A DNA stretch of 64,000 nt from a virus. Below are positions 1 to 64,000 of this stretch, one piece after another. Position 1 is the first letter of the stretch, and every line of letters begins with the position of its first letter. The stretch lies in IMG/VR virus record IMGVR_UViG_3300042308_001616, positions 58,861 through 122,860 of that record. One strand, 5' to 3'. Both the position numbers and the translations under genes were made by a program. The notes beneath the pieces were generated by a model that was not told the origin of the DNA, did no database searches, and saw nothing but the letters and a program-made list of their open reading frames with translations.

Positions 1-1089
1 GTGAATGAATCGTCTTTCCACCAATCGATGTCCAGATAATCATGTCCACATATAAAACCACCACTACGAACTTTTTTATACCAGTAATTTATATCACTTT
101 TCACACTTTCATATGAATGATTTGCATCGATATAAACGAAATCTAATGAAGAGTCGCCGAATATATCGGCGGCATTTTCTGAATTGGCTCTTATCATTAT
201 TGCTCTGTCTTCGTACCCAATAATACTATTCATTGCTTCTTCGTAAACATCACCGTGAATATTATTTGTACTATCTTGATACCCACTATAATCTAACGAA
301 CGCCAAACATCAACCATATAAAGTGTTCCTTCCCAAGATTCTAAAATTTGTTTTGATAAGTGTCCTTTATAAACACCTACTTCAACACCTTTTCCTTTAG
401 TGAATTCTTGCCCTATATTTTTAATATATTGTACTCTATCTATACCACTCTTTTTTGCACTGAATTCTAATTTTTTATTTTTTATATAGAATGCATCTCC
501 CCAACAAGAATCAGTATACCAGGTCTGTGCCCTTTCAAAACCTAAAGGTGATAATATTTGATCGAGATCTTCTAATGTAGGACAACCCTCATACATCTCA
601 ACTGTGTTGAATTCTGTGAAAAGGTAGTCTATAGACTTTAGTGTTTGTGATGCACCTTTCAATACATTCAATTCATTACCCTGTACGTCTAATACAAGCA
701 TATTTGAATCTTTTATATTGAAGTCATCGAGTTTGGCTACTTCAATTTCTAGTGATTGATTGAAATTTATATGTCCAAAAATTTCTTTGTGTTTGGCAGG
801 TTTTAGTATAGATGAACTTTGTCCTCCATTTTCGGTATCTATGTAGATAGTACTTCTACCAGCACTTTCACCTAAAGCCAAATTGTATGTTTTGGCATAA
901 TTATCATTACTTAAGTTTTCAACCAGAATATCATACATTTGTGGAAGTGGTTCAAACCAATGTGTTAACACCGATTCTCCGAATGTATTTTTATAATCTG
1001 AGTGCTCTTGACCAATGTGTGCACCAACGTGTATTATTCCACTTACGTTAAAATCGTAATTACTTTTATAATTTTCAAAACCTATTATC
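1..1089 (-). CDS. Partial (3' end off-window) fused methyltransferase: N-terminal FkbM-family domain plus C-terminal TylF/MycF-like class I SAM methyltransferase domain
   Basis: Reverse-strand reading frame is open from ATG at 1089 to the window edge. Translation contains IHVGAHIGQE...FEP...NLALGE (FkbM/Methyltransf_21 pattern), then GVEVGVYKGH...LYMVDVW...FVYIDANHSYESVKSD..GGFICGHDY (TylF-like Methyltransf_24 pattern). Not in the ORF track because no stop lies inside the window. Confidence 0.6.
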
Positions 1090-1204
1090 ATATTAGTTAT
1101 ATGATTTATTTTGAAAATGTTATACTATTTTTAGTAAGTCGTCTATATTTAAGTCTCTTATCACATTCCCGAGTTCGGAGTGTATACTTCTATTCTCTTC
1201 ATAG

Positions 1205-1558
1205 TCAGTTACATTTCTTCTTTACCCATTTTACTAATATGTCTCCGTGACAAGACTTTCCACCACCGCCTTCGTTTTTACACCAGCAACCCAATACTTT
1301 ATCCTTCAGTTCACAAAGAGAGTTCATAAGTTCTTCATTTGATAAAAGATATTCCTCATACGCTGCGACAATTTTCTTTCTCGGCGTTCCCTCTGGAAAA
1401 CTTTCTCTCAACAATTTAGGGTAAGCCCATTTGTTGTATTGGCCACCAGGTAACCTACCGATGTATATGTCATATGGTTCCTTTTTAAAATGCACGACTC
1501 GTATTTTGTGGTCGTGTTTTTTCTCAGGACTTTTGAAACTATCGAAAAAATCATCCAT
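1205..1558 (-). CDS. DUF4326-family protein
   Basis: C-terminal LGCWCKNEGGGGKSCHGDIL matches the DUF4326 signature (L.G..L.CWC....CHGDVL). Confidence 0.6.
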   Translation of the reverse strand: MDDFFDSFKSPEKKHDHKIRVVHFKKEPYDIYIGRLPGGQYNKWAYPKLLRESFPEGTPRKKIVAAYEEYLLSNEELMNSLCELKDKVLGCWCKNEGGGGKSCHGDILVKWVKKKCN

Positions 1559-1559
1559 A

Positions 1560-2033
1560 TCAATCCTCTTTTTCTGTCATCATAACCGCTCTCTTATAGT
1601 TCACGTAAGCGTAGACACCGTTCATTACATTCACTATAGTACTCAGAAACCTTATGTCGAATGTCAGACCGATGCCTACCAACACAGCGACGATAGAGAA
1701 GTGAACTATGCTAACCTTCACAAAGTCCTTCACCAAAAGGAGTCTTATTTTGTTAATAAACCTGTTCTTAATATTACCAGTGAGTGAGTCGATGTCTACA
1801 TCACGTTTACAGACCTTACAAAGACAATAATTTTCTTTTTCTTTTGGATTATAGAAATATTCTTCAATATCCTTTGTCGGTTGTTTACATAAATAACATA
1901 GGTACCCAACCTGTATACGCCACATTACACTGCTAGTATCTTTGAAACGTTTAATCATCTTATATGTGTAGTATATCAATCCTATGAACGAAATAATAGA
2001 AATTATTGTACTTATTAAAATCATGTTTATCAT
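1560..2033 (-). CDS. Hypothetical membrane protein with a CxxC...CxxC zinc-ribbon-like segment
   Basis: ORF with hydrophobic N-terminal and central segments and paired Cys motifs (CYLCK...CLCKVCK). Confidence 0.45.
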   Translation of the reverse strand: MINMILISTIISIISFIGLIYYTYKMIKRFKDTSSVMWRIQVGYLCYLCKQPTKDIEEYFYNPKEKENYCLCKVCKRDVDIDSLTGNIKNRFINKIRLLLVKDFVKVSIVHFSIVAVLVGIGLTFDIRFLSTIVNVMNGVYAYVNYKRAVMMTEKED

Positions 2034-2560
2034 TTTATTGGTAAGTATAATTTGTGTTTTTCACACATTTCAAGAACATATTCGTTGTGTTCTATAAATT
2101 TTGGATTAACAAGGCCAATTGTTATGTGTAAACTGTGAAATGGAGCACCTAAGCCAATTACATTTCGTATGTTCATTATGTCATCAGAATAAGCTTTAAT
2201 GTGCCACCACATTTTTTCACCTTTCTTATTACATCTAATTAGTGTTGGATCGTAATTAACAGTTACTTCTTTTCCGTGAAATAATTCTTTTGCTTGTAGG
2301 TATACATCATCATCTACGATCTCATTTATGGCAGTTACGTGTGTTCCTCTTACGGGATCGTTTAGTCTTCCTTTCCATTCGAAAGGACTGACATCTGGAA
2401 TCCTAAGACCAAATCTTTGTTCGAGTAGCCATTTGTAGTATCTGTAAGTCTCGTCACCATAAAAACGAACCATTGCCACCTTCTTCCAAGAAGATTGTTC
2501 TTCGTGTTTCCTGGATATATTAACCGGATCAAACTCAAGTATACCTTTTATCTCAAACAT
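2030..2560 (-). CDS. Putative 2H phosphoesterase superfamily protein (LigT / cyclic phosphodiesterase-like)
   Basis: Two H-x-T-x motifs (GTHVTAI and SLHITIG) spaced about 70 aa apart, as in 2H phosphoesterases. Confidence 0.4.
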   Translation of the reverse strand: MFEIKGILEFDPVNISRKHEEQSSWKKVAMVRFYGDETYRYYKWLLEQRFGLRIPDVSPFEWKGRLNDPVRGTHVTAINEIVDDDVYLQAKELFHGKEVTVNYDPTLIRCNKKGEKMWWHIKAYSDDIMNIRNVIGLGAPFHSLHITIGLVNPKFIEHNEYVLEMCEKHKLYLPIK

Positions 2561-2618
2561 AATTCATTTTTTACAAAGTTAGAAATTATTTGTGAATATA
2601 TAAAAGAAAAATAATTTT

Positions 2619-2804
2619 ATGGAAGATAAAAACATGAGACTTATAAAAAACGAACCAATTGGACAGGATGATATTACACTGTTGAGAGAAAAGTTTGTAA
2701 ATGAATATTCGAAAAGAAAGGGCTGGAATGCTAAGGAACTAAGTACCTCACAAATGCTTGAGATTGTTTCACAGAAAGAGTATAAAGGTCTTATATTAGG
2801 ATAA
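2619..2804 (+). CDS. Small hypothetical protein (61 aa)
   Basis: ORF preceded by a GAATATATAAAAG promoter-like motif and followed by a strong terminator. Confidence 0.4.
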   Translation: MEDKNMRLIKNEPIGQDDITLLREKFVNEYSKRKGWNAKELSTSQMLEIVSQKEYKGLILG

Positions 2805-2810
2805 TTTATA

Positions 2811-2839
2811 AAGGGTCACTTATAGTGACCCTTTTTTTT
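2811..2839. terminator. Rho-independent terminator hairpin (AAGGGTCAC-TTATA-GTGACCCTT plus T-run), bidirectional
   Basis: Perfect 9-bp GC-containing stem followed by TTTTTTTT; lies between convergent genes. Confidence 0.65.
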
Positions 2840-3422
2840 ATTCGCCTAATAGGTCATCCAATCTTCTATCTCTTATGAACGAGGCTTTCAAATCATCGGT
2901 AGTCGCTGACCAACCATCAGTCTTGCTCTTTATCAATGTATCTCTTATAGGTATCTGTATACCGTGACCTACGCCAACCACCGTCTTGTACTTACCCTCT
3001 ACTAAGTTAGAGTGTGCGGTATATTCCGACACGTTTTCATTGTTTGAAACAACGTGGTATGATTGTGTCATTATTATGAAATAAATAGCGAGGTCTTTTA
3101 CTTGCTCTACTATACGATCCAAAGACTCTGCATTCATTTCCCAAGCATCTATTACGACTATATCAGAACGAAAAAGAAGACCTTTGTCGTTGAGCATATT
3201 TGATAGTTCGGCGTTTGTACGGTATGCATGTGCTGGATGCATCTGATAATTAAGACCAATCTTATTATTATGTTCGAAGTAAAAAAGTATAGCCATATTA
3301 CCGGCAAGCTCGTGCATCTGACATATTTGTAGTACAGCCTTACTTACTACATTTTCTTCACCGGAGAAGTAGTTGAACCTTTTTAAATCTAACATATTGA
3401 TTGTAGTTCTTATACAAAACAA
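2838..3422 (-). CDS. Hypothetical protein (194 aa)
   Basis: ORF only; no recognisable motif. Confidence 0.45.
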   Translation of the reverse strand: MFCIRTTINMLDLKRFNYFSGEENVVSKAVLQICQMHELAGNMAILFYFEHNNKIGLNYQMHPAHAYRTNAELSNMLNDKGLLFRSDIVVIDAWEMNAESLDRIVEQVKDLAIYFIIMTQSYHVVSNNENVSEYTAHSNLVEGKYKTVVGVGHGIQIPIRDTLIKSKTDGWSATTDDLKASFIRDRRLDDLLGE

Positions 3423-3464
3423 AGTTAATCTTTTTTGTTATAAAAACAAAAATAAAATATCCAT

Positions 3465-4247
3465 ATGGATCAAACAATGTATCAACCAAGTGAGGGGATT
3501 AAGTTCACCTACATCATAGCATACAGACATAGCTTAGACAGATACCTTAATTTAAAAAGAGTTTTAGATTGGGTAAATGGTTTCAGTGGTTCTGAAGTTA
3601 TTGTTGTTGAGCAAGACACACACTCCAAAATATCACATCTTAATTTACCATGTAGAGTTATATTTACGAAATCTGATATACCTTTCAATAAATCAAACGC
3701 ATTCAACGTAGGTGTAAAAGCATCACGTGCTAATATAGTTGTGTTCGGTGATTCTGATTTGATAATGAAACCAGATGAATTCATCGATGCACTCAATGAT
3801 GTCCAGAATTACGAGATGGTGAATCCTTACCATTCAGTTATAGACCTTACTGCACAAGAATCTATGCAAGATCTTTCTAATATGGTAAGAATTGATCGAC
3901 CAGGACGTGGTGAAACTGATATACAGAAGGTTCCTTTGTGTGGTGGTATTTGTATATTCCGAAAAGATGCCATACTAAAAATTGGAGCATGGTGTGAAGA
4001 CTTTATCGGGTGGGGTGGAGAAGATGATTTCCAATCAGTTAAGGTAAAGAATTTCTTAAGTTGGGTTGAAAGACCAAATAGATGTTACCACCTTTTTCAT
4101 GAAAGGACTGCACCGGATATGAAATGGTATCAAAGAAACCTTCAGTTATTACAAAAATTGGGATCTCTTTCTAAAGAGGATTTACAAAGACATATAATGA
4201 CAAGTGCACCTAAGATTGGTTTAAAAAACAAATATGACAATTTCTGA
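3465..4247 (+). CDS. Glycosyltransferase (GT2/GT-A-like with galactosyltransferase-type C-terminal motif)
   Basis: DxD-like VFGDSDL and the hallmark FIGWGGEDDF motif (Glyco_transf_7C-like GWGGEDDD). Confidence 0.55.
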   Translation: MDQTMYQPSEGIKFTYIIAYRHSLDRYLNLKRVLDWVNGFSGSEVIVVEQDTHSKISHLNLPCRVIFTKSDIPFNKSNAFNVGVKASRANIVVFGDSDLIMKPDEFIDALNDVQNYEMVNPYHSVIDLTAQESMQDLSNMVRIDRPGRGETDIQKVPLCGGICIFRKDAILKIGAWCEDFIGWGGEDDFQSVKVKNFLSWVERPNRCYHLFHERTAPDMKWYQRNLQLLQKLGSLSKEDLQRHIMTSAPKIGLKNKYDNF

Positions 4248-4849
4248 TGGAAATTATAGAACCAAATCCAAGGCTATTAGAATATATAGCAGACGCATCA
4301 TCATTATTTACTGACTTTGATGGTGCCCGTCGTGAGTTCATTGAAAATGAAGAGTGGCATTATATACAATCCGAATTAGAACAAAACATATATCTTTTGA
4401 GTAGACTTGAAGAGAAAAAGTTACTACCTGAAAAGGTAGACGTATTCGATTGTGGAATCGGTCTGGGTACTACTATGTTTGATCTTTATCTTCAGTCTAA
4501 AGATATGTTAGGGAAGAATTTTACATTTTCAGGAGTAGAGAAACATGATAGGTATTCAGACTTTCTTGAACAGAAATTATTACATTATTGGGATGGTAAA
4601 CTAAATCTATATAGAGGCGATATAATGGATCGAGATTATACTTCGTATAATATGGTTTATACTTATTCGCCTTTTAAAACTGTTGAAAAGTTAGAAGACT
4701 TTTATAAAAAAGTGGTTAGTGAGATATCATCCGGTTCTATTATAATAGAGTCGAGGAATTGTGGAAAAGGTTTCGCTGAAACATTGTCACGTATACCTGG
4801 TCTCGAGGAGATAGAAGTAGATTGTATTTTTGTGTATAAAAAGAAATAA
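4247..4849 (+). CDS. Class I SAM-dependent methyltransferase
   Basis: Motif I VDVFDCGIGLGT (D/E-x-G-x-G-x-G). Start overlaps the stop of the upstream glycosyltransferase (ATGA). Confidence 0.5.
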   Translation: MEIIEPNPRLLEYIADASSLFTDFDGARREFIENEEWHYIQSELEQNIYLLSRLEEKKLLPEKVDVFDCGIGLGTTMFDLYLQSKDMLGKNFTFSGVEKHDRYSDFLEQKLLHYWDGKLNLYRGDIMDRDYTSYNMVYTYSPFKTVEKLEDFYKKVVSEISSGSIIIESRNCGKGFAETLSRIPGLEEIEVDCIFVYKKK

Positions 4850-4880
4850 AAAATGCCGACGTAATGTCGGCATTTTTTAT
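4850..4880. terminator. Rho-independent terminator (AATGCCGAC-GTAA-TGTCGGCATT plus T-run), bidirectional
   Basis: A-run, 9-bp stem, T-run. Confidence 0.65.
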
Positions 4881-5419
4881 TAAACCATCTCCACTCGGAG
4901 TTTTTCATATTTTGTAAGTAGTGCATACATTCTTTCCCACTCAGTATTAGGATCTTTCACAATTCGTTTACACCATTTATTGTTATTCAGATATTCTACA
5001 ATCATTCCGGGTTTGATATCAGATTTACTTTTAGGTAACCAATACCTAGTTTTCTCAACAAATGAGAACGATACCCCATTATGTAGGTATGATTTGTTCT
5101 TAGAATCCGTATTGAACATAATAATACCCATTGGTCTTTCATCACCACTATTGAATATTTTTCTCGGTTCAGTCTCACCTACGTATTTTATTATGGCACA
5201 CTCTTGTGTATGTTCATCGAGTAATCTCAATACATCAAATCGAAGTTCGTCGTTATCCACGGATTTATATGCTAAAACAGAGTCCTCGAAAATACCTTCA
5301 TAATATCCCTGTATAGGTAATATTTGGTATTCTTTTGCCCAGAGAACCGATGTCAATGCGTCCATATTCTCAGAAGAGATTATGACATATGATGTATTAG
5401 GTTGTTCCAATGCGCTCAT
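4880..5419 (-). CDS. Hypothetical protein (179 aa)
   Basis: ORF; a promoter-like motif (GGTTATATATTAATATT at 5422-5438) lies just upstream. Confidence 0.45.
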   Translation of the reverse strand: MSALEQPNTSYVIISSENMDALTSVLWAKEYQILPIQGYYEGIFEDSVLAYKSVDNDELRFDVLRLLDEHTQECAIIKYVGETEPRKIFNSGDERPMGIIMFNTDSKNKSYLHNGVSFSFVEKTRYWLPKSKSDIKPGMIVEYLNNNKWCKRIVKDPNTEWERMYALLTKYEKLRVEMV

Positions 5420-5423
5420 GCGG

Positions 5424-6653
5424 TTATATATTAATATTCTCTGACGCCTTTTTAATTATACCAAATTCTTCATATAACCTAAGATTGAATATGGCTTCTA
5501 TACTATCTCTGTGTCTAAAAGGTACTATGATACTATCATGTACGGTTGCCATTTTAACATCTGGCATTTGTTGCATCACATTCTTAACTATTCGGTTGAA
5601 CAATAATGAAGATTCTGCCTTCTGTAATTCGTAAGCAAGAACACGATAATCACCTTTTTCTTTTTTGTATAACTTTATGAAGTTGTGTATAGTTGGAAAT
5701 AGTGAAGAGAAAACTTTATCTGCCTTACAACTATGAGCATTCTTACCGAAAAGTACTCTATATGTCATCTCCTTTACTACCGATCTGTCATTATTACCGG
5801 TGGCATCCATTACATATTGGTAATAAATTCCATTTATAGTGAGATATTTGAAAAGTTCAAATTCATCCTGTTTTACCCATTTAGTACCGGAACTCTCAAT
5901 CACTTTTGTGAGAAAGAGTGGCTGACTATTTTTTATGTCTATCTCATGTGTAGGTTCTCCGTCTATGAGTAGGCACGTTTTGCGTATGAACGATTTAAGT
6001 ATTGTGAAGTTTGTGTGCATCCTACCATAATTATCAAAATGATAAAATATATGTTTGTCACCAATACACTCTACAGAATATACATTTCGGTTGTATATGT
6101 CTCCGTCAAAGTCTTTCAAATTATCTAAGTAGAATATTGCGGCAGATTGGTCTATCTCTACGTGAAATAAATCATCGACCAACTTCGCTTTAACATCTGC
6201 GTGTATAAGATCCGATCCTATATCGCCGTCTTCTACACGAGAGACACTATTCTTATATTTTCTGAGTAGTGTTTTGTCACGGTTTGAATACCTTAGTATC
6301 TTACCTTTTAGTACTTCGGAACAAATACTATATGATCGGGAGTTTCTTCCTGCTAAATAGTTTGACCTCATCTCTATCAATCGATTATCGACCAACCAGG
6401 ATATGTAGTGGTTATAAAGATGGCCGTACTTCTCTTTCAATATCGATGAATGAAGACTAAATTTGTTGTCTTTTTTGAAATAGTATTTTAGTATAAGACC
6501 GTGTATTATATCAACTAAGTAGGCCGTTTTTATTTTTTTATTGTTGTGTAGTATAGTTTTACAATCAACTAAGTATTGCATTTTGACTGGAAGGAATTGT
6601 AGTGTACGTTCCTTCAATTCTAGTTTTTCTCTTATACTAGTTACCGATTCCAT
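5424..6653 (-). CDS. Hypothetical protein (409 aa) with T7-RNAP / family-A polymerase-like motifs A, B, C (speculative)
   Basis: LLIDGEPTHEI (cf. T7 RNAP motif A FDGSCSGIQ), RSVVKEMTYRVLFGK (cf. T7 RNAP motif B RSVTKRSVMTLAYGS), ATVHDSIIV (cf. motif C ALIHDSFGT), in the correct order. Confidence 0.45.
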   Translation of the reverse strand: MESVTSIREKLELKERTLQFLPVKMQYLVDCKTILHNNKKIKTAYLVDIIHGLILKYYFKKDNKFSLHSSILKEKYGHLYNHYISWLVDNRLIEMRSNYLAGRNSRSYSICSEVLKGKILRYSNRDKTLLRKYKNSVSRVEDGDIGSDLIHADVKAKLVDDLFHVEIDQSAAIFYLDNLKDFDGDIYNRNVYSVECIGDKHIFYHFDNYGRMHTNFTILKSFIRKTCLLIDGEPTHEIDIKNSQPLFLTKVIESSGTKWVKQDEFELFKYLTINGIYYQYVMDATGNNDRSVVKEMTYRVLFGKNAHSCKADKVFSSLFPTIHNFIKLYKKEKGDYRVLAYELQKAESSLLFNRIVKNVMQQMPDVKMATVHDSIIVPFRHRDSIEAIFNLRLYEEFGIIKKASENINI

Positions 6654-6825
6654 ACAACTCCTTTATTTTACTAACTCTATTCACTGCACGAAAAACACTA
6701 GTAATTGTGTAACTTTTAAAGTCTATTTTCAGACCTTCGAAGGTCTCACGTGTACATTCTGCACGTAGCGGTTTTATTTTCGAGGTTACTTCTACCTCTG
6801 ACATATTTAGTTCTATGTTGTCCAT
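6637..6825 (-). CDS. Small hypothetical protein (62 aa)
   Basis: ORF only. Confidence 0.3.
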   Translation of the reverse strand: MDNIELNMSEVEVTSKIKPLRAECTRETFEGLKIDFKSYTITSVFRAVNRVSKIKELYGIGN

Positions 6826-6881
6826 ATTTTTTATATGTTATCGTTGTCGTTTGTTGCCAAAAAAACCCGAATGTGTCGGGT

Positions 6882-7079
6882 TTATATGTTGATGATGTTG
6901 TAATAAACATCTGGATACTTTATCTCATTTCTATCATTTGGATCGTATTTGAATCCTTTTTGATTCTTCTCGTCAAACAATCTGTTTGATTCGACAAGCT
7001 TCTCCATTGTAGGAGTTTTTGTTGGCTTTATAGACTGTAGCTCTCTGTGCCAGAAATCGTATCTCTCGTAGTCGTTCAT
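6882..7079 (-). CDS. Small hypothetical protein (65 aa)
   Basis: ORF only. Confidence 0.3.
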   Translation of the reverse strand: MNDYERYDFWHRELQSIKPTKTPTMEKLVESNRLFDEKNQKGFKYDPNDRNEIKYPDVYYNIINI

Positions 7080-7082
7080 TTT

Positions 7083-8402
7083 CTATATTGTTTTTTCACC
7101 AATTTCTGGTTTTCCACCTGGTGTTGGTTTTTTCTTTTTCTTATCTGATGCACCTGCTTCAATTTCGGAATATACGTCTGGATAGACTTCACCTGCAGCG
7201 TCTGTGTCATATTTAATATCAAAGAAGTCTCCGAAGTCAAGTAGTCCTGCTCTGGCTAATTCAACCTCACTAGCTCTTCCGAGATGTTCGTCAACCATTC
7301 CGGATAGGTCATCAACGAATCTGTTGAATAAAGAAACTGTACTATCTGTGAATACTCCTATTGGTCTTTTTTTCTTTTTGTTGAATGATCCAAGTATTAC
7401 TTTGAATATGTACTCTAATTTACTATTTTCTTCCAAATACTCTTTAGTTGTTCTATTATCAACCAACGATTTATTTATTCTGAATTTGTCTTTATCGAAA
7501 AATTCAGGTATGGTAAATTCAAAATCTAACAAATCTTCTTTGACTTCTGCCAGATAAAGGTTGTAAAGTCTACAAACTAAACTAAGGTATACCTCTTCAC
7601 GGTTGTTACCTCTAATTTTAACATCACGTATTTGTATAGATTGACAAAAGTTTAGAAAGTTTATCAATATAAGTGTGTATATCTCAACAAAGTCTGTTGA
7701 GTTTGTTTCACTAACTCTTTTATATAAAGGGTTTAGTAGTTCAAATGATGTATCACCTGAAGTGAGTCTGAATATTAGTTTTTCTACATTCCTCTGGAAA
7801 TCTCCATTCATAAGAAAAGAAGATTCTGTTGCAGGGTTTAACATTTTGTAGAAAAAGAATGTAAAGTTTTTCTCACCAAAAACATACTCGAGATCATCTT
7901 CACTGGTATTCAGAAAATACTTTATAGCCTCAATCATTCTTTCCGTCAGTCTTCCTTGAAATACTACCGGAATCATCTCAACATCAATCAGTCTGGCATA
8001 TTCTGCTAACTCCTCTATGTTGAAATCATATTTTCCACTTTTATGTATTCCTGTTATAACAAGACCATTTTTGGGAATTCTATCATATTCGATATTGGCA
8101 GGTTGATTATCTGGAAAATACTCAAAACAAAACCACCATTTTTTGTTCAATAGAGATTTAACACGTGTGTCGAGTGATTTGAAGTATTCAACCCCTGGGT
8201 TGTAATAGTTCTGCATTGCTAAGTCTACAAGGTTGATTGGTTCACTACTTAGTGATTTTGGTTTTATCGTGAATTCTGTACCATTCCAGTTTACCCATAT
8301 CTTACTACCCTGTATATCTTCGAGTACTATTAGTTCTTCATTGAATAACGAGTTCAGTAATTGTTCACTTTCCGACTCGTTCATATTTATGAGTTTGGCC
8401 AT
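7083..8402 (-). CDS. Hypothetical protein (439 aa) with a Lys-rich C-terminal tail
   Basis: Long ORF. C-terminus DKKKKKPTPGGKPEIGEK suggests nucleic-acid or surface binding. No KxDG ligase motif found. Confidence 0.5.
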   Translation of the reverse strand: MAKLINMNESESEQLLNSLFNEELIVLEDIQGSKIWVNWNGTEFTIKPKSLSSEPINLVDLAMQNYYNPGVEYFKSLDTRVKSLLNKKWWFCFEYFPDNQPANIEYDRIPKNGLVITGIHKSGKYDFNIEELAEYARLIDVEMIPVVFQGRLTERMIEAIKYFLNTSEDDLEYVFGEKNFTFFFYKMLNPATESSFLMNGDFQRNVEKLIFRLTSGDTSFELLNPLYKRVSETNSTDFVEIYTLILINFLNFCQSIQIRDVKIRGNNREEVYLSLVCRLYNLYLAEVKEDLLDFEFTIPEFFDKDKFRINKSLVDNRTTKEYLEENSKLEYIFKVILGSFNKKKKRPIGVFTDSTVSLFNRFVDDLSGMVDEHLGRASEVELARAGLLDFGDFFDIKYDTDAAGEVYPDVYSEIEAGASDKKKKKPTPGGKPEIGEKTI

Positions 8403-8430
8403 CTTTGATTTATGTTTTTTATCAGATTAG

Positions 8431-8446
8431 GTTATATATAAAAAAC
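8431..8446 (+). promoter_or_regulatory. Promoter-like motif GGTTATATATAAAAAACC upstream of the GT4/GT9 glycosyltransferase
   Basis: Member of the recurrent AATATATAA / TTATATATAA family ~20 nt before the ATG. Confidence 0.4.
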
Positions 8447-8467
8447 CATCCATCAAATGTTTATATA

Positions 8468-10588
8468 ATGTTTATGAAAAAGTTGATGATAATTGTACCA
8501 CATCTATCTACCGGTGGACTTCCACAATACGTGGCTAAACAAATAGAAATGTCGTGTGGTGAGTATGAAATATGGTGCGTTGAATGGGACAGTATAACTG
8601 GTGGTGTTCTTGTTGTACAACGGAACAAAATACAAAATCTTATTGGTACCGGACTCGTAACATTGGGAGAAGATAAAGATGAATTTTTACGATTATTAGA
8701 TGATGTTTGTCCGGACATTATACATTTCCAAGAGATTCCGGAAACTTTTATACAGAGGACAATACTTGATGATGTTTATAAAGATGATAGACATTGGCAA
8801 ATATTGGTGACGACTCACTCTTCGTATACAGAACCTTCTAATATATCTTATGGTGCAGACAGATTTGTATTAGTTTCGGACTGGAGTAGGAGACGTTTTG
8901 CATCTGTATATGGTGACGATAGGTGTTCAATTTGGGAATATCCTGTGGAAAAGAAGGTATTTGATAAAATTTCAGCGAAGAAGAAATTGGGATTTGAACT
9001 AGATAAGGTACATTTTCTACATGTTGGTTTATTCACACCTGGTAAAAATCAGAAATTGATTGTGGATGCTGCCAGATTATTACAATCGATGGATAATATA
9101 CGAGTACACTTTGTGGGTAATCAAGCTGAAAATTTTAGGGACTACTGGGAACCAATTATGGCAGACTTTCCGTTGAATTGTACTTGGCATGGCGAAAGAC
9201 ACAACGTTGATGATTTCTATAAAGCCGCGGATGTTTTTCTTTTTCCATCTCTATTCGAACTAAATCCACTTTCGTTGAAAGAGGCATCAGGATTTGGACT
9301 ACCAATAGCACTCAACAAATTAGAAACATATGATGGTGCGTGGGACAATTGCGTTGATTTACATATGGATCCGGAAGGTGCGTCACGTGTTATGTGTGAA
9401 ATGGTGGAATCGGTTAGTGGTTTTTTTGACGGAACACTATATGGTGAGTCTACTAAAATGACAGATATTGTAAGGAGATTAGATCCTTTGATAAGTATAA
9501 ACTTCATAAATGGACCTTATGTAGAAGTCAATAATGCACCTGGAGAAGAATTTGACTTAACAATAACTGATAGAAAAAGTGGATTTGTTGTTTATGGAAC
9601 AACAATTGGGAATGGATGTTGGGCACGTGCTAATTTGATGTATGTTAGAGATTGGAGAATAAGATTGGTACGTAAATCGGATGGTAAGGAATTTATAAGA
9701 GATTTCGATCCTAATGGTAAAAGAGTTTTTATATCTCTGGAATCTAGGTCAATTGGTGATACTCTAGCTTGGTTTCCACAGGTTGAAGAGTTTAGAAAGA
9801 AACATGATTGTAAAATCGTATGTTCTACTTTTTGGAATGAACAACTAAGTGGTCAATATCCTGAGATAGAGTTTGTTTCACCCGGTAGTGTTGTTGATAA
9901 CATATATGCTATGTTTAGTATTGGGTGGTTTTTTGATGGTGATTCGTATTGTCCGAGAAGACATCCACGTGACTTCAAAAATCTTCCATTGGGACAGACT
10001 GCAGCAGACATACTCAACATTGAGTATAAACAGGAGAGAGCTAGGTTGGATGTATCGAATGTTATAAAATCACGTAAGGTTGGACTTGGAATTCACTCCA
10101 CTGCACAAACCAAATATTGGAACAATCCAACCGGATGGCAGGATGTTACTAATTTTCTAACTAAGATAGGATATGAGGTTATTATACTATCCAATGAGGG
10201 TGATGGTTATATGGGTAATAACTATCCGTCGGGTGCGTCTGTATTACCATCTGGTAGTTTTGATCGACTCAAAGAAGAGATGGTTAGTTGTGAACTTTTT
10301 ATTGGTATAGGATCAGGTCTAAGTTGGTTATCATGGACTCTTGGAGTACCTACCGTACTCATATCGGGTTTCAGTCGTCCTGAATCTGAGTTTGAGGGAG
10401 ATGGTGTTCTTAGAATATTCAATGAAAGTAGTTGTAATGGATGTTACAATAGATACAAATTCAACGCAGGTGATTGGAATTGGTGTCCGGACCACGCAGG
10501 AACGGAAAGACAATTTGAGTGTACAAAGTCGATAACCGGAAGACATGTCATAGCAAGAATGATTGAAGAGGGTTTTGTTCATATATAA
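8468..10588 (+). CDS. Large bifunctional glycosyltransferase: N-terminal GT4 (GT-B, glycosyl transferase group 1-like) plus C-terminal GT9/heptosyltransferase-like domain
   Basis: N-terminus KKLMIIVPHLSTGGLPQYV and FLFPSLFELNPLSLKEASGFGLPIAL (GT4 E-x7-E region). C-terminal half has RVFISLESRSIGDTLAWFP... (GT9-like). ORF track start 8405 is a TTG; the ATG at 8468 follows a GGTTATATATAAAAAACC promoter-like motif. Confidence 0.6.
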   Translation: MFMKKLMIIVPHLSTGGLPQYVAKQIEMSCGEYEIWCVEWDSITGGVLVVQRNKIQNLIGTGLVTLGEDKDEFLRLLDDVCPDIIHFQEIPETFIQRTILDDVYKDDRHWQILVTTHSSYTEPSNISYGADRFVLVSDWSRRRFASVYGDDRCSIWEYPVEKKVFDKISAKKKLGFELDKVHFLHVGLFTPGKNQKLIVDAARLLQSMDNIRVHFVGNQAENFRDYWEPIMADFPLNCTWHGERHNVDDFYKAADVFLFPSLFELNPLSLKEASGFGLPIALNKLETYDGAWDNCVDLHMDPEGASRVMCEMVESVSGFFDGTLYGESTKMTDIVRRLDPLISINFINGPYVEVNNAPGEEFDLTITDRKSGFVVYGTTIGNGCWARANLMYVRDWRIRLVRKSDGKEFIRDFDPNGKRVFISLESRSIGDTLAWFPQVEEFRKKHDCKIVCSTFWNEQLSGQYPEIEFVSPGSVVDNIYAMFSIGWFFDGDSYCPRRHPRDFKNLPLGQTAADILNIEYKQERARLDVSNVIKSRKVGLGIHSTAQTKYWNNPTGWQDVTNFLTKIGYEVIILSNEGDGYMGNNYPSGASVLPSGSFDRLKEEMVSCELFIGIGSGLSWLSWTLGVPTVLISGFSRPESEFEGDGVLRIFNESSCNGCYNRYKFNAGDWNWCPDHAGTERQFECTKSITGRHVIARMIEEGFVHI

Positions 10589-10622
10589 AAAAATCCGAGA
10601 TAAATTATCTCGGATTTTTTAT
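10589..10622. terminator. Rho-independent terminator (AAATCCGAGAT-AAATT-ATCTCGGATTT plus T-run), bidirectional
   Basis: 11-bp stem flanked by A-run and T-run between convergent genes. Confidence 0.65.
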
Positions 10623-10635
10623 TATAAAAATTTTA

Positions 10636-11409
10636 CTATTTTCTTACCTTTACACTTACGCCTGTTTTAGAAGTATTCTTTCTCACTTTCTGGTTTTTAC
10701 CTTCGTTTATATTGACGGTTACCTTTTTAGACGCCTTCACAACGAATTTGTCTTCCCATGGTGTGAATAGTGTTCCATCCGCATTTACTTCGAGACGTAT
10801 ATTACCCTTAGCACCCTCGTTTAGTATACTCAGTTTCTTCATTGGTATTACACACTGTCCGTTTTTGATTTCACCGACAAACATAAGTGTCCACTCATCA
10901 CTCTCAACTATAAGTCTAACCTCTGTGTCAGATTGGTTCACACCCTCTACTGCGATATCACATCGGAAGTCTTCTGCTTTGTCTTTGTATAATTTATAAT
11001 ATTCATCAGTTTCGTTACTTTCGTTGTGACCGAAATCGAAGTGATTATCTTTTTCATAATCTTCTTCACTTTCACCAGTAGCAAGTCCGTTCATATACAC
11101 AGAGAACTGATTTATATACTCAGTTGTGTCCTTAGTATTATTGTATGTTTCTGATTTCTCAAAATCTTCAATGTTATTCATCACTGCATCGCCGTATGAA
11201 TCTCTCATAGAATCCGCAACTGCATCGTAATCCACACCATCAACGTTATTATTAACGATATAAGGATTCAATGAATGATCAATATGCTCGTCATCGTCTT
11301 CACTCTCTGACTCATTTATAATACCTTCTTTTATAAGGTTAGACTTCATTTTTGTCAATTTTTCAACATCTATAAAGTCTTCAAATCTGAATATGTCTTT
11401 TTCTTCCAT
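10636..11409 (-). CDS. Hypothetical acidic protein (257 aa), possible virion component
   Basis: ORF; acidic N-terminal half, beta-rich basic C-terminus. Confidence 0.45.
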   Translation of the reverse strand: MEEKDIFRFEDFIDVEKLTKMKSNLIKEGIINESESEDDDEHIDHSLNPYIVNNNVDGVDYDAVADSMRDSYGDAVMNNIEDFEKSETYNNTKDTTEYINQFSVYMNGLATGESEEDYEKDNHFDFGHNESNETDEYYKLYKDKAEDFRCDIAVEGVNQSDTEVRLIVESDEWTLMFVGEIKNGQCVIPMKKLSILNEGAKGNIRLEVNADGTLFTPWEDKFVVKASKKVTVNINEGKNQKVRKNTSKTGVSVKVRK

Positions 11410-11425
11410 AATTTATATATTTTTT

Positions 11426-11815
11426 TTAAAAATCAATTTTTACACTCACTTCATTTATGAATCGAGTGAATTCGTTTACGGTAACCTTAATTTCTTTTGT
11501 AGGTTCCTTTATTACGTCGTAGTCAACTCCTCTAACACGACAATATAACTTTATAATTTTCTTTGTATTTTCTTCACCAATGTCTTTTGACATCTGCATC
11601 CATGGATTTCCCTTTTCATATTCCCCTCTGTATGCACCACCTCCGTGTCTAATACTTTTTATTTCGAGTAATATGAAGACTTCGTCCCATGTTAGATCAA
11701 CGTTTTCCCATTTCAGGGTAACTTCTTCCCACTTTAGGTATTTTTTACCAGCAGAAACCTCGTCGTTTGTCCAATTTAGGTCTGTGTTTAGTAGGTTGGA
11801 ATGTATTAGAGGCAC
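11426..11815 (-). CDS. Hypothetical protein (129 aa)
   Basis: ORF with a promoter-like motif at 11831-11848. Confidence 0.45.
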   Translation of the reverse strand: MPLIHSNLLNTDLNWTNDEVSAGKKYLKWEEVTLKWENVDLTWDEVFILLEIKSIRHGGGAYRGEYEKGNPWMQMSKDIGEENTKKIIKLYCRVRGVDYDVIKEPTKEIKVTVNEFTRFINEVSVKIDF

Positions 11816-11882
11816 GTTTATTCTTTTTTGTCTTATATATTATTAAAACGTGGTTGGACTCATGATAGTTAATATATAAAAC

Positions 11883-14800
11883 ATGAGTTATAATCTGACA
11901 GGCGTCACGGTCTCGGGTTCCTACGGGAGATTGGTACAAGTTATACATGGTTCGCCAGACACTTACTATGATGGGTTTGGAAACCTTTTGAACCTTGGAC
12001 CGGGAACTGCATCTGTTGGACCTCAGGGACCTACAGGACCACAGGGACTTTCTGTCAATTGGATGGGACCATGGGATTCAATGATGAATTACTTTACATA
12101 TGATATGGTTTCATATGATGGTAATTCGTATATCTACATAAGTAATACACCAGGTTCTTCTATTACAACGCCTGACTCGGATCCATCTAAGTGGGATATA
12201 ATGACACAAAATATAAAAGGTGCCACTGGTTCTATTGGTGCCACTGGTTCAACCGGTTCTTCCGGTTCATCAGGAACTTCTGGTTCATCTGGTGAAAGTG
12301 GATCCTCTGGAACTTCTGGTTCATCTGGAATTAGTGGGTCATCAGGAACTTCTGGTTCATCTGGAATTAGTGGGTCGTCTGGAACTTCTGGGTCGTCCGG
12401 AATTAGTGGATCATCCGGAACTTCTGGTATAAATGGTGCGACCGGCCCAGGATTTGCAGGAATATCAGCATATATACACGTAACATCAACATATTCAATA
12501 ACTACAAATGATTATTATATAGATGCAAATGGTAGTTTTGATGTTATTTTACCTCTTGGTGTACAGGGTAGATCATATGCTATTAAAAATACAGGAACGG
12601 GTGTTATCACAGTAAAAGGCACAGCATCTCAGTTAATTGACAAACTTCCTTCTTATAATTTGGCATTCTATGATACACTAATAGTAGAATCAGACGGATC
12701 CAACTGGTTAGTTCAAAACACACAAACAAAAACATTTATTAGAGTTTATAACAACACCGGATCTATTATACCAAAAGGAACTGCTCTTAAAATACAATCA
12801 ACATATAATGGTATTCCGAGTGTTTCATTACCATTAGCAAGTTTACATTCAACAAATCAACAAGTAATAGGTTTGGCCTATATTGATATACCGAACGAGT
12901 CGGAGGGTATTGCTATATCAGGTGGTATTTTATCAGGTCTTAATTTATCATCATATTCAGTTGGAGATATTCTTTACTTATCTGATACGATAGCAGGTGG
13001 ATTTGTAAACTCAACAGACTCATTACAATTTTCATCAAGAACAAATCAAATTGGATATGTTACCAGTACAAGTTCTACAATAGGAACTATTCAGGTTGAG
13101 ATTAACAACGAAGATATAAATCTTACTTTAACAGACATTGAAAGAAATATATTGGAGGGAAATGTTATCTCAACTGGTGTTTATCATTATTTAGGAATGA
13201 CTAAAACTAGTTCGATTACTTTCACAGTTGCCAGTGCTTCTGGTTGGATTGTAAAGAATACCGGGGAATTAGCAACTAAACCTGATGTACAAAATGTTAT
13301 TTATGGTGGAACTACGAGTATTACAACACCATACCTAAATAGTGCAGATTCTACATATGTTTTATTAACAGCATCATCATCATTGATGCTACAATCAACA
13401 TTTCCATCACCACAACAGAGGCGAGAGAATATATTTTTGGGTAAAGTGGTTCACCCTGACAGACAAACAATACTAAACGTAAACAACACGGTTGATTACG
13501 ACGTATCACCGATGTCATCACTAAGAGATTTATGGACACCATTAAAACTTGTCAATCAGGGTATAATACCATCGGCACATAGTACGACATTAGAATTCAA
13601 TACATCAGCAGGAACTCTCTGGGGTAACGGAATTGGATGGACAACAAACGAACTAAATCCAAATAGTGTGTTAATTGGTGGTCAATCACCTGTCACTTTC
13701 CAATATAGGACACAGATGGGTGGATCCTTTTCCAACACAACGCTTATTGACCCCTCACACTACGATAACGCCGGCACTGTTACACTGGTTGGTGGGGGTA
13801 ACGGTTCTTCAACAAATCAGAGAATATATTTGTTCCCAACAGGACTTATAAGAGTTCAATATGGACAAACCGTATACGGAACATTATCCGAGGCAATTAC
13901 CGGAACACAGGAAGAACTTTTCACCGAATTCGTCAACAACAGAGATAATGGTATTTTGATAGGAATACTATCTATCAATAAGAATGCAACAAACTTATCC
14001 AATCCATTACAAGCAAGATTCAACTTTGTTTCTAAATTTGGAGAAATACTCGGTGGTTCTGGTGGTATTTCTACAACAACTCTACAACAAGCATATGATA
14101 ACTCATCAACACCAGAAATAGTTACTAATACCAGTCTGGGTGCAGTTTCTTTCAAAAGAGGAAGTGCGTCGGATACAGATAATGTGATTGAAGTATTGAG
14201 TGGTAACGGTTCTAATGGTGTAACGTTTAGTGTAACGGGACAAGGAAGAACGAATACAAATACTCTCACAATACACGGTATTGGTGCCACTGCCGGACTT
14301 ACCAATTATGTAGTTGTTGATAATTCGGGAAATACATACTACCAAACAGGGACGATTGGGAGTGGTAGTAATGGAAGTTCTGGTAGTAGTGGTGTGAGTG
14401 GAAGTAGTGGGACGAGTGGAAGTAGTGGAACAAGTGGTGTAAATGGTGCAGGTGGTACACTCGGATATTATGGTTCATTCTATGACACATCCAACCAGTT
14501 CAATTTGACTGCAAGTGTTCCTATGGCGATGACCATAAACTCACAATATGAGGCAAATGGTGTATCGATAGTAGATGGTTCAAAGATGACTTTCACACAT
14601 CCAGGAACTTACAACTTACAATTTTCAACAGTATTCAATAAATCAAATTCGAATTCGGGTTCAGTGGATATATGGTTTGCTAGAAATGGAGATTATATAA
14701 CAAACTCAAATACACTTTTCTATGCAGCAGGCCAGGCAACATCTATTGCGGCATGGAATTATATGACAACACTCAATGCCAATGATTATATACAACTTTA

Positions 14801-15464
14801 TTGGCAGTCAAATGACACAAGTATATCAATACAATCAACTGGCACACAATCTAATCCAGATAGACCAGCAGTTCCGTCAATAATACTAACTGCACAACAG
14901 GTTATGTACACACAATTGGGTGCAACTGGTAATTCTGGATCTTCGGGTACATCTGGTTCATCAGGAACTTCTGGTTCGTCCGGTAGTTCAGGTTCATCCG
15001 GTTCATCAGGAAGTTCAGGTTCGAGTGGTTCGTCAGGAACGTCTGGTCTTCTATTATTGAATGGGTCGACCGATAATGGAATAATAACACTAAACGGGTC
15101 AGTACCAAATGCAACTGTCGAAACAAATCTAACATTTGACGGAAACACATTACGTGCAAATGCAAATGCAACAACTGTTCCACTTATAATTGCATCCGGA
15201 TCGTCTACACAGGATCTCGTGAGGATAACACAAACAGGAACAGGAAACGCATTCGTCGTAGAAGATAGTTCGAATCCGGATTCAACACCATTCGTTATAA
15301 GTAATACCGGAAATGTTGGTATCGGGACGGCATCACCAACCGACAATTTATCAGTAGCAGGAAATGTTAAAATAACCGGAACTATGAGTGGTTCGAGTAA
15401 CAATACAATACTTACGGACACACTCATACAAGCAGGCTTATTATACCTTTCTAACAACTGTTAA
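11883..15464 (+). CDS. Collagen-like repeat fibre protein 1 (1193 aa; tail fibre / fibril)
   Basis: Three Gly-X-Y tracts (mostly GSS/GTS/GIS/GES triplets) at about 12231-12420, 14349-14440 and 14943-15070. The N-terminal motif GSYGRLVQV..G..YYDGFGNLL and the C-terminal module (ITQTGTGNAFVVEDSSNPDSTPFVISNTGNVGIGT...LLYLSNNC) are both shared with the downstream giant gene. Confidence 0.8.
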   Translation: MSYNLTGVTVSGSYGRLVQVIHGSPDTYYDGFGNLLNLGPGTASVGPQGPTGPQGLSVNWMGPWDSMMNYFTYDMVSYDGNSYIYISNTPGSSITTPDSDPSKWDIMTQNIKGATGSIGATGSTGSSGSSGTSGSSGESGSSGTSGSSGISGSSGTSGSSGISGSSGTSGSSGISGSSGTSGINGATGPGFAGISAYIHVTSTYSITTNDYYIDANGSFDVILPLGVQGRSYAIKNTGTGVITVKGTASQLIDKLPSYNLAFYDTLIVESDGSNWLVQNTQTKTFIRVYNNTGSIIPKGTALKIQSTYNGIPSVSLPLASLHSTNQQVIGLAYIDIPNESEGIAISGGILSGLNLSSYSVGDILYLSDTIAGGFVNSTDSLQFSSRTNQIGYVTSTSSTIGTIQVEINNEDINLTLTDIERNILEGNVISTGVYHYLGMTKTSSITFTVASASGWIVKNTGELATKPDVQNVIYGGTTSITTPYLNSADSTYVLLTASSSLMLQSTFPSPQQRRENIFLGKVVHPDRQTILNVNNTVDYDVSPMSSLRDLWTPLKLVNQGIIPSAHSTTLEFNTSAGTLWGNGIGWTTNELNPNSVLIGGQSPVTFQYRTQMGGSFSNTTLIDPSHYDNAGTVTLVGGGNGSSTNQRIYLFPTGLIRVQYGQTVYGTLSEAITGTQEELFTEFVNNRDNGILIGILSINKNATNLSNPLQARFNFVSKFGEILGGSGGISTTTLQQAYDNSSTPEIVTNTSLGAVSFKRGSASDTDNVIEVLSGNGSNGVTFSVTGQGRTNTNTLTIHGIGATAGLTNYVVVDNSGNTYYQTGTIGSGSNGSSGSSGVSGSSGTSGSSGTSGVNGAGGTLGYYGSFYDTSNQFNLTASVPMAMTINSQYEANGVSIVDGSKMTFTHPGTYNLQFSTVFNKSNSNSGSVDIWFARNGDYITNSNTLFYAAGQATSIAAWNYMTTLNANDYIQLYWQSNDTSISIQSTGTQSNPDRPAVPSIILTAQQVMYTQLGATGNSGSSGTSGSSGTSGSSGSSGSSGSSGSSGSSGSSGTSGLLLLNGSTDNGIITLNGSVPNATVETNLTFDGNTLRANANATTVPLIIASGSSTQDLVRITQTGTGNAFVVEDSSNPDSTPFVISNTGNVGIGTASPTDNLSVAGNVKITGTMSGSSNNTILTDTLIQAGLLYLSNNC

Positions 15465-15511
15465 GGTGTTAGTCCATTTTAATATATACCCAAAAGAAAA
15501 AGGTAAACCTT

Positions 15512-18500
15512 TTGGCTAGAAATCCTAAATACCAGATACGTAACCTCTCTACTGACGGTTATGGAAGATTAGTACAAGTTGTAAATGGAGTTTATTACGA
15601 TGGATTTGGTAATATTTTAAGTATTGGTAGTGTTGGTAGTTCAGGAATCATTGGCGGTTCGTCGGGAACATCGGGTTTAAGTGGAAACTCTGGGTCATCG
15701 GGTTCATCCGGAACATCAGGGCTAAGTGGAAACTCTGGGTCATCCGGAACATCGGGTTCTTCTGGATACTCAGGAACATCAGGTTCAAGTGGAACGAGTG
15801 GTGTTTCGGATAAGTATAAGACTACAACGGTTCACACAATGCCAGTTCCGAGTGTGGATGACATTATATTATTAGAATCTCTTGATACAGGTCTTGCATA
15901 CACAGTAGGACAATCAATAATATTGGCGGAATCTGCGTACGATTATCTGGAAGGTATTGTTCAAAGTTATAGTCCAATAACGGGTGATATGTACGTTATT
16001 GTCAAATATGTCGTTGGTTCGCCTGATGGGCCAGATTTTACGATAAATATTGATGGAACAACTGGGTCATCCGGAACATCTGGGTCATCCGGAATTAGTG
16101 GTTCATCCGGATCTTCCGGAACACGTGGTAGTTCAGGTTCGTCCGGTTCTTCTGGTATTTCCGGTTCGTCCGGAACTTCGGGGTCTTCCGGAGAAAGTGG
16201 TTCTTCTGGTATTTCCGGTTCTTCTGGTATTTCCGGTTCGTCCGGAACTTCGGGGTCTTCCGGAGAAAGTGGTTCTTCTGGTATTTCCGGTTCTTCTGGA
16301 ACTTCAGGTTCGTCAGGAGAAAGTGGTTCCTCTGGAACTTCTGGGTCTTCCGGTTCTTCTGGAGCTTCTGGAACTTCAGGTTCGTCAGGAGAAAGTGGTT
16401 CCTCTGGAACTTCTGGGTCTTCCGGTTCTTCTGGAGCTTCTGGAACTTCTGGGTCATCAGGAACGTCCGGTTCTTCTGGGTCATCAGGTTCATCAGGAAC
16501 TTCTGGGTCATCTGGTGAAAGTGGATCATCCGGAACTTCTGGTTCATCCGGAACTTCTGGTTCTTCTGGATCCAGTGGAACAGGATTTGACACAATTTCA
16601 AATCCATCTGATAACAGATTATTGACATCGGATGGAACTACCAACGCAGCGGTTGCTGAAAGTAATCTAACATTTGATGGTAGTTTGTTAACAATGATTG
16701 GTTCTTCCAATTTTGGAACATCTTCTGGAACACAAAATCTATATGGTAGTGTAATTTCCAATGATAGTTTCTCCATTGGGACACAACAATTTTTCCCACA
16801 AGGTAATAACGGATTTTCAGTCAATGAAAACTTTGACGCCAGTAATAGCACATCTCAAACGGCTTATCATTTTACATCTGGCTCAAACACAAAAAATATA
16901 GTATTTACTTTAGCAAAAACCGGAGAATATACGACAGTTTTTGGTACAGATGGTAGTTCAACTTCCAATAAATTTGTAATAGGCTCAGAAACATCGAATA
17001 CCGTTTTTCAATTCAAAAGTGGATTGGGAATACAACCAATTAACTTAGACGGCGGTTCTGTGATGTTTGAGGTGGCTACAAATTCATTATTTGCACCAAA
17101 TATACCATCCGGTACAACCGAGACGGATATATTAGTCAGAGATGGTAGTGGTTATATTACATACAGAAGTGATTTAAGTTTATCAGGAACGTCTGGGTCT
17201 TCCGGTAGTGCAGGTTCATCAGGAACATCCGGTTCTTCTGGGTCTTCCGGTTCATCTGGATCATCAGGAACATCAGGAACATCAGGAACGTCTGGGTCTT
17301 CCGGTTCATCTGGATCATCAGGTTCTTCCGGAACATCAGGAACGTCTGGGTCTTCCGGTAGTGCAGGTTCATCAGGAACATCCGGTTCATCTGGATCATC
17401 AGGTTCTTCCGGAACATCAGGAACGTCTGGGTCTTCTGGGTCTTCCGGTTCATCTGGAACATCAGGTTCATCTGGAACGTCTGGTTCTTCTGGGTCTTCC
17501 GGTTCATCAGGAACGTCCGGTTCTTCTGGGTCTTCCGGTTCTTCTGGAACATCAGGTTCATCAGGAACGTCTGGTTCTTCCGGTTCATCTGGAACGTCTG
17601 GTTCTTCTGGGTCTTCCGGTTCATCAGGAACGTCCGGTTCATCAGGAACGTCTGGGTCTTCCGGTTCTTCTGGAACATCAGGTTCTTCTGGTTCATCTGG
17701 AACTTCTGGGTCTTCCGGTAGTGCAGGTTCATCAGGAACGTCTGGGTCTTCCGGTTCATCAGGAACATCTGGTTCGTCTGGATCAACAGGTTCGTCTGGG
17801 TCATCAGGATCAGCAGGAAGTTCAGGTTCTACCGGGTCTTCGGGAACGTCAGGAAGTTCAGGTTCATCAGGAACAAGAGGTTCGTCTGGGTCATCAGGTT
17901 CTACCGGATCTTCGGGGTCTTCTGGATCAGCAGGAACATCAGGATCTTCCGGTACATCTGGTTCGTCTGGGTCAGCAGGAACATCTGGTTCGTCTGGGTC
18001 AGCAGGAACATCTGGTTCGTCTGGGTCTTCCGGTACATCAGGTTCGACAGGATCATCCGGAACAAGTGGTGCACAAGGACCACAGGGTATATCCGCAGGT
18101 CAGATATACTATTTCAATATGTCTATGACAGCTTCTGTAAATGGATATAGGTCGCTTTCAACAACACCACTTCCAAATGGTGGCACATATTCAATAGAAA
18201 CACTTACGGGGAATGAGTCAGGACATTTAGTAGAGACTTTTATGACAGATCCATTAGGATTTTCTATCATTCCTGGTGGAACACAAAGGTTTCACTTACA
18301 TTTTTTAAAGGGTGCGGTTGGTGATGATATAGAGGCTTATGTGAGTATAAGACTTAGTGATAGTGTAGGTGTTCCTATTGGACCTACGTTATCAAGCAAC
18401 AAACAATACATTGGATGGAATGACTCAACAACTAATGTAGAGGTACTAACCGATTTAACACTTCCAACGACCGGAATAGATCCAACCAACAGAATGCTTG

Positions 18501-21500
18501 TAAGCATATATTTGGATAACAAGGATTCGAATTCAAGAACGGTTCAATTTCACACAGAAGGAACGGATGATTATTCTTATGTCATAACGTCTGTTGGTGT
18601 TGTGAATGGAACTTCTGGGTCTTCCGGTTCAAGTGGTTCTACAGGAACTTCCGGATCTTCTGGCTCATCCGGAACTTCTGGAACTTCTGGAACGTCTGGT
18701 TCTTCCGGTAGTGCAGGATCATCAGGTACAAGAGGTTCATCCGGGTCATCAGGAACTTCTGGTTCATCGGGAACTTCTGGTTCGTCTGGAACATCTGGAA
18801 CTTCTGGTTCGTCTGGAACATCAGGTTCGTCTGGTAGTTCTGGTTCATCAGGAAGTTCTGGTTCGTCCGGAACATCTGGAACATCTGGATCTTCTGGTTC
18901 GTCTGGAACATCTGGATCTTCTGGTAGTTCTGGTTCATCAGGAACTTCTGGTTCGTCTGGAACTTCTGGTTCGTCTGGAACTTCCGGTACTTCGGGTTCT
19001 TCCGGTACTTCGGGTTCATCTGGAACTTCCGGTACTTCGGGTTCTTCTGGAACTTCTGGAACATCTGGTTCATCAGGTACTTCGGGCTCTTCCGGAACAT
19101 CTGGTTCATCAGGTACTTCGGGCTCTTCCGGAACATCTGGTTCTTCTGGTAGTTCCGGTACGAGAGGATCATCGGGTTCTTCCGGAACATCTGGGTCATC
19201 CGGAACATCTGGGTCATCCGGAACGTCTGGTTCTTCCGGTTCATCTGGAACTTCTGGAACATCCGGTTCTTCCGGTTCGAGTGGGTCGTCCGGGTCTTCC
19301 GGGTCTTCTGGAACATCTGGTTCTTCCGGAACGTCTGGTTCTTCCGGTAGTTCCGGTACGAGAGGATCATCCGGTTCTTCTGGATCATCGGGAACTTCCG
19401 GGGTAAATGGAATCGACTCTGCGAGTTTTGAGTACACTTATAGTACAACGACCACTGCGTCGGATCCTGGATCAGGTTTCTTCAGACTAAACAACCTAAC
19501 TATGGGTAGTGCGACCTCACTTTACATAGACAGATTTGACAGAAATGGTAATAACGACTTACAAAACTTCTTCAGTTCGCTTACAAACTACGGTTCGACA
19601 AATAGACGAGGTTTCATAAAGATAACTAAACAGAACGACCTTACATGGTTTCAGACATATGAATTTAGTGCGACAACCGATAACACAGGATGGTGGACGA
19701 TTACCATAAATAACGTAATACTCGATGCCAACTTTACAAACAACGATTTGTGTTTTATCAGTTTCAATGTTTCAGGACCAACGGGAACAAGTGGGAGTTC
19801 AGGAACATCTGGTTCTTCCGGTTCATCTGGAACTTCCGGTACTTCGGGTTCTTCTGGAACTTCTGGAACATCTGGTTCATCAGGTACTTCGGGCTCTTCC
19901 GGAACATCTGGTTCATCTGGAACTTCCGGTTCTTCCGGAACGTCTGGTTCTTCTGGTAGTTCCGGTACGAGAGGATCATCGGGTTCTTCCGGAACATCTG
20001 GGTCATCAGGAACATCTGGTTCGAGTGGGTCTTCAGGAACATCTGGTTCTTCCGGTTCATCTGGAACTTCTGGTTCGAGTGGGTCTTCAGGAACATCTGG
20101 TTCTTCCGGTTCATCTGGAACTTCTGGGCCATCCGGGTCTTCTGGGTCATCTGGAACATCTGGTTCTTCCGGGTCATCTGGAACATCTGGTTCTTCCGGG
20201 TCATCTGGAACATCTGGTTCTTCCGGGTCATCTGGAACATCTGGTTCTTCCGGGTCTTCTGGGTCATCTGGAACATCTGGTTCTTCCGGGTCTTCTGGGT
20301 CATCTGGAACATCTGGTTCTTCCGGTAGTGCAGGATCATCAGGTACAAGAGGTTCATCCGGGTCATCAGGAACATCTGGTTCTTCCGGGTCTTCAGGAAC
20401 ATCTGGTTCGAGTGGTTCTTCCGGCACTTCTGGATTACTAAGTCTAACAGGTTCAACTGATAATGGTGTTATAACTCTCAATGGTTCCATTCCAAATGCT
20501 ATAGTTGAAAGTAATCTTACATTTGATGGTAGTATACTAAATGTGACTGGTCGTATTATTGCATCCGCATCAACTTCTACGGACCTTTTAAGACTAACAC
20601 AAGTAGGAACAGGAAACGCTTTTGTTGTAGAGGATAGTACGAATCCGGACATTACCCCGTTTGTTATACAGGGTGATGGAAAAGTCGCCATAGGAACTTC
20701 TTCCACCGTTGCAAACTTAGAGGTTAGAGCCAATGGTGCAAACGGTATATTACTGGGTCAAGATCTTGCAGCGAGTGGACAATCGAGTAGACTTTTCTTC
20801 AGCAACGGAACAGACGGACAACACATAGCAATACTCAATTCAAATAACGGAGGATTCGATTTCAGAACTCTATCAACTGCGAATGTTTCCACTGGAACTC
20901 AAAGGATGACAATTGCAGCAGGTGGTGATGTCTACATAGCACAGTCCCTCGGAATAAACCAACCAACACCTACTGCAAAAATACATGTGGTACCTGGTTC
21001 AACACAATCTGGTCTTATAGTTGCAGGTAATAGTGATCAAGATATGGTCAGGATAACACAGATAGGAACAGGTAACGCAATTATTGTTGAAGATAACACG
21101 AATCCAGACTCAACACCTTTCGTCGTTGATGCATCAGGAAACATAGGTGCAGGAACCGCATCACCATCAACAAAATTACACGTATTCTCTACGACGAGTG
21201 GTGCTATAAGAATAGTCGACGGAACACAGCAGAATGGATACGTACTTACATCCGATGCAAACGGGTTGGCAACATGGCAAGTATCATCTGGTGGTGGTTC
21301 ATCACTGAGTGGTACAATCAACTACGTTCCATTCTACAAAACAACCACAACACTATCATCTACGAGTTCGATACAGGTCTCTGGTGATACAGTCGGAATA
21401 GGAGTTTCATTCTCAAACACCGGTGGACCGAGTACAGACTACAGACTGCACGTAAACTATGGATCTGGTACCTACGGTGTTCTAATTGAAGGTGGTGGTG

Positions 21501-22813
21501 GAATTTCCGAAAACATACCACTTAGATTATGGGACAGTGGAACAGGTACAAACAATATAAATATTTTAGAGTTTGGACACGCAACTGCGAGTCCTAAACT
21601 ATATGTTCCGGGTGCACGTATAAAATCTACAAATCCTGGTTCCGGTGCAACAACAGGAGCTCATTTAATATTAGAAACTTCGTCAATATCAAATCCAACA
21701 TCAACAACTTGGAATACCAATCAACTCTATTTGAGAAATGATGGAAATGTAGGTATCGGAACAAATACACCAACTTCATATTTAACAATAAACACACCAG
21801 GTGGTTCATTGTATAGTGGTGGTTCTACAGGGGAACATGCAATATTAATAGGTAGTCAGTCCACTGGTTCTGTTGCTGCATATATAGGAACCGACGAAAC
21901 ACTTTCCGCGATGTACATACAATCTGGTATAAGAGGTGGTGCCGCAACTCCTATACTACTAAACGCACAGGGTGGAAACATCGGAATCGGTGTGACATCA
22001 CCTTCTGCAAAATTACACGCAGTAACTAATGTATCATCAATTCCGTTGATAATAGCATCCGGATCTACAACGGTTGATTTGGTGAGAATAACGCAGGTCG
22101 GTACAGGAAACGCTTTTGTGGTTGAAGATGCTACAAATCCAGATACCACACCATTTGCTATAACCAACACCGGAAAGGTAAAGGTTGGAACGACCGTCGA
22201 TTCAATCTATTCATCCAATATATATTCGATATCAACGACATATGGATTAGAGGCATATGGTGATTTAGCAGGAGTATACGCACGAGGATTAACTTATGGA
22301 ATTGTAGCAGAAGCGGCTACTGATGGAATGGTAGTTGCAGGTATTATGGCATCTGCAACAAACGACCAATTTATGTATGGAGTATACTACGGTGGAATGT
22401 TCTCGGCAAACTCATCAAATGGTGTCAATTACGCGGTAAGGTTACAGGATGGATCACAAGGATTGAACAAAGTTCTGGTGGACACCATAGGTGACGGATC
22501 TGCCAACTGGAAAAGTGATCTGAGTATAACATCAATCATAGCTTCTGCATCAAGTACTTCTGATATAGTAAGAATCACCCAAACCGGAACAGGAAATGCG
22601 TTAGTCGTTGAAGATTCAACAAATCCAGATGCAACACCTTTTGTTATAACATCTACGGGAAATGTTGCAATAGGAACACAATCTACAAATAACACACTAC
22701 ACGTACAGGGTTCTATGGAACTCACCGGAACATTCTCGGGTAGTAATTCTAATTTCGTAGATGCAAACCTTATAACACAAACCGTTCTACTCTATATGTC
22801 GAACAACACTTAG
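15512..22813 (+). CDS. Giant collagen-like repeat fibre protein 2 (2433 aa)
   Basis: Five Gly-Ser-Ser / Gly-Thr-Ser collagen-like tracts (about 53, 160, 315, 240 and 200 aa) separated by globular beta-rich domains. Four copies of the ITQ.GTGNA.VVED.TNPD.TPFV module. Apparent TTG start at 15512; its N-terminal motif is paralogous to fibre 1. Confidence 0.8.
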   Translation: MARNPKYQIRNLSTDGYGRLVQVVNGVYYDGFGNILSIGSVGSSGIIGGSSGTSGLSGNSGSSGSSGTSGLSGNSGSSGTSGSSGYSGTSGSSGTSGVSDKYKTTTVHTMPVPSVDDIILLESLDTGLAYTVGQSIILAESAYDYLEGIVQSYSPITGDMYVIVKYVVGSPDGPDFTINIDGTTGSSGTSGSSGISGSSGSSGTRGSSGSSGSSGISGSSGTSGSSGESGSSGISGSSGISGSSGTSGSSGESGSSGISGSSGTSGSSGESGSSGTSGSSGSSGASGTSGSSGESGSSGTSGSSGSSGASGTSGSSGTSGSSGSSGSSGTSGSSGESGSSGTSGSSGTSGSSGSSGTGFDTISNPSDNRLLTSDGTTNAAVAESNLTFDGSLLTMIGSSNFGTSSGTQNLYGSVISNDSFSIGTQQFFPQGNNGFSVNENFDASNSTSQTAYHFTSGSNTKNIVFTLAKTGEYTTVFGTDGSSTSNKFVIGSETSNTVFQFKSGLGIQPINLDGGSVMFEVATNSLFAPNIPSGTTETDILVRDGSGYITYRSDLSLSGTSGSSGSAGSSGTSGSSGSSGSSGSSGTSGTSGTSGSSGSSGSSGSSGTSGTSGSSGSAGSSGTSGSSGSSGSSGTSGTSGSSGSSGSSGTSGSSGTSGSSGSSGSSGTSGSSGSSGSSGTSGSSGTSGSSGSSGTSGSSGSSGSSGTSGSSGTSGSSGSSGTSGSSGSSGTSGSSGSAGSSGTSGSSGSSGTSGSSGSTGSSGSSGSAGSSGSTGSSGTSGSSGSSGTRGSSGSSGSTGSSGSSGSAGTSGSSGTSGSSGSAGTSGSSGSAGTSGSSGSSGTSGSTGSSGTSGAQGPQGISAGQIYYFNMSMTASVNGYRSLSTTPLPNGGTYSIETLTGNESGHLVETFMTDPLGFSIIPGGTQRFHLHFLKGAVGDDIEAYVSIRLSDSVGVPIGPTLSSNKQYIGWNDSTTNVEVLTDLTLPTTGIDPTNRMLVSIYLDNKDSNSRTVQFHTEGTDDYSYVITSVGVVNGTSGSSGSSGSTGTSGSSGSSGTSGTSGTSGSSGSAGSSGTRGSSGSSGTSGSSGTSGSSGTSGTSGSSGTSGSSGSSGSSGSSGSSGTSGTSGSSGSSGTSGSSGSSGSSGTSGSSGTSGSSGTSGTSGSSGTSGSSGTSGTSGSSGTSGTSGSSGTSGSSGTSGSSGTSGSSGTSGSSGSSGTRGSSGSSGTSGSSGTSGSSGTSGSSGSSGTSGTSGSSGSSGSSGSSGSSGTSGSSGTSGSSGSSGTRGSSGSSGSSGTSGVNGIDSASFEYTYSTTTTASDPGSGFFRLNNLTMGSATSLYIDRFDRNGNNDLQNFFSSLTNYGSTNRRGFIKITKQNDLTWFQTYEFSATTDNTGWWTITINNVILDANFTNNDLCFISFNVSGPTGTSGSSGTSGSSGSSGTSGTSGSSGTSGTSGSSGTSGSSGTSGSSGTSGSSGTSGSSGSSGTRGSSGSSGTSGSSGTSGSSGSSGTSGSSGSSGTSGSSGSSGTSGSSGSSGTSGPSGSSGSSGTSGSSGSSGTSGSSGSSGTSGSSGSSGTSGSSGSSGSSGTSGSSGSSGSSGTSGSSGSAGSSGTRGSSGSSGTSGSSGSSGTSGSSGSSGTSGLLSLTGSTDNGVITLNGSIPNAIVESNLTFDGSILNVTGRIIASASTSTDLLRLTQVGTGNAFVVEDSTNPDITPFVIQGDGKVAIGTSSTVANLEVRANGANGILLGQDLAASGQSSRLFFSNGTDGQHIAILNSNNGGFDFRTLSTANVSTGTQRMTIAAGGDVYIAQSLGINQPTPTAKIHVVPGSTQSGLIVAGNSDQDMVRITQIGTGNAIIVEDNTNPDSTPFVVDASGNIGAGTASPSTKLHVFSTTSGAIRIVDGTQQNGYVLTSDANGLATWQVSSGGGSSLSGTINYVPFYKTTTTLSSTSSIQVSGDTVGIGVSFSNTGGPSTDYRLHVNYGSGTYGVLIEGGGGISENIPLRLWDSGTGTNNINILEFGHATASPKLYVPGARIKSTNPGSGATTGAHLILETSSISNPTSTTWNTNQLYLRNDGNVGIGTNTPTSYLTINTPGGSLYSGGSTGEHAILIGSQSTGSVAAYIGTDETLSAMYIQSGIRGGAATPILLNAQGGNIGIGVTSPSAKLHAVTNVSSIPLIIASGSTTVDLVRITQVGTGNAFVVEDATNPDTTPFAITNTGKVKVGTTVDSIYSSNIYSISTTYGLEAYGDLAGVYARGLTYGIVAEAATDGMVVAGIMASATNDQFMYGVYYGGMFSANSSNGVNYAVRLQDGSQGLNKVLVDTIGDGSANWKSDLSITSIIASASSTSDIVRITQTGTGNALVVEDSTNPDATPFVITSTGNVAIGTQSTNNTLHVQGSMELTGTFSGSNSNFVDANLITQTVLLYMSNNT

Positions 22814-22832
22814 TGAAGGAAGACCATCATCG

Positions 22833-22845
22833 TAATATATAAAAG
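22833..22845 (+). promoter_or_regulatory. Promoter-like motif TAATATATAAAAG upstream of the first 140-aa paralog gene
   Basis: Motif family member 12 nt upstream of the ATG. Confidence 0.4.
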
Positions 22846-22856
22846 AAAAAACGAAG

Positions 22857-23291
22857 ATGGCAAACAACCTAACGTTCACAAGTGCTCCCTTCCTTCAAGG
22901 ATTAACCGCATCATCTGCGAACTCTTCCACAAACACCAGGTACACTATACTGACGGCAGATGCTACCTACGACCGTAGAATATACGGAATATCAATTGTT
23001 AATACATCCGCGGCTTCTGCACAAACAGTAACAATATGGTTAAACGATGGAACCGTTTCGTATCAAGTATTCGTACTAAACGTGCCACTAAGCTCGGGTA
23101 ACTCTACCACGGTTGCGGCAGTGGATATAATGGGCTCTGTCTACGGTGCATCAGTACTTCAAAAACAGAGAGATGCTAACGGAGTACCTTATTTCAACCT
23201 ACCTAAGACCTGGTCTGTACAATACCAGTATAACACCGCACTTTCTACGTCTGCATTGTATCTACTCGTCTTCGGAGAAACTTACGCATAA
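22857..23291 (+). CDS. Paralogous ~140-aa domain protein, copy 1 (putative virion/fibre-associated)
   Basis: Shares motifs LTFTS, DRRIYGISI, NDGT, ANSGN/SSGN and YFNLPK.WS with the next two genes. Confidence 0.55.
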   Translation: MANNLTFTSAPFLQGLTASSANSSTNTRYTILTADATYDRRIYGISIVNTSAASAQTVTIWLNDGTVSYQVFVLNVPLSSGNSTTVAAVDIMGSVYGASVLQKQRDANGVPYFNLPKTWSVQYQYNTALSTSALYLLVFGETYA

Positions 23292-23293
23292 AA

Positions 23294-23725
23294 ATGGCAG
23301 GAGCACTGACTTTTACATCCGGTGCATTTATGCAATGCACGGTTGCCACCTCATCAACAACAGGTGGTACTATATACGACATACTAACCGCAACTTCTTC
23401 TGTGGACAGGAGAGTTTATGGTTTGTCAATAGTTAGTGTCGATAATGGTGCAAACCCCGTGAAAATATATCTAAACAACGGAACAGACAATATACAGGTT
23501 TGTAACGTAAATATCGTGGCAAACTCAGGGAACGCAATAGCAACTGCACTTACTGACGTATTCTCTAATACTATGGGAGAAGCAGTACTGGCTAAAACCA
23601 GGGATGCTAACGGGGTAACCTATTTCAACCTACCAAAAAACTGGTCGATAAGAATGTCTTTTTTGACTACACACGGACTAAGTACCGAGAAGATATACAC
23701 ATTTGTGTTTGGAGAAAACTACTGA
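23294..23725 (+). CDS. Paralogous ~140-aa domain protein, copy 2
   Basis: MAGALTFTS...DRRVYGLSI...NNGT...ANSGN...YFNLPKNWS; 3-nt spacing from copy 1. Confidence 0.55.
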   Translation: MAGALTFTSGAFMQCTVATSSTTGGTIYDILTATSSVDRRVYGLSIVSVDNGANPVKIYLNNGTDNIQVCNVNIVANSGNAIATALTDVFSNTMGEAVLAKTRDANGVTYFNLPKNWSIRMSFLTTHGLSTEKIYTFVFGENY

Positions 23726-23731
23726 TAAGAA

Positions 23732-24592
23732 ATGGCTGACCAACTAACACTAACTAACACACCTCACTTATATTGTATATCACTGACATCATCAAGTTCG
23801 GCGAATACGGCATACACAATAGTACCCGCCGATTCTACCTATGATAGGAGAATATATGGACTAAGTATAACAAATACATCTGCAGTTAACCACCTAGCAT
23901 GTACACTTTGGTTGAGTAATGGTACAACAGACTTTCAGATGGGACTCGTACAGATAAACGCCAACTCAGGAAATAACATCTCAACTGGCGCAACCGACGT
24001 TTTCACAAACTCTGTTTTCTCGGGTCTTTTGACGTATGCAATGGCAGATAATATGGGTGTTTGGTATTTCAATCTACCAAAAACATGGTCATTGAAGTTC
24101 ACATACACCAACACACTATCCGTAGGAAACGCAATGACCTTTACTACATTCGGTGAAAAATATGACGGAGTTACACACCGTTTCACTTCGAAACCATTTC
24201 AACAGACTGCAACATTTTCTAATGCTACTGGAACAACCAGGAAGGATATAGTTAGTAGTGTTGCATACGACAGGAGGATTTACGGAATAGAGGCAACGAG
24301 TACCGACACAACTGCAAGAACACTGAGTATAAACTTAAATAATGGTACTACAAACTATCTAATTTACACAATATCAGTATTGGCAAACTCTGGTAACTCA
24401 ACATCGGTTTCTGCACAGGATTTATTCTATGACGCTTTCATACAAGGTTTATTTGTAAGAACCGCAGACGCAGAGGGTATATCTTACTACTTCAACCTAC
24501 CCGCAGGATGGAGCATAAATGGTTCATTCACGGTGGCAGTAACTGCAGGTTTGCAAATAAACATAAAAACAATCGGCGATACTTATGAGTAG
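23732..24592 (+). CDS. Paralogous domain protein, copies 3 and 4 fused in tandem (286 aa)
   Basis: The motif set occurs twice (DRRIYGLSI...YFNLPKTWS and DRRIYGIEA...YFNLPAGWS). Confidence 0.55.
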   Translation: MADQLTLTNTPHLYCISLTSSSSANTAYTIVPADSTYDRRIYGLSITNTSAVNHLACTLWLSNGTTDFQMGLVQINANSGNNISTGATDVFTNSVFSGLLTYAMADNMGVWYFNLPKTWSLKFTYTNTLSVGNAMTFTTFGEKYDGVTHRFTSKPFQQTATFSNATGTTRKDIVSSVAYDRRIYGIEATSTDTTARTLSINLNNGTTNYLIYTISVLANSGNSTSVSAQDLFYDAFIQGLFVRTADAEGISYYFNLPAGWSINGSFTVAVTAGLQINIKTIGDTYE

Positions 24593-25484
24593 GAATGGTA
24601 TAAACGATGGACTTAAACAGGGTTGGTTACAGGGTGTGAAGTCTGGTTTCGGACATTCGAGAATGGAGAATGGTCTAAAGAAAGGTTTAGTAAGTGAATC
24701 AGGAATACACACCAAAGTTCAGGATCCGACACTTCTACAAGGAAACAAACAACCGTCATCATTCTTTATTGCAGATTTTAACACTACAAAAACTGCAGGT
24801 ACAACGGTTGCAGGACTTACTCAATTGTCACCGGGTAAAACTACTTATGTTATTGGTTCTTCACCTGCTTATCAACCTCCTTATTCAGGAAATGGTGGTG
24901 TATATAATAATAGAGCATACATTGATTTCAACTCCGGTGCCGACTCAGTGTCTACAACTAATACACTAATGGGTTTGGGTAAGAATGAACTCACTGTAAT
25001 GATGGTATTTCGTATATCTAGTGTTACTGACGGAAGAATACTATTTTATAGTGTCGATTCAACAATTTCAAGTACAATTGGTGATATACAGATAACAACA
25101 CAAGGTGGTAACAGAGTTAGAGTATCTTTTATAGGTAACCCAACGACAACCAGTGCAGTATATGACACATACAATCCACTCGTTGAAGGTTTACATCATT
25201 GGCACATACTAACGGTGAAGTTTAGACTTTACCAACCGAATGGTCAGGGTTCAGAAGTTGAGATGTATCTTAATGGAAATCTAAATATGAGACCAGTAAC
25301 TACTACGTTCGGTGCATCAACGGGAAACTTCGTAGGTAACACATTTTATTTCGGTAATAACTCATCAGCAACTTCTGGTGGATCTCAAATTGCCAGTGCG
25401 ATAACTTTTGATTATTGGTTAAACTCATCCGAGCAAATAAGAATGGAAAATTTTTACAAATGGTATTATGGTAGGAGATTTTAG
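24585..25484 (+). CDS. Putative LamG/concanavalin A-like lectin-fold protein (candidate receptor-binding or structural)
   Basis: Beta-rich, G/S/T-rich 299-aa ORF with a jelly-roll-like pattern (YIDFNSG...LTVMMVFR...ILFYS...HHWHIL...EMYLNGNL). Overlaps the preceding paralog by 8 nt. Confidence 0.35.
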   Translation: MSRNGINDGLKQGWLQGVKSGFGHSRMENGLKKGLVSESGIHTKVQDPTLLQGNKQPSSFFIADFNTTKTAGTTVAGLTQLSPGKTTYVIGSSPAYQPPYSGNGGVYNNRAYIDFNSGADSVSTTNTLMGLGKNELTVMMVFRISSVTDGRILFYSVDSTISSTIGDIQITTQGGNRVRVSFIGNPTTTSAVYDTYNPLVEGLHHWHILTVKFRLYQPNGQGSEVEMYLNGNLNMRPVTTTFGASTGNFVGNTFYFGNNSSATSGGSQIASAITFDYWLNSSEQIRMENFYKWYYGRRF

Positions 25485-25674
25485 AAACAAACCAGATTTC
25501 AACCCTGAGACTCATATTTTGACACTAAAACCAGAATATGTTGGTGTTGGTGATATAATCAGAGTATCTGGTCAGATTCAGGTTATGTTCAACTCGGAAA
25601 CTGTGACATCTGAGTATTATCCATATTATTTCTACAACGGATTAGACGATATTTTTGATGTCATATCCATATAA
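25468..25674 (+). CDS. Small hypothetical protein (68 aa)
   Basis: ORF only. Confidence 0.3.
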   Translation: MVGDFRNKPDFNPETHILTLKPEYVGVGDIIRVSGQIQVMFNSETVTSEYYPYYFYNGLDDIFDVISI

Positions 25675-25701
25675 CGGTTTCCGGTTTTTATATATAGTCC
25701 T

Positions 25702-26490
25702 ATGAGACTTAAGAAATACCTAGAGTTTGTACAGGACGATTTTGAGCCAATAAAATCTTTCCATCTGAAAGATGAGCTTTGCCCAGATATATGGGAAGGT
25801 GAAGAATTGGACGATCATGTAAGGAAGACACTAATGAGAATAGGACAGGACTTCTATAAAGAAACCGAGATAAAAGCCGGTCTTGTTGATGTCGTACTTT
25901 GTGGTTCGTTATGTAACTACAACTGGTCGGAAAAATATTCAGACTACGACCTACACATAATAGTTCATCTAAATGAAGTAGATGAAAATCCAGAAATTGC
26001 AGAAAAAATTTGCGACCTGAGTAAGAAAATTTGGAACCTAAAACATGACATAAAGGTTGCAGGATACGAGGTCGAAGTTGCTATACAGGACGAGGAAGAT
26101 TTGAAGTCTAGTATACTTGCAGGAAGAATGGGTGGAGTTTTTTCACTAACACAGGGACAATGGATTAAAAAACCGGAAAGAAAAGAGTTCGTTCCTGATG
26201 AAAAACTAATCAGATCCAAAGCTGAAACTGTGATGGCTATGATAGATGAGTTAGAGGATAGTATTGATAGTGAACCATATGATATATTCATAACTAGGCT
26301 CGATAAGGCATGGAAAAAGATTAAAGAATTAAGACAATCTGGATTAGATAGTGAAGGTGGTGAGTTTTCTATAGGAAACCTAGTATTCAAACTTCTTAGA
26401 AGAAATGGATATAGCGGTAAAGTGATGAGACTCAGAAGAGAGGCGTATGACAGACAGTTTGAGAAAAAAACATACCGATATGAAAATTAG
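25702..26490 (+). CDS. Putative nucleotidyltransferase-fold protein (minimal NTase / pol-beta superfamily)
   Basis: VLCGSLCNYNWSEKYSDYDLHII fits the hG[GS]-x(9-13)-Dh[DE]h NTase signature, with further acidic residues downstream (EVEVAIQDEED). The TTTTTATATATAGTCC motif lies immediately upstream. Confidence 0.4.
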   Translation: MRLKKYLEFVQDDFEPIKSFHLKDELCPDIWEGEELDDHVRKTLMRIGQDFYKETEIKAGLVDVVLCGSLCNYNWSEKYSDYDLHIIVHLNEVDENPEIAEKICDLSKKIWNLKHDIKVAGYEVEVAIQDEEDLKSSILAGRMGGVFSLTQGQWIKKPERKEFVPDEKLIRSKAETVMAMIDELEDSIDSEPYDIFITRLDKAWKKIKELRQSGLDSEGGEFSIGNLVFKLLRRNGYSGKVMRLRREAYDRQFEKKTYRYEN

Positions 26491-27181
26491 TATTTCTGAG
26501 ATAGAGGAGGTATTCAAAGATGTCTTCCAGGAAGAGGAAGGATTGGTTAAATCGATAGAAACTATATACGAGAAACCACAAAAGGAAAATGCAGAATTCC
26601 TGAAACTCGTAATATCAATACATGGACTATCAACGACAGACACCAATATCATACACACTAAATTTCTCTTCAAAACTGACTTAGAAAAAAGAGATATTGT
26701 AGAGAAAGAGTTTATCTACCTTTACGACATAAACTGTGTATATCACAAAGTGCAGTTTGATAATACTATCGACCTAAAAGAGAAGATAGAAGGAATTATA
26801 GAATCCAATAACTTCGGTGAGGACATAATAATACTCTCCGACTTCATTGAGGCACCTGCGATGTTTTTGAACTACTATATGAAAAGAGCGAAAATAGAAG
26901 ACTATTCAATATTTGATGTAGAGTATGAGCCTAAGTTCAAAACAACTCCATGTGATAAGACTACATTCGACTTCAAAATAAACATAAACAATAACTACAA
27001 CATAGATATGTCTATCTACAAAGTAGACAGAGAAAATGATGAAGATGTAGACCACTACAAATTCCAGTTCAGATTTATGGATGATATCGAGACTTACGAA
27101 ACTGAAGACCTCAAAAATATACACTATTTCATAGGATCCAAAATTGCCAAAACATTAGATAAAAAACTTAAGAACAAATGA
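26447..27181 (+). CDS. Hypothetical protein (244 aa)
   Basis: ORF; its start overlaps the upstream gene. Confidence 0.45.
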   Translation: MTDSLRKKHTDMKISISEIEEVFKDVFQEEEGLVKSIETIYEKPQKENAEFLKLVISIHGLSTTDTNIIHTKFLFKTDLEKRDIVEKEFIYLYDINCVYHKVQFDNTIDLKEKIEGIIESNNFGEDIIILSDFIEAPAMFLNYYMKRAKIEDYSIFDVEYEPKFKTTPCDKTTFDFKININNNYNIDMSIYKVDRENDEDVDHYKFQFRFMDDIETYETEDLKNIHYFIGSKIAKTLDKKLKNK

Positions 27182-27660
27182 GAATAATTAAATTGTTCGA
27201 AGAGTTTACCTATAATGATGTTGGTGCTGCGATAGTTTACCACGGTACACCAGACGAACACGATTTTAACAAAAGAGGATATTTAGCAAACGGAACTTTC
27301 TTCTCTACAAGTTCTAACGAAGCTAGTTCGTATGGAAAACATATCTATAAGATTGAACTCAAAAAAGATTTGAATATACTCGATACAAACAAAATTGAAG
27401 ATTGTCAGAAGATAATTGACGAATTTGGACCATTAGAAGATCCTTATTACAATACAGACGAACCCGAATACTTAGTTAACACGGCAGAGGAACTTTGGCA
27501 CCATAGTGATAGTTGGTCACCAATTGAAGCAGATGAACAACTTATGTCTTGGCTAAATGGAAATTATGATGGTGTTTGGGTCTACGAAGGTGGTACCAGA
27601 AATTTACTAATATTCAAACCAGTAGAAGAAAAGATTGATAAAACCTTTAAAGTGAAATAA
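27178..27660 (+). CDS. Hypothetical protein (160 aa); possible mini ADP-ribosyltransferase-like fold (speculative)
   Basis: AIVYHGT (H-G-[ST]), GTFFSTSSNEA (aromatic pair / STS-like), then IYKIEL or YEGG acidic candidates. Order resembles H-Y-E ARTs (PARP/DarT/Tpt1) but spacing is compact. Confidence 0.4.
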   Translation: MRIIKLFEEFTYNDVGAAIVYHGTPDEHDFNKRGYLANGTFFSTSSNEASSYGKHIYKIELKKDLNILDTNKIEDCQKIIDEFGPLEDPYYNTDEPEYLVNTAEELWHHSDSWSPIEADEQLMSWLNGNYDGVWVYEGGTRNLLIFKPVEEKIDKTFKVK

Positions 27661-27673
27661 TAATATATACGAG

Positions 27674-28372
27674 ATGAAACTTCATAAATTCTACGAATTC
27701 ATAAAAGAGGCTGCAGAGTGGGACCAATCCGCAATAGACGAGATGCTTCTACCAATCAAGGACCTCGGCTTTGAAGTACAGATATCAGAACCAAATCCAG
27801 TAACGGATCAGTCGTCACATCTCTACAAAAAGATGGTTCGCGAAATAACAATATGGATCAAAAACCAGTACGAGGATAAACTAAATTCCGACGTAAATAC
27901 TTTCATATTCAAAGACAATGGACAATGGGATAGAATCTACACAAACGACACCAAAGTGTTTGATTTGATGATTGAGTTTGGAAACCTCGGCCACAGATTG
28001 AGTGAGGACGGTACAGCGATGAATATAGTATGGCATGACTCCGCAATGAAACTAAAACTATTACACGTGGTAGACGACACAACGTCCACAGACAAAGAGA
28101 TTGAACTGAAAAACGTATTCGTCGAACTAAGGAACAAATTCATAAGAACCAACACGGACTTTGTAAGAGGTATGCTATGGGAACCTCGTGCAGTAGAGGA
28201 TGTTACAGATAGTTTCTCTATAAGATGTAGTGGTACTTTAGGTGCTTTCACAAATAGAAAATGGTCTGCTTTCGTAAAAGGTATCGACCTATCGAACTTC
28301 AAAGTAACGTTCGAGAAGGACGAGGAGGACGAAGATGTGGTGACCGTGCATATATCATTACAGAAAGACTAA
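27674..28372 (+). CDS. Hypothetical protein (232 aa)
   Basis: ORF only. Confidence 0.45.
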   Translation: MKLHKFYEFIKEAAEWDQSAIDEMLLPIKDLGFEVQISEPNPVTDQSSHLYKKMVREITIWIKNQYEDKLNSDVNTFIFKDNGQWDRIYTNDTKVFDLMIEFGNLGHRLSEDGTAMNIVWHDSAMKLKLLHVVDDTTSTDKEIELKNVFVELRNKFIRTNTDFVRGMLWEPRAVEDVTDSFSIRCSGTLGAFTNRKWSAFVKGIDLSNFKVTFEKDEEDEDVVTVHISLQKD

Positions 28373-28388
28373 TAAAATAAAAACAGAT

Positions 28389-28874
28389 ATGAACAGGGAT
28401 AACCAACCAGTATTCAACGTTAACAGAAAAGTCGCTAACTACAAAGATTTCAGTGCCGATGTTGAGAAAGAGAAACTCGGAAAGGTGAGAAGAAGTTTCC
28501 AGCCTAACTCTGACAGACAGAATTTTCCATCCAACGATAGAAATGAATTCGATCCAATCACAAGAAAGATTACACAAGTTACACTACCAGAAGTAGAAGA
28601 TAAACTCGACACAATCGAACAAGATGAAAAGAACGAAAATAAATTATTTGAAGATAATTTAATTATACCTGTACCATTGAGATTAGCGTATCAAAAATGG
28701 ATTAAGTCGGAACAACCAGATTATTTTGGTGGAGATAGAGATCAAATGAAATCTTTTATGAAAGAACTTAATGGATATCGTTCAGCCGAGACAAGAAGTA
28801 AATTTATTAAAGCATTAGATTCACAATATGGTAAAATACCTCTAAGATTTAGATCACATTTTAAACTGGACTAA
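28389..28874 (+). CDS. Hypothetical protein (161 aa)
   Basis: ORF only. Confidence 0.45.
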   Translation: MNRDNQPVFNVNRKVANYKDFSADVEKEKLGKVRRSFQPNSDRQNFPSNDRNEFDPITRKITQVTLPEVEDKLDTIEQDEKNENKLFEDNLIIPVPLRLAYQKWIKSEQPDYFGGDRDQMKSFMKELNGYRSAETRSKFIKALDSQYGKIPLRFRSHFKLD

Positions 28875-28899
28875 AATATCAAAAAAAGAGAGTATAAAC

Positions 28900-28930
28900 A
28901 AAAAAGACCGCGTTCATAGCGGTCTTTCTT
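28900..28930. terminator. Rho-independent terminator (AAAGACCGC-GTTCATA-GCGGTCTTT), bidirectional
   Basis: A-run, 9-bp GC-rich stem, T-rich tail; lies between convergent gene blocks. Confidence 0.6.
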
Positions 28931-29213
28931 ACAAAATTTTGTCGATACCCATGTTCCGACGGACTCGTTTGGTTATGTCGCCTATGAACTCCCACGAAAC
29001 GTGATCAGGAAGTCTACTAGAACTTTCGTACCAATCGTCGAATATATCCAGGCACTCTTCAACCATCTTTGTATAAGGAACTCCTATGTCCTCATAGTTA
29101 CACGTGAGAACCTTCTCATCGCTTCTCGTATCGTGGATTCCAAACCAGTCCATCCACTGAATCTGTACCTCGAAACCTATTTTGTGTAACTCATTAAACC
29201 GTTCCTCGAACAT
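28929..29213 (-). CDS. Small hypothetical protein (94 aa)
   Basis: ORF; abuts the MTase gene. Confidence 0.4.
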   Translation of the reverse strand: MFEERFNELHKIGFEVQIQWMDWFGIHDTRSDEKVLTCNYEDIGVPYTKMVEECLDIFDDWYESSSRLPDHVSWEFIGDITKRVRRNMGIDKIL

Positions 29214-29215
29214 AA

Positions 29216-30148
29216 CTAAACTCTTTTTCCAGTTTCTGGATCGTAGTTCATAATAAGAAGTTCAATACCCTTCTCCTTCTCTACACCCTCTGTCTTAATA
29301 ACTGCCGATGGTCTGTGAAACTCCTTCGATGTCCAGATGTATTTATCTTTCGGTAGAATTTCTTCAAGTAACGGGAAGTAGTAATAAGATAAAGACCATC
29401 TCGATTTAGTTGTCTTCAATAGTTCTAATAACCTTCTATGTGAAGCAACTCCAAACGTGTTCTCGTCATCACATCCGTACCAAAACAAACGTCTACCATC
29501 ATCATCATTCTTAACGTCATTGAATCGAGCGTAAGGCGGATCCAGGTAAATATAAGTGTCTTCTGAATCGTATTTACGAATAACCTCCTCAAAGTCCATA
29601 TTATGGAAGTCAGTTATATTCTTCAAACGCTCAGTGTATTTATTCTTCTCTAATTTGTTAATCAAAATACTAAGGTTCAGTTTATCCTTCTTCTTTTTAT
29701 AACCAGTGAATCCACCACCACGAGGATACACACTAGAAAATGATGATGTGATTAAGAACGCATACATAGCCGCTTTATCTAAATCACCAATCTCGAAGTC
29801 CATATCGTCTAAGAAGTCGTTTTGAACGTATTCCCTATAAATTGCCTTATAGAAGTCCCATTTGTCGTCCACAGACGTCGCAGTGCAGTGTAACTTACCA
29901 CCCGGTGCCATCAATGCTTTCAATACTGGAAGGAAGTTTTCTGGATCGGAACAACACTTCATCAGATTGGCCTGATGTCTGTTACGATCATTGAAAACAA
30001 CAGTGTTGAACTCCATCTTAGAGTCTAAATAAATTGCAAAAGAACCAGAGAATGGCTCAATATACGTGGTACACTCCTCGAACGGTATGTTCGGAGTTAT
30101 AAAGGATTGGAAGGCGGCCTTTCCGCCAAAATAAGAGACTATCGACAT
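29216..30148 (-). CDS. dam: DNA N6-adenine methyltransferase (Dam-like, D12 class)
   Basis: N-terminal VSYFGGKAAF and catalytic IYLDPPYA (DPPY) motifs. Confidence 0.8.
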   Translation of the reverse strand: MSIVSYFGGKAAFQSFITPNIPFEECTTYIEPFSGSFAIYLDSKMEFNTVVFNDRNRHQANLMKCCSDPENFLPVLKALMAPGGKLHCTATSVDDKWDFYKAIYREYVQNDFLDDMDFEIGDLDKAAMYAFLITSSFSSVYPRGGGFTGYKKKKDKLNLSILINKLEKNKYTERLKNITDFHNMDFEEVIRKYDSEDTYIYLDPPYARFNDVKNDDDGRRLFWYGCDDENTFGVASHRRLLELLKTTKSRWSLSYYYFPLLEEILPKDKYIWTSKEFHRPSAVIKTEGVEKEKGIELLIMNYDPETGKRV

Positions 30149-30243
30149 TTTTGCTTGATTTTATTAGGTTTTTTTTACTTTTTTCTATATCTGATCTTTG
30201 TCTTACTTATACTTATTGTGATGTCAAAAGTTTCCGTTTTCGA

Positions 30244-30750
30244 TTAAATACCTAATATTGCATCAAGACCAACTCTGTGAACACCACGTAGTTCATCTCT
30301 TACTTTCATAAGTATTTTACCAAGATGGTTCTGTCCTCTACCATTACAGACGCCCCAGAAGGTGTCGTTCCAGGTATTGCCTTCGACCAATTCTTCGTCA
30401 CCGGTTTCGACCAACATCTCTGCTAAAATTTCAATTTTGAATTTCTCTCGTATTGCCCAGTTCATAAAATCGAGTTTCTTCTCGTTCCAGTCTTTTCTTA
30501 TAGACATCTTCTGACCGATTTTCTTTACCATTCCGGGATATGCAATTCGTGCAATCATCTCGCGAAAATCTACGGGTGTATATTGATTTCCGTTAATTAA
30601 TTGTGGACCATTACATTTCATCGCTACATAATAGTGTTCAACGGATGGATAAACTATACCCTGGTGTTCTATCTCACAGGGGTAGAAGTTTGACAGGAAA
30701 CCGTACCTACCTTCGAATTTTTGTATCATAATATTTACCAATATAACCAA
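30244..30750 (-). CDS. NADAR (YbiA-like, DUF1768) domain protein: putative ADP-ribosyl hydrolase
   Basis: GFLSNFYPCEIEHQGIVYPSVEHYYVAMK matches the NADAR core (F.LSNF..........Y.S.EH.YQA.K). Confidence 0.7.
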   Translation of the reverse strand: MVILVNIMIQKFEGRYGFLSNFYPCEIEHQGIVYPSVEHYYVAMKCNGPQLINGNQYTPVDFREMIARIAYPGMVKKIGQKMSIRKDWNEKKLDFMNWAIREKFKIEILAEMLVETGDEELVEGNTWNDTFWGVCNGRGQNHLGKILMKVRDELRGVHRVGLDAILGI

Positions 30751-31022
30751 GCAGCGTCTTTATAATTATCGTCAAACTCAGCATTATAACCTTTTAGTAT
30801 TTTATGAAGTGTTTGTTTTTGTTTTGCACGTCTTACACGGTTTAACATCTTTCTGAAATATTTAGGTGCAGAGTTGTAGTAGGCGTTCCACTCATAAAAG
30901 TTATTATCAAGATATGAAGATACCCAAGCATCTCTGGATTCAGATACGTCACGACCAAGAAACTCCATACGGAGTGCCCTGAACAACTTCTCTCTTTCCC
31001 AGTGTTTGTTACCGTGCTTCAT
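30735..31022 (-). CDS. Hypothetical protein (95 aa)
   Basis: ORF; overlaps the NADAR gene start by 16 nt. Confidence 0.4.
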   Translation of the reverse strand: MKHGNKHWEREKLFRALRMEFLGRDVSESRDAWVSSYLDNNFYEWNAYYNSAPKYFRKMLNRVRRAKQKQTLHKILKGYNAEFDDNYKDAAWLYW

Positions 31023-31048
31023 AATGGCGAAGATACGAATTAAATGTG

Positions 31049-31079
31049 AAAGCCCTCTTATGAGGGCTTTCTTTTTTTG
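31049..31079 (+). terminator. Terminator-like hairpin (AAAGCCCTC-TTATGA-GGGCTTT plus TCTTTTTTTG)
   Basis: Strong hairpin with T-run on the + strand at the edge of a long noncoding region. No obvious + strand gene precedes it, so it may be part of an RNA element. Confidence 0.35.
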
Positions 31080-31488
31080 TGGAGATGATCGGGAACTGAC
31101 CCCGATGTACTAATCAGACACCAATAGGTGCTCTTTCACAGGCTTAGTGAATTTTTCTAAACTCACAAAATAGTTAGTTGAATTAACCCGTCACTCTAAC
31201 AATACTGGTTCCGCATTTGGACTGCACGGTACAGTTTGGAGAATTTTTTTTCGTCGGTATATTTCTACGCCAACTCGAGCTCGTTAGAGCCGATTTTTCT
31301 TAGGGCCGCTACTAAATCTTCACGGTTTCCTACTTCATTTGTTTTGCCATTTACGACAGTTTATCGCCTAATTTATAAATCGGACATTCGACAACCCGAT
31401 ACCTGCACAACTACCTGTAATCCGCTAGGCGAATCCATGACATCCCCTTGTTGTGTTTGTTATATATTATATTCAAAGAACATAAAAA
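31080..31488. other. ~410-nt noncoding region, GC-richer than flanks; candidate structured RNA or regulatory region
   Basis: No credible ORF. Local GC visibly higher (~45%) than the ~33% around it. Several hairpins (e.g. GATCGGGAACTGACCCCGATG at 31087-31107). No canonical tRNA cloverleaf could be confirmed by eye. Confidence 0.25.
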
Positions 31489-31521
31489 AGTTGATTCGGA
31501 CAGTACAAACTGCCCGAATCA
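31489..31521. terminator. Terminator hairpin (TTGATTCGG-14 nt-CCGAATCAA) downstream of the SPFH gene
   Basis: 9-bp stem; T-rich on both sides (TTTTTTATG on the minus strand after the hairpin). Confidence 0.45.
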
Positions 31522-31526
31522 ATTTG

Positions 31527-32471
31527 TTATTTTACATTTACCAATGTGTTGCTGCCGTTACCAAGCACGGTCTCAGAGTTGTGACCATCCCATTTCTCAA
31601 TCTTTTTGTATTCTACAAACAATGGAGTAAGTTTTTGTTGTGTAAGTTCCATCGCCTTAGCTTTTGCAGATGCGTTGATTACCGTTTCTGCGGAGTCGGC
31701 TCTTGCAACAGCAACTTTTCTCTCACCATCTGCGACTGCAGCGATTGCTTGTTGTTTAGAAGCCTCTGCTTGTTGCACAGATTTAGTTTTAGCGATGATT
31801 GCTTCTTGAAGTGCCTCTGGTGGAATGATGTTTGATCTCATCTGTGATACTATGAACCACTTAGATAATCTTAAGTTACATTCTGCAACAATTGCAATTT
31901 CAAATGCTTGACGGTGTCCGAAGATTGAATCAACCTCCCAGGTATTAGCAACGTCATTTACTGCACCAACAATCGCGTTCTTTAGCCAACCTTGCTCTAC
32001 TTCTTTGATAGGCAAACGTAGGTTCACAAACATATCTCCAACTGCGGTAGGTTTCAAAGAGTAGTTGAACGAAGGTTTGATGTCGGCCGGGAAACCACCT
32101 TTGGTAATTACTTGTTGTTGGTCGAACTCTATGTGCTGCTGGAACGTAGGAAACTCATATAAGTTCTCTGTCCAGGTGTTGTAAACAACCCAACCTGTTT
32201 TGTACTGATACTTAGAAACACCTCTATTGTCCCCAGTAAGGTTCACTTTAATTCCGACGTGACCCGCATCTACTCTTTCGATAGCGAACGGCTGGATGAA
32301 TGCGAAGATAAGTAACCCGACACCGGCAACGATACCGATTGTGACCGACTTCCGACCCTCGGCCTTCTGTGTAGTGTTGTTGTAACCTGCATCTTGTATC
32401 GTCCTGATACCTGTGATGATTTTGTAGGCAGCGAAACCTAAGGCCACTAGTGCCAAAATTGTAGTTATCAT
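31527..32471 (-). CDS. SPFH / band-7 (stomatin-prohibitin-flotillin-HflK/C) domain membrane protein
   Basis: N-terminal TM helix, ERVDAGHVGIKV core and a C-terminal Ala/Gln/Glu-rich coiled coil (QQAEASKQQAIAAVADGERKVAVARADSAE), typical of HflK/HflC-like proteins. Confidence 0.7.
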   Translation of the reverse strand: MITTILALVALGFAAYKIITGIRTIQDAGYNNTTQKAEGRKSVTIGIVAGVGLLIFAFIQPFAIERVDAGHVGIKVNLTGDNRGVSKYQYKTGWVVYNTWTENLYEFPTFQQHIEFDQQQVITKGGFPADIKPSFNYSLKPTAVGDMFVNLRLPIKEVEQGWLKNAIVGAVNDVANTWEVDSIFGHRQAFEIAIVAECNLRLSKWFIVSQMRSNIIPPEALQEAIIAKTKSVQQAEASKQQAIAAVADGERKVAVARADSAETVINASAKAKAMELTQQKLTPLFVEYKKIEKWDGHNSETVLGNGSNTLVNVK

Positions 32472-32666
32472 TTATTTGTTTTTATTGGTTATACGAGTGT
32501 AAATATAGTAAATAAAACCGAATGTATATAAAAATATGAAAATAATTATTACATTTTGTAAAATTGAGTTTACAGGACGACTTATGAAAGTGTCAAGTAG
32601 ATAACCGGTTAGAGATAACCACAAAAAAATTCCTAATAAAGGAGTAAGTATTCTAAATAATTTCAT
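32472..32666 (-). CDS. Small membrane protein (64 aa, two predicted TM helices), contiguous with the SPFH gene
   Basis: Hydrophobic ORF whose stop abuts the SPFH start codon (operon-like). Confidence 0.45.
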   Translation of the reverse strand: MKLFRILTPLLGIFLWLSLTGYLLDTFISRPVNSILQNVIIIFIFLYTFGFIYYIYTRITNKNK

Positions 32667-32687
32667 TTGGGTGTTTTTAGAAAAAAA

Positions 32688-32927
32688 CTAATTCGTTGTT
32701 TCAAACTCGAAGACAAAATCTCTTCCTTCGGACCACCAAATACAGTCACCTACGTTGGCAATTGCCTCAAAGAAATTTATTAGGTCGTCTATTAAAATAT
32801 TACCTGGTGTGAAGAAAAGTCTTTCTACTTTTCCTACTTTGTCTATTCTACACTCAAACTCTGCGGCAATTGACTCGAGTGTTTGATTTTCATTACTTTC
32901 ATAGAACGTTTTGTATTTCTTTATCAT
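32688..32927 (-). CDS. Hypothetical protein (79 aa)
   Basis: ORF only. Confidence 0.4.
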   Translation of the reverse strand: MIKKYKTFYESNENQTLESIAAEFECRIDKVGKVERLFFTPGNILIDDLINFFEAIANVGDCIWWSEGRDFVFEFETTN

Positions 32928-33940
32928 AATCCAACAATAATATATCCGTTTTCAACATTAACCGTGTCGATGTCGGTGAGTATATCTTTAAGTTTGTTGA
33001 TTTCCCTTATTGTATCAGGAATAGGCCATCCCTCCACATCAAAATATACATCGAAAGTATTATTCAACTGGTAGCCTGCATAAGAACGTAATCTCTTCAT
33101 TCGGTCGAGTACTTTTTTATGTTTTGCGGCCACTACTTCTTCTACATCTTCATCTTTAGATATAATTCGTGATGTAGGTAAAGACTCCCAATCAACATTT
33201 GTACTAGCACGGCAAAGTCTATCGAGATAAGATATGTTTTGTCTTTCCTTTCCTGTGTGTTCGTCGAAATAACCTACAGATACATTAGTACATTCTGGTA
33301 TATCATTCATAAGCATTGCAGAGTCAGTAAATATACCTGTGGAATCTGGAGACATTTTAAGTCCGTTTTTACCGAACTCCGCACAAAGTGTCTTCGCAAA
33401 TTCACTACTACAACAATTTCTACCTAATTGGTGTGTTATAATTGAGTGGTAATTTCTACGGTCAAAAGAAACACATCTTTTTATTCCTATAAGTTGTTCT
33501 TCGTTTGCGAAATCCATCGCAAGTGCTTTGGAACCAATTCCACCTCTTTCTTCACCGATAAAGAAGTAATATAATCCAGGAACATTGTTGGCCATCATAT
33601 AAAGCATAACGGTAACACCTGCTTTATCGTCTGCGCCTAATATTGTCTTTCCATCGGTACATATAAACTCATCTTCACCCTCTGTATAAGTAAACCTAAC
33701 GGTATCATTCTGTCTGTGATCAACGGTATCGAGGTGTGATGTAAACATAGTTGATGATCCACCACCTACTACTTTATAATAGTTGCCGTGAGCATCTTGG
33801 TCTAATTCTGGTAGATATTTAAGTACCTCTTCTTCGTTTCCGTGTGGGTATGTTTTTGATGTGAGTGAAAGAAATGTGTTTTTTGGGTCTTTCGGGTCCA
33901 TCTTACCCTCTTTGAAGTCTATTTTTTTCTTATCCATCAT
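32924..33940 (-). CDS. Putative Zn-dependent metallopeptidase (M20/M28/M42 aminopeptidase-like)
   Basis: SHLDTV ... GADDKAGV, a metal-ligand motif pair typical of the M20/M28/M42 peptidase clan; GEERGGIGS further downstream. Confidence 0.5.
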   Translation of the reverse strand: MMDKKKIDFKEGKMDPKDPKNTFLSLTSKTYPHGNEEEVLKYLPELDQDAHGNYYKVVGGGSSTMFTSHLDTVDHRQNDTVRFTYTEGEDEFICTDGKTILGADDKAGVTVMLYMMANNVPGLYYFFIGEERGGIGSKALAMDFANEEQLIGIKRCVSFDRRNYHSIITHQLGRNCCSSEFAKTLCAEFGKNGLKMSPDSTGIFTDSAMLMNDIPECTNVSVGYFDEHTGKERQNISYLDRLCRASTNVDWESLPTSRIISKDEDVEEVVAAKHKKVLDRMKRLRSYAGYQLNNTFDVYFDVEGWPIPDTIREINKLKDILTDIDTVNVENGYIIVGL

Positions 33941-34461
33941 ACTATTCTTACGTTACCTACTGTGAAAATAACATATTTTCTGTTTATATCGTCAATTATT
34001 ATTTTATTTTCTCTGACTTTACTAAATTCTTTATTACAATAGACCATTTTAGTGGTCTCTTCGTTCTTACAAAATTTAAGCTTTAGTAGTTTGGCGGCTT
34101 GTATAACAACTTCATCCGGTATTATATTATCACCATTTGTCTTTATTATTAGACTTCTTTCCTCACCACCTTCCAATGTTTTCTCTGTACAAATTAGAAT
34201 ATCATTTACACTTGGTGCGTATCCTCCGAGGTCTAACGCGAACTTTCCGGAGTATAGTTTTGTCATCTTTATACAGGTTTCTGGATCTTCGGACCACCAT
34301 ATATTATAATTTTGTCCGGTGTTGTCGTATATAAGACGGTGTTTCAGGCTACCATCAAACCGCTTTATATCACTTTTCATTGTGCTTTTCGTTGTGGCTT
34401 CTGATAAGAAATCTAAAAAACTATTTATTCTCATAGTGTATATATTGTATATGAAAAACAA
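33937..34461 (-). CDS. Hypothetical protein (174 aa)
   Basis: ORF only. Confidence 0.45.
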   Translation of the reverse strand: MFFIYNIYTMRINSFLDFLSEATTKSTMKSDIKRFDGSLKHRLIYDNTGQNYNIWWSEDPETCIKMTKLYSGKFALDLGGYAPSVNDILICTEKTLEGGEERSLIIKTNGDNIIPDEVVIQAAKLLKLKFCKNEETTKMVYCNKEFSKVRENKIIIDDINRKYVIFTVGNVRIV

Positions 34462-34491
34462 ATATTTGAAAACACACTCAAATATAATTTA

Positions 34492-36642
34492 TTATATTAA
34501 CTTTTCAAATTTAATCTTTCCACAATCATAAACTCTAAAAAGTTTATTTATTTGTGCATATTCTGACTCTGTCAAATATGTTTTCGTTTTAGATTTTTTA
34601 TATCTGGATTTATGAACCCTATTACCATCAACTATATACTTATAGTCTGGTAGACTTTCACTCACCTTTTCAAATCCTAATTGATAATAAAGATTACCAA
34701 CAGACCAATCACGATCCGCATAACTGATAACCCTTTTAGGTTTAAAGTTTCTAATAAAATAACTAAATAGTTTTGATGCACCACCAATTACCGTAGTATT
34801 TATAGAATTACAAAATCTATTGATGTTCCAATCAGATTCTGACATTTTTTTACGACCTTCGAAATGATCAAATGTCATCAAGCTAACTAATTGATTATTA
34901 AAAATCAAACCTAATTTCAAACAACTATTAACCTTACCCTGAATATGATTTTTTTCTAAAAAAGTCATAGCTGTTTTTGCATCAACTTCTATTATAGAAC
35001 ATTTTCTAGCATAAATAGTATTACTAATTTTATTCAACATATTTGAAATTTGTGACTCAATTATACTCCTTCTCATAACCCAATCATCCTCCCAAATATG
35101 AATAATACGTATATCTTTATTCCTAAAAAAATTAGTTTTATTTATGTGGTAATTTTTATTCTTATATTCACTACTGTGCCAATAAAGACCATTAAACTCA
35201 AATCCAATACCCAGATCAGGAAGATAAATATCTATCTCTAAATCATCTCTATAACCAGATATTACCTCACCATCATATATCCCAGTTATATAATTAAGTA
35301 ATTCTTTTTCCATTATAGACTTATTATCCCCAATAGGATAACAAATGGTACAAATAGGATTGCCTGAATTGGTTCTTTTTATATAATTGTCAACACCTAT
35401 TATAAATTTATGGTCTTTACCACAGTCACATATAAATAAACTATTCGAGTCAGAAATGTATTGAATATAATTTAAGTCATTTGCAACAATATATTTATTC
35501 TTTCTAAATTCTTCAGATTTTTGAATATTATCAATTCCAAATTGATTAATATTTGTCAATTTTGTTTTTTCTTTAGACTCATTTGTTTTAGAATAATTAT
35601 CAACACCATACTTTTCCAGACTCGTATTAACAACTTTATATTTAAACAAAGATGACTTAGAATGGTGTTCTACACCATATCTTTCTAAATTGGTATCTTT
35701 AGACTTCTTCTTAAAACTATCACTCTGATAATACCAATCAACACCATATTTTAGTTTATTAGTTATTTTAGTACGATTATTATACTCATCAGTCTGTGCA
35801 TAATATTTTACACCATATCTCTCTAAATTAGTCTTTGATGATTTATTTCTGAAGTCATCACTCTGATAATAGAATTCTGAACCATATTTTTCTTTATTTG
35901 TTTTAGTAACACGATTAAGAAATTCATCCGTCTTTGAATAATGATTTACACCATATTTCTCTAAATTAGTATTTAATGTCTTTTCTTTATACTCATCTGT
36001 TTGTGTATAATACTCTACACCATATTTCTCTAAATTTGTATTTATAGTCTTTTCTTTATACTCATCCGTTTGTGTATAATGTTCTACACCATATTTTTCG
36101 AGATTTGTATTTACTCTTTTGTCCTTTACCGAATCTAATTGTGATATGTGAGAAACTCCATATTTACTATTTATATTGTCGGACCATTTTTTCCTTACCT
36201 CCTCATTTTGAAAACTAGACTTATGGCCATATCTTTCTAAATTAGTATCCTCAATTTTTTTCTTTACTAAATCACTTTTTGCAACATTAGTAACTCCGTA
36301 TTTCTCTAAATTTGTTTTAATCCTCTTCTCTTTGGTTGATTTGTCAGATTGTGCACATTTAGGAGAACAATAATTTCTATAACCATCTAACCAGTTTTTA
36401 TTGAATGTAGTAGGATTACCACAACAACATAAAAATTTATTATCTATATCATTTACCCAATACCATAACTTTTCTTTAAAAGAAATATCTTCTATATTGG
36501 AACAAAAATCGTTTATTGTAGTAACAAGTTCTTCATAATTTTTCTCAAAAAAAGATTCACGTAATCTTGATGATGAACCATCAAGTATATCTAATATTAT
36601 TTTTTTCCTTTCTTCTATCATAAAGTATATATAAAGTAACAT
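34492..36642 (-). CDS. Putative free-standing homing endonuclease: Zn-ribbon N-terminus, ~12 tandem 22-aa repeats, Vsr-like PD-(D/E)xK nuclease domain
   Basis: N-terminus CCCGNPTTF...YCSPKC. Repeats of consensus TNLEKYGVxxYxQTDEYKEKT. Nuclease motif EIDIYLPDLGIGFEFNGLYWHS (E..G..WH as in Vsr/Tlr8p-PBCV-like HEs). Sits beside the major capsid gene. Confidence 0.55.
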   Translation of the reverse strand: MLLYIYFMIEERKKIILDILDGSSSRLRESFFEKNYEELVTTINDFCSNIEDISFKEKLWYWVNDIDNKFLCCCGNPTTFNKNWLDGYRNYCSPKCAQSDKSTKEKRIKTNLEKYGVTNVAKSDLVKKKIEDTNLERYGHKSSFQNEEVRKKWSDNINSKYGVSHISQLDSVKDKRVNTNLEKYGVEHYTQTDEYKEKTINTNLEKYGVEYYTQTDEYKEKTLNTNLEKYGVNHYSKTDEFLNRVTKTNKEKYGSEFYYQSDDFRNKSSKTNLERYGVKYYAQTDEYNNRTKITNKLKYGVDWYYQSDSFKKKSKDTNLERYGVEHHSKSSLFKYKVVNTSLEKYGVDNYSKTNESKEKTKLTNINQFGIDNIQKSEEFRKNKYIVANDLNYIQYISDSNSLFICDCGKDHKFIIGVDNYIKRTNSGNPICTICYPIGDNKSIMEKELLNYITGIYDGEVISGYRDDLEIDIYLPDLGIGFEFNGLYWHSSEYKNKNYHINKTNFFRNKDIRIIHIWEDDWVMRRSIIESQISNMLNKISNTIYARKCSIIEVDAKTAMTFLEKNHIQGKVNSCLKLGLIFNNQLVSLMTFDHFEGRKKMSESDWNINRFCNSINTTVIGGASKLFSYFIRNFKPKRVISYADRDWSVGNLYYQLGFEKVSESLPDYKYIVDGNRVHKSRYKKSKTKTYLTESEYAQINKLFRVYDCGKIKFEKLI
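35500..36340 (-). repeat. Tandem ~66-bp coding repeats (22-aa KYG repeat units) inside the homing endonuclease gene
   Basis: Visible periodicity in DNA and protein (TNLEKYGV.. x ~12). Confidence 0.6.
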
Positions 36643-36784
36643 TTACTCCTTTACTCTTATAAATATATATAATTTTTGTTTTTAGTATATCAATTTTTTG
36701 TTCAGAAAACCTGACAGTGTGAAAATTTTATTAACAAAAAAAGCTATCACAATGGATAGCTTTTTTGTTATTTTATAATTACTA

Positions 36785-38497
36785 TTAGTTAAGGAATTGA
36801 TTCTCATCAGTAACGTTAATAGTCATAAATTGTTTGTGTGGGAACCATCCAACCTCGGCAACTGCATACCTAGATCTTAGTAACATTCTTGGTGCAAAAG
36901 TTGCTTCAGAAATAACTGAGATAGATTGAGCCATTAAGTAAGGAACGAAGATGATACCTGGTTGATCAGGGTTATTCTTTCTACCTAAAACGATTCTGTT
37001 GTCATTATATCTCATGTATGGATCAACATAGATAGCGATATCTCCGATTGAACCTACAGGGTATAATTGACCTTGTCCGTTTAATTTAGACTTCAATGGG
37101 TTAATTGTATAACCAGCGATGTCTTGAAGAGCTGCAGCAAGACCCCCGTTTGTGATAAGGTATTGAGCAGGACCTACACGACCCTCAGTTGCGATGAAGT
37201 TAGATGCGTGAGCAATCTTAGTAATCAATTTTCTTTGAACTGCGTGAGTAGTTTCACCACCAATATTAGCAGAAGCAGCATAAGTAGTATCTAAATCGAA
37301 GATTGTCATACCAGCTGTGTATCCAGCAACGTTAGTGTTAGCAGCAGGAGCAGAAGCTCTGTTTAATTGTCCCATTTCGAAAATCTTAGCAACGATTTGC
37401 TTAGAAATTGTTTGTGACAATTCGTTAACAAGGATAGATTCCATTTTTTGAACGATATCCATACCTGTGTTAGCTTTGATATCTTCAATCTCAGTTCTTC
37501 TAAGTGCAGAAGATACTTCGATAGTACCAACTTGGATAGTCTTAGATGAAATCTTAGGTCCGATAACACCAGCATAAGAATCATCATCGATATCCCTGTT
37601 CATTGGATAATCACCAGACTGAACGTTAGCTGTCCAGTTTGCAGAGAAACCTGGGATGTGATCTTCTAATGTAGATACTAACTCGATAGTAGGTGTAGCA
37701 GTAACAGCTTGAGTACCAATGTTCTTGATTTGCGAAGCCATAGACTGAGTAGGGTTGAAAGAGTTTCTAGTTGCGTCGAAAGACCATGCAGTCAAAGCAG
37801 AACCAACTGCAGTGTGAGCAGTGTTTGCTTGTCTCCAAGCTCTGAACATTGGGTAACCATCTACTCTTGAGAATCCTAAGAATTCAAGAACTCCTACTTT
37901 ACTAGCAGATTCTGCTGGAGCTGTAGTTACGAGTGGGTTAGAAGAACCGAAACCATTTACGAATAATCTACCACCTTGAAGACCACCTGTAGTATTTGTT
38001 GTTCCTGCGGCAAAACCAGCTTCTAATGCAGTTTTGATATCAGCTTGGTTAGCTGGAGTTGTAGCCTTAAGTTTGAAAACTTGTGGTCTCTCATCACCAG
38101 AACCTAATCTTGTGTCATCATATTGGAAATCGATGTAAAGTAAATCGATTTTCGGACCTGGAGTTGGTTTAACAGCAACAAGGTCAAGACCAATAGTTTG
38201 AGCAGCAATTTTCATAGCTACTGGTAAAAGGTTTTGTCCTACGTCTCCAGAACCTGCTACGTTACCAAGTGCATTTGAGTAGTTACCTGGGTTACCCGCA
38301 AATGAACCAACTGTAGCATTTGAAACTGGACCCATACCTGCTACGTTAGAAGCATTTACGTATGCGTTTTCGTTGATTGAGTGAAACTCAGCGTATTCCG
38401 CCATCCATTCTACTCTATCACCAATGACACCCATATTCTCGAGAACTGGTGCCCATTTTTTAGTGGCTTTCGCCTTGTCTATCCTAATGTGTGACAT
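36785..38497 (-). CDS. Major capsid protein, T4 gp23-like
   Basis: 570 aa. Segment LLPVAMKIAAQTIGLDLVAVKPTPGPKIDLLYIDF resembles T4 gp23 LIAFDICGVQPMNSPTGQVFALRAVY. Gly/Ala/Thr-rich and GC-richer than surroundings (highly expressed). A TATAAATATATAG late-promoter-like motif lies ~40 nt upstream. Confidence 0.85.
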   Translation of the reverse strand: MSHIRIDKAKATKKWAPVLENMGVIGDRVEWMAEYAEFHSINENAYVNASNVAGMGPVSNATVGSFAGNPGNYSNALGNVAGSGDVGQNLLPVAMKIAAQTIGLDLVAVKPTPGPKIDLLYIDFQYDDTRLGSGDERPQVFKLKATTPANQADIKTALEAGFAAGTTNTTGGLQGGRLFVNGFGSSNPLVTTAPAESASKVGVLEFLGFSRVDGYPMFRAWRQANTAHTAVGSALTAWSFDATRNSFNPTQSMASQIKNIGTQAVTATPTIELVSTLEDHIPGFSANWTANVQSGDYPMNRDIDDDSYAGVIGPKISSKTIQVGTIEVSSALRRTEIEDIKANTGMDIVQKMESILVNELSQTISKQIVAKIFEMGQLNRASAPAANTNVAGYTAGMTIFDLDTTYAASANIGGETTHAVQRKLITKIAHASNFIATEGRVGPAQYLITNGGLAAALQDIAGYTINPLKSKLNGQGQLYPVGSIGDIAIYVDPYMRYNDNRIVLGRKNNPDQPGIIFVPYLMAQSISVISEATFAPRMLLRSRYAVAEVGWFPHKQFMTINVTDENQFLN

Positions 38498-38531
38498 TTT
38501 TTAATTTTTATTTTTTTTTGTGAATAATAAT

Positions 38532-38547
38532 CTATATATTTATACAA
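38532..38547 (-). promoter_or_regulatory. Late-promoter-like motif TTGTATAAATATATAG upstream of the capsid gene (contains the T4 late consensus TATAAATA)
   Basis: Read on the minus strand; ~40 nt before the start codon. Confidence 0.45.
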
Positions 38548-38583
38548 TATGCTATTTTTTGAAGCGCCTGGATTTTTTATAGA

Positions 38584-40683
38584 TTAGATGTTTTTGAACC
38601 TTTCCATTATTGCAGACATTTCATCGTCAGACAACTTATCCTCTTGGATGAGTGCTTCGTGAGATACAAGCTTTTTAGTAGTGGATTCGTTCGTTTTGAG
38701 GTTTCTGGTTGACCAGAAATGCTCGATTTGAGACTCAGTCTTCAACATATCAGCTGGATAAAGTCTTGCTTGTGATAGCAAAGATTTTTTACCTGATTCG
38801 TTTAATTGACTCCAGATTGACTTAGTGTTTTCTGGCATAAGTCTTACTATTCTCTCTTCGAGTGTCTCAGTTGTAGTAGAAAGTGCCTCTGAAATGAGTG
38901 CAAGAACTTCTTTCTGTGTGAAATAACTTCTTTCGTTTATGTGAAGTTTCACAGCTTCTTGCTCCTCGTTAGTGAGTGCGTAGAAACTATCTACTTGTGA
39001 TTTGGACATAAACTTAAGAAAGTTCAAGTCACTTGTCTCGGAAACTTTACGTTTTTTAGCTTCTTCGATTAATTTATCAATAGATTCTGATAATTCAGAA
39101 TCTGAATTTCCTGTAATATTTTCATATAAGTCATCGTGAGATTCTTCCTCGTGAGATTCTTCCTCGTGTGCGTTTACTTCTTCAGGTGAAGTTTCAGCAA
39201 CACCGTTAGGTCCACACTCTTCTTCTTCCACTTCTTCTTCTTCTTCTTCTTCTTTTTCGTTATCTAATGAAGCAAAGTGATCAGTAAGAACTGGGAAACC
39301 ATCCTCTGCAGATTCGAAAACTTTTCCACCATTCAATTTCTCTGTAATTAAACCAGCGTAAGAAATAGTTTTGTCTAAGTTCTCAGCGATGTATTCAGAA
39401 TAAGCGATGTTATCATCAAGGTGCTCAGCGATGTACTCAGAGTAAGCGATGTTACCTTCTACGTGCTCAGCTAAGTATTCAGAATAAGCGATTGAATTAT
39501 CAACGTGCTCAGCGATGTACTCAGAATAAGCGATATTTTTATCTAAGTTCTCAGCAATGTACTCAGAATAAGCGATATTTTTATCTAAATTCTCAGCAAT
39601 GTACTCAGAGTAAGCGATATTTTTATCTAAGTTCTCAGCAAGGTACTCAGAATAAGAAATGTTTTTATCTAAATTCTCAGCGATATACTCAGAATAAGAA
39701 ATGTTTTTATCTAAATTCTCAGCAACATACTCAGAATAAGCGATATTTTTGTCTAAGTTCTCAGCAAGGTACTCAGAATAGTTAACTGCCTTCTCAAGGT
39801 TCTCAGCTAAATAATCATTATGCTTGATAAGTTTTTCGGTAGTCTCTTTTAAAGACTTGTTCTCGTTTACCATAATCTGAACTTTTTCAGCTAAGTAGTC
39901 AAGATATTGGACAACTTTAGAGTTATCATTGTTGAGTTGCTCGTAATACTCAATAAGTTGCTCCAACTTCTTAGGGTCCATATTGCCTTTAGAGATGGCG
40001 TTTTTGACTTGCTTCTTAGTGGTAGCGAGCTCTTTGACCAAGTACTGCGAGTAGTCAGTCAACTGTTGTTTGGTAACGTACTCGTTCCTGTTCATGTTGA
40101 ATAAATCATTTATTTTTGACTCATCGGACATCTCATATATCCTAAAGTTAGATTTCGGGTTATCGAGGCCAAGAGATTCATTTAGAACTTTCACATTCAT
40201 TTTGGCAGAGGCGAACCCCGGATCAGCCACAATGTCGTATGTGAAAAGCTTCTTCAATGAGACCGTGCCATCAGATTCAGTGATACCTGCTGCGCGTGAA
40301 GAAACGAAAAGAGGACATCCGTCATCGACGAGTGCCTTAGCTTCTTTACCCCAATAGGTGCTCAATAGTCTGATTTCGCCCGATACCAGGTTAGATTCCT
40401 TAACATACTCAGCTTTAGTGATTATGTGGGAAGCCCTGGAAAGTGAGGTGTCGAAAACATCCGGGTGGTCGAACTCTCCATAGACTACACCGAGGTTATT
40501 CATTCTCTCGTTCATCTCTTGAAGTGCCGGAAGGAATCTGTTAGCAGTATAAACCCTCTCATTTCTGTTCTTAATATCGAACTCGGTGAAGGTTCCACCT
40601 AAAACATAATCCTTGTTACCAGACCCGTTGCTCTCTCTCACAAGAGAGTTTGTAGAGTTTTCTACAATCAATACTGGTTTCAT
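38584..40683 (-). CDS. Prohead core protease (T4 gp21-like) fused to a repeat-rich scaffolding region (gp22-like coiled coil)
   Basis: N-terminus GEFDHP...SGEIRLLSTYWGKEAKALVDDGCPLFVSSRAAG resembles T4 gp21 (GELGHP). Middle has ~14 tandem copies of AENLDKNIAYSEYI. C-terminus is acidic and helical (EEEEEEEVEEEE). Confidence 0.7.
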   Translation of the reverse strand: MKPVLIVENSTNSLVRESNGSGNKDYVLGGTFTEFDIKNRNERVYTANRFLPALQEMNERMNNLGVVYGEFDHPDVFDTSLSRASHIITKAEYVKESNLVSGEIRLLSTYWGKEAKALVDDGCPLFVSSRAAGITESDGTVSLKKLFTYDIVADPGFASAKMNVKVLNESLGLDNPKSNFRIYEMSDESKINDLFNMNRNEYVTKQQLTDYSQYLVKELATTKKQVKNAISKGNMDPKKLEQLIEYYEQLNNDNSKVVQYLDYLAEKVQIMVNENKSLKETTEKLIKHNDYLAENLEKAVNYSEYLAENLDKNIAYSEYVAENLDKNISYSEYIAENLDKNISYSEYLAENLDKNIAYSEYIAENLDKNIAYSEYIAENLDKNIAYSEYIAEHVDNSIAYSEYLAEHVEGNIAYSEYIAEHLDDNIAYSEYIAENLDKTISYAGLITEKLNGGKVFESAEDGFPVLTDHFASLDNEKEEEEEEEVEEEECGPNGVAETSPEEVNAHEEESHEEESHDDLYENITGNSDSELSESIDKLIEEAKKRKVSETSDLNFLKFMSKSQVDSFYALTNEEQEAVKLHINERSYFTQKEVLALISEALSTTTETLEERIVRLMPENTKSIWSQLNESGKKSLLSQARLYPADMLKTESQIEHFWSTRNLKTNESTTKKLVSHEALIQEDKLSDDEMSAIMERFKNI
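39290..39815 (-). repeat. Tandem 42-bp repeats (14-aa unit YSEYIAENLDKNIA, ~12-14 copies) within the protease-scaffold gene
   Basis: Near-identical 42-nt units, e.g. CTCAGCGATGTACTCAGAATAAGCGATATTTTTATCTAAGTT repeated. Confidence 0.7.
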
Positions 40684-40816
40684 GCAATTGCTTATTTTTT
40701 GTGCGTTAGAGTATATATAACCGGTTTATCGTCCCCTTTTGATATACACGGATTTTTTATGGTGAATATTTTTGAACATGTGTAAACCAATTTGATTTAA
40801 TGAATAAAATAGGCGA

Positions 40817-41221
40817 GTGGATTTTTTACATATGATAATCACAAGAGAAATTTCGATAAGAATAACAGAGTCGAACTACCAGTATTACGACGACTTAGGG
40901 TATGACACCTCAATTGGTGAGGTAATCGTTATACCGGTGGAATTATTACCACGTGGATCACATCAAAAGATAAAGTGTGGTTGTGATGGCTGTGGAATAG
41001 AAAAAGAGGTTATATTTAAGAACTATTTGAAATATGATAACGACTGGGGACAATACTATTGTAGGAAGTGTTCAGAAATCAAAAGAAAAGAAACCCTCAG
41101 GAAGAACCATGGAGTTGACTACCCTATACAGAATAAAAAAATACTCCAAAAGATGAAACAAACGCTGGTTAAGAGATATGGCGTGGATAACATCGCAAAA
41201 CGAAAAGAAAAAGATGATTAA
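40817..41221 (+). CDS. Small Zn-ribbon protein with two KYG-type repeats; truncated paralog of the 34492-36642 endonuclease N-terminus
   Basis: CGCDGCG...CRKC plus RKNHGVDYPIQNKKILQKMKQTLVKRYGVDN. Its stop overlaps the RNase R start (ATGATTAA). Confidence 0.45.
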   Translation: MDFLHMIITREISIRITESNYQYYDDLGYDTSIGEVIVIPVELLPRGSHQKIKCGCDGCGIEKEVIFKNYLKYDNDWGQYYCRKCSEIKRKETLRKNHGVDYPIQNKKILQKMKQTLVKRYGVDNIAKRKEKDD

Positions 41222-43112
41222 TTACAAAGAGGGTGACGAGATAGTCGCACAAATTGAGTTCGGACATTCAGGGAATGCACAAATAAAAATAGAAGATAGA
41301 GAGTTCTTTATCCATAAGAGTAAAACTTTAAACTCACTACATTTGGACACAGTGAGAGTAATACTATTCAAAGGTCAGAAAAAAATAGAGGCTAAGGTAA
41401 TAGAAGTAGTTTCGAGATTCAAACAAAACTTTGTAGGAACTGCACAGGTAAAAAAAGACACAACATTTGTTGTTCCTGATAATCCGAAAGTACATGTAGA
41501 TTTCTATGTTAGAGGAAAACATGAAGCAGAAGATGGACAAAAGGTTCTTGTGGAAATGACCGATTGGAAAGAAGATTCAAGATCACCCGCCGGAAGGATA
41601 GTCAAAATACTTGGTAGAAAAGGAGAGAATGAAACTGAGATGAACTCTATAATGTATGAGTACAACCTACCAATCGACTTTCCTCAAGAAGTTATCAATG
41701 AGGCAGTATTAATCTCAGAAGTTATACCAGAATCCGAAATAAAGAAAAGAAGAGACATCAGGTCTTGGACGACAATCGGAATAGATCCACACGACTCAAA
41801 AGACGCAGATGATACAATCGGTCTACACTTCGAAAATGGTAAAAGACTAATCTCTATAAACATAGCGGATGTCTCACACTACGTAAAACCAGGTAGTGAG
41901 CTCGACAAAGAAGCATATAGAAGATCCAGTTCGGTATATTTAGTAGACAGATGTGTTCCAATGATACCACACAACCTATCAAATGGTATATGTTCGTTGA
42001 AATCTGGAAGTGATAAACTTTGTTATTCTGTTATTGTTGAACTAAATAATGATGGAAGGATAGAGGATAGTTGGTTCGGAAGAACTATAGTAAGAGTTGA
42101 TAAAGATTTCTCTTATGAAATGGCACAAGAGGTAATCGATAGAGGAACTACCGAAGTAGAAACTGAAAAAGTAATACTCGAATTAGATAGACTCGCCAGG
42201 AAGATGAGGAAAAGAAGATTGGCGGGTGGTTCACTCGAAATTGGTGGAGTTGAAGTAAAATTCAAATTGGACGGAGATGGTAAGAAACCGATAGGTGTAT
42301 ATCTTAAGGAACAAAAAGAGGCAAACCATCTTATTGAGGAATATATGTTACTTGCCAACCGAGAGGTAGCAAGGTTCATAAAGTCAAGAAAGTTACCTTG
42401 TGTTAATAGAATACACGAAGAACCGTCAGAAGAGAAATTAGAACACGTGAAGACTTTCATATCTGGTCTCGGATATATGATAAACTACGGATCAACACCA
42501 GAGAAGACAAAATTGGCGATAAATCAACTTATGAAAGATGCAAAAGGAACTCCCGAGGAGAACATCATAACCACTTTAGTAATAAGAGCACAACAGAAAG
42601 CAAAATATTCGACAAGGGATTTAGGTCACTATGGATTAGGTTTCCAACACTATTCACATTTCACAAGTCCAATTAGAAGATATAGTGACATACTAGCACA
42701 CAGACTTCTTTCGAGAGCACTAAACTCAGAAGGCTATAATAAGGATGTAAACTTCGGTGAACTAGACAAACAATGTGAATGGATTTCTAAACAAGAGATG
42801 GCAGCGTCGAAGGCACAGAGAGATTCGGTGAAGTACAAACAAGCAGAATACCTACAAGATAGGATAGGACAAGTTTTCGAGGGTATTGTCTCTGGAGTTC
42901 TCGAAAGAGGAATATACGTAGAACTCAACGAAAGTAAGTGTGAGGGAATGATTAGAATCTCAGAGATGGGTGGAAAGTGGACAGCATACCCGGACAAATA
43001 TGCAGTTATGAACGAGTTTGGTGAGACGATTCGATTGGGAGATACAATCAAAATCGTTATAAAGGCAGTAGATCTTGAAAAGAAACAAATTGATTTTATA
43101 AAATTCAACTAA
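41214..43112 (+). CDS. RNase II/R family 3'-5' exoribonuclease (OB/CSD domains, RNB catalytic domain, C-terminal S1)
   Basis: RNB motifs YLVDRCVPMIPHNLSNGICSL and HYGLGFQHYSHFTSPIRRYSDILAHRLL; C-terminal S1-like GIVSGVLERGIYVEL. An alternative upstream ATG at 41178 is possible. Confidence 0.8.
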   Translation: MINYKEGDEIVAQIEFGHSGNAQIKIEDREFFIHKSKTLNSLHLDTVRVILFKGQKKIEAKVIEVVSRFKQNFVGTAQVKKDTTFVVPDNPKVHVDFYVRGKHEAEDGQKVLVEMTDWKEDSRSPAGRIVKILGRKGENETEMNSIMYEYNLPIDFPQEVINEAVLISEVIPESEIKKRRDIRSWTTIGIDPHDSKDADDTIGLHFENGKRLISINIADVSHYVKPGSELDKEAYRRSSSVYLVDRCVPMIPHNLSNGICSLKSGSDKLCYSVIVELNNDGRIEDSWFGRTIVRVDKDFSYEMAQEVIDRGTTEVETEKVILELDRLARKMRKRRLAGGSLEIGGVEVKFKLDGDGKKPIGVYLKEQKEANHLIEEYMLLANREVARFIKSRKLPCVNRIHEEPSEEKLEHVKTFISGLGYMINYGSTPEKTKLAINQLMKDAKGTPEENIITTLVIRAQQKAKYSTRDLGHYGLGFQHYSHFTSPIRRYSDILAHRLLSRALNSEGYNKDVNFGELDKQCEWISKQEMAASKAQRDSVKYKQAEYLQDRIGQVFEGIVSGVLERGIYVELNESKCEGMIRISEMGGKWTAYPDKYAVMNEFGETIRLGDTIKIVIKAVDLEKKQIDFIKFN

Positions 43113-43113
43113 A

Positions 43114-43560
43114 ATGGGAAGGTTAAAGTCGAAAGAAATGGTCGTACACACCTTAGAAGTAGAATTGAATGATGATGAATCACTCGACTACTACGAGAGT
43201 CTACTCACCAGGTACAACCAATGGAAGGTATTCAAAAGAGAGGTCAGACTCACTGGTCTACTGAATTCTGGTAAGAAGATACAATTCGACATAGAAGACG
43301 CGAACCTACTAATATACACAGATATGGATGCCATACAATACATACACAAAGCAGTCTTCCGTGCAGACAACATAAAATTTATATTGAAAGACGAAGAAAT
43401 AGTCAGTATGTCATTGTCCGGTGAGATAATTCCAACATCGATGGGAACTTGTATAAAAGGAATATTGGACGAAGGAATACCACTAAAGATAAAGAAGTAC
43501 AACGACAAACAAGGTAGAATAATTTTCTACATAGACATAGAAGACGACAAAGCAGCATAA
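43114..43560 (+). CDS. Hypothetical protein (148 aa), immediately downstream of RNase R
   Basis: ORF; start 1 nt after the RNase R stop. Confidence 0.45.
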   Translation: MGRLKSKEMVVHTLEVELNDDESLDYYESLLTRYNQWKVFKREVRLTGLLNSGKKIQFDIEDANLLIYTDMDAIQYIHKAVFRADNIKFILKDEEIVSMSLSGEIIPTSMGTCIKGILDEGIPLKIKKYNDKQGRIIFYIDIEDDKAA

Positions 43561-43574
43561 AGCAGCATAAAAAA

Positions 43575-43602
43575 AAACCTCTCAATGAGAGGTTTTGTTT
43601 TT
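43575..43602. terminator. Rho-independent terminator (AAACCTCTC-AATG-AGAGGTTT plus T-run), bidirectional
   Basis: A8 run, 9-bp stem, T-run; lies between convergent genes. Confidence 0.65.
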
Positions 43603-43612
43603 ATAATAAGTT

Positions 43613-45346
43613 TTAGAATTCGAATTCGGCACCACCTTGAGCACCACCCTGTGCTGGAGGAGCTTGAGCACCACCCTGTGCCGGAGGAGCCTGAGCACCA
43701 CCTTGTGCCGGAGGAGTTTGAGCACCACCTTGAGCACCACCCATATCACCACCTTGAGCACCACCCATATCACCACCGCCACCACCTTGAGCACCACCTT
43801 CACCCGGGACTCCGGAACCGATAGTTGTTGCATCTTTGGTCCAATATCTTGCATTCTCTGCTTTCTCTTCTGGTGTAAGTTTGAATATGTGGTCCATTAT
43901 ATACTCTATGTGGAAATATGGTTTCTCACCATTCATAACACCAAGCATTGTTCCTACAATACCTGCTTTCTTCTCTAGGTTACCCAACTTTTTCCACTCT
44001 TCAAAGACCTGATTAGAGTAAAAGACTATGTCCATTTGGTTCATAAACCTATCATCTTCAATCAATTCTGGAAATTCGATGAGCATCTGCATCTTTAGTG
44101 GTTTAACAATTATCTCTTTGAAGTTAGATCTAAGTCTACCTATGAAGTTGTGAAACTTAATCTCATCTCTCGTCATCTCAGAAGCCTCGGTTACTAAGTT
44201 ACCACCACCACTTTCACCTTCGAAACGGTTTAGTGGAATCTTACTTGCACGTTTCAATGCCTGGTGAAACCATTTTAGCATTCCGTCTTCGTTTAGGTCG
44301 TGTCCCTGTGGTGACTTCAACTCCATTGAAGGAGAACCCGCATCACCTTCTGGAAACCAAATCTGTTTGTTGAAAGGAAGATGTTTAGAGCCATTGATTG
44401 TGAGTGTACCTAAAGTGTCATCCCACTCAACTTCCTCAGAGTAATCGTGTATCAGTTGACCTATCTGTTCTTCGGCTCTCTGTCTGGAAAGACCTTTAAT
44501 AGGAATTTTAAACTCCTGATAAAGTGTTGCATTGATAATGTTGAACATTATCTTAGTCTGTTCAAGAATTTTGAGCTGGTTGTATGGTCTTATGAGTCCT
44601 TCTACGTATGATGTCTCAGAATAGTCATTCTGTGTAGAGAATGATATAAAAACAATCTGTGAGTCTAGGAATATTCTTCTAAGTTGTGGATCTTCCGGAT
44701 ATTGTATCCAGAGGTGTCCTACGTTTGGTTCGTATGCAGGAAGTATCGTCTCTGGACGTAATCTATTGAATGCTACTATGTTTTTCTTTTTGTCGTCATA
44801 TACAAGCTCTATGGCTACATATCCATCTACGAGGAAATCCTTCATCATATTAAAGGCGGTTATACTATCTGAAAATCCATATTTGTTGTATATTGATTCG
44901 AAGTATTCTTGATACTTATCATGTATTTCTTTGTTATAATCCGAACTTAGTGGTCTTGGTGAACAGAAATCACGATCATCGTTATAAACAATACATTCAT
45001 CTGCAACTTGACTCACAAAGTCTCTTATCTCATCTTTTATAGAGTATTCTCTTAGAATTCTTCGTTTATCTGGATAAGACCTATCGAGATATGGTACAGA
45101 CTTCCTGTTCAAAACCGATGCCACTGCCCTGGATGAGAAAAAATCATACATCGAATTTCCTTTAGAAGCATATGGATCCTCATTGATTCCTATACCAACC
45201 TGGTTACGTATGATCATATCATCATAGTTCATTCCATGGTTAGAAAGGTTTCTAAGTATCCTATTAAAGAAGCCCTTATTTTCTCCTGAGTTTTGTATAG
45301 AACCCAGATTCTGTTCATTGTTGTTAAAATAATTATAAGAGGCCAT
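43613..45346 (-). CDS. Portal vertex protein, T4 gp20-like, with low-complexity GGAQ/PPAQ repeat C-terminal tail
   Basis: VSQVADECIVYNDDRDF (cf. T4 gp20 VSEIVSDAIVYEDDTEV) and LKWFHQALKRASKIPLNRF (cf. IRWFRQALYMALRVPLSRI). C-terminal ~70 aa are GGAQGG / AQAPPAQGG repeats. Confidence 0.85.
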   Translation of the reverse strand: MASYNYFNNNEQNLGSIQNSGENKGFFNRILRNLSNHGMNYDDMIIRNQVGIGINEDPYASKGNSMYDFFSSRAVASVLNRKSVPYLDRSYPDKRRILREYSIKDEIRDFVSQVADECIVYNDDRDFCSPRPLSSDYNKEIHDKYQEYFESIYNKYGFSDSITAFNMMKDFLVDGYVAIELVYDDKKKNIVAFNRLRPETILPAYEPNVGHLWIQYPEDPQLRRIFLDSQIVFISFSTQNDYSETSYVEGLIRPYNQLKILEQTKIMFNIINATLYQEFKIPIKGLSRQRAEEQIGQLIHDYSEEVEWDDTLGTLTINGSKHLPFNKQIWFPEGDAGSPSMELKSPQGHDLNEDGMLKWFHQALKRASKIPLNRFEGESGGGNLVTEASEMTRDEIKFHNFIGRLRSNFKEIIVKPLKMQMLIEFPELIEDDRFMNQMDIVFYSNQVFEEWKKLGNLEKKAGIVGTMLGVMNGEKPYFHIEYIMDHIFKLTPEEKAENARYWTKDATTIGSGVPGEGGAQGGGGGDMGGAQGGDMGGAQGGAQTPPAQGGAQAPPAQGGAQAPPAQGGAQGGAEFEF

Positions 45347-45480
45347 GTACCAATTTTATTTTCTTTATATCACTGTTTATATCCGGCGTCTCGGATTTGA
45401 AATATCCACTATAGTAGAACATATTATATATTAATTTCGATATGTCGGTAATCACACTGAACATCTTATCTTTAGTGGTC

Positions 45481-45630
45481 TTCATCCGTCTTCAAACATT
45501 TTTTGTCTATATCTTGATATATGTATCTTCCGGTTGGTGTCTTTTCAGTACGAATAAAACCACGTTTTACCCAGTTATGTAAAGTTCTACGAGTGATACC
45601 GTATTTTTCCATTACTTCTTTAGCCTTCAT
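45481..45630 (-). CDS. Small helix-turn-helix DNA-binding protein (49 aa; excisionase/MerR-like HTH)
   Basis: Not in the ORF track (<60 aa). Translation MKAKEVMEKYGITRRTLHNWVKRGFIRTEK... shows a classic HTH. A promoter-like motif lies upstream. Confidence 0.4.
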
Positions 45631-45741
45631 ATTTTATATATTGGAACCAATAGAGTACCTTTCTACATTTTTCTATAAAAATTTGATACAATTAAACTTA
45701 TTTATGTAAATTCCATATTATTATTACTATAATAAAATTAT

Positions 45742-46035
45742 ATGAACAAAGTTTTTCTACAGGTTTGGGTTGAGTCCGTACCTGGTAAAATAGAGAGAGA
45801 TGGATGCTCTATACACCTAGATCAAAGTGATAGATTAGAATATCTTAGAAAAGAATATTCTGGTAGGAATTCATCAAATATACCTGAATGTTATGAGATG
45901 GCATTGGGTGAAGCGATTGAAGCTTTCATTGGGGATGATCTTTTCAAAATTGTTTCCATTGATAAAAGTATAAGAATAGAGGAGACTTCACTTAGGAACC
46001 TTTTAACATTAGACGAGATAACTATAAAATTATGA
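45742..46035 (+). CDS. Hypothetical protein (97 aa)
   Basis: ORF only. Confidence 0.4.
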   Translation: MNKVFLQVWVESVPGKIERDGCSIHLDQSDRLEYLRKEYSGRNSSNIPECYEMALGEAIEAFIGDDLFKIVSIDKSIRIEETSLRNLLTLDEITIKL

Positions 46036-46376
46036 TAAACATTTTACACTTTGTGTTGTTATTATTTATGTTGAATGAAATATTCTTCATATTCAATCGA
46101 AAACGATTAGACATCAATTTCGAAAACAAAGATATTCTTTCGGTTAAGACAATAGATCTTTTACATTATATAACACGTGTAATGTCTTTTATCTGGACAA
46201 TACTTCTATTCATCACCGGTTACAAATTAGTGGCATCTATTTTTGTCATATTGGTGTTGCTCAAATTTTTGTTATATCACCTGAATGAAAAGATATACAG
46301 AGTATATGTAATTATTTTACCAATAATATACGTTATATTCTATTTTTCAGTTTTCTATATGCATCTCATACGTTAA
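46032..46376 (+). CDS. Hypothetical membrane protein (114 aa, ~3 TM helices)
   Basis: Strongly hydrophobic ORF. Confidence 0.4.
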   Translation: MINILHFVLLLFMLNEIFFIFNRKRLDINFENKDILSVKTIDLLHYITRVMSFIWTILLFITGYKLVASIFVILVLLKFLLYHLNEKIYRVYVIILPIIYVIFYFSVFYMHLIR

Positions 46377-46893
46377 ACCTTTTTAGGTTCTCTTCGGTTA
46401 TTATTATAAATTCGTAGCCTTTTTTATTACACCACTCTATCATGGTTTCCCATTTACTTTTGTTTTTGTAGGCCATTTTCAAATCATATTCAAATCCTTT
46501 TAGTTTTTTAGTTCCTTTCTCAGGAACCTGAAGTTTACCTTCACTAAGTGCAACAACCATGTTGTATTCTTTCTGTGGTTTTACTTCAACAACAACCTCA
46601 CGAAGTACACCATCTTTACCTCTCATACGGTAAAAGAAGTCGGGATAATACCTATGTGATTTAACTTTAGCATCACCATTATCAAAGTGTGTCATTTGAT
46701 AAGGTATTTCTAAACATTCTGCGCCCCATTGGAAAATTTCATCTTTCATATCGAGCCAGACCATTATTTTCTTCTCCCATGAGCTACGAAAGTAGACTCC
46801 ACCTTGTGTGTTAAGTTTGAGTACTTTGTCTTTGTTTTTTGGTATGTAATTTCCGGAGTTGTAGCTGGAGTTGGATGGCTTTGAGTTTATCAT
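46366..46893 (-). CDS. PD-(D/E)xK nuclease-fold protein (possibly T4 gp4-type head completion protein)
   Basis: YYPDFFY...GVLREVVVEVKP gives a D ... E-x-K arrangement typical of PD-(D/E)xK. Confidence 0.35.
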   Translation of the reverse strand: MINSKPSNSSYNSGNYIPKNKDKVLKLNTQGGVYFRSSWEKKIMVWLDMKDEIFQWGAECLEIPYQMTHFDNGDAKVKSHRYYPDFFYRMRGKDGVLREVVVEVKPQKEYNMVVALSEGKLQVPEKGTKKLKGFEYDLKMAYKNKSKWETMIEWCNKKGYEFIIITEENLKRFNV

Positions 46894-46935
46894 AGTCCCG
46901 CTTTTTTGATTTTATATATAAAATAAAATTCTTCT

Positions 46936-47634
46936 ATGGGACATCTGACAGAACTTACTAAGTTAAACCTACTCGTTTATGGTGAAGATGAGGCAGATTT
47001 CTACAAAAAGAATACTGTTTACTTTCTCGAAAAATATATGAAGTCTGACAATGATGTGAAGGCGGTTCGTCTCGGAGACATAAAACCGGGAAGATTTTAT
47101 TTCCTTCATTATATGGATGACTCTAATTGGATGAAATATTCACCGGTATTTGTAATAGAGCACAAAAAGTTTGATAATATGATAATTCTTAGTTGTGTGA
47201 ATATGAACTTCCTACCTTTAATATACCGGGTTGCACTATTCGATCCATTTATGAAGGAAGAAGACTTAGCCAACAAAAACTTCGTACTAAAAGCAAAATT
47301 TGAAAATGTTTTCAAAGAGTTGAAAAGATACGGTTTTCAATGGGCAATAATGGAGTTCAACCTGGCACAAGTACAATTGGCACACCTAATCGACTTAGAG
47401 CTACTTCCACGTTTTTTATATTCAGGTCACCCAAAAGCAAAATATGATCCAGGTAAGTTAGCACAGATATGGAAAAAGAAAATTGTCGAACAGGACAAAC
47501 GTGATCAAGAAATAGCTTCTGCAAATATAAAAGACTTCTTTGACATAACAAAAGAGATTGGTGGTAAGTATGACGCATTGAAAGGACACATCAGTCGTCT
47601 TCAAAAATCTGTAAAAAAGTATGGTGGTCGTTGA
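46936..47634 (+). CDS. Hypothetical protein (232 aa)
   Basis: ORF preceded by a TTTTATATATAAAATAAA motif. Confidence 0.45.
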   Translation: MGHLTELTKLNLLVYGEDEADFYKKNTVYFLEKYMKSDNDVKAVRLGDIKPGRFYFLHYMDDSNWMKYSPVFVIEHKKFDNMIILSCVNMNFLPLIYRVALFDPFMKEEDLANKNFVLKAKFENVFKELKRYGFQWAIMEFNLAQVQLAHLIDLELLPRFLYSGHPKAKYDPGKLAQIWKKKIVEQDKRDQEIASANIKDFFDITKEIGGKYDALKGHISRLQKSVKKYGGR

Positions 47635-47664
47635 TTTTTCATTATATTTGTAAAAACAACAGAG

Positions 47665-48111
47665 ATGAAATACACAACTTATATTTCCGCCGCAGAAAAA
47701 CTTTCGGCACTTGGTCAAAAAGAAATTTCGAAAAAGTTTTTGACACACGCAAACGAAATTGTCAACAAAAGATTGACAGAGTTCGACTTTGACATATTAG
47801 TTGGTCAAGTGAAACACTTCGATGGTGCCAAATTCGCAGAGACACGGGTATTGAGGGAAAAGGAGGCAAGTACAATTATGTTCATCTTCAAATCCGGTAC
47901 TAACACACATCGTATCAATACTACATTGAGACATAATGGTGAGATTGTTTGGCATGATGGGAATCACTTTTGTAATAGAAAGTCGGTAAAATCATTTGAA
48001 AAACTGATAAATATCATTGTAGAATACAATAAGGATATACACAAACTACTCAACGAGATGCAGTTGAAATCGGATGCACTTAAGCTCATACAAAGAACAT
48101 TCTATCTATAG
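47665..48111 (+). CDS. Hypothetical protein (148 aa)
   Basis: ORF followed by a terminator. Confidence 0.45.
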   Translation: MKYTTYISAAEKLSALGQKEISKKFLTHANEIVNKRLTEFDFDILVGQVKHFDGAKFAETRVLREKEASTIMFIFKSGTNTHRINTTLRHNGEIVWHDGNHFCNRKSVKSFEKLINIIVEYNKDIHKLLNEMQLKSDALKLIQRTFYL

Positions 48112-48114
48112 ATA

Positions 48115-48142
48115 TAAAGACCCGAAAGGGTCTTTCTTTATA
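48115..48142. terminator. Rho-independent terminator (AAAGACCC-GAAA-GGGTCTTT plus TCTTTA)
   Basis: 8-bp stem with GNRA-like loop. Confidence 0.6.
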
Positions 48143-48144
48143 AA

Positions 48145-48360
48145 TTAGTTCTCGAATCCCCATAGCTCACGCAACTTATCGACTCTTCTCTCACGCCACC
48201 AGAACCTGGAAATAGCAGCACGAACATCGATACCTGGATTCGATACAATGTCGTAAGTAGTGAAATCAAAGAGAGTGGAGTCCCATTCCGTCGTTGCTTC
48301 CCTCGATTGAGATGAGTCTGATTTGGTGTTCATTGTCTCCTTTCTTTTTATAGAGATCAT
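48145..48360 (-). pseudogene. Overlapping alternate-frame ORF carrying the gp55 C-terminal clamp-binding-like motif (DSTLFDFTTYD, cf. T4 DSPSLDFLYEANE); probable frameshifted C-terminal part of the gp55-like gene
   Basis: Overlaps the 48266-48631 ORF by 95 nt in a different frame. A poly-A/G tract (AAAAAGAAAGGAG) sits in the overlap. Confidence 0.35.
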
Positions 48361-48631
48361 TATATCCTTTGGCTATTCCGCGTTTGAATATCTCTGTGAA
48401 GTAAGCGAATGCATTAACTGACTTCTCTTCATTGAAGTTGTACCAGTTTTGGAAGATATAGAGTAATCCACTTTGGTAGCAATCTAATCGGTCGTCGTTT
48501 GACCAATATCTCATCTTTTTTATTGTCTTCTTTGCGAGAAGTTCTAACATCTTTTGTGCAGGTCTGGTTAGTCTACCCTGTGCCTTACTCACTACGAGTT
48601 CGACATACAATTCCCTATTATTTAAATACAT
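48266..48631 (-). CDS. Late-transcription sigma factor, T4 gp55-like (N-terminal ~110 residues; gene appears frameshifted)
   Basis: NNRELYVELV (cf. T4 gp55 NNKELLQAII) and NFNEEKSVNAFAYFTEIFKRGIAKGYNDLYKKKG (cf. [31 protein letters not shown]). Confidence 0.6.
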   Translation of the reverse strand: MYLNNRELYVELVVSKAQGRLTRPAQKMLELLAKKTIKKMRYWSNDDRLDCYQSGLLYIFQNWYNFNEEKSVNAFAYFTEIFKRGIAKGYNDLYKKKGDNEHQIRLISIEGSNDGMGLHSL

Positions 48632-48724
48632 TAATAATCGCTATTTTTTTTCGGGCCTTTGCCCTACGAGCGATTCATGAAAGTTTATATATTGTTGATT
48701 TGCAAAAGTTTACAAACAAAAAAA

Positions 48725-48760
48725 TCCACCTTAAGGTGGATTTTATTTTTATTGTAAATT
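48725..48760. terminator. Rho-independent terminator (AAAATCCACC-TTAA-GGTGGATTTT plus T-run), bidirectional
   Basis: 10-bp stem with flanking A-run and T-run. Confidence 0.65.
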
Positions 48761-48761
48761 A

Positions 48762-50045
48762 TTATAATTTGACTCTTTCGTTATACATAAGTTCTTTAAC
48801 TCCGTGTAACTCTGCATCAAGAACATTTTTTCTTTTTTCTAAATTACTGAGTGCCGTTGTTAGAACTTCAGATTCACCAATCATATTGATAGATCCTTTA
48901 AGTTTATCGATGTTGAAACTTACATCCTCTAATTTTAGAGTTATTTCTCTTTCTTTATCTTCTAACTTTCTCTTAACAACCAATTCTTTTCCTAATTTGT
49001 TTTCAAAAAAGTAAGTCAAATCATAGTTAAGTTCATTTCTTACCTCATTTACTAATTCTAATGCAGATTCGTACTTGAAGAATGAATTTCCATATCTCTC
49101 ATCACATCTATAAAGGAATGTAGTGTTTTTGTAGTTGAATGCGAAACACTCAAGGTATGGATTGATAAGGTTGTTTATTTTCTTAACAACATCAAGTTCC
49201 ACAAATTTATCAAGGTTTTTAGAAACCTCAACTAAAATAGGATAAAAGTTCTTATTCACAATTGGAATGATTGGTGAATTGAAAAGACTCTCAAGAGTTG
49301 TTTCGTTATTCATCTCATCATCATTGATGTATAGACCATCCTTTTTATCTACAGAAAGACCGATTGTCAAATATTCTGAAACTCTGAAATTGATTCTATC
49401 ATCTACGATGTTAGCATATTTCATAGCAGTCTCAAGAGTTCTTAATGACCTTAAATCTTCTTCATCTTTTACGTGATTCTCAAGTAAAGTTTTTTCAATT
49501 ACATTCTCACTTAGAAGGAACCAAGAATCCTTAACTAATGCGATGTGACCATCTTCTACTTGTTCAACAATAGTGAATACAGATTCACCTTTACCACCAC
49601 TAAGTAAGTTAGATCTTTTCTCTGGTGACTTAGTTAAGTTATGTACGAAAAGTTTAATTTCAGGAACCCAGTCATAAATGGCGAGTTCGTTAAGTACTTT
49701 GGACATTCTGTCCTGATCACCCTCGAGATTGATTGTTTGAAGTAAAACATTGATTGGTTGTCTATAGATTTCACCACCGTTCTTTGTATTCAATACGTTA
49801 TAGAGGTTCTTAAGCTCGTATAGAAGCTCATTACTCTTCATATCGTCATTGAGTGACTCTAAAAGTGATTTTACTTCTTTATCATATGTGTACGGCTTGA
49901 GCCTTTCATTCAGTGAAAGTATCACTGATTTCTCGGAGTTTTCACCGCATGCGTTAAGATGACTCTCAACGATGCTGGATATTTCTTCTTGTTCAAGAGA
50001 AAGATTTTTCTTAAAGTTGAAGAGTTCGAGTTTAAGATTCTTCAT
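48762..50045 (-). CDS. Hypothetical coiled-coil-rich protein (~427 aa from ATG at 50045)
   Basis: Long ORF. The track's longer version (to 50258) overlaps the upstream gene by ~150 nt; the internal Met at MKNLKLELFNF is the more plausible start. Confidence 0.45.
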   Translation of the reverse strand: MKNLKLELFNFKKNLSLEQEEISSIVESHLNACGENSEKSVILSLNERLKPYTYDKEVKSLLESLNDDMKSNELLYELKNLYNVLNTKNGGEIYRQPINVLLQTINLEGDQDRMSKVLNELAIYDWVPEIKLFVHNLTKSPEKRSNLLSGGKGESVFTIVEQVEDGHIALVKDSWFLLSENVIEKTLLENHVKDEEDLRSLRTLETAMKYANIVDDRINFRVSEYLTIGLSVDKKDGLYINDDEMNNETTLESLFNSPIIPIVNKNFYPILVEVSKNLDKFVELDVVKKINNLINPYLECFAFNYKNTTFLYRCDERYGNSFFKYESALELVNEVRNELNYDLTYFFENKLGKELVVKRKLEDKEREITLKLEDVSFNIDKLKGSINMIGESEVLTTALSNLEKRKNVLDAELHGVKELMYNERVKL

Positions 50046-50109
50046 GTGTTTCGAAATTTTTTTTGTTTTCTTTGGGTATATATTATTCGCAAAAAGCCAT
50101 TTTTTTCCA

Positions 50110-51078
50110 TTATCTACGGTTGAGCTCTCTCGAACGTAGTATTTGGTCAAACCATCTGGACTTCTTTGGTATAACCATATCTCTTCCAGACCTAACATCA
50201 GATGTTTTAGTTCCTGGTGTAACTGTTCCAGTATCAACGAAACTACCAGTCGCACCATAAACTGCCCTATCGTCCCACGGACCTTCCAACCAAGTTTTAT
50301 TCGTATCCATCATCTTTCCACCATCAGCACCATTAGTAGTTTTTCCAGGTTCTACACCATTATCACTACCCTTCCTGGAGAACTCACCAGTCAAAGTATC
50401 ACGCATACCCGAACCATCCTCGTTCATATAACCGGGACCTGACATTCTATCAGTTCGGAAAGCTGGATAATATGTCTCGACGTTGAATGTTACCTTTAAC
50501 TTTATGTTATTGTCTGATGTCAAATTTTTTTCTCTCGACATCTCTACCTGGTTTGTATCAGGCATAACAATTACCGCGTCTATGTTCATAAAATTGAACT
50601 CAAAGTACATAAATCTATATAACCAAAGTGTATTCATTATAGACTGACTACATTTGAAACTGTCAATCTCACTAGAAAGAAGTATTGTGAGATCGTAAGT
50701 CACGGAAATAGGAACTGCTCTCACCTTAGTTAAAACTTTACGTATTTCCTTCTCATTCTCAACAACCATCCTAAGCCAAACATTTGGATTGGCAAATTCG
50801 TCAGATTTTATATTGAAACCGGTCATAGTAAGGTGTCCTCTAGGTATTATGTCGGTATTGAGTTCAACATACCGAGAATCGGAAACTATATCATCAGAGA
50901 AACTATCTAATAGAAAACGTTCATCACCAGTCATCGAATAATAAATTGGCACTTCGACAAATTTATCACCTGAGGTGAAACGATTGGTCCACTTTATCTG
51001 ACTCTCAAACGTATCCAGTACACAAACCGTAAGGTCGCGAAAGAATACGTCTTCATAATTAAACTTTTCACCTATCAT
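50110..51078 (-). CDS. Putative structural protein (weak resemblance to T4 gp54/gp48 baseplate tail-tube initiator family)
   Basis: FMYFEFNFMNIDAVIVMPDT vaguely resembles gp54 YLIDFFNMAYNSSGLMIYSVKMPE; Gly/Thr-rich C-terminus. Confidence 0.3.
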   Translation of the reverse strand: MIGEKFNYEDVFFRDLTVCVLDTFESQIKWTNRFTSGDKFVEVPIYYSMTGDERFLLDSFSDDIVSDSRYVELNTDIIPRGHLTMTGFNIKSDEFANPNVWLRMVVENEKEIRKVLTKVRAVPISVTYDLTILLSSEIDSFKCSQSIMNTLWLYRFMYFEFNFMNIDAVIVMPDTNQVEMSREKNLTSDNNIKLKVTFNVETYYPAFRTDRMSGPGYMNEDGSGMRDTLTGEFSRKGSDNGVEPGKTTNGADGGKMMDTNKTWLEGPWDDRAVYGATGSFVDTGTVTPGTKTSDVRSGRDMVIPKKSRWFDQILRSRELNRR

Positions 51079-51119
51079 AATTTATATATCAAAAGCATTC
51101 ACCTTTCTAAAAAAAACCG

Positions 51120-52082
51120 ATGAGCACAAAAAACCTAATTCTGTGGGAGAAATGGCGACCTAAAAAAATAGAGGACGTGATATTATTACCTAGGATAAAA
51201 AATAGATTCAATGATGGGGTAACCCAACACTACATATTCCATGGTCACTTTGGTACCGGAAAAACAAGCTTGGCTAGAATACTCATAGGTGAATATTCAA
51301 AAGACACCGCTTTTATGGATGTGAATTGTTCAGAAGAAACGAGTATTGATTATCTAAGAGATGAGATATCTAAATTCTGTAAGACAATTCCTATGTTCGA
51401 AACCAAATCTGATCAAAAGTACGTTTTGTTGGATGAATTTGAGAGGATATCACCACAATATCAGGACGCACTAAAGGCATTCATCGAAAAGTATAACAAC
51501 AAAGGTGTTAAGTTCATAATGTCAACAAATCACATTGACAAAGTGAGAGGAGGAATGAAGTCACGAATAAAGATGATAGACTTCGATTGTCAGAATATCG
51601 AAGAGGAGAGATATATGAAACAGGAGATATACAAACGAATAAAGAATGTTATATTGCCTGCAGAAGGAAAGGATATGTCTAAAGAACAACTCGTTCCAAT
51701 TATAAACAGATGGTTTCCAGACTTCCGAAAAATACTTGTAGAAGTCGATGACTTCCTAATATCCGGTGGTGATAGTTCAGAAGGTGGAAACGTATCAGTA
51801 AAGGACAAAAATGAACTCTACTCAATATTGCACGGGAATTCTGATTATGACACAATATACCACTTCATAATGAACACTTTCGGTCCTGACAAAGTATCAG
51901 AAATGTTGAAACTTATGGGTAGACCTTTTGTGGATTGGTGTGTAGAGAACGACAGATTCGTAGATAAACTATTCGAATGTAATCACATAATCACAGAATA
52001 TGTTCCATTGTTAGACTCCAACACAGATCCTGTTATATTAGGTATGTCAGCGATAGGTAAGTTTAGAGAAATACTTTCATAA
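51120..52082 (+). CDS. Sliding-clamp loader AAA+ ATPase subunit (T4 gp44 / RFC-like)
   Basis: LILWEKWRPKKIEDV (RFC box II, cf. PWVEKYRP), Walker A HGHFGTGKTS, Walker B VLLDEFERIS. Confidence 0.8.
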   Translation: MSTKNLILWEKWRPKKIEDVILLPRIKNRFNDGVTQHYIFHGHFGTGKTSLARILIGEYSKDTAFMDVNCSEETSIDYLRDEISKFCKTIPMFETKSDQKYVLLDEFERISPQYQDALKAFIEKYNNKGVKFIMSTNHIDKVRGGMKSRIKMIDFDCQNIEEERYMKQEIYKRIKNVILPAEGKDMSKEQLVPIINRWFPDFRKILVEVDDFLISGGDSSEGGNVSVKDKNELYSILHGNSDYDTIYHFIMNTFGPDKVSEMLKLMGRPFVDWCVENDRFVDKLFECNHIITEYVPLLDSNTDPVILGMSAIGKFREILS

Positions 52083-52113
52083 CCGAGAGGTAGCGTACAC
52101 TAATATATAGTGT

Positions 52114-52488
52114 ATGGCTTTCAACTTCAAAGACTTCAGTATATCCTATAAAGGTCATCCTCGATACAATGATTTCGATTTGATTGAGGACGACCCTGTA
52201 AGAGTAATACTACAGAAATATGAGATGGTACTTTTCACCAACAAAGGTGATGTATTTGGTGATTTAGATTTTGGATGTGATTTAGAGTACTTACTACACG
52301 AAACAAAAGTCGATTCTACTTATGTAGAAACAATAATATTGACACAAATTGATAAATACATAGAAGAGATGAAGAACACAAACTATTCTCTAAATGTAAA
52401 ATTCTACGATGATCCAGAAAGGTTTCAAGATTGGATGGAAATAAACTTCCAAATCAATGATTATGAGGTTTATGTGGCAGTAGGCTAA
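52114..52488 (+). CDS. Baseplate wedge protein, T4 gp25-like (GPW/lysozyme-like fold)
   Basis: GDLDFGCDLEYLLHE matches T4 gp25 RPFDPEFGCDLSDQLFE; size 124 aa (T4 gp25 is 132 aa). Confidence 0.6.
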   Translation: MAFNFKDFSISYKGHPRYNDFDLIEDDPVRVILQKYEMVLFTNKGDVFGDLDFGCDLEYLLHETKVDSTYVETIILTQIDKYIEEMKNTNYSLNVKFYDDPERFQDWMEINFQINDYEVYVAVG

Positions 52489-52685
52489 CCTAAACGTTTT
52501 ACAAATTCGAAAAACCTATCAATTTTAGATTCTCTAACAGATGTAGGTAAATCATTATACTTTAGTCCTGAAGTCCAATCACTATCAAATACCCATTTCA
52601 TATTCTTCGGTGCCTTCTTCTTAGATTTATACTTTCTGCGCATTGCCCAGATATATTTGAATTGACTCTTAGATTTTGCCGGCAT
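52485..52685 (-). CDS. Small basic hypothetical protein (66 aa)
   Basis: ORF only. Confidence 0.3.
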   Translation of the reverse strand: MPAKSKSQFKYIWAMRRKYKSKKKAPKNMKWVFDSDWTSGLKYNDLPTSVRESKIDRFFEFVKRLG

Positions 52686-52692
52686 AATAAAC

Positions 52693-53340
52693 TTATTTTA
52701 TTGGACAATGTGTCGCAGAGTATATGAACTTATCATTTCTATTTAGACGAACACCCATAACCTTTGCAGCCACCTCAACATCATCGAGACACTCACGATC
52801 TGCACCACCAACGAGTATAACCTCATTTATCGACATACTCTCATTCGTCGATTGTGCCTGATTTATCTCATCAAATAAATCATATAACTTTTTAGGCAAA
52901 TGGTACCAAATATGATTATTACCAATATAAATTATCAATGTTCCTTCTTTAGTTGGAAAACTATCTCCCTTTACAAGAGAACCTTCTTCTTCTTTAGACT
53001 TTATTTCATCATATACTGAGTTGTCAAGTATCTTACGATAAAAATCTACATCTACATCATAATTATATCTCTTCTCTATTAGGTCATTTTGATTTGGAAA
53101 ATGGTAGAGATCATCATTCGTAGGCATATCGGGATCCTCATCATATAGATAGTCTTTATCCACATTCTTACCATCGACATGATTGTCCCATATTTGGTAT
53201 ACACTACCAAAATTTCTACAATAATCCTTCAATTGACTTACATAATTTTCTGTAAAGAATTTCGAAAATGACTTTTGTACGTCTACTATTATAAGAACGT
53301 CTTTTGAAAAGTGTGATTCGAATGTCTTAAGATACCTCAT
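52693..53340 (-). CDS. Hypothetical protein (215 aa) starting MRYLKTFES; paralog of the next gene
   Basis: Shares its N-terminal nonapeptide with the adjacent gene. Confidence 0.45.
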   Translation of the reverse strand: MRYLKTFESHFSKDVLIIVDVQKSFSKFFTENYVSQLKDYCRNFGSVYQIWDNHVDGKNVDKDYLYDEDPDMPTNDDLYHFPNQNDLIEKRYNYDVDVDFYRKILDNSVYDEIKSKEEEGSLVKGDSFPTKEGTLIIYIGNNHIWYHLPKKLYDLFDEINQAQSTNESMSINEVILVGGADRECLDDVEVAAKVMGVRLNRNDKFIYSATHCPIK

Positions 53341-53343
53341 AGT

Positions 53344-54354
53344 TTATTTCTTTTTTCTAAGTAATGGGTTTATATTCTTTACATATCCCTTTCTCGCAGA
53401 AGGCAAGAAACCTATCATAGTAAGAAAGGTGCCTTCCCTCAGAATGTCGATTATCTCCTTTGGACGCCATTCACTACCCCATAACCCAAGTCTCTCATCA
53501 AACTCCTTACAGATGGATTTTATATAGTCTGAATTATCTTTATTCCTATCAATCGGAAGTGAAAGTGATATACAAAACTCAACATCATCCGGTACGTCTT
53601 TGATAAGATTCACATAAACGTCCGGCGCATAGAAGGTATCAACATTCCAGACAAGTTTACCCAAACCTACTTGTGTATAACTACGTGATTTTAACATTTG
53701 TGCGTTAAACTTAATTACGTGGTGTCTATTATTTTTGTAGATTATAGAGAACTCAATCTCAAAGTCATGTTCATCGAAACCCTCGAGTGTCGCAGTCACG
53801 ATGTCTCTGAACTCATAAGGATCGATGTTCCATTTATCCATCACAAACGTGGCAGGGTCAGGAAGTGAAGACTCATTCATTCCGTATTTTTTTCGGTAAT
53901 AATTTTGATAAATCTCAGTATCACCACTATATCTCAACGAGAAGAAAATATTTTCTGATAGTTCTATCACACCGGAGGAATGATAAGGAATACCAGAGTC
54001 AGATATGAAATTATTTAAATCTTTTACGAAACCATCGTAGTCATTTGGCATTTCGACCCAGAACTCGATGTTCGGCTCTATACTACTATGTCCACTTTCA
54101 CCATTCTCAATCAATGCCGACAAATTGTGCCAATACGGACCTTCTTTGAATTTTACACCGTTATATTCAAATACCCTACAAGTTTCACCATTCTGCCTAA
54201 TATAGAATACTATCTCGAACTCATGCGAGTCGTATGTCAGTGCTAGTGAGTCAATCATATCCTTCAATAAGTTGAAGTCTACCTCCCAGTATTGTTCTAT
54301 AATATCCGTCGGATTGAAACCAGTGACCGACTCAAAAGTCTTTAAATACCTCAT
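53344..54354 (-). CDS. Hypothetical protein (336 aa from MRYLKTFESV start); paralog of 52693-53340
   Basis: The track start at 54411 would run through a promoter-like motif and a terminator hairpin. The internal ATG at 54354 directly follows the CGTTATATATTAAAAC motif. Confidence 0.45.
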   Translation of the reverse strand: MRYLKTFESVTGFNPTDIIEQYWEVDFNLLKDMIDSLALTYDSHEFEIVFYIRQNGETCRVFEYNGVKFKEGPYWHNLSALIENGESGHSSIEPNIEFWVEMPNDYDGFVKDLNNFISDSGIPYHSSGVIELSENIFFSLRYSGDTEIYQNYYRKKYGMNESSLPDPATFVMDKWNIDPYEFRDIVTATLEGFDEHDFEIEFSIIYKNNRHHVIKFNAQMLKSRSYTQVGLGKLVWNVDTFYAPDVYVNLIKDVPDDVEFCISLSLPIDRNKDNSDYIKSICKEFDERLGLWGSEWRPKEIIDILREGTFLTMIGFLPSARKGYVKNINPLLRKKK

Positions 54355-54372
54355 ATCGTTATATATTAAAAC
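54355..54372 (-). promoter_or_regulatory. Promoter-like motif (minus strand reads GTTTTAATATATAACGAT) upstream of 53344-54354
   Basis: Lies directly between a terminator hairpin and the ATG. Confidence 0.4.
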
Positions 54373-54410
54373 AAAAAACCCGTCTTTGAGACGGGTTTTT
54401 AAATTTTTCA
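54372..54410. terminator. Rho-independent terminator (AAAACCCGTC-TTTGAG-ACGGGTTTT plus T-run)
   Basis: Nearly the same hairpin sequence recurs at 61999-62023. Confidence 0.6.
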
Positions 54411-54414
54411 AATA

Positions 54415-55050
54415 TTATAAAGGTAATTCTTCTTCACCTTCTTCGTTTTCTTCTTCGTTTTCTTCTTCGTTTTCTTCTTCACCCTCTTGTGCTTGACCTT
54501 GTGGTTGAACTTGAGTTTGAACTTGAGTTTGGGCTGGTTGTGCTTGTGCAGGTTGTCCTTGTGCATTAGGCTCTTCAAACTCTCCACCTTCAGGTACTTG
54601 TGCTTGACCTTCTGGTTGAACTTGAGTTTGAACCGGTTCTTGTGCTTGTGTAGGTTGTGCCTTAACCTGTGCTTGGCCTTCAGATCCTTCTTCAGTAGAT
54701 GCAGGAGTTTGTGCTTGTGCAGGTTGTCCCTGTGCCTGTGCTTGACCCATTAATGCACCACCTGGTATTTTATCTAAATCCAGACCTGTTGTAGTGATGT
54801 ATTGTAAAAGTTGCTCAGCAATCTCTACATCTCCAAAAAACTGGCGAAGATTCTTACCGGTTGTGTCCTTTACTTTCTTAACGTAAGAGTTTATCAATGA
54901 TTGTGGAATGTCCACCATAGACCTTACCTTATAAACGTCACCTACCTGCAAAACGGATTCTTTAATCGCCTCATCGAAAGCAGAAGGATCAACTGAAGAA
55001 AACTTACTCTTAATGTTTCTGTAAGAGTCATACGTTCTGATGTGTTTCAT
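54415..55050 (-). CDS. Hypothetical protein with long Q/A/E/P-rich low-complexity C-terminus (AQGQPAQAQ repeats, EENEEENEEENEE tail)
   Basis: Globular N-terminal ~100 aa, then degenerate repeats. A GGEFEE motif resembles the portal C-terminus GGAEFEF. Confidence 0.45.
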   Translation of the reverse strand: MKHIRTYDSYRNIKSKFSSVDPSAFDEAIKESVLQVGDVYKVRSMVDIPQSLINSYVKKVKDTTGKNLRQFFGDVEIAEQLLQYITTTGLDLDKIPGGALMGQAQAQGQPAQAQTPASTEEGSEGQAQVKAQPTQAQEPVQTQVQPEGQAQVPEGGEFEEPNAQGQPAQAQPAQTQVQTQVQPQGQAQEGEEENEEENEEENEEGEEELPL

Positions 55051-55112
55051 TTGTTTAATATTTTTTTATAGGTTATATATTATTCCGGAAAACCGCCTTT
55101 TATCCTTTTCTT

Positions 55113-55595
55113 TTAAATGGCGAATAATACGAGACATACACCTGCGGCAAATCCAGATAATCCGAACCACCACTTTTTATGTTTCTCTTTTTCCAAATTA
55201 TTAGACAATTTTGAGTTATCAACAACAACTCGTCTTATCTTATCTTCCTGGTAAACATCAACCTTTTTATATGTATCAATCTGTGCCTCCCTTATAGAAA
55301 CCATTTCGTCCTTAGTGTTTATTATCTCTTCCTGTTTCTTTATTATACTATCACATATAGACAATTTTCTTTCGAAATCCAGATTTTTCTTCTCGAGAGA
55401 TAATACTAACGTATCACACTCGGATTTCCTCATCTCATAAAGTTCATTTATTTGAAGTGTTTTGTAAAAATATTCCATATGTTTCCTATTCAAAAAGAAT
55501 CCTTTCTGACCATTGTCTGTAATTGGTCTTGGAGATTCCTGTGATTGACAAAAAAACGTAATTAGAATAGAAAGCAATAGTATAAACTTCTTCAT
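55113..55595 (-). CDS. Membrane-associated coiled-coil protein (signal peptide/TM at N-terminus, TM at C-terminus); possible lysis/spanin-like component
   Basis: MKKFILLLSILITFFCQS N-terminus; C-terminal WWFGLSGFAAGVCLVLFAI. Confidence 0.35.
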   Translation of the reverse strand: MKKFILLLSILITFFCQSQESPRPITDNGQKGFFLNRKHMEYFYKTLQINELYEMRKSECDTLVLSLEKKNLDFERKLSICDSIIKKQEEIINTKDEMVSIREAQIDTYKKVDVYQEDKIRRVVVDNSKLSNNLEKEKHKKWWFGLSGFAAGVCLVLFAI

Positions 55596-55596
55596 A

Positions 55597-56001
55597 TCAT
55601 TTTGGTAATTTTAATCTGACTGCATCAGACAAATCTTCGTCAGACATATCTACTTTAGATTTCTTCAATTTGGCAATCATACGATCATTTTCAGCAAGCC
55701 TAAGCTTTGATTTCCTTATAATCTCATCCTTTTTCCTCATCTCTTCGGTCATACGTGATAACTCAGAATTCAACGATAAAACTTCTTCCGATAATTTGTC
55801 AGAATGTACAGAAATAGAGTCAAACCGTGCATTCATATTACCACATACAATCATCAAAGAGTCTATCTTCTTATGTGTATCATCATAAATAACCTTTGGT
55901 GGAGTGTTACAACTCTTTATATTTAGTAAAACCGATATAACGAAAGCGACCAAAATCAAAAAATAGATATAAGATTTGTCTATTTTCATAAAACTGTTCA
56001 A
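55597..56001 (-). CDS. Membrane-anchored coiled-coil protein (N-terminal TM); possible spanin-like partner
   Basis: YIYFLILVAFVISVLLNIKSC followed by a heptad-rich region; adjacent to the previous gene. Confidence 0.35.
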   Translation of the reverse strand: MNSFMKIDKSYIYFLILVAFVISVLLNIKSCNTPPKVIYDDTHKKIDSLMIVCGNMNARFDSISVHSDKLSEEVLSLNSELSRMTEEMRKKDEIIRKSKLRLAENDRMIAKLKKSKVDMSDEDLSDAVRLKLPK

Positions 56002-56052
56002 TTTTTAGTTATATATAATTCGTATATTTGTACATATAAAATAAAAGCAATA

Positions 56053-56589
56053 ATGACAAAAAAATTAGTCTGCTTCGACTTCGACGACACGTTGTTCCAT
56101 ACACCTAGTCCAGAAGAAGGAAAAAATATTTGGCAAGAAGCCACAGGTAAGGAATGGCCATACATAGGATGGTGGGGTAAACACGAAACACTCGACACCG
56201 ACATATTCGAAATACCAATGAACGAATGGGTAAAGGAAAAGTATTTCGAACACGTAGAGGATCCAGAAACAAAAGTAATTGTGGCAACCGGAAGGTTGAA
56301 TAAAGTAAAGGGTATGAGAGAGAATATTGACAAAATATTCGAAAAGAATGATTTAACATTCCACGAAGTTCACCTAAACTGGGGAGGAGATACACTTGAC
56401 TTCAAAAAGAAACTTTTTGGACAGAAATTAGACGAACAAAAATACGATGAATTCATAATGTTTGATGATCGACAGGAACACCTACCTCATTTTGAAGAGT
56501 GGGCAGAGATAGAAGCAATCAACAGAAATATGAATATAACCGTCGTGGACGTAGTTAACAAAACATTAAAAACATTCAATCCATATTAG
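56053..56589 (+). CDS. HAD-superfamily phosphatase
   Basis: Motif I LVCFDFDDTLF (DxDxT) at the N-terminus; FDDRQEH later (motif IV-like acidic pair). Confidence 0.6.
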   Translation: MTKKLVCFDFDDTLFHTPSPEEGKNIWQEATGKEWPYIGWWGKHETLDTDIFEIPMNEWVKEKYFEHVEDPETKVIVATGRLNKVKGMRENIDKIFEKNDLTFHEVHLNWGGDTLDFKKKLFGQKLDEQKYDEFIMFDDRQEHLPHFEEWAEIEAINRNMNITVVDVVNKTLKTFNPY

Positions 56590-56618
56590 AGTTGATGACA
56601 TAAGGGAGTTTGACTTAG

Positions 56619-56637
56619 TTTATATATAAAATAAATC
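56619..56637 (+). promoter_or_regulatory. Promoter-like motif GTTTATATATAAAATAAAT upstream of the second homing endonuclease
   Basis: Almost identical to the motif at 46911-46925 (TTTTATATATAAAATAAA). Confidence 0.4.
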
Positions 56638-56651
56638 AATTAAACAAACTT

Positions 56652-57548
56652 ATGTCAAAAAGAAAAACTTTAAAAGAGTGGCAAGAAGAAAGTAATATAA
56701 TACACAAAAACGAGTTCGTTATATTAGAAGAACCAAAAAGTGGCTCACATAATGTACCCATACTACACAAAAAATGTGGCAACATAATAAGTATGAAGTT
56801 GAACAATCACACAAAAAGATATTGTACCTTTTGTTCAGGTAAAAACAAAAAAAGTTTGGAGCAATACCAAGAAAAAAGTAACTTTATACACAATGGTGAA
56901 TATCGTATTTTAGAAAATCCGATAAACGTTAAGAATAAAGTCAAAATATTACACAACAAATGTGGTGGTATATTTGAAATAACTATGAATAACCATATCA
57001 ACCATAAACAAAAATGTAGACTATGCGGAACTAACTCCCGTAAGTCTAATGATTATTGGTTAGAGAGAAGTAGAGAAATATGGGGAACCGATTACACAAT
57101 ATTGGATTATATAGAAACTGTTCACCATAAAGTAGAAATACTTCACAATATATGTGGAAGGAAACATAAAAAAAATATGAATTCATTCATACACGGTGAA
57201 AGAGGATGTCCATTTTGCACAAAGGATTTAAAATATTCGGAAAAGTATATAACAGATTACTTAACTAACAAATCAATAAGATTTGAAACCGAAAAAACCT
57301 TTGACGACTTAATTAATCCAAAGACTGGTAGAAAACTTAGATATGATTTTTATCTACCAGATTTAAATATAATTATAGAAACACACGGTGTACAACATTA
57401 CAAACCAATAGAACATTGGCACGGTGAGAAAGGATACGAAGAACAGGTATATCGAGATAGAATAAAAGAAGAATATCTCAAAGAAAAAGAAATAAAATAC
57501 ATAGTACTAAACAACAAAGAGTTAACTAAAATAAAGGAAATAGTATGA
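56652..57548 (+). CDS. Putative homing endonuclease: three Cys/His zinc-finger-like modules plus Vsr-like PD-(D/E)xK nuclease domain
   Basis: Three repeats of ILHxKCG.I......NHxxxxxxCxxC. C-terminal RYDFYLPDLNIIIETHGVQHY resembles the IDIYLPDLGIGFEFNGLYWH nuclease motif of the 34492-36642 endonuclease. Confidence 0.5.
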   Translation: MSKRKTLKEWQEESNIIHKNEFVILEEPKSGSHNVPILHKKCGNIISMKLNNHTKRYCTFCSGKNKKSLEQYQEKSNFIHNGEYRILENPINVKNKVKILHNKCGGIFEITMNNHINHKQKCRLCGTNSRKSNDYWLERSREIWGTDYTILDYIETVHHKVEILHNICGRKHKKNMNSFIHGERGCPFCTKDLKYSEKYITDYLTNKSIRFETEKTFDDLINPKTGRKLRYDFYLPDLNIIIETHGVQHYKPIEHWHGEKGYEEQVYRDRIKEEYLKEKEIKYIVLNNKELTKIKEIV

Positions 57549-57826
57549 GTACAAAAATTAAAGAACAAGTAGAGTCTAAGGTAGAAGAGATTTTATCAAA
57601 ACCTTATGTGTTGATTTTAGAAAATGATGATTATAATAGTTTCGATTGGGTAATCACATGTCTAATGAAGGTTTGTAAACATGAGTACGAACAAGCCAAC
57701 CAATGTGCACACATAGTACATTTCAAAGGTAGATGTGATGTAAAATACGGAGACTATGATTTAATTTCAGAAATGAAAGATAAACTAAAAGGTGCTGGTC
57801 TTTCCGTAACTATGGAGGCAAACTAA
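57545..57826 (+). CDS. clpS: ClpS-like ATP-dependent Clp protease adaptor protein
   Basis: PYVLILENDDYNSFDWVITCLMKVCKHEYEQANQCAHIVHFKGRC matches the ClpS core (Y.V.L.NDD.T.M.FV..VL...F......A....L.VH..G). Size 93 aa. Confidence 0.75.
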   Translation: MSTKIKEQVESKVEEILSKPYVLILENDDYNSFDWVITCLMKVCKHEYEQANQCAHIVHFKGRCDVKYGDYDLISEMKDKLKGAGLSVTMEAN

Positions 57827-57829
57827 TGT

Positions 57830-58060
57830 GTATATAGAAAAGGGATAACGACTATGTCGACTACGAAGTAATCGGTGCCGGAAACCTACGTATAAGTAAT
57901 TCATGCACCTGGCAGTGTGGTGGAAAAAAAGGGTTCAGTATCGGAGCAGAATGGGCAAACACGGTTACGCAGGAGGTGTAATTTCGAACGAGGACGCAAT
58001 CAAACTAGCGAGACATATACTTAGGACTGTAAATTTAGGTGAACTGATACCGGACGAAGA
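57830..58060. other. ~230-nt GC-richer noncoding region between clpS-like and terminase genes; candidate small RNA or regulatory region
   Basis: No ORF. Contains several hairpins, including GGACGAAGA-TTAG-TTCTTCGTCC overlapping the terminase stop. Confidence 0.2.
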
Positions 58061-60205
58061 TTAGTTCTTCGTCCCAAACCAGTTTATATTACTATCGTTA
58101 TTCCAAATATTTCCTTTGGATTTTTTCATCTTTCGTGCACGTAAAACCTGACCATAATCAAGTCCTTCAACAAAGTCAACCTTTTTTAATTCGCGTTCAA
58201 CATAGTCCATAAAGTCTTTTGGTGAATTGTTTCGTCCCCAATCCTCAACCATTTCTCGGAACTCGTGTTTTTTGAAAATAGTACTAGAGTTAACCAAAGT
58301 CATAACCGTATCATCATGACCAACATCTGCGGCATATCTTACGTTACCGGCCACCGTTGTGTGTTTAACGAAAGTCGTTATCTCTCTTATATTGTCTTCG
58401 TTTGTAATAAGGAATGACTTTGAGTACATCAAATCTTGATAGTCTTTAACCATCATATTTTTATTTTCTCCAACTTTCAAACCTATCCTTTCTTCGGTTG
58501 CATCTGCACGATGTTTATAACGGATAAAAACGGATGATCCATAGTTGTTATTACCATCGAATACGTGTGGCATCTCTGCAAGTAAAGCATTACCATAGTT
58601 ATTCAACTCAAGAACTATCTTGACGTTTTCGGGATTGAAGTATTCAAAAGTCAATAAGTAAAGAAGTTCCGAAAGTTGTTTAACGGAAACTAAGTTACTA
58701 CGGAATATTGCTATCTGTTCGAGTCTGAAGAAATCCACAACTGAAGTATATTTGTGTTTTTGGTCCTCTATTAGAGACACCGGTTTCTCAGAAATACGGA
58801 ATATATTAATTACAGAATAATCCTGTCCGAGTCCCTCCGAAATATCGACAGACATAACTATCCTGTAATCTTTTCGTTTTATTGGAATGAATCTTTCATC
58901 ATCATCAGTCCATTTTAGTCCCTCGTAAGAAAACTTTAGTCGTGTAAGTTCATCAAGTTCTTGATATTCAAAATTCTTCTTACCCTTTAACAAATCTTCA
59001 ATTATCGATTCATTTAACAAAGACTTACTAGAGTTGATAAACCTTAGACCATATTCCTGGTTGAATGCATCTTCACCACCAATATCCTTCACCGCCTCAT
59101 CTTTCCAAGTTGTCACCTCCGCAACCGAAAGTATAGAAACCTCGTTACCCTTAACATCGATAAATGTAAGTGACTTAACCATCTCATCAGAACACTTATC
59201 GTTGTTGAAAACGTGTATAACGTCTTTCTGTTGGTCCATATTGAACTCCATTTTGAGTTTTGTTAATTCTCCAAATGCAGAAACACAACTATTATAAATA
59301 TCGTCTTTTGTAACTCCGTGATGGAAAAGACGACCATTGTTCAACCTTATATAAGTAACGAACCTACCCGGAACCTGATACCAATAGACCCTCATAGGTT
59401 TGTAGTTGTTTTTGAGTGGATCACCGTCAGGTCTTTCTGCATCAATTAACAACTTATGAAAAAGGTTCATACCATTCGGTGTAGATGTTATAATTATCTT
59501 TGAATTCTGAACCGCAGAAACGGTCGGGAATGCGGCAGTATAGTATGGCTCTATAATATTCGACGGAATGTGTGCAAACTCATCAAGATAAAGAACGTCA
59601 ATGGTAAAACCAATTGCAGGTGTTTTTGACCTAGCAGACGTTTTTATTCTACAACCATTATCGAAGGTGAGTGACTTCTGATTCCAAGTCTTTATACCTG
59701 GTTTTAGAAAGAATGGTAGAAGTGAATAAATTGACTTCACTTTATCAACTATCTCAATCGCAGTGTCTCCCTTATTCGCCACTATCATACAGTTCTTATC
59801 GTTGTTGAAAAGTATTGTATGTAATATGAATATTGCAGAAGATACCGTTTTTCCAACCTGCCGCGACGCCATTAATATATTGAACCGGTTGTTCATAAAG
59901 TTATCGAGAATCTCACTCTGGTAGTCCCTAAGAAGTATAGAACCTACGGATCCATCCTCTCTTTTAGTCTTACAATACTTTTCGGTGAAATAATGTATAT
60001 CAACCGCACAACGTATGTATTCCTGTTGTTCTTCCGGAGAAAGTCGGAAAACTACACCAGACCTCTTCAAACCAACCTCACTCTTTAACCAAGGATTCTG
60101 GAACTTCTTAACTTGTATACCGTCGTTTATTTGATTTGTAGCTTCTTCCACCAATCGGGTGGTAAAAACCATCTGTCTAACATCTTCTTTCTTTTTCTCC
60201 GCCAT
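58061..60205 (-). CDS. Terminase large subunit, T4 gp17-like
   Basis: Walker A ILMASRQVGKT (T4 gp17 SRQLGKT), Walker B LYLDEFAHI, C-terminal nuclease region. 714 aa. Confidence 0.9.
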   Translation of the reverse strand: MAEKKKEDVRQMVFTTRLVEEATNQINDGIQVKKFQNPWLKSEVGLKRSGVVFRLSPEEQQEYIRCAVDIHYFTEKYCKTKREDGSVGSILLRDYQSEILDNFMNNRFNILMASRQVGKTVSSAIFILHTILFNNDKNCMIVANKGDTAIEIVDKVKSIYSLLPFFLKPGIKTWNQKSLTFDNGCRIKTSARSKTPAIGFTIDVLYLDEFAHIPSNIIEPYYTAAFPTVSAVQNSKIIITSTPNGMNLFHKLLIDAERPDGDPLKNNYKPMRVYWYQVPGRFVTYIRLNNGRLFHHGVTKDDIYNSCVSAFGELTKLKMEFNMDQQKDVIHVFNNDKCSDEMVKSLTFIDVKGNEVSILSVAEVTTWKDEAVKDIGGEDAFNQEYGLRFINSSKSLLNESIIEDLLKGKKNFEYQELDELTRLKFSYEGLKWTDDDERFIPIKRKDYRIVMSVDISEGLGQDYSVINIFRISEKPVSLIEDQKHKYTSVVDFFRLEQIAIFRSNLVSVKQLSELLYLLTFEYFNPENVKIVLELNNYGNALLAEMPHVFDGNNNYGSSVFIRYKHRADATEERIGLKVGENKNMMVKDYQDLMYSKSFLITNEDNIREITTFVKHTTVAGNVRYAADVGHDDTVMTLVNSSTIFKKHEFREMVEDWGRNNSPKDFMDYVERELKKVDFVEGLDYGQVLRARKMKKSKGNIWNNDSNINWFGTKN

Positions 60206-60221
60206 ATTGGGAAGCCAATTT

Positions 60222-60235
60222 CCTTATATATAAGG
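60222..60235. promoter_or_regulatory. Palindromic promoter-like motif CCTTATATATAAGG in the divergent region between terminase (-) and 60253 (+)
   Basis: Member of the AATATATAA motif family, placed ~15-20 nt from both start codons. Confidence 0.4.
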
Positions 60236-60252
60236 AAAAACAACTCCTACTA

Positions 60253-60882
60253 ATGTCGAAGCAAGATAAAGAAAGGAATAGAATACAGGACGAATTCGAC
60301 CAGATACAATCGGAGGGCGGTGAATATGACTTCTCAATGCACCTAGCAAGACCCGAGGATCTTCCCGATTTGGGAGAGATTGAAATTTATGACTATGATT
60401 CTGATCTCACGGTATCATCACAACAATCAATGCAGGTACTAGAATCACTGGTAGATTTATACTTAGGTGATGTGCCTAAACTCAAAGAACATCCGTACAT
60501 ACAGAACAAAATGAAAGAAGATGCTATGGTTTATGCCGAAGCAATATTTCTCACCAAAATGACAAGAAAAAACTTTCTTACACAAATGAGACAGGTTGAT
60601 AATGGTGATAGTTCTGCCAGGATGCATGAAGTTGTAAACCAGACAATTGGTCAGATAAGGGAAAATGCAAAATTTCTTTCAGGACAAAAGACTAAATTGG
60701 AAGAATTTTGGAAGAACCTGAGAAGGGATATGGGTTATGACGAGATGGCAACAAATACACCAATGATACAGGAAGATAAAGAAGATTCTAATGATGGTCA
60801 AATTATGAATAGTCGTGATATGAACGAATGGATAAAGGCAGCCATGATGAAAAAAGAAGAAGACAGAGGTAAAAAAGAGTAA
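60253..60882 (+). CDS. Hypothetical protein (209 aa)
   Basis: ORF only. Confidence 0.45.
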   Translation: MSKQDKERNRIQDEFDQIQSEGGEYDFSMHLARPEDLPDLGEIEIYDYDSDLTVSSQQSMQVLESLVDLYLGDVPKLKEHPYIQNKMKEDAMVYAEAIFLTKMTRKNFLTQMRQVDNGDSSARMHEVVNQTIGQIRENAKFLSGQKTKLEEFWKNLRRDMGYDEMATNTPMIQEDKEDSNDGQIMNSRDMNEWIKAAMMKKEEDRGKKE

Positions 60883-60883
60883 T

Positions 60884-61738
60884 CTATTTACGAATCCTTC
60901 CATAAGACTCAAACGACTTAACTAAATTAGCATATTCGAGTTTCACCTTCTTTGTTGAAAAAAGTTTCATTTTATTAGGAGTAACTATATTTATAATCAA
61001 CTCCGGCATCGAAGACTTTATTGTTTCTCGTATTGTGTCCTTTTGTGAGCTCTGACTATTTGCCAACATTGTTTGAAGAGCTTTACCTATAGAATCTACC
61101 ATAGCAACTGATCTTTGGTCTTCATCATAGAAGTGAATCTGTTCATATCTAGTTATCTCTTGTGTGTCAAAAACATCACCATCTGCCTTTACACCAACTA
61201 GATGTTGTAGTAAAAGTCTGCATTTGTCCCATGCCACGTCGTCATCATTACTCTCATAGAAACTTTCTGAAACGTAGTAGTAATTTTTTATACGAATACC
61301 AATCTCTTCTAACTTATCCTCAACCTTTTCTATCATTCTTTCGTAGTTAGATTTGGTATTTTTCGAACATATAAAGTATACATCATCTGGCGAATTTTTA
61401 AGATGTCTAAGAACATCTTCATTTATTCTGTGATTTGATGCTCTGATAAGGTCCTCGTCCATAAACTCTCTAAGTGAGAATGCTAAGTTTGATGAGTTGG
61501 CACGATTCCTTTTACAACCAACGTTAACTTCTGACATTAGTTTATCCGAAAGCCAATAATCACTACCGGCAAACGGTACTCTGTTACCATGTGATTTAAA
61601 AACACCGGATCTAACAAGGTTGAAATCGGATTGACTTATTCTATGAACTGGAAGTGATGGACGTGATTTATCGATTATCCAAACTTTGGCATCACTAATT
61701 ATCACAGTGTCCAAATCAAAAAAGTGTGCTGCACCCAT
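60884..61738 (-). CDS. Hypothetical protein (284 aa)
   Basis: ORF. N-terminal FFDLDTVII gives a weak HAD-like hint only. Confidence 0.45.
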   Translation of the reverse strand: MGAAHFFDLDTVIISDAKVWIIDKSRPSLPVHRISQSDFNLVRSGVFKSHGNRVPFAGSDYWLSDKLMSEVNVGCKRNRANSSNLAFSLREFMDEDLIRASNHRINEDVLRHLKNSPDDVYFICSKNTKSNYERMIEKVEDKLEEIGIRIKNYYYVSESFYESNDDDVAWDKCRLLLQHLVGVKADGDVFDTQEITRYEQIHFYDEDQRSVAMVDSIGKALQTMLANSQSSQKDTIRETIKSSMPELIINIVTPNKMKLFSTKKVKLEYANLVKSFESYGRIRK

Positions 61739-61965
61739 TAATAGTATTTGTTTATTTTATATCTGAACTCATGTGGCGTTCCGTCCCACCTTTCACCTTC
61801 ATATGTTTTTTCCTCCCAGTTAACACTACCTTCTTGCATTCTACAACCAGGACAAAAGTTTGGCCAAACCTCAACATCATCAACAATTTTTATATCAGCT
61901 TTATTCACGACAAAGGTTGCCTTACAATATGGCTTACCACAAACTGAATTTCCTAAGTTCTCCAT
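61738..61965 (-). CDS. Small zinc-ribbon protein (CxxC...CxxC, 75 aa)
   Basis: VCGKPYC ... FCPGC. Confidence 0.4.
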   Translation of the reverse strand: MENLGNSVCGKPYCKATFVVNKADIKIVDDVEVWPNFCPGCRMQEGSVNWEEKTYEGERWDGTPHEFRYKINKYY

Positions 61966-61997
61966 ATTCTAAATTCCATTTGTGTTATATATTAAAC

Positions 61998-62033
61998 ACA
62001 AAACCCGTCTTTCGACGGGTTTGTTTTTTTTTA
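61998..62033. terminator. Rho-independent terminator (AAAACCCGTC-TTTCG-ACGGGTTTG plus T9)
   Basis: Same hairpin family as the one at 54375. Confidence 0.6.
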
Positions 62034-62040
62034 TCATTTA

Positions 62041-62487
62041 TCACTTTATGAAGTCTTTACTAAGTGCAAACTCGTAGAGTGTCGGTAGTGAGAGGTGTTG
62101 AACAAATCCATCTCTTATATCACGAAGAGTTTTATTACGTGATACAATGTTGAAAATTAGTTCACCAAACTCCTGTTGGAATTCTAAATAACAATCACAC
62201 CATGGTCTGTTGTAGTTCTCTAAAGTTCTCCACTCGGTATATCCACCAGTGAGCCAGAATAATGCTCTATCAGGTTCTATCTCATTGGCATAATATCTTA
62301 TGTCCCATACCGGATCATTCCAATCCACTTTTCTCATCATTAATGCAACTGCCTCTGCAACATCTTTGGTCATGTCATTACCAATCTCGAAAAAATAAAT
62401 GTTCTCTTCTTTGCTAACTCTCATAATCCCACCGACGTAGAGGTCGCAATTACCTCTGGCCTGCAGGGCCACCTTCTTTCTCTTCAT
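62041..62487 (-). CDS. Hypothetical protein (148 aa)
   Basis: ORF only. Confidence 0.45.
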   Translation of the reverse strand: MKRKKVALQARGNCDLYVGGIMRVSKEENIYFFEIGNDMTKDVAEAVALMMRKVDWNDPVWDIRYYANEIEPDRALFWLTGGYTEWRTLENYNRPWCDCYLEFQQEFGELIFNIVSRNKTLRDIRDGFVQHLSLPTLYEFALSKDFIK

Positions 62488-62505
62488 AATATAAAGATTA
62501 TTTTT

Positions 62506-62802
62506 TTAGGGTACGAGGTTTATCCCGCCATTCCATGCGGTTCCTTCGACAATATTGCCACTCTCGAAAATCCCTCCTTGCCATTTTCCATGGAAGCTAC
62601 CGGATTTGAAAATTCCCCACTTCCAAACTCCAAAAAGAAAATCACCAGAATGCCATATAAGTGTATTCTTTCTTATCTCCAATTTGGCATTTTCGATTTC
62701 ACAATCGATGAGCCAGGTGAATCCTTCAGATTTTAACTTTTTAGAAATTTCTTTTTGGTCGGTGTATGTTTTACCATCCACACTTAGTTCTGAGTATTTC
62801 AT
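62506..62802 (-). CDS. Hypothetical protein (98 aa)
   Basis: ORF with a CTTATATATTAACAC motif upstream. Confidence 0.4.
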   Translation of the reverse strand: MKYSELSVDGKTYTDQKEISKKLKSEGFTWLIDCEIENAKLEIRKNTLIWHSGDFLFGVWKWGIFKSGSFHGKWQGGIFESGNIVEGTAWNGGINLVP

Positions 62803-62922
62803 ATCACTGTGTGTAATTTATGTCTTATATATTAACACACTTTACAGACATTTACACACATCGCGGAAAACAAGTGGTTTTATAAAGTGGAAGGCATCAC
62901 TTTTTTTGTGATGCCTTCCTTC

Positions 62923-63498
62923 TTATGCCATTGATTTTATTTTATCTCTTATTATTGCTGCAGTTTCGTAGTCTTCAATCGAAACAGCATGCATCATTTT
63001 TTCGGTAAGTGATTCTATACTCTCTTTTCTCTCTTTTCTCTTAGGTGCATCACCAGAGAGGAATCGATCATAGAAGTCGTTAGATAAATCGTAACCTTTG
63101 GATTTGAAGTGTGCATATGCGTAAACCGATTCTATACCTTTTGGTTGTTTCGGTGTCTTTATTTGTGACATACGGTGGAATTCATCCAATTTGTCGGTAG
63201 TTATTGCAAGACTATCGTCTGTCTCCAATCTTTTAGAATATACATATTTAGTGGTATCACCTCTTTTTACAAAATCACCAAATAGATTTATATACTCTAT
63301 AGCTATTATTTTTGAGAATCTAAGGTCAATCCATATTTTACCAGTGAAATCCTGTGGTCCGTTACCAACATATTTTTTATAACTAACCAACTTCTCAAAA
63401 TCGAGACAATATTTCTCACTTATGAAGAAAAGTTGTATAGGTGTATGTGACGCCACGTTTATACATATTGTGTTTATCGGATCAAATTCTATCATCAC
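62923..63498 (-). CDS. Hypothetical protein (191 aa) with C-terminal UVR-like motif (IEDYETAAIIRDKI)
   Basis: ORF; the motif resembles the UvrB/UvrC UVR domain (FE.AA.LRD.I). Confidence 0.4.
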   Translation of the reverse strand: MMIEFDPINTICINVASHTPIQLFFISEKYCLDFEKLVSYKKYVGNGPQDFTGKIWIDLRFSKIIAIEYINLFGDFVKRGDTTKYVYSKRLETDDSLAITTDKLDEFHRMSQIKTPKQPKGIESVYAYAHFKSKGYDLSNDFYDRFLSGDAPKRKERKESIESLTEKMMHAVSIEDYETAAIIRDKIKSMA

Positions 63499-63572
63499 TT
63501 TCTTTTTTTACGAAAATAAGGAAAAATCCGAGAACGAACAATTTATATATATGCAAAACGCAATAAAATTTC

Positions 63573-64000
63573 ATGAAATATCTGGCGAAAAGAGAAGACT
63601 TCCTAAGAAGTGCGAAAAAGCTAAGTCAAAAATCTGACTTTATAAAGGAAAGCAAAGGTGATTGGAGACTCATAACAGAAGAAGCTCCATTCGAAAATGA
63701 TATACCGTGGGCAGAATCACTTATCGGAAGGTTTATCTACCATCAGATAATACAGAGGATTGAAGATGGAACCAGACTACTTAGAATCTTACCTTTGACA
63801 AGAAGACTAAGATCCGAGTTTGACAACCTGGTATCGGAAGGTTACTTACTAAACGTAGATGATGATAAGAAAGCATTGATGGGTAAGCTAACACTACATG
63901 CGGTTTTTGAAGCTCTCATAATACATGTTGATAAAGGTGCAAAAGTAGAAGTACTTAAAAACCTAACAGATGAGGCACAAGAAACGGTGAAGAAAATGCC
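63573..64000 (+). CDS. Partial hypothetical protein (continues beyond the window)
   Basis: Frame open from ATG at 63573 to the window end (MKYLAKREDFLRSAKKLSQKSDFIKESKGDW...). Promoter-like AATTTATATATATGC lies upstream. Confidence 0.4.
   Translation, partial: MKYLAKREDFLRSAKKLSQKSDFIKESKGDWRLITEEAPFENDIPWAESLIGRFIYHQIIQRIEDGTRLLRILPLTRRLRSEFDNLVSEGYLLNVDDDKKALMGKLTLHAVFEALIIHVDKGAKVEVLKNLTDEAQETVKKM

Follow-up and report, generated by a model that had tools for sequence, protein, structure and literature searches.

The 64-kb stretch of DNA analyzed here (the window) belongs to a huge, T4-like tailed phage with a gp23-like MCP and a gp20-like portal. The original prediction placed a glycosylation toolkit of four enzymes directly upstream of collagen-like fiber genes and suggested that the phage uses it to glycosylate its own fibers. 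All four enzyme genes are present at or near the positions given for them, and statistics firmly back their domain calls, but with eight unrelated ORFs from both strands in between they do not form one contiguous toolkit. The relevant features are as follows:

3..1091, minus strand: FkbM + Methyltransf_24 dual methyltransferase (PF05050, E = 5.8e-17; PF13578, E = 3.3e-16)
3465..4247, plus strand: GT-A glycosyltransferase, GT2/GT7C-like (Pfam Glyco_transf_7C/GT2)
4247..4849, plus strand: divergent class I SAM-dependent methyltransferase, translationally coupled to the GT-A gene
8405, plus strand: alternative TTG start of the following ORF
8468..10588, plus strand: GT4+BAHT bifunctional glycosyltransferase, 706 aa
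8468-9430, plus strand: N-terminal GT4 (GT-B) domain, about aa 1-320 (PF00534, E = 7e-13)
9500-10570, plus strand: C-terminal domain, about aa 345-700, predicted TibC/Aah-family protein O-heptosyltransferase (BAHT)
9758-9760, plus strand: predicted catalytic Asp codon of the BAHT domain
between 10433 and 10522, plus strand: four predicted Fe-binding Cys codons of the BAHT domain
10636..11409, minus strand: 257-aa ORF with acidic N-terminus, conserved module member
11426..11815, minus strand: 129-aa ORF, conserved module member
11883..15464, plus strand: fiber protein 1, 1193 aa, three (G-S/T-S)n runs (Pfam Collagen, E = 1.3e-18)
15512..22813, plus strand: fiber protein 2, 2433 aa (Pfam Collagen, E = 2.6e-133)
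22857-23291, 23294-23725, 23732-24592, and 24585-25484, plus strand: four S/T-rich ORFs of the same insertion block

The bifunctional glycosyltransferase

The product of 8468-10588 had been described as a 707-aa GT4+GT9 enzyme, of which the two-domain architecture stands while the GT9 half has to be reassigned. This C-terminal half scores 269.5 bits against NCBIfam TIGR04414 ("autotransporter strand-loop-strand O-heptosyltransferase", an equivalog with a cutoff of 200 bits), covering profile positions 15-370 of 374, and aa 383-715 align to TibC (PDB 4RAP/4RB4) with E = 2.9e-57 and 36% identity. The functional residues of TibC comprise catalytic Asp110, sugar-binding Thr226, Lys230, and Trp305, and Fe-binding Cys339/342/358/370 (PMC4358343), and the alignment finds all of these kept in the phage domain, with no clearly conserved counterpart of Arg286, which TibC needs for activity. 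Position 300, which sets the choice between D,D- and L,D-heptose, is a Gly, and the heptose donor is therefore uncertain. Judged by its sequence, the "GT9-like" half is a TibC/Aah-family protein O-heptosyltransferase (BAHT).

The glycosyltransferases and methyltransferases could alternatively build or modify a polysaccharide such as the host LPS core, O-antigen, capsule, or a lipid-linked glycan, for which cyanophage LPS genes (auxiliary metabolism) and Gtr-type serotype conversion (surface conversion) are precedents. Compatible with this are the weak Pfam match of the C-terminal half to GT9 (LPS heptosyltransferase) and its TIGR02193 score (E = 1e-3), the WaaG, WbnH, and PglH structures among the fold neighbors of the GT4 domain, the JGI label "capsule biosynthesis" on homologs of the GT-A gene, and pyruvyl transferase, DegT, and acetyltransferase genes in relatives. 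However, the C-terminal half passes the BAHT equivalog cutoff and reaches just 18 bits as an LPS heptosyltransferase where the cutoff is 185, it retains the BAHT-specific 4-Cys iron finger and N-terminal beta-barrel region, and a flippase, a polymerase, Wzx/Wzy, and any undecaprenyl-linked enzyme are all absent from the window, making a polysaccharide an unlikely target.

Fiber genes and their co-inheritance with the BAHT gene

The BAHT gene lies in a 17.3-kb block (8403-25701) together with two small ORFs, two (G-S/T-S)n fiber genes, and four S/T-rich ORFs. Both fibers match PHROG tail fiber families, and the central domain of fiber 1 is homologous to tail fiber and tailspike proteins of isolated phages; the tail fiber of Stenotrophomonas phage DLP6 shares 38% identity with fiber 1 (tblastn). 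Of the 341 G-X-Y triplets in fiber 2, 59% have Ser and 33% Thr at X, and 91% have Ser at Y; the runs of this protein contain 634 Ser/Thr versus 3 Pro. The Pfam Collagen matches are driven by low-complexity periodicity, and a collagen triple helix for (GSS/GTS)n is putative. The four S/T-rich ORFs (21% to 26% S/T, the first three being paralogs) gave no family matches, nor did the 129-aa ORF, and the 257-aa ORF matched nothing in Pfam, PHROG, or NCBIfam. We propose that the block is an accessory tail fiber module encoding two giant fibers and an enzyme that decorates them, with fiber 2 as the main acceptor candidate and fiber 1 as another.

The closest relative, LR756502.1 (MCP 73% identical), lacks the BAHT gene, both small ORFs, both fibers, and the four S/T-rich ORFs, and its homologs of 7083-8402 and 25702-26490 are just 65 bp apart. 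Fibers and S/T-rich ORFs are also missing from LR745206.1, and tblastn with BAHT and the fiber 1 central domain gave zero matches across the two genomes. The window and relatives L001, L004, L005, L014, L031, and L034 all combine the BAHT gene with the small module ORFs and with a GXY fiber. Among 80 IMG/VR loci anchored on a neighboring core gene, GXY ORFs are present in 7 of the 10 with BAHT versus none of the 70 without (Fisher p = 3.8e-8); with duplicate loci grouped by hand, the BAHT loci split into 5 with and 2 without a GXY ORF versus 0/50 for the others (p = 5e-6). The 129-aa ORF accompanies the same seven BAHT-bearing anchors as the GXY fiber and the 257-aa ORF is found in five of the ten (Blast), each in 0/70 anchors without BAHT. 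The BAHT gene and the fibers come and go as one cassette. Their pairing is not obligatory, because in L124 and L138/L139 the corresponding slot contains BAHT but no fiber lies within 10 kb, and LR756504 has BAHT with no GXY ORF within 12 kb.

The pairing extends well beyond these relatives—26 of 45 dereplicated IMG/VR BAHT lineages have a GXY ORF at most 10 kb from BAHT, with runs of up to 66% S/T, and such an ORF likewise accompanies BAHT in LR756501, a 735-kb phage, and in the Microcystis phage isolate Mel-JY01. In a genome collection, 11 of 13 loci with a stand-alone BAHT homolog (three isolate genomes, with most others being MAG contigs; the sources include Methylobacter luteus, Methylobacter sp., and Ca. 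Methylomicrobium oryzae) have a (GTS)n-repeat/GXY ORF nearby, adjoining in most cases. Seven of nine translated ORFs from this collection begin with a hydrophobic segment that by eye resembles a signal peptide, and (GTS)n or closely similar repeats come after it.

Since some (GTS)n partners in bacteria carry signal-peptide-like N-termini, the host could supply (GTS)n substrates as well. The BAHT-GT4 enzyme might then act on autotransporter adhesins or secreted (GTS)n proteins and remodel the cell surface during infection, resulting in superinfection exclusion or altered adhesion, with the fibers as mere neighbors in a hypervariable region. Every characterized BAHT modifies bacterial autotransporters (PMC4358343), and a few phages carry BAHT without an adjacent fiber. 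Nevertheless, we consider host proteins a quite improbable target, given that BAHT and fibers are gained and lost jointly, that the phage fibers hold hundreds of copies of the repeat found beside bacterial BAHT homologs, and that autotransporter genes are absent nearby.

The neighbors and fusion partners of BAHT in relatives are further enzymes. GT4, BAHT, and Methyltransf_24 (MT24) form one polypeptide in L124 and L010, while L029 has a GT4-MT24 gene directly upstream of BAHT; FkbM lies between GT4 and BAHT in L014 and is fused to BAHT in L034, P0111, P0028, and P0087. A cytidylyltransferase-like gene flanks BAHT in 17 of the 45 lineages and a PfkB kinase in 15, the best PDB match of the latter being D-beta-D-heptose 7-phosphate kinase (E = 4e-9). 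No heptose-activation genes were found within the 64-kb window.

The other three enzyme genes

For the GT2-like gene at 3465-4247, the assignment is upheld by Pfam and a DxD motif (D96-S-D98), but the second motif reads GWGGEDDF and not GWGGEDDD as first reported; it also matches the beta4GalT1 motif, and the AF2 model has a GT-A fold (pLDDT 81). We found 820 homologs, and the 120 listed are 61% to 78% identical save for one identical sequence. Its only homologs from isolated phages are those of Cluster O mycobacteriophages, among them the distant homolog Corndog gp37 (E = 2e-7, with 27.5% identity across 77% of the query), and two Gordonia phage glycosyltransferases. The methyltransferase gene is joined to it by a TGATG stop/start overlap, and direct Pfam and PDB searches with its product gave no match. 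Its call as a SAM methyltransferase coupled to the glycosyltransferase was nonetheless right: 27 of 42 relatives match Methyltransf_31, and the family profile, with a conserved D68-x-G-x-G72 motif, matches PDB SAM methyltransferases at E = 3e-10. The GT-A gene occurs in 65/80 anchored relatives and also in the genome LR756502.1, devoid of fibers and BAHT, and this type of methyltransferase partners it in only 6/80 as well as in L001, L002, and L004. At that position, this methyltransferase is one of the rarer forms of the partner gene, and the two genes are a separate clade-wide unit that is independent of the fibers and whose acceptor is possibly another virion protein.

The dual methyltransferase had been placed at 1-1089; Pfam confirms FkbM and a second methyltransferase domain, though the gene spans 3-1091 on the minus strand. 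The complete protein has 414 aa, of which the C-terminal 51 lie outside the window, and an identical full-length copy is found on contig L168. Its gene is surrounded by unrelated genes 7.4 kb from the BAHT gene and is present at this locus in 0/80 anchored relatives, so that the three distributions (GT-A, its methyltransferase, and FkbM+MT24) do not support the four enzymes as a single system. The MT24 domain is 32% to 42% identical to the middle of GT4-MT24 proteins encoded directly upstream of BAHT (about 30 loci), and BLAST similarity is absent between the FkbM domain of the window and those fused to BAHT. We regard the protein as a candidate glycan O-methyltransferase whose link to the fiber module would run solely via the domain fusions in relatives.

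Hydroxymethylated bases of the phage DNA might instead be glycosylated by some of these enzymes to evade restriction, the most plausible ones being the GT-A protein and its methyltransferase. Phage DNA glycosyltransferases come in diverse folds according to work cited in PMC12619734. GT-A belongs to the conserved core and is independent of fibers, as a DNA modification enzyme might be, and relative L001 has a thymidylate-synthase-family gene close by; however, no hydroxymethylase or base-hypermodification genes were detected in the window, where only a Dam-type methyltransferase is present, and the isolate-phage homologs of GT-A occur only in cassettes of mycobacteriophages for which glycosylation of capsid and tail tube has been reported. 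We also know of no DNA activity in the BAHT family, and DNA as the target seems very improbable. Hardly credible at all is a meaningless juxtaposition of glycosyltransferase, methyltransferase, and fiber genes that accumulate in a plastic region of huge-phage genomes: the eight ORFs among the enzyme genes and the missing phyletic link of the FkbM+MT24 gene and the GT-A unit to fibers would fit, but the BAHT/GXY association recurs among 45 phage lineages and bacterial genome records and is absent from the 70 same-region control loci, so that chance is already disfavored for BAHT.

Proposed fiber heptosylation and known systems

The phage probably sugar-coats its own fibers, because the giant (G-S/T-S)n fibers and a TibC-family enzyme share one gain-or-loss cassette. 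Co-occurrence of BAHT with GXY ORFs as well as the methyltransferase fusions and heptose-7-P-kinase-like neighbors in relatives make fiber heptosylation the best reading, and we consider it likely. The BAHT domain would transfer heptose, presumably from ADP-heptose, onto Ser and possibly Thr hydroxyls of the Pro-free (Gly-Ser/Thr-Ser)n repeats in the cytoplasm of the infected cell, comparable to TibC acting on TibA; the fused GT4 domain would add a second sugar, and the FkbM+MT24 protein may O-methylate the glycan. The densely glycosylated fibers expected from these steps might benefit from a glycan that stabilizes or stiffens the repeats, protects them against proteases, or tunes adsorption. 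We infer the fibers as BAHT acceptor from gene neighborhood and phyletic pattern only, and we likewise infer which donor this phage uses, in what order the steps proceed, and how the virus benefits. The BAHT acceptors known to us are serines of beta-helix strand-loop-strand repeats, not GXY repeats. Of the original prediction, own-fiber glycosylation is supported for the GT4+BAHT enzyme (by its TibC family, its co-inheritance with fibers, and the recurrent (G-S/T-S)n pairing) and not for the other three genes.

The analogy to giant viruses that had been drawn holds only as a functional likeness, and we found no homology between the enzymes of the window and those of Mimivirus or PBCV. Mimivirus (L230 and glycan clusters) and chlorovirus PBCV-1 have virus-encoded, host-independent glycosylation of the virion surface with collagen-like genes and methylated sugars. 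Mimivirus modifies hydroxylysine in Lys/Pro-containing collagen, whereas the GXY repeats of the window consist essentially only of Gly, Ser, and Thr with no Lys and essentially no Pro, and no 2OG-Fe(II) hydroxylase is found in the window. Glycosylation of Bacillus exosporium BclA and of serine-rich-repeat adhesins (GtfA/B, SdgA/B) is cellular and uses rhamnose/anthrose and GlcNAc; these systems differ in their sugars and have no specific sequence relationship to the window beyond the GT4 fold.

Known from phages are mycobacteriophage cassettes (Corndog gp35-38, Che8, Myrna) that glycosylate the phages' own virions (Freeman et al. 2023, as cited in PMC11600133 and PMC12363180). As described there, they combine phage-encoded O-methyltransferases with glycosyltransferases, similar to the pairing of GT-A with a methyltransferase gene in the window, and modify C-terminal tails of capsid and tail-tube subunits, whereas the MCP of the window has no S/T-rich tail. 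These phages infect actinobacteria and are not known to have BAHT or collagen-like fibers, and GT-A in the window does not co-vary with fibers.

Among the closest known systems is TibC/Aah (4RAP, 4RB4, TIGR04414), to which the C-terminal 360 aa of the phage enzyme are homologous (E = 3e-57). Unlike these enzymes, it is phage-encoded and fused to GT4, with methyltransferase fusions added in relatives, an Arg286 equivalent is not evident, and its candidate substrate is a (Gly-Ser/Thr-Ser)n collagen-like tail fiber instead of a beta-helical autotransporter passenger. The likeness, known at the level of sequence, includes the catalytic Asp, 3 of 4 sugar-binding residues, and the four-Cys iron finger, and just as tibC lies beside tibA, the phage BAHT gene adjoins one that encodes a surface protein rich in repeats and Ser.

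The fibre module and its GT4-BAHT enzyme

The genes of the window are those of a huge phage of the T4-like kind, with a prohead protease and a clamp loader encoded alongside the following proteins:

36785-38497, gp23-type major capsid protein (MCP)
43613-45346, gp20-type portal
58061-60205, gp17-type terminase

The MCP is 72-73% identical to those of LR745206.1 and LR756502.1 (metagenomic phages of 635 kb and 642 kb) and 53% identical to those of LR756504 (636 kb) and LR756501/LR756503 (735 kb); a megablast search of window positions 1-12000 found no nucleotide-level match in the phage genome collection. Next to the capsid gene lies a 716-aa homing/HNH endonuclease (34492-36642, minus strand; DUF7487, phrog_3339, E 5e-134) in a patch of 27.7% GC that looks like a selfish insertion. 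Between prohead protease and portal, a full RNase II/R-type exoribonuclease (41178-43112, plus strand; CSD2 + RNB + S1, RNB E 1.5e-98) has a homologue of 53% identity in LR745206.1 and is unmatched in the 45-kb stretch of LR756502.1 examined. A protein with a TnsA-like endonuclease N-terminal domain is encoded at 46366-46893 (minus strand, E 6e-14). Genes with an NAD/ADP-ribose/RNA-repair theme are dispersed over the window (1205-1558, 2030-2560, 27178-27660, 30244-30750 and 56053-56589) and comprise DUF4326, an ORF with two HxT motifs (2H phosphoesterase-like by eye alone), ART-PolyVal, NADAR and HAD_SAK_1.

The original prediction had joined four enzyme genes (FkbM+TylF, GT2, SAM methyltransferase and GT4+GT9) into a single fibre-glycosylation toolkit. 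All four are present, but they are not contiguous, with eight ORFs on both strands intervening (among them DUF4326 and several family-less proteins). For the supposed GT4+GT9 fusion (8468-10588, plus strand; 706 aa, or 727 aa from an alternative TTG start at 8405), the GT4 domain stands, whereas GT9 was a weak Pfam call and the C-terminal half instead belongs to the TibC/Aah family of protein O-heptosyltransferases (BAHT), which contain iron and attach heptose to serines of autotransporter adhesins. This half aligns to TibC (4RAP) residues 41-379 (phmmer, E 2.9e-57) and scores 269.5 bits with TIGR04414 over profile positions 15-370 of 374 (equivalog cut-off 200), compared with only 18 bits against a cut-off of 185 for the LPS heptosyltransferase I profile.

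The roles of the TibC residues have been described (catalytic Asp110; sugar-binding Thr226, Lys230, Arg286 and Trp305; iron-binding Cys339, Cys342, Cys358 and Cys370; PMC4358343). In the phage protein, the catalytic base corresponds to the Asp of SIGDTLAWFP (residue 452 of the 727-aa ORF), which is nearly invariant across an alignment of 25 homologues. The ADP-heptose-binding residues Thr226, Lys230 and Trp305 are conserved, and all four cysteines of the iron finger are aligned, conserved and nearly invariant among homologues. Arg286 pairs with Leu, with an Arg one position earlier beside an alignment gap, and the homologues share no invariant Arg in this region; the stereoselectivity position 300 is Gly. 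By sequence and active site, the C-terminal half is a BAHT, while its context departs from that of the family because no autotransporter lies nearby: none of the scanned window ORFs matched an AIDA/TibA-type autotransporter domain, and the BAHT neighbours are tail-fibre-like proteins with (G-S/T-S)n repeats. Automatic annotation has already named phage homologues "autotransporter strand-loop-strand O-heptosyltransferase", and our literature search found no paper on them or on their pairing with (GTS)n repeats.

These neighbours, fibre 1 (11883-15464, plus strand; 1193 aa) and fibre 2 (15512-22813, plus strand; 2433 aa), both carry long Gly-X-Y (GXY) runs, with 54 and 341 uninterrupted triplets, respectively, in runs of at least 6 (Pfam Collagen PF01391, E 1.3e-18 and 2.6e-133). 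Position X of the fibre 2 triplets is Ser in 59% and Thr in 33%, position Y is Ser in 91%, and the 341 triplets hold 634 Ser/Thr against 3 Pro. Collagen triple helices are normally favoured by Pro/Hyp at X and Y; both fibres are collagen-like in their GXY periodicity. Both match PHROG tail-fibre families, and fibre 1 has a central domain outside the repeats with homology to proteins annotated as tail fibres or tailspikes in isolated phages (38% identity to a Stenotrophomonas phage DLP6 protein); therefore, both are tail-fibre-type proteins. Downstream, three paralogous S/T-rich ORFs of 144, 143 and 286 aa (22857-24592, plus strand; the 286-aa one is internally duplicated) have the N-terminus M..LTFTS.PF in common, match no family and form part of the same insertion block.

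Comparative genomics showed that this block (8403-25701, 17.3 kb) is inherited as a unit. In LR756502.1, homologues of 7083-8402 and 25702-26490 are only 65 bp apart, and the GT4-BAHT gene, 10636-11409, 11426-11815, both fibres and the four S/T-rich ORFs of 22857-25484 are all missing from that slot; in LR745206.1 and contig L084, it holds other large ORFs without GXY repeats and no BAHT. Searches by tblastn matched neither the BAHT protein nor the fibre 1 central domain anywhere in LR756502.1 or LR745206.1. BAHT, small module ORFs and a GXY fibre occur together in the window and in contigs L001, L004, L005, L014, L031 and L034. Among 80 related IMG/VR loci retrieved via an adjacent core gene, 10 encode a BAHT, and a GXY ORF is found in 7/10 of these versus 0/70 of the others (Fisher p = 3.8e-8); with duplicate loci grouped by hand, the counts with and without a GXY ORF are 5/2 where BAHT is present versus 0/50 where it is absent (p = 5e-6). 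In the exceptions, L124 and L138/L139, the slot is occupied by a BAHT of opposite orientation and a fibre is missing. The module lacks flanking direct repeats and thus any sign of having moved by a site-specific mechanism.

BAHT loci in other phages and in bacteria

Scanning IMG/VR with BAHT-domain patterns retrieved 266 loci; grouped at 90% identity, the best 80 of these represent 45 lineages. Up to 10 kb from the BAHT, these 45 lineages (from the best 80 of 266 loci) encode a GXY ORF in 26 cases, GT4 in 38, FkbM or Methyltransf_24 in 26, a PfkB kinase in 15 and a cytidylyltransferase-like gene in 17. The top PDB match of a BAHT-neighbouring PfkB protein is D-beta-D-heptose 7-phosphate kinase (E 4e-9), and the ADP-heptose enzyme HldE combines these two domains, PfkB and cytidylyltransferase-like. 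The likely sugar donor, at least in phages with these neighbours, is therefore predicted to be ADP-heptose.

Domain fusions tie methyltransferases to the BAHT enzyme. GT4, BAHT and Methyltransf_24 form one polypeptide in L124 and L010, a GT4-Methyltransf_24/TylF protein directly precedes the BAHT in L029 and about 30 loci, and FkbM either occupies one of three different positions within BAHT fusion proteins or, in L014, lies between GT4 and BAHT. The 735-kb phage LR756501 has a 695-aa GXY ORF divergent from its GT4 and BAHT genes. In the cultured Microcystis phage Mel-JY01 (L171, PP395634.1), an unannotated 1016-aa ORF (2-3052, plus strand; 606 aa of GXY, 53% S/T) extends into the record start and is overlaid by annotated minus-strand "hypothetical proteins". 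Together with a "structural protein", it lies immediately upstream of a 1226-aa "methyltransferase FkbM" with a BAHT-like C-terminus. Our literature search found nothing relevant on this phage or on GT-linked collagen-like fibres in jumbo phages. In a different phage group, the 178-kb contig KRAE22-1 scaffold_21 (L003, 639-12094) has a GT4-BAHT gene after a collagen/Peptidase_S74 fibre, and the same stretch encodes an APS kinase, a sulfotransferase, two 2OG-Fe(II) oxygenases and a GT2, which suggests that this fibre is also modified by sulfation and hydroxylation.

The same patterns matched only 13 loci in a collection of 185,579 species genomes, and a GXY ORF lies near the BAHT homologue in 11 of the 13, directly beside it in most. 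Some lie on chromosomes or scaffolds of Methylobacter luteus, Methylobacter sp. and Ca. Methylomicrobium oryzae; the others are mostly MAG contigs, and a phage origin is possible for some. Seven of nine translated GXY ORFs start with a hydrophobic, signal-peptide-like N-terminus (as judged by eye) followed by (GTS)n or close repeats (e.g., ...FAQNGADDGINSGTSGTSGTSGTSGTS...). Outside phages too, this BAHT subfamily thus has the repeat of the phage fibres as its conserved partner in the genome, and the pairing is both widespread and unexpected for the enzyme family. Small (GTS)n proteins whose N-termini resemble signal peptides by eye stand beside stand-alone BAHT genes in L174, L176, L178 and L180-L184 (Methylobacter, Methylomicrobium and other proteobacterial records); several carry duplicated Cys-containing domains, and they may constitute an uncharacterised family of bacterial glycoproteins.

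The remaining glycan genes of the window

The gene read as a dual FkbM+TylF-like methyltransferase at 1-1089 does have both domains (FkbM, E 5.8e-17; Methyltransf_24 [MT24], E 3.3e-16), but it lies at 3-1091 on the minus strand. It is cut by the window edge, and an identical contig completes it to a 414-aa protein, with no useful direct PDB sequence match, followed by unrelated genes (NUDIX, PhoH and a giant ORF that lacks GXY repeats); this contig, reached through the DUF4326 protein, holds no further glycan genes to the left of the window. No homologue lies near the locus in any of the 80 anchored relatives. BLAST found no similarity between the window protein and the fused homologues, and the FkbM link is therefore one of domain family only; direct similarity is confined to the MT24 domain, which shares 32-42% identity with its counterpart in the GT4-MT24 proteins directly upstream of BAHT. 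Any link of this gene to the module would be by analogy with the fusions and neighbourhoods seen in relatives.

For the gene at 3465-4247, the GT2-like assignment largely stands in that it encodes a GT-A glycosyltransferase (Glyco_transf_7C/GT2 match), with its motif reading GWGGEDDF and beta4GalT-like; a DSD motif is present, and the PDB neighbours of its AF2 model (pLDDT 81) are all GT-A enzymes. The proposed coupled SAM methyltransferase (4247-4849) was borne out, its start overlapping the GT stop codon (TGATG). The protein itself has no direct Pfam or PDB match, whereas its family (62 relatives in an exhaustive search) matches Methyltransf_31 in 27 of 42 aligned relatives and, as a profile, PDB SAM methyltransferases (E 3e-10); in its D-x-G-x-G motif, D68 and G72 are invariant and G70 nearly so.

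The GT-A gene, its partner ORF and homologues of 4880-5419, 5424-6653 and 7083-8402 form a conserved block that is present in 65 of the 80 anchored relatives (where it is missing, the locus is often truncated on that side) and also in the fibre-less LR756502.1; therefore, the GT-A gene does not co-vary with the fibres. Its clade-wide ORFs 5424-6653 and 7083-8402 (both minus strand) are 56-77% identical across relatives, always accompany the GT-A gene and have no Pfam, PHROG, NCBIfam or PDB match. The methyltransferase is the GT-A partner in only 6 of the 80 relatives; the usual one is a protein of ~250 aa with weak similarity to MCP residues 440-540. It overlaps the GT-A end at, among others, L014 1361-2167, L086 26136-26888 and L031 3979-4719, with 27-33% MCP identity in several. 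The GT-A enzyme may have this capsid-related protein as its partner or its target. A second such paralogue adjoins the Dam methylase gene. In the window, a Dam-type N6-adenine DNA methyltransferase is encoded at 29216-30148 (minus strand; E 3.5e-20).

Two huge phages aside, the only GT-A homologues in the collection of isolated phages are GTs of Cluster O mycobacteriophages and of two Gordonia phages. Similarity to Corndog gp37 (27.5% identity over 77% of the query, E 2e-7) hints at protein glycosylation, though the target may also be DNA or polysaccharide. The Corndog cassette, methyltransferase gp35 plus GTs gp36-38, lies between head genes and, according to the accounts of Freeman et al. 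2023 given in PMC11600133 and PMC12363180, glycosylates capsid and tail-tube proteins. As in Corndog gp35-38, a homologous GT adjoins a methyltransferase gene in the window, a likeness in gene pairing. Unlike in Corndog-type cassettes, the window MCP has no S/T-rich C-terminal tail (it ends ...TINVTDENQFLN), and the window contains no tail-tube gene.

Fibre heptosylation, its rivals and known systems

We consider it probable that, in the cytoplasm, serines of the fibre repeats are O-heptosylated by the BAHT domain, that the fused GT4 domain extends the heptose and that enzymes of the FkbM/MT24 type add methyl groups to the glycan; heptose acceptors are used by GT4 enzymes such as WaaG. Arguments for this model come from the conserved active site (Arg286 aside), the inheritance of module and enzyme as a unit and the recurrence of this BAHT subfamily beside (G-S/T-S)n, methyltransferase and heptose-activation genes. 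The window encodes no heptose-activation or other sugar-nucleotide gene, so the donor has to be supplied by the host or by genes beyond the window.

Instead, the enzymes might act on LPS or polysaccharide, which seems unlikely; the BAHT half scores far below the cut-off of the LPS heptosyltransferase I profile. Slightly less plausible still is an action on host surface proteins. Modification of DNA, which would concern mainly the GT-A gene, we regard as improbable. A juxtaposition of genes without meaning is very improbable given the co-occurrence of BAHT and GXY ORFs in 7/10 versus 0/70 anchor loci and 26/45 lineages (best 80 of 266 loci).

The original prediction had also invoked collagen glycosylation of the giant-virus type, which does not hold: X and Y of the GXY repeats are almost exclusively Ser or Thr, with no Lys and, apart from the 3 Pro in 341 triplets of fibre 2, no Pro, and no 2OG-Fe(II) oxygenase that could serve as hydroxylase was found in the window ORFs scanned. 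A Mimivirus L230-type model was rejected on these grounds.

Returning to fibre heptosylation, a broader and more tentative idea, which we hold possible but would not favour, is that in at least 45 phage lineages as well as methanotrophs and other proteobacteria, a BAHT subfamily has Pro-free (Gly-Ser/Thr-Ser)n as its dedicated acceptor. Large phages would have built this acceptor into tail fibres and fused the enzyme with GT4 and a sugar O-methyltransferase, sometimes adding their own ADP-heptose genes, to yield hyper-heptosylated "glyco-collagen" fibres stiffened or stabilised by glycan rather than hydroxyproline.

To our knowledge, virion protein glycosylation has been shown only in a few mycobacteriophages, and the only role known for BAHTs is in enteric pathogens, whose autotransporter adhesins they modify in association with virulence. 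If fibre heptosylation is correct, BAHTs have a second, much broader substrate class in (G-S/T-S)n repeats, and receptor-binding fibres are coated with sugar in many large environmental phages, among them huge phages of >600 kb and at least one cyanophage in culture, with bearing on host range, protease resistance and particle stability; glyco-engineering could also draw on the pair as a simple, portable tag and enzyme for dense O-glycosylation. ADP-heptose is made by E. coli, and the isolate Mel-JY01 has the same arrangement, which makes the hypothesis directly testable.

Among known systems, the pairing of BAHT and (GTS)n genes mirrors the enzyme-substrate pairs tibC-tibA and aah-aidA. With the glycosylation of mycobacteriophage virions, of BclA/SRRP and of giant-virus fibrils, the likeness is one of predicted outcome, and shared ancestry with known systems is confined to the BAHT domain and, distantly, the GT-A gene.

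Follow-up and report, generated by a model that had tools for sequence, protein, structure and literature searches.

The locus considered here raises the question of what a virus builds from two adjacent, very long genes whose products consist in large part of Gly-Ser/Thr-Ser triplets, and whether the hydroxyls so exposed carry sugars. The window, i.e., the whole stretch of 64 kb of DNA that was analysed, contains both genes as intact open reading frames, at the positions and with the lengths that the original prediction had given them:

11883-15464, + strand: fibre gene 1 (p1, ORF1), 1193 aa, ATG start
12453..14363, + strand: globular region g1 of p1, predicted beta-rich core with a beta-tulip-like domain inside
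15512-22813, + strand: fibre gene 2 (p2, ORF2), 2433 aa, TTG start
16055..20440, + strand: the four long Pro-free (Gly-Ser/Thr-Ser)n tracts of p2 (16055-16585; 17186-18094; 18608-19417; 19775-20440), with the nodes g2, g3 and g4 between them
20441..22810, + strand: C-terminal 790 aa of p2

In residues, p1 comprises an N-terminal anchor (1-45), a GPQ mini-tract with a weakly CBM5/12-like region (46-112), tract 1 (113-190), the conserved globular core g1 (191-827), tract 2 (828-866), domain g2 (867-1012), tract 3 (1013-1057) and a C-terminal part (1058-1193) with a single 45-aa module and the LLYLSNNC end. The layout of p2 is anchor (1-38), tract 1 (52-99), g1 (100-181), tract 2 (182-358), g2 (359-558), tract 3 (559-861), g3 (862-1032), tract 4 (1033-1302), g4 (1303-1421), tract 5 (1422-1643) and a C-terminal fibre (1644-2433). 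The Gly-X-Y tracts of p1 contain 26, 13 and 15 triplets which, together with the short GPQGPTGPQG, sum to 174 aa (Pfam Collagen PF01391, E 1.3e-18). Those of p2 contain 16, 59, 101, 90 and 74 triplets, that is 340 triplets or 1020 aa (1032 aa with a 4-triplet stub), in agreement with the five Ser/Thr tracts of about 1000 aa anticipated from the sequence (PF01391, E 2.6e-133). Position X in them is occupied by Ser (200) or Thr (114) in 92% of the 340 triplets and position Y by Ser in 311 of 340 (91%); Pro occurs three times (<1%) and charged residues are rare. These p2 tract lengths hold for this assembly; other assemblies break or carry gaps inside tracts.

The glycine periodicity goes beyond chance or recent slippage, since the 394 in-tract Gly codons are mixed (GGT 173, GGA 156, GGG 59, GGC 6, with zero non-Gly interruptions), the tandem-repeat arrays are imperfect (mostly 63-76% matched, every period being a multiple of 9 bp) and the longest exact DNA repeat within the 11-kb region measures 98 bp. 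The periodicity is kept where X and Y differ, as in the GTS/GTN/GIN triplets of the orthologous locus L003 and the GAT/GSQ/GIQ triplets of LR756502, and, at the level of sequence, purifying selection is seen to act on the tract glycines. Orthologues with very different tract lengths occur on at least 11 metagenome contigs and on many IMG/VR contigs; given these independent assemblies and the short exact repeats, assembly does not trivially explain the tracts.

The two proteins had been regarded as paralogues, which holds for their termini, module and tracts, while the globular middles are unrelated. Alignment of p1 with p2 bore out both of the shared ends that had been noticed: an N-terminal motif (p1 14-36, p2 17-36) with 70% identity, and ~85-100 C-terminal residues with 60-61% identity, both chains ending in LLY[LM]SNN[CT]. 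The conserved 45-aa module is present in five copies only when both proteins are counted, four being in p2 and one in p1. A globular domain stands behind every tract, and three tracts are followed by the conserved motif DN..T..G...E.NLTFDG. In p2 the C-terminal part opens with such a post-collagen motif (DNGVITLNG..VESNLTFDG), continues with four ITQxGTGNAxVVEDxTNPDxTPF modules that alternate with GN(V/I)GIGT..P..KLHV repeats, and closes with LLYMSNNT, predicted to be a short helix. It matches the trimeric beta-helix fibre Bd2133 (PDB 8OND, E 1.7e-8) and has 558 homologues.

The TTG start proposed for the second gene is supported: from the conserved motif back to the preceding stop, TTG is the sole start codon, and the orthologue in L003 shows the same start codon and the same MARNP[KR]YQI. 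Both genes are preceded by copies of one short motif:

11870..11878, + strand: TAATATATA, 5 nt 5' of the p1 start codon, candidate promoter or leader element
15480..15488, + strand: TAATATATA, 24 nt 5' of the p2 TTG start, also upstream of the L003 orthologue

The window holds 14 copies of TAATATATA against 1.7 expected, mostly directly 5' of start codons, and a Shine-Dalgarno-like AAAGGT lies between the second copy and the TTG.

Of the globular domains described as beta-rich, this can be said of the p1 core, residues ~280-720 of which were modelled confidently by monomer AF2 (pLDDT mostly 85-96), the p2 model being too poor to judge. Internal to this confident core, behind the anchor and a collagen tract, the model places a beta-tulip-like, trimer-type domain, and by fold the core comes closest to capsid decoration proteins. 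The core family (~280-760) includes more than 280 metagenomic proteins and 63 IMG/VR loci. Many of its members bear Peptidase_S74, an intramolecular chaperone that tail fibres and spikes typically have; p1 and p2 gave no S74 match of their own in the Pfam search. Among isolated phages, tblastn matches of the p1 core included the DLP_6 tail fibre and Streptomyces tailspikes.

By sequence, the source is a jumbo or huge phage with a distant T4-type core, and its capsid protein shares 73% identity with the one from an uncultured phage of 642 kb. The designation "T4-like" is apt for the head and packaging core only (gp23, gp20, TerL). The fibres proved as atypical of T4 long tail fibres as had been stated: they match only generic, collagen-driven tail-fibre PHROGs and phrog_16641, a non-collagen tail-fibre family covering p1 residues 449-756, and Pfam and PHROG searches of the fibre proteins revealed no resemblance to gp34/35/36/37 and no T4 long-tail-fibre family. 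The genes flanking the pair are

10636..11815, − strand: two small divergent genes (257 and 129 aa), constant companions of the anchor-bearing fibre gene
22857..24592, + strand: three genes (144, 143 and 286 aa) with four copies of a ~143-aa domain, conserved directly 3' of the fibre genes

Homologues of the former directly precede the anchor-bearing gene in L003, L005, L024, L070 and LR756502, and neither of the two has a Pfam, PHROG or PDB match. The latter recur in the same order in L001 (98-100% identity) and L003 (62-67%) and are absent from L024, which likewise has neither p2 nor the LLYLSNN end; they have no family or PDB match and are possible fibre accessory, tip or chaperone proteins.

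The N-terminal motif had been taken for a likely virion attachment domain, and comparison of loci supports this. Some 40-108 N-terminal residues are common to p1, p2, L003, L005, L024, L070 and LR756502, the distal parts being different; the first ~108 aa recur, with 58% identity, at the syntenic site of the 642-kb phage, where they head a fibre with other distal domains, and in L070 the anchor constitutes a separate 263-aa protein. We infer that this anchor, kept across differing distal architectures, docks the fibres to the particle.

The question of sugars is addressed by two further genes upstream of the fibres:

8405..10588, + strand: two-domain glycosyltransferase, GT4 + TibC-like (BAHT), 1.3 kb upstream of p1
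~9551-10549, + strand: its C-terminal TibC-like BAHT protein-serine O-glycosyltransferase domain (ORF residues 383-715)
3465..4247, + strand: second glycosyltransferase, GT2/GT7C-like, 260 aa, 4 kb upstream of GT4-BAHT (PF02709 E 3e-6, PF00535 E 2.6e-5)

The GT4-BAHT reading frame, whose true start is probably the ATG at ~8474 (MKKLMIIVPHLSTGG) as judged from orthologue comparison, encodes an N-terminal GT4 domain (Glycos_transf_1 with the EX7E motif FELNPLSLKE) and matches PF00534 (E 7e-13) and PF01075 (E 3e-5). Its residues 383-715 align to residues 41-379 of the 406 of TibC (PDB 4RAP/4RB4, E 2.9e-57), a span that takes in the GT-B-like catalytic domain and part of the N-terminal beta-barrel, and the PDB search returned no other glycosyltransferase and no LPS heptosyltransferase at E<=1. 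The catalytic Asp110 (GD motif), replacement of which (D110A) inactivates TibC, is conserved in the window, L003 and L024, as are all four iron-finger cysteines (Cys339, Cys342, Cys358, Cys370); the tip of the beta-hairpin thumb, Phe265-Val266, aligns to Tyr-Met in the phage proteins, i.e., it is different and still hydrophobic. Arg286, which in TibC contacts the adenine of ADP-heptose, aligns to Leu in the same three proteins, the alignment being locally uncertain, so the donor sugar may differ from ADP-heptose; no gene for the synthesis of heptose or another sugar nucleotide was found in the 64-kb window. The known substrates of TibC/AAH are folded beta-helical autotransporter adhesins (TibA/AIDA-I), not collagen, and the virulence systems built around autotransporters in Gram-negative pathogens are so far the one setting in which the BAHT family is known. 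In the window no autotransporter came to light, and the linked genes are those of the collagen-like fibres. The position of the GT4-BAHT gene beside the fibre genes is conserved in L003, L024 and L070; at this site L003 and L024 have a variable glycosyltransferase cluster (GT25-like, FkbM methyltransferase), and the GT2/GT7C-like enzyme of the window possibly belongs to the same glycosylation set.

Among viral contigs, a collagen-like ORF lies within 10 kb of a BAHT gene at 38 of 80 loci (26 of 54 dereplicated clusters), compared with 0 of 66 control regions around TerL (0 of 35 clusters). The corresponding Fisher p of 1e-7 is inflated by relatedness and synteny, since one phage clade contributes many of the loci sampled. 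The median gap is 4 kb, and the two genes share a strand in 34 of the 38 loci. Independent instances of the pairing were found in the Microcystis phage Mel-JY01 and in LR756501, and it is missing from LR756502 and LR756504. The view of the tracts as candidate O-glycosylation substrates is hence strengthened by the putative Ser O-glycosyltransferase of the TibC family next door and by the statistical linkage of that family to collagen-like ORFs.

Taken together, these data lead us to regard p1 and p2, with moderate confidence, as two modular homotrimeric virion fibres, hyper-O-glycosylated and more likely of the tail than of the head. Three chains would wind into collagen-type triple helices, for which the globular domains would serve as registration and nucleation nodes; in p2, the five helical segments would add up to ~290 nm and lead into a beta-helical distal fibre resembling Bd2133, the whole making a long, jointed, flexible adhesion fibre. 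Since the tracts have no prolines or charges of the kind that normally stabilise bacterial collagens, sugars are probably O-linked, in the host cytoplasm, to the Ser/Thr hydroxyls that they expose by the hundred, the adjacent GT4-BAHT being the candidate enzyme: the initial sugar on Ser would come from the BAHT domain, with addition or extension by the GT4 domain. By analogy with the glycosylated Thr of BclA and of Riftia cuticle collagen, the glycans would hydrate and stabilise the helix, leaving the fibre glycan-coated. Considering that Ser/Thr-rich fibre genes stand beside an enzyme of a family glycosylating adhesin Ser, the phage probably builds sugar-coated collagen-like fibres. In host-guest data Ser has only a moderate triple-helix propensity. 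A helix devoid of glycosylation and of Pro or a charge network might be unstable, and the hydroxyl-rich composition could support a hydration or glycan network.

The tracts themselves admit other readings. Assembly errors might account for part of the length of p2, in which case the gene would be real and one or more of its tracts expanded, collapsed or mis-joined. This is suggested by the orthologous scaffold L001, which begins within tract 4 and has an N-gap within tract 5, by the fact that most metagenome contigs with orthologues end in or near the fibre genes, and by p2 being the longest member of its kind seen. We consider this decidedly improbable, as the longest exact repeat is below a typical read length, the frame is open across 7.3 kb with every junction of tract and unique domain in frame, and single ORFs with 199-301 triplets exist in independent assemblies (L026, L070, L080, L143). 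It is also conceivable that the tracts are not triple helices, and act as mucin-like O-glycosylated spacers or polyglycine-II/PPII segments between nodes that alone trimerise. The adjoining dedicated Ser O-glycosyltransferase would suit such spacers, monomer AF2 gives the tracts no structure (pLDDT ~33), and their composition, with <1% Pro and almost no charges, has neither the imino acids nor the charged or Thr/Gln network that stabilise characterised bacterial collagens, in which Pro makes up 19-31% of position X and Thr 32-48% of position Y. However, a spacer needs no strict glycine at every third position across 59-101 triplets, kept despite mixed codons and differing X and Y residues; all repeat periods are multiples of 9 bp, the Pfam Collagen match is strong, and fibres of the same family have conventional GPQ/GPT tracts at equivalent positions, so that we hold the spacer reading to be unlikely.

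The place of the fibres and the target of the enzyme can be disputed as well. At least p1 might form capsid fibrils, its beta-tulip-like domain sitting on three-fold or quasi-three-fold sites with the collagen arms as "hair", in an arrangement modelled on gpD-like decoration proteins and the phi29 gp8.5 head-fibre base. Reports of the beta-tulip fold are almost confined to capsid decoration proteins, SPP1 gp12 is a precedent for a collagen-like protein that binds the capsid, an identity of 45-83% over the 63 loci is unusually high for the core of a receptor binder, the distantly related jumbo phages PTm1 and PTm5 show head-fibre-like appendages, and among the genes close to the fibres none was recognised as coding for a tail sheath, tube or baseplate. 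Yet decoration proteins are small and stand-alone or offer an N-terminal capsid-contact base, whereas in p1 the domain is internal to a 1193-aa fibre, after ~280 residues; this also separates it from lambda gpD, TW1 gp56, phi29 gp8.5 and SPP1 gp12, and no sequence similarity of p1 to capsid decoration or head-fibre proteins was found. Moreover, p2 has no such domain and bears the same anchor, N-terminal residues 41-110 show a weak likeness to proteins annotated as tail fibre or minor tail protein, and the conserved anchor with exchangeable distal domains, like the S74 chaperones and variable C-termini of the core homologues, is the classic layout of tail fibres and spikes. We therefore rate the head as rather unlikely, and the tail or baseplate as the more likely docking site. 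The analysis came upon no cultured relative that has virion proteomics. Similarly, the GT4-BAHT might act elsewhere, on a host surface protein, LPS or another phage component, its location being merely inherited gene order: the BAHTs characterised to date act on autotransporter adhesins, glycosyltransferases of phages are known to have a range of targets (DNA and host serotype among them), roughly every second viral BAHT cluster is without a collagen-like ORF inside 10 kb, and a single clade accounts for many of the sampled loci. Against this, the linkage survives rearrangement, the collagen ORF being upstream of BAHT in 20 loci and downstream in 18, with differing architectures and BAHT identities of 45-64%; it recurs in a cyanophage and in a 735-kb phage, the control regions hold no collagen-like ORF, and the neighbouring proteins are 40% Ser+Thr. 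Action elsewhere thus seems to us improbable, and the fibres remain the favoured substrate, within which the beta-helical C-terminal parts rather than the tracts might be the target.

Several known systems resemble parts of the proposed one. Collagen-like tail fibres of phages and prophages (E. coli O157:H7 prophage, PMC3368898) are trimeric proteins that also have Gly-X-Y tracts between globular domains, and the PF01391-containing PHROG tail-fibre families 5073, 6320 and 8745, to which known phage collagen fibres belong, were matched here; their triplets, however, number in the tens and have Pro at X and Thr/Gln at Y, as against up to 101 uninterrupted triplets and 340 per chain in p2. BclA of the Bacillus exosporium has a Thr-rich collagen-like region with O-glycans thought to aid hydration and stability, as proposed here, and a C-terminal globular trimerisation domain behind the tract, but it is a spore protein with Pro-containing GPT repeats and unrelated glycosylating enzymes, and no sequence match of BclA to the globular domains of p1 or p2 was found. 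The Bdellovibrio MAT fibre Bd2133 shares with p2 the GN(L/V)G(I/L)GT..P..KLHV beta-helix motif and is chimeric with exchangeable tips; MAT fibres are nevertheless bacterial surface proteins devoid of collagen tracts (the word "collagen" does not occur in the paper), and the tip of p2 differs and has no S74. The likeness to TibC/AAH comprises alignment over nearly the whole of TibC, Asp110, the four cysteines and a Ser-rich, repetitive, adhesin-like candidate next to the gene, the thumb tip being hydrophobic in both but made of different residues; the differences are phage origin, fusion to GT4, the collagen-like candidate substrate and an Arg286 that appears not to be conserved. As far as the accessible accounts go, virion surface proteins that are Ser/Thr-rich or collagen-like are also substrates of virus-encoded glycosyltransferases in mycobacteriophages (Freeman et al., 2023, cited in PMC12619734) and in the collagen-like fibrils of mimivirus; the same accounts place the modification on capsid and tail-tube C-termini in the former and on hydroxylysine in the latter, with other enzyme families, and no BAHT enzyme is reported for either in the searchable literature.

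The public gene call covers just the final 756 aa of p2, the exact p1 sequence is absent from the public protein collection searched, and the Mel-JY01 homologue is annotated on the wrong strand; such failures are systematic, and collagen-like fibre proteins are consequently under-counted. We tentatively propose, at somewhat less than even confidence, a widespread and previously undescribed phage system, in which environmental phages of jumbo or huge size, joined by one cultured cyanophage or more, would build Pro-free glyco-collagen fibres of up to ~300 nm, the stability and surface chemistry of which depend on hyper-O-glycosylation by phage-encoded BAHT enzymes. If this is true, Gly, Ser and Thr would essentially suffice for a collagen triple helix, with glycans taking over the stabilising part of proline and hydroxyproline, which would bear on design rules and biomaterials. 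The BAHT family, hitherto a speciality of pathogen autotransporters, would turn out to be common in phages, with a simple expressible pair of substrate and enzyme. Very long glycan-coated fibres would then be a feature of uncultivated large aquatic phages, where they may act in host recognition, adhesion to polysaccharide matrices or shielding.

Both giant fibre genes announced by the original prediction are intact open reading frames on the plus strand, and the feature is real. Beside them lies a gene for a glycosyltransferase with a C-terminal domain of the BAHT family (TibC-like protein-serine O-glycosyltransferases, or autotransporter heptosyltransferases), and the locus is composed as follows:

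8405-10588, GT4-BAHT gene: GT4 domain (PF00534, E 7e-13; EX7E motif FELNPLSLKE) and C-terminal BAHT domain
11883-15464, plus strand, fibre protein p1, 1193 aa, ATG start
15512-22813, plus strand, fibre protein p2, 2433 aa, TTG start
22857-24592, genes for 144-, 143- and 286-aa proteins, with four copies of a ~143-aa domain

Gly-X-Y tracts were defined by a triplet scan of both proteins. The five p2 tracts, claimed to total about 1000 aa, were recovered as 16, 59, 101, 90 and 74 triplets (1020 aa) with zero interruptions; of the 340 triplets, 314 have Ser or Thr at X and 311 have Ser at Y, with three occurrences of Pro. Over its full length p2 has 681 Ser and 295 Thr residues. Tracts of 26, 13 and 15 triplets, plus a GPQGPTGPQG stub, were found in p1, and the Pfam Collagen model matches p2 at E 2.6e-133 and p1 at E 1.3e-18. 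Within the tracts between 12219 and 20440 the Ser codon TCC is used 91 times at Y and four times at X, and TCC at Y followed by the Gly codon (GGN) creates a CCGG site every time.

The common N-terminal motif (p1 14-36 vs p2 17-36, 70% identity) and the common C-terminal end (last ~85-100 aa, 60-61% identical) are both present as proposed, the element LLY[LM]SNN[CT] closing both proteins and a short helix over it ending both AlphaFold2 (AF2) models (p1; p2 1303-2433). The 45-aa module ITQxGTGNAxVVEDxxNPDxTPF is likewise real, but it occurs in four copies in p2 and one in p1, not in five copies in p2. The supposed paralogy holds for the N-terminal motif, the C-terminus and this module, but the globular middles are unrelated, and thus the genes are paralogous in their shared parts only. 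The suggested TTG start of p2 was upheld: no other start codon separates the upstream stop from the conserved motif, an AAAGGT site precedes the TTG, and the p2 orthologue of L003, a fully syntenic 135.8-kb IMG/VR contig, begins at the same TTG despite different flanking DNA. Another motif, DN..(I/L)T..G.....E(S/T)NLTFDG..L.V.G, follows p1 tract 3 and p2 tracts 2 and 5, and its variants come after tracts in four related loci (L003, L085, L143, L144); we infer it to be a candidate registration element.

The GC content of the tracts is ~46% against a background of 34-36%. Their origin as recent slippage arrays is ruled out by the degenerate DNA identity and mixed codons: the tandem arrays, whose periods are all multiples of 9 bp, are mostly 63-76% matched, and the longest exact DNA repeat within 11883-22813 is 98 bp. 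The 394 tract Gly codons comprise 173 GGT, 156 GGA, 59 GGG and 6 GGC. The Gly-defining codon positions are invariant inside runs of up to 101 triplets and the third position is thoroughly mixed, and since the first two positions are fixed while the third varies, the codon pattern is one of purifying selection on Gly at every third residue, not to recent slippage. Antisense and out-of-frame tract reading frames (PEEPE/PDEPE-type, 177-360 aa) were rejected as genes, being mechanical by-products of a stop-free repeat.

Independent contigs bear on the assembly of these genes. Tandem p1 and p2 orthologues occur in L219, a JGI contig, and the ENA scaffold L001 carries the p2 C-terminus at 81-90% identity and the downstream genes at 98-100%. 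The p2 g3 domain (g1-g4 being the globular domains between tracts) was found at 11 metagenome loci, five at 81-83% identity and the others at 50-53% or 76%; it is flanked by Gly-X-Y tracts of very different lengths in ten of them, and the eleventh contig is cut inside the domain. Single reading frames with 199-301 triplets exist elsewhere (loci L026, L070, L080, L143). L001 starts within tract 4 and is broken by an N-gap inside tract 5; the majority of orthologue-bearing metagenome contigs stop in or near the fibre genes. Comparison of these sequences indicates that the fibre genes are robust, the exact tract lengths in the window being provisional.

The shared N-terminal motif of p1 and p2 (~40 aa), a putative anchor, also heads the fibre genes of L002/L003, L005, L024, L099 and L120. 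In L070 it belongs to a protein of its own, 263 aa long; next come a 404-aa gene and a 1633-aa collagen-like gene whose N-terminus is different. In the 642-kb uncultured phage genome LR756502 the first 108 aa recur at 58% identity in the syntenic position, behind homologues of the two small divergent genes that lie upstream of p1; the fibre that they begin is ~1477 aa long, has GAT/GSQ/GIQ tracts and differs in its globular domains. Between residues 41 and 110 there is a weak similarity to proteins annotated as minor tail or tail fibre (E 1e-3 to 1e-4). Constancy of the N-terminus combined with exchange of the distal parts is the classical signature of a virion-docking domain.

The core of p1 (residues 191-827) has more than 280 homologues, with relatives at 63 IMG/VR loci on contigs of up to 434 kb, at most of which identity is 45-83% (minimum 29%). 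Nearly all the homologues are devoid of collagen tracts; the usual layout is a 90-330-aa N-terminal extension, a ~480-aa core and a variable 130-480-aa C-terminus, which in some proteins carries a Peptidase_S74 intramolecular chaperone. Isolate matches, namely a 'tail fibre' of Stenotrophomonas phage DLP_6 (38%) and 'tailspikes' of Streptomyces phages (~30%), carry annotations only, none being experimentally characterised, and there is no obvious tail cluster around the DLP_6 gene. The AF2 model of p1, built on an 84-sequence alignment, is confident over residues ~280-720 (pLDDT mostly 85-96), which form a beta-rich multi-domain body, and falls below 50 outside them; the g1 core alone was resolved, no fold being obtained from this model for the N-terminal anchor, p1 g2 or the 45-aa module. 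Matches of the core in BFVD are confined to uncharacterised uncultured-phage proteins, some labelled collagen repeat, intramolecular chaperone or 'tail fiber-like'. PDB sequence searches with p1 g1, p1 g2 and p2 g2 gave nothing significant, and Pfam at E<=1 returned only sub-threshold noise for the N-terminus and inter-collagen domains (CBM_5_12 0.024, DUF4397 0.055). A faint 'PF18257 DsbG_N' match on homologues was rejected as spurious.

For p2 residues 1644-2433 there are 558 homologues, and the sole match among solved structures is Bd2133 of Bdellovibrio (8OND, E 1.7e-8), which was shown experimentally to be a flexible trimeric adhesive fibre with exchangeable tips. The match spans the trimeric beta-helix region of Bd2133 via repeated GN(V/I/L)G(I/A/L)GT..P..KLHV motifs. 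With a mean pLDDT of 48.9, the monomer AF2 model of p2 1303-2433 is too poor for a fold search, which is what an obligate trimer would lead one to expect. Tblastn of the p2 C-terminus against phages gave zero matches, and an IMG/VR scan with it gave pattern matches with zero confirmed relatives. The downstream 144-, 143- and 286-aa proteins, with the domain motifs DRRIYG.S and YFNLP..W, have zero Pfam, PHROG or PDB matches; PDB sequence searches also found nothing significant for the downstream 286-aa and 299-aa proteins or the two small upstream proteins. In L001 and L003 the genes for the 144-, 143- and 286-aa proteins likewise come straight after the fibre genes, and locus L024 lacks them together with p2 and the LLYLSNN C-terminal element. 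These proteins may be fibre accessories, tips or chaperones. Extremely Gly/Ala-rich reading frames of ~302-323 aa lie near fibre genes in L070 (19931-20878), L007, L009, L012, L042, L054 and L058, with two or three tandem copies in L009 and L012 and zero in the window.

The core genes of the window encode a gp23-type major capsid protein, a prohead protease, a gp20-type portal and a T4-type large terminase. When the flanks and the fibre region were compared by megablast with 50,697 phage records, no match appeared, and there is no near-identical sequenced phage among them. The capsid protein is 72-73% identical to those of two uncultured phage genomes (642 and 635 kb), 53% to those of other 636-735 kb genomes and ~29% to those of Lak phages and Tenacibaculum phage PTm1; the source contig is at least 248,751 bp in the public collection. 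The LR7565xx records form part of the huge-phage collection of Al-Shayeb et al. 2020. Scans of ~40 other window reading frames with PHROG and Pfam recognised no sheath, tube or baseplate genes and no sugar-nucleotide synthesis genes. Other features of the window are:

27178-27660, plus strand, ART-PolyVal-type ADP-ribosyltransferase domain protein (E 1.5e-5, sub-threshold)
30244-30750, minus strand, NADAR domain protein (E 1.1e-25)
34492-36642, minus strand, homing/HNH endonuclease with DUF7487, 716 aa, mobile-element-type, directly downstream of the capsid gene
41178-43112, plus strand, RNase R/RNase II-type exoribonuclease, full (CSD2, RNB E 1.5e-98, S1)
46366-46893, minus strand, TnsA-like endonuclease, mobile-element-type
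56652-57548, plus strand, second HNH endonuclease, mobile-element-type

The exoribonuclease gene, flanked by the prohead protease and portal genes, runs opposite to them. The ART-PolyVal-type and NADAR genes, 2.6 kb apart, could encode an ADP-ribosylation writer-eraser pair.

The T4 late-promoter consensus TATAAATA is not enriched in the window (9 vs 7.3 expected), and therefore makes no case for late expression. The 9-mer TAATATATA is present in 14 copies vs 1.7 expected, a count reached in 0 of 100 shuffles. By the 9-mer count its sites include:

11870-11878, 15480-15488, 22833-22841 and 27661-27669, plus strand
5425-5433, 11834-11842, 45425-45433, 55074-55082 and others, minus strand

It lies nearly always 5-25 nt before a start codon in the orientation of the gene. 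Among the genes it precedes are p1, p2, the 144-aa gene that comes first after them and the portal gene, the last at a distance of 79 nt. It recurs upstream of the L003 p2 orthologue and is a candidate promoter or leader motif of the phage.

Judged against L003 and L070, the true start of GT4-BAHT is probably ATG ~8474. Its C-terminal domain, weakly called GT9 by Pfam, matches in PDB only TibC (4RAP/4RB4; E 2.9e-57, TibC 41-379 of 406), the ETEC autotransporter heptosyltransferase by which the BAHT family is defined and which hyper-glycosylates serines in the TibA adhesin. Among the family hallmarks, which are the catalytic Asp110, an Fe(Cys)4 'iron finger' (Cys339, 342, 358, 370) and a beta-hairpin thumb, Asp110 and all four Cys are kept in the window, L003 and L024 proteins; in the same proteins the thumb tip Phe-Val is changed to Tyr-Met and the adenine-contact Arg286 is not conserved. 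The glycosylation locus keeps a constant place beside the fibre genes with variable content. L003 (2717-8340) and L024 possess three genes (GT4 with a GT25-like domain; an unknown domain with an FkbM-type methyltransferase; a larger unknown part with BAHT at its end), and the window and L070 a single gene, a direct GT4-BAHT fusion from which the middle ~1100 aa are absent. Such remodelling looks like glycan diversification between close relatives. A GT2-like gene is located in the window 4 kb further upstream of GT4-BAHT.

Among sequenced phages the BAHT-like domain is rare, with 4 of 50,697 records carrying it, and in IMG/VR it is common (266 stretches). For the linkage count, 80 of the 266 stretches were taken as loci, with 66 terminase-centred loci of related phages as the control, and a collagen-like reading frame was counted if it had at least 10 Gly-X-Y triplets and lay within 10 kb. 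Such frames were found at 38 of 80 BAHT loci, 33 of the 38 having at least 40 triplets, and at 0 of 66 control loci. Dereplication at ~95% identity left 26 of 54 BAHT clusters vs 0 of 35 control clusters (Fisher p 1e-7, inflated by kinship), and in 16 of the 26 positive clusters at least 50% of the X and Y positions are Ser/Thr. The median gap of the pairs is 4 kb; 34 of 38 share a strand, the collagen-like frame lying upstream in 20 and downstream in 18.

One of the four BAHT-bearing phage records is the cultured Microcystis phage Mel-JY01 (PP395634.1), in which the following was found:

2-3052, plus strand, collagen-like reading frame, at least 1016 aa, 202 GTS/GSS-type triplets

This frame runs off the start of the linear record, whose start point cuts the gene, and 1.7 kb downstream of it follows a 'methyltransferase FkbM' gene (1226 aa) with a C-terminal BAHT domain. 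The deposited annotation places minus-strand hypothetical proteins (1-651, 739-2298) over it, and it ends in the annotated CDS 2519-3052; the frame is almost certainly a plus-strand GTS/GSS collagen-like gene. In the 735-kb uncultured phage genome LR756501 the BAHT match is ~5 kb away from a 699-aa frame that has 40 S/T-type triplets, and zero collagen-like frames occur within 20 kb of the match in LR756504. Because the arrangements vary and distant cases exist, functional coupling is a better reading of the pairing than frozen synteny. A large 'cytidylyltransferase-like' gene is located a few kb from the fibre/BAHT genes in DLP_6 and Mel-JY01, and 2OG-Fe(II) oxygenase genes stand on both sides of the DLP_6 fibre gene; these could serve sugar-nucleotide supply or residue hydroxylation, and no equivalent was found in the window.

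Gene callers evidently mishandle these repeat genes. The public p2 call (P0001, JGI/NCBI, 20543-22813), for which an exact look-up has no genomic context on record, is a 756-aa C-terminal fragment from an internal GTG, and the exact 1193-aa p1 sequence is absent from a 15-billion-protein collection; together with the Mel-JY01 homologue called on the wrong strand, this is how automated annotation hides them.

As to the place of the fibres on the virion, we modestly favour the tail or baseplate. This agrees with the anchor plus variable distal layout of the fibre genes, the S74 chaperones in p1-core homologues, the Bd2133-like adhesin fibre in p2, and the weak N-terminal matches to tail proteins together with isolate homologues annotated as tail fibre or tailspike. 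Fibres on the capsid, which we regard as rather unlikely, would fit the beta-tulip-like domain of the modelled p1 core, a fold described chiefly for capsid decoration proteins and for the base of the phi29 head fibre, as well as the unusually high conservation of that core, the known collagen-like capsid binder SPP1 gp12 and the existence of head-fibre-bearing jumbo phages. However, the beta-tulip-like domain is internal in p1 and absent from p2, and the weights were set for this reason; the remaining probability falls to other sites, such as the neck.

Phage fibres with collagen-like tracts are already well known, and Pro-free tracts of the S/T type recur in relatives. New are the scale (p2, with 340 triplets in 2433 aa, is the longest in the sample examined), the near-pure Gly/Ser/Thr composition of the tracts and, above all, the apparently unreported coupling with a TibC-family serine glycosyltransferase across many viral contigs. 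The searchable literature holds nothing joining heptosyltransferase, collagen-like and phage, and papers naming both autotransporter heptosyltransferases and bacteriophages appear, by title and abstract, unrelated to phage enzymes.

The genes themselves establish a pair of long reading frames selected for their Gly periodicity, a conserved N-terminus of the docking type, distal domains of the fibre type and an adjoining enzyme of the BAHT family, which is linked genome-wide to collagen-like reading frames. The chains would trimerise via the globular nodes, and the tracts would zip into collagen-type triple helices with a predicted length, at the textbook rise of 0.286 nm per residue, of ~290 nm in five segments for p2 and ~50 nm for p1. 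A length of ~290 nm is the helical length of a fibrillar collagen molecule and about twice that of the T4 long tail fibre. Unlike characterised bacterial collagens, these tracts lack Pro and charge features, and because of this we propose that GT4-BAHT would O-glycosylate the tract Ser/Thr hydroxyls, thus providing hydration and stability, as glycosylated Thr does in BclA. Glycosylated Thr likewise stabilises the cuticle collagen of Riftia. The outcome would be an adhesion fibre that is jointed and coated with glycans, with beads and tract lengths that are shuffled rapidly among relatives.

Follow-up and report, generated by a model that had tools for sequence, protein, structure and literature searches.

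A conserved array of predicted jelly-roll proteins behind tagged collagen-like fibres in uncultured megaphages

What does a tandem array of small, mutually related genes do directly behind the gene of a giant fibre? The question is raised by the 64,000-nucleotide stretch of viral DNA analysed here (IMGVR_UViG_3300042308_001616:58861-122860; hereafter the window), which is the T4-like structural region of a “Mahaphage”-clade megaphage and contains the following genes:

36785-38497, minus strand: Gp23-type major capsid protein (MCP)
38584-40683, minus strand: prohead protease (weak match)
43613-45346, minus strand: Gp20-type portal protein
50110-51078, minus strand: gp15-like protein
58061-60205, minus strand: T4-type large terminase (TerL)

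The MCP of the window shares 72-73% identity with its counterparts in LR756502 (642 kb) and LR745206 (635 kb), and is more remotely akin to those of Lak megaphages. These two genomes belong to the “Mahaphage” clade, whose hosts are predicted to be Bacteroidetes (PMC7162821). Homologs of the array occur on metagenomic contigs as large as 241 and 415 kb, and the source samples appear to be freshwater. To our knowledge, none of the Mahaphage or Lak megaphages has ever been cultured, and we know of no account of their mode of host recognition.

The array comprises four domains of about 140 aa encoded by three consecutive genes:

22857-23291, plus strand: D1, a 144-aa protein with one predicted jelly-roll
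23294-23725, plus strand: D2, a 143-aa single-domain paralog with the same predicted fold, beginning 2 nt past the D1 stop
23732-24166, plus strand: D3a, predicted N-terminal jelly-roll of a 286-aa two-domain protein
24167-24592, plus strand: D3b, predicted C-terminal jelly-roll of the 286-aa protein, stop codon included

D1 begins 43 nt after the end of the 2433-aa fibre gene at 22813, and the 286-aa gene (ORF3, also referred to as D3; 23732-24592) splits into residues 1-145 and 146-286. The initial annotation, made from this DNA by eye, had proposed four paralogous domains in three genes, and this stands: the open reading frames are present in a 1+1+2 arrangement, and all six domain pairs are recovered by BLASTP with E-values from 8e-21 to 8e-41. 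The identities of these pairs (36-46%) are slightly higher than the 30-40% estimated by eye, the divergence itself being real. An alignment of the four domains spans their whole length; 27 of its columns are invariant, and identity to D1 is 39-48%. A six-frame HMM scan of the 64-kb window returned exactly four copies, with no fifth one and none within the fibres. The motif skeleton described earlier is also real, with small deviations such as SSGN in D1; it reads MAxxLT(F/L)T(S/N), DRR(I/V)YG, N(D/N)GT, (A/S)(N/S)SGN and YFNLP(K/A)xWS. The positions kept in all paralogs are RR-x-Y, G-N, YF-x-x-P-x-x-W and G-x-x-Y. Of 14 universal positions found by per-site analysis, half are in strands and half in loops; no site is strictly specific to one paralog across the four copies. 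In composition, the proteins are rich in S/T/N/A/G (49%) and contain 8-12% charged residues, resembling the MCP and unlike the neighbouring protein o262. Cysteines number zero in D1, two in D2 and two in D3, none of them within the first 10 residues.

An AlphaFold2 model of D1, computed with a 41-sequence alignment, is an eight-stranded beta-sandwich (pLDDT 90.8, pTM 0.83), and on this model the array domain folds as one jelly-roll. For D3, the two-domain model (pLDDT 89.7, pTM 0.87) shows a confidently fixed orientation between the domains. ORF3 was considered as a canonical double jelly-roll of the PRD1/STIV/adenovirus type; such capsid proteins (PRD1 P3, STIV MCP) likewise carry two jelly-rolls per chain, and the assignment was rejected because the domain packing differs in the model. 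Fold matches of D1 include the STIV turret protein, nanovirus and satellite-virus capsids, YomS/XepA and lambda J, at 4-15% identity, and a Foldseek search of the BFVD returned many tailed-phage proteins of about 110 aa, either uncharacterised or labelled “virion structural”. Structure prediction and Foldseek comparison of one repeat, the check suggested with the initial annotation, have thus given a confident single jelly-roll whose best matches are structural virion proteins. The length and the predicted fold of D1 also fall within the range of cement/decoration proteins (about 110-150 aa). Identity of the array domain to the cement proteins KHP40 gp16 (7dou), Pam1 (7eel) and GP4 (8h89) is 6-13%, the KHP40 gp16-like proteins reaching 13% to D1 in structural alignment. 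A profile search of PDB sequences gave nothing significant, the best hit being an unrelated adhesin (E=0.06).

The family is unannotated and present in no curated library searched. D1, D2, D3 and the two following gene products, o299 and o68, have no Pfam match below E=0.04 and no PHROG match at E<=0.1, and NCBIfam gave no match for D1, D3 or o299. Remote family members produced only noise against Pfam, PHROG, NCBIfam and PDB sequences, and tblastn of ORF3 and of two remote members (P0289 and P0230) against 50,697 deposited phages found no relative, which leaves no cultured or annotated phage as a reference. In metagenomes, the family is broad: a word-indexed search yielded 368 clusters at 90% identity, and an exhaustive profile search 404 representatives (50% identity) at E <= 1e-3, including 75 at E <= 1e-10. 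Single-domain proteins of 130-149 aa make up nearly all representatives, and no fusion to a fibre was found among the best 150. One apparent fusion, P0279 (668 aa, six matches), was discarded as a spurious match of an FG-GAP-like repeat to the “LNDGTG” motif. Unexpectedly for virion proteins, about 6 of 145 remote representatives have a signal peptide.

The nearest clue to function is the pair of fibres that precedes the array:

11883-15464, plus strand: first collagen-like fibre, 1193 aa (Pfam Collagen, E=1.3e-18; phrog_5073, E=9e-33)
15512-22813, plus strand: giant collagen-like fibre, 2433 aa (open reading frame and translation)

The shorter fibre matches several PHROG tail-fibre families, phrog_5073 among them. 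The longer one consists of G-S-S/G-T-S repeats with globular inserts between them, and at both termini it is conserved with the fibres of two other loci (L001 and L006). Both proteins terminate in a short tag, ...TLIQAGLLYLSNNC-stop in the 1193-aa fibre (codons 15438-15461) and ...NLITQTVLLYMSNNT-stop in the 2433-aa fibre (codons 22787-22810). The tag follows the pattern [LIVMF][LIVMF][FY]x[SA][NA]N[TC]-stop, with ...LLY(L/M)SNN(T/C) as its typical form; the variants seen are TQTVLLYMSNNT, IQAGLLYLSNNC, QAMLLYISNNT, TMALLYLSNNT, NSTLLFLAANT and ALIFY(A/S)NNC. Of about 3894 stop-delimited segments in the window, the pattern fits just two, the ends of the two fibres. In every close locus examined the protein directly upstream of the first jelly-roll gene is tagged, and the tag is kept even where the remainder of that fibre is unrelated. 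In the fibres of L020 and L022, collagen repeats reach to about 20 aa from the end and are followed by the tag. A reverse search of IMG/VR with the fibre C-terminus found six tagged loci, all of them on contigs that bear the jelly-roll module. In the remote loci of P0289 and P0230 the tag was looked for and is absent.

Downstream, two further genes complete the module, and a short motif precedes it:

22834-22841, plus strand: AATATATA, late-promoter-like motif in the 43-nt gap between fibre and D1
24585-25484, plus strand: o299, conserved partner of about 300 aa with a Gly-rich N-terminal segment, overlapping D3 by 8 nt
25468-25674, plus strand: o68, last gene of the operon, overlapping o299 by 17 nt

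Homologs of o299 (282-321 aa) follow the jelly-roll genes in 22 of 22 close loci; their alignment shows the Gly-rich N-terminal segment and then a conserved body of about 230 aa. The initial annotation had called this neighbour LamG-like, a claim that holds in part. Neither o299 nor nine close relatives match Pfam, and the family profile finds none of the PDB sequences; two diverged relatives do match Laminin_G_3 (PF13385) below threshold, at 27.2 bits (E=4.8e-6; cutoff 27.6) and 22 bits (E=1.9e-4), both covering nearly the whole model. It is plausible, on these matches, that o299 carries a ConA/LamG-like domain, and it is more likely than the jelly-roll proteins to be the receptor-binding component. 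Relatives of o68 (56-79 aa) have a common C-terminal YY-x-x-G-x-x-x-IFD-like motif.

The motif in front of D1 belongs to a set of WATATATA sites that occur 44 times in the window, against 12.1 +/- 5.0 expected (3.6-fold; none of 100 shuffles reached 44). Such sites lie 10-40 nt upstream, on the coding strand, of the genes for MCP, portal, protease, TerL, both fibres, D1 and o262, and we infer from this placement that WATATATA is a late promoter. No such site lies between D1, D2, D3, o299 and o68. Since, within the module, the motif is found before D1 only, and the genes are tightly spaced (2 nt between D1 and D2, 6 nt between D2 and D3) or overlapping, D1 to o68 probably form one late transcription unit. 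A scan for sigma-70 promoters and terminators gave no excess over the shuffled expectation.

All close loci share the same order, tagged fibre, jelly-roll gene or genes, o299 homolog and small open reading frame, whether they lie on megaphage contigs (up to 415 kb) or on smaller, unrelated contigs of myovirus-like type. The number of jelly-roll domains varies as follows:

One domain: loci L020, L022 and L023-L026
Two domains: locus L021
Three domains (D1-like plus D3): loci L008-L010
Four domains (1+1+2): all megaphage-lineage loci

L022 combines a 363-aa fibre with a 153-aa jelly-roll protein. Copy number is not simply proportional to the count of tagged fibres: two copies accompany the single tagged fibre visible in L021, and in L014 four domains go with the one tagged fibre seen within 10 kb. 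In LR756502, the closest complete relative, about 17 kb of the window (~8405-25674) are missing as a block from collinear flanks. This block contains a GT4+GT9 glycosyltransferase, two small open reading frames, both fibres, D1-D3, o299 and o68. The genes that flank it, o439 and o262, adjoin each other in LR756502, so that the block behaves as a single cassette. The jelly-roll genes are absent from both LR756502 and LR745206 despite the close similarity of their MCPs to that of the window. The link to the fibres that had been proposed from gene position is thereby strengthened, as jelly-roll genes lie directly downstream of a tagged fibre in all loci examined, and fibres and array are gained or lost jointly as one cassette. 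Two remote members lend weaker support to an association with fibre or tail: P0289 lies inside the tail module of another phage, between a tailspike and minor-tail/J-like proteins, and P0230 stands after a fibre-like protein and before a gene opening with an o299-like Gly-rich motif. The array is tied to the fibre C-terminal ends, not to the capsid.

In a neighbour-joining tree, the domains fall into four clean orthologous clades (D1, D2, D3a and D3b), which hold across lineages only about 50% identical; the duplications are thus old and each copy has been retained, in agreement with the old duplication suggested at the outset. Single-copy forms group with D1, which is for this reason taken as the ancestral-type copy, and the second L021 copy groups with D3b. 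In 83 clusters, reaching down to 40% identity, D3 is always a fusion of 283-288 aa. Comparison with locus L014 gave the following rates:

D1: pN 0.05, pS 0.57, dN/dS about 0.05
D3: pN 0.105, pS 0.73, dN/dS about 0.04

Across the array genes, nonsynonymous differences amount to 5-12%, with 57-78% of synonymous sites different. Amino acid identity to L014 is 90% for D1 (the most conserved gene of the module), 86% for o299 and 69% for o262. The four copies are under strong purifying selection and are not hypervariable; with a dN/dS of about 0.05 against L014, their supposed maintenance for function is upheld.

The reading that we favour, at a probability of roughly 0.45, is that D1-D3 form together with o299 and o68 a late-expressed, fibre-distal accessory complex, an adaptor or a cap, seated on the C-terminal tag. 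D1, D2 and D3 would be late virion accessory proteins at the distal fibre end, and the jelly-rolls, o299 and o68 would dock as a module on the free tag (...LLY(L/M)SNN(T/C)-COOH) of both fibres. A lone jelly-roll protein, presumably homo-oligomeric, would fill this role in the simpler relatives; in the megaphage lineage, duplication would have led to four fixed and non-interchangeable subunits (1+1+2), probably making up a hetero-oligomeric cap or adaptor that closes the trimeric fibre end and carries the lectin-like o299. The orthologous clades, the purifying selection and the invariant D3 fusion fit fixed positions in one assembly. We infer tag binding, oligomeric state, presence in the virion and the adhesin role of o299 from the features of the locus, and the tag may bind o299 or o68 instead of the jelly-roll proteins. 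Jelly-roll fibre accessory proteins as a kind are well known, the family itself being unnamed. The closest known systems by position are the gp38 adhesin of T2/S16, gp38 of T4 and the Tfa proteins of lambda, Mu and P2, which are likewise small, have genes that directly follow the fibre gene within a late operon, act on the fibre C-terminal end, as presumed for the array, and are exchanged together with the fibre. The array differs from them in the absence of sequence similarity and of any Pfam or PHROG membership, in its predicted single jelly-roll, and in having four paralogous domains, two conserved partners and tagged collagen-like fibres.

T4 gp38/gp57A and the Tfa proteins of lambda, Mu and P2 are assembly chaperones for their own fibres, and in the T4 gp37-gp38 and stf-tfa pairs the chaperone gene lies directly downstream of the fibre gene. 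The array genes occupy the same classical position, and the main rival reading is that their products, together with o299 and/or o68, are chaperones: they would hold the tag only transiently, bring the collagen-like fibres into register, promote trimerisation and be missing from the mature virion. We regard this as possible, if doubtful. The lack of fibre fusions among the best 150 representatives also fits a dissociating factor of this kind, the conservation exceeds what would be expected for an exposed receptor binder, and a trans-acting nucleator is plausible for the L020 and L022 fibres, which have no globular trimerisation domain. Nevertheless, no similarity to known fibre-chaperone families was found in Pfam or PHROGs, the low-charge, S/T/N-rich composition and the best fold matches point to structural virion proteins, and four fixed, co-retained paralogs with an invariant fusion would be unusual in a chaperone. 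Mu- and T2-type factors remain on the fibre, so that chaperone and tip roles can merge, and this explanation then partly coincides with the accessory complex. The initial annotation also raised the idea of adhesins with alternative receptor specificities; each paralog would then bind a different host ligand, and host range would be broadened. The position at the fibre locus and the exchange of the whole cassette between related phages would suit adhesins; nonetheless, the megaphage lineage invariably carries all four copies as distinct, slowly evolving orthologous clades with a dN/dS of about 0.05, no gene of the module is more conserved than D1, the universal positions and motifs are common to all paralogs with no strictly paralog-specific sites, and the lectin-like o299 is the better candidate. 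Alternative specificities are thus not borne out, and we consider direct adhesins improbable.

A location on the capsid has also been weighed, in which the proteins would be trimeric jelly-rolls on the capsid lattice, acting as cement/decoration proteins (like KHP40 gp16, Pam1 and GP4) or as head-fibre anchors. The collagen-like fibres might indeed be head fibres rather than tail fibres; however, the array genes are linked to fibres and not to the capsid gene, co-varying with the former and missing from a relative with a 73%-identical MCP. Moreover, the gene after the L021 module encodes a 929-aa protein that appears, by eye, to have a sheath-like N-terminus, the remote P0289 is placed among tailspike and tail genes, and the low identity to cement proteins comes with no sequence-level match. 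A capsid role is in our view very improbable. A further comparison is offered by C1q A/B/C and Bacillus BclA, which, as proposed for the array, have jelly-rolls associated with the C-terminal end of a collagen-like stalk, and the paralogous jelly-roll subunits of C1q (A/C/B) are encoded in tandem. C1q/TNF heads are covalently attached to collagen, whereas the array proteins are separate polypeptides with no copies inside the window fibres. In a rather unlikely “split C1q” arrangement, the tag would insert into, or strand-complement, a jelly-roll oligomer, which would act in trans as a trimerisation nucleus and stay as a permanent head; the megaphage hetero-oligomer would then adapt two fibre types (IQAGLLYLSNNC and TQTVLLYMSNNT) to one lectin-like adhesin. 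Ena/DUF3992 subunits (8pdz, 9i0y, 7a02) differ from the array, which has no Pfam DUF3992 match and belongs to a phage and not to a spore; as D1 has no cysteine, Ena-type disulfide connectors are not expected.

In the literature on huge phages, collagen-like tail fibres and jelly-rolls, we found no description of such a tag-plus-module architecture. The tag offers an easy means of recognising fibre genes by sequence when metagenomic phage genomes are annotated, and also a testable handle on the mutual recognition of fibre and tip proteins. If docking on the tag holds, tip modules would be graftable onto heterologous fibres, and the “split C1q” arrangement, if true, would represent a new modular way to build and exchange phage fibre tips via a portable docking tag. 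Should tag docking prove wrong, the annotation of a new fibre-associated family would still be useful. Broadly, the locus defines a conserved and portable, putative host-recognition cassette for megaphages and for several smaller uncultured myoviruses.

A block of about 17 kb (window ~8405-25674) is missing as a unit from the corresponding segment of the closest complete relative (LR756502.1:226000-266000), in which the genes flanking this fibre cassette adjoin each other. The cassette comprises a gene for a fused GT4+GT9 glycosyltransferase, two small minus-strand ORFs, the two collagen-like fibres, the array of paralogous jelly-roll domains, the gene for the probable LamG-like partner protein (o299) and the small last gene of the operon (o68). 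Its right-hand border is o262, a gene encoding a highly charged protein (36% K/R/D/E), and nowhere else in the region is there similarity at the DNA level to LR756502 and LR745206:

25702-26490, + strand, o262, matching phrog_36119 (E=3e-33)

Both fibres of the window share an N-terminal G-x-YG(R/K)LVQ(V/I) motif, and the C-terminus of each is formed by a conserved peptide, ...LLY(L/M)SNN(T/C)-stop, encoded at:

15438-15461, C-terminal tag codons of the first fibre
22787-22810, C-terminal tag codons of the giant fibre

This tag is carried by every fibre lying directly upstream of the jelly-roll module, is found nowhere else in the window, and also occurs at fibre ends in the related loci L001, L004, L006, L008, L014, L015 and L020-L026. 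Two types are kept between lineages, IQAGLL[YF]LSNNC for the first fibre and TQTVLL[YF][LM]SNN[TC] for the second.

The close relative L014 (IMGVR_UViG_3300008113_000007) has a further paralog array within its fibre region: three tandem paralogous proteins of ~315 aa (485-3360), with Gly-rich C-termini ending in ...GG(K/R)GGDGL(V/I)IIT.., situated upstream of the giant fibre, in the place of the first fibre of the window. Remote members of the jelly-roll family with Sec-type signal peptides were found in two other loci (L011, 3753-6790; L027, 610-2453), grouped with other signal-peptide proteins; the cluster in L011 lies inside a phage tail module. Many long ORFs on both strands (window 15967-20733) overlap the part of the giant fibre that holds the collagen repeats; they were rejected as genes, being frame artefacts of GGTTCT-type repeats, and among them is:

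19651-20733, - strand, artefact ORF with PEEPDVPD repeats

Two glycosyltransferase genes, close to each other, adjoin the Ser/Thr-rich collagen-like fibres:

3465-4247, + strand, GT2-family protein
8405-10588, + strand, 727-aa fusion of GT4 (Glycos_transf_1) and GT9 (heptosyltransferase-like) domains

This adjacency suggests that the fibres may carry glycans, as Bacillus BclA and the mimivirus fibrils do.

Other genes were identified shortly downstream of the jelly-roll module (the first three below) and further into the structural region:

27178-27660, + strand, ART-PolyVal-like ADP-ribosyltransferase (match below the Pfam cutoff)
29216-30148, - strand, Dam-type N6-adenine methyltransferase
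30244-30750, - strand, gene with NADAR-domain homologs in L001 and L004
34492-36642, - strand, 716-aa protein that matches DUF7487 in three stretches (E=2e-50), directly downstream of the major capsid gene
41178-43112, + strand, full-length exoribonuclease of the RNase II/R type, with RNB (E=1.5e-98), CSD2 and S1 domains

The exoribonuclease gene is placed between those of the prohead protease and the portal, and its presence in a phage structural region is unusual.

The octamer WATATATA occurs at 44 sites in the window (3.6-fold enriched) and precedes most structural genes by 10-40 nt on the coding strand, for example at:

11871, 15481, 22834 and 25689, + strand
36664, 38533, 40712, 45425 and 60225, - strand

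It can be likened to the T4 TATAAATA and is probably the late-promoter element of this phage clade.
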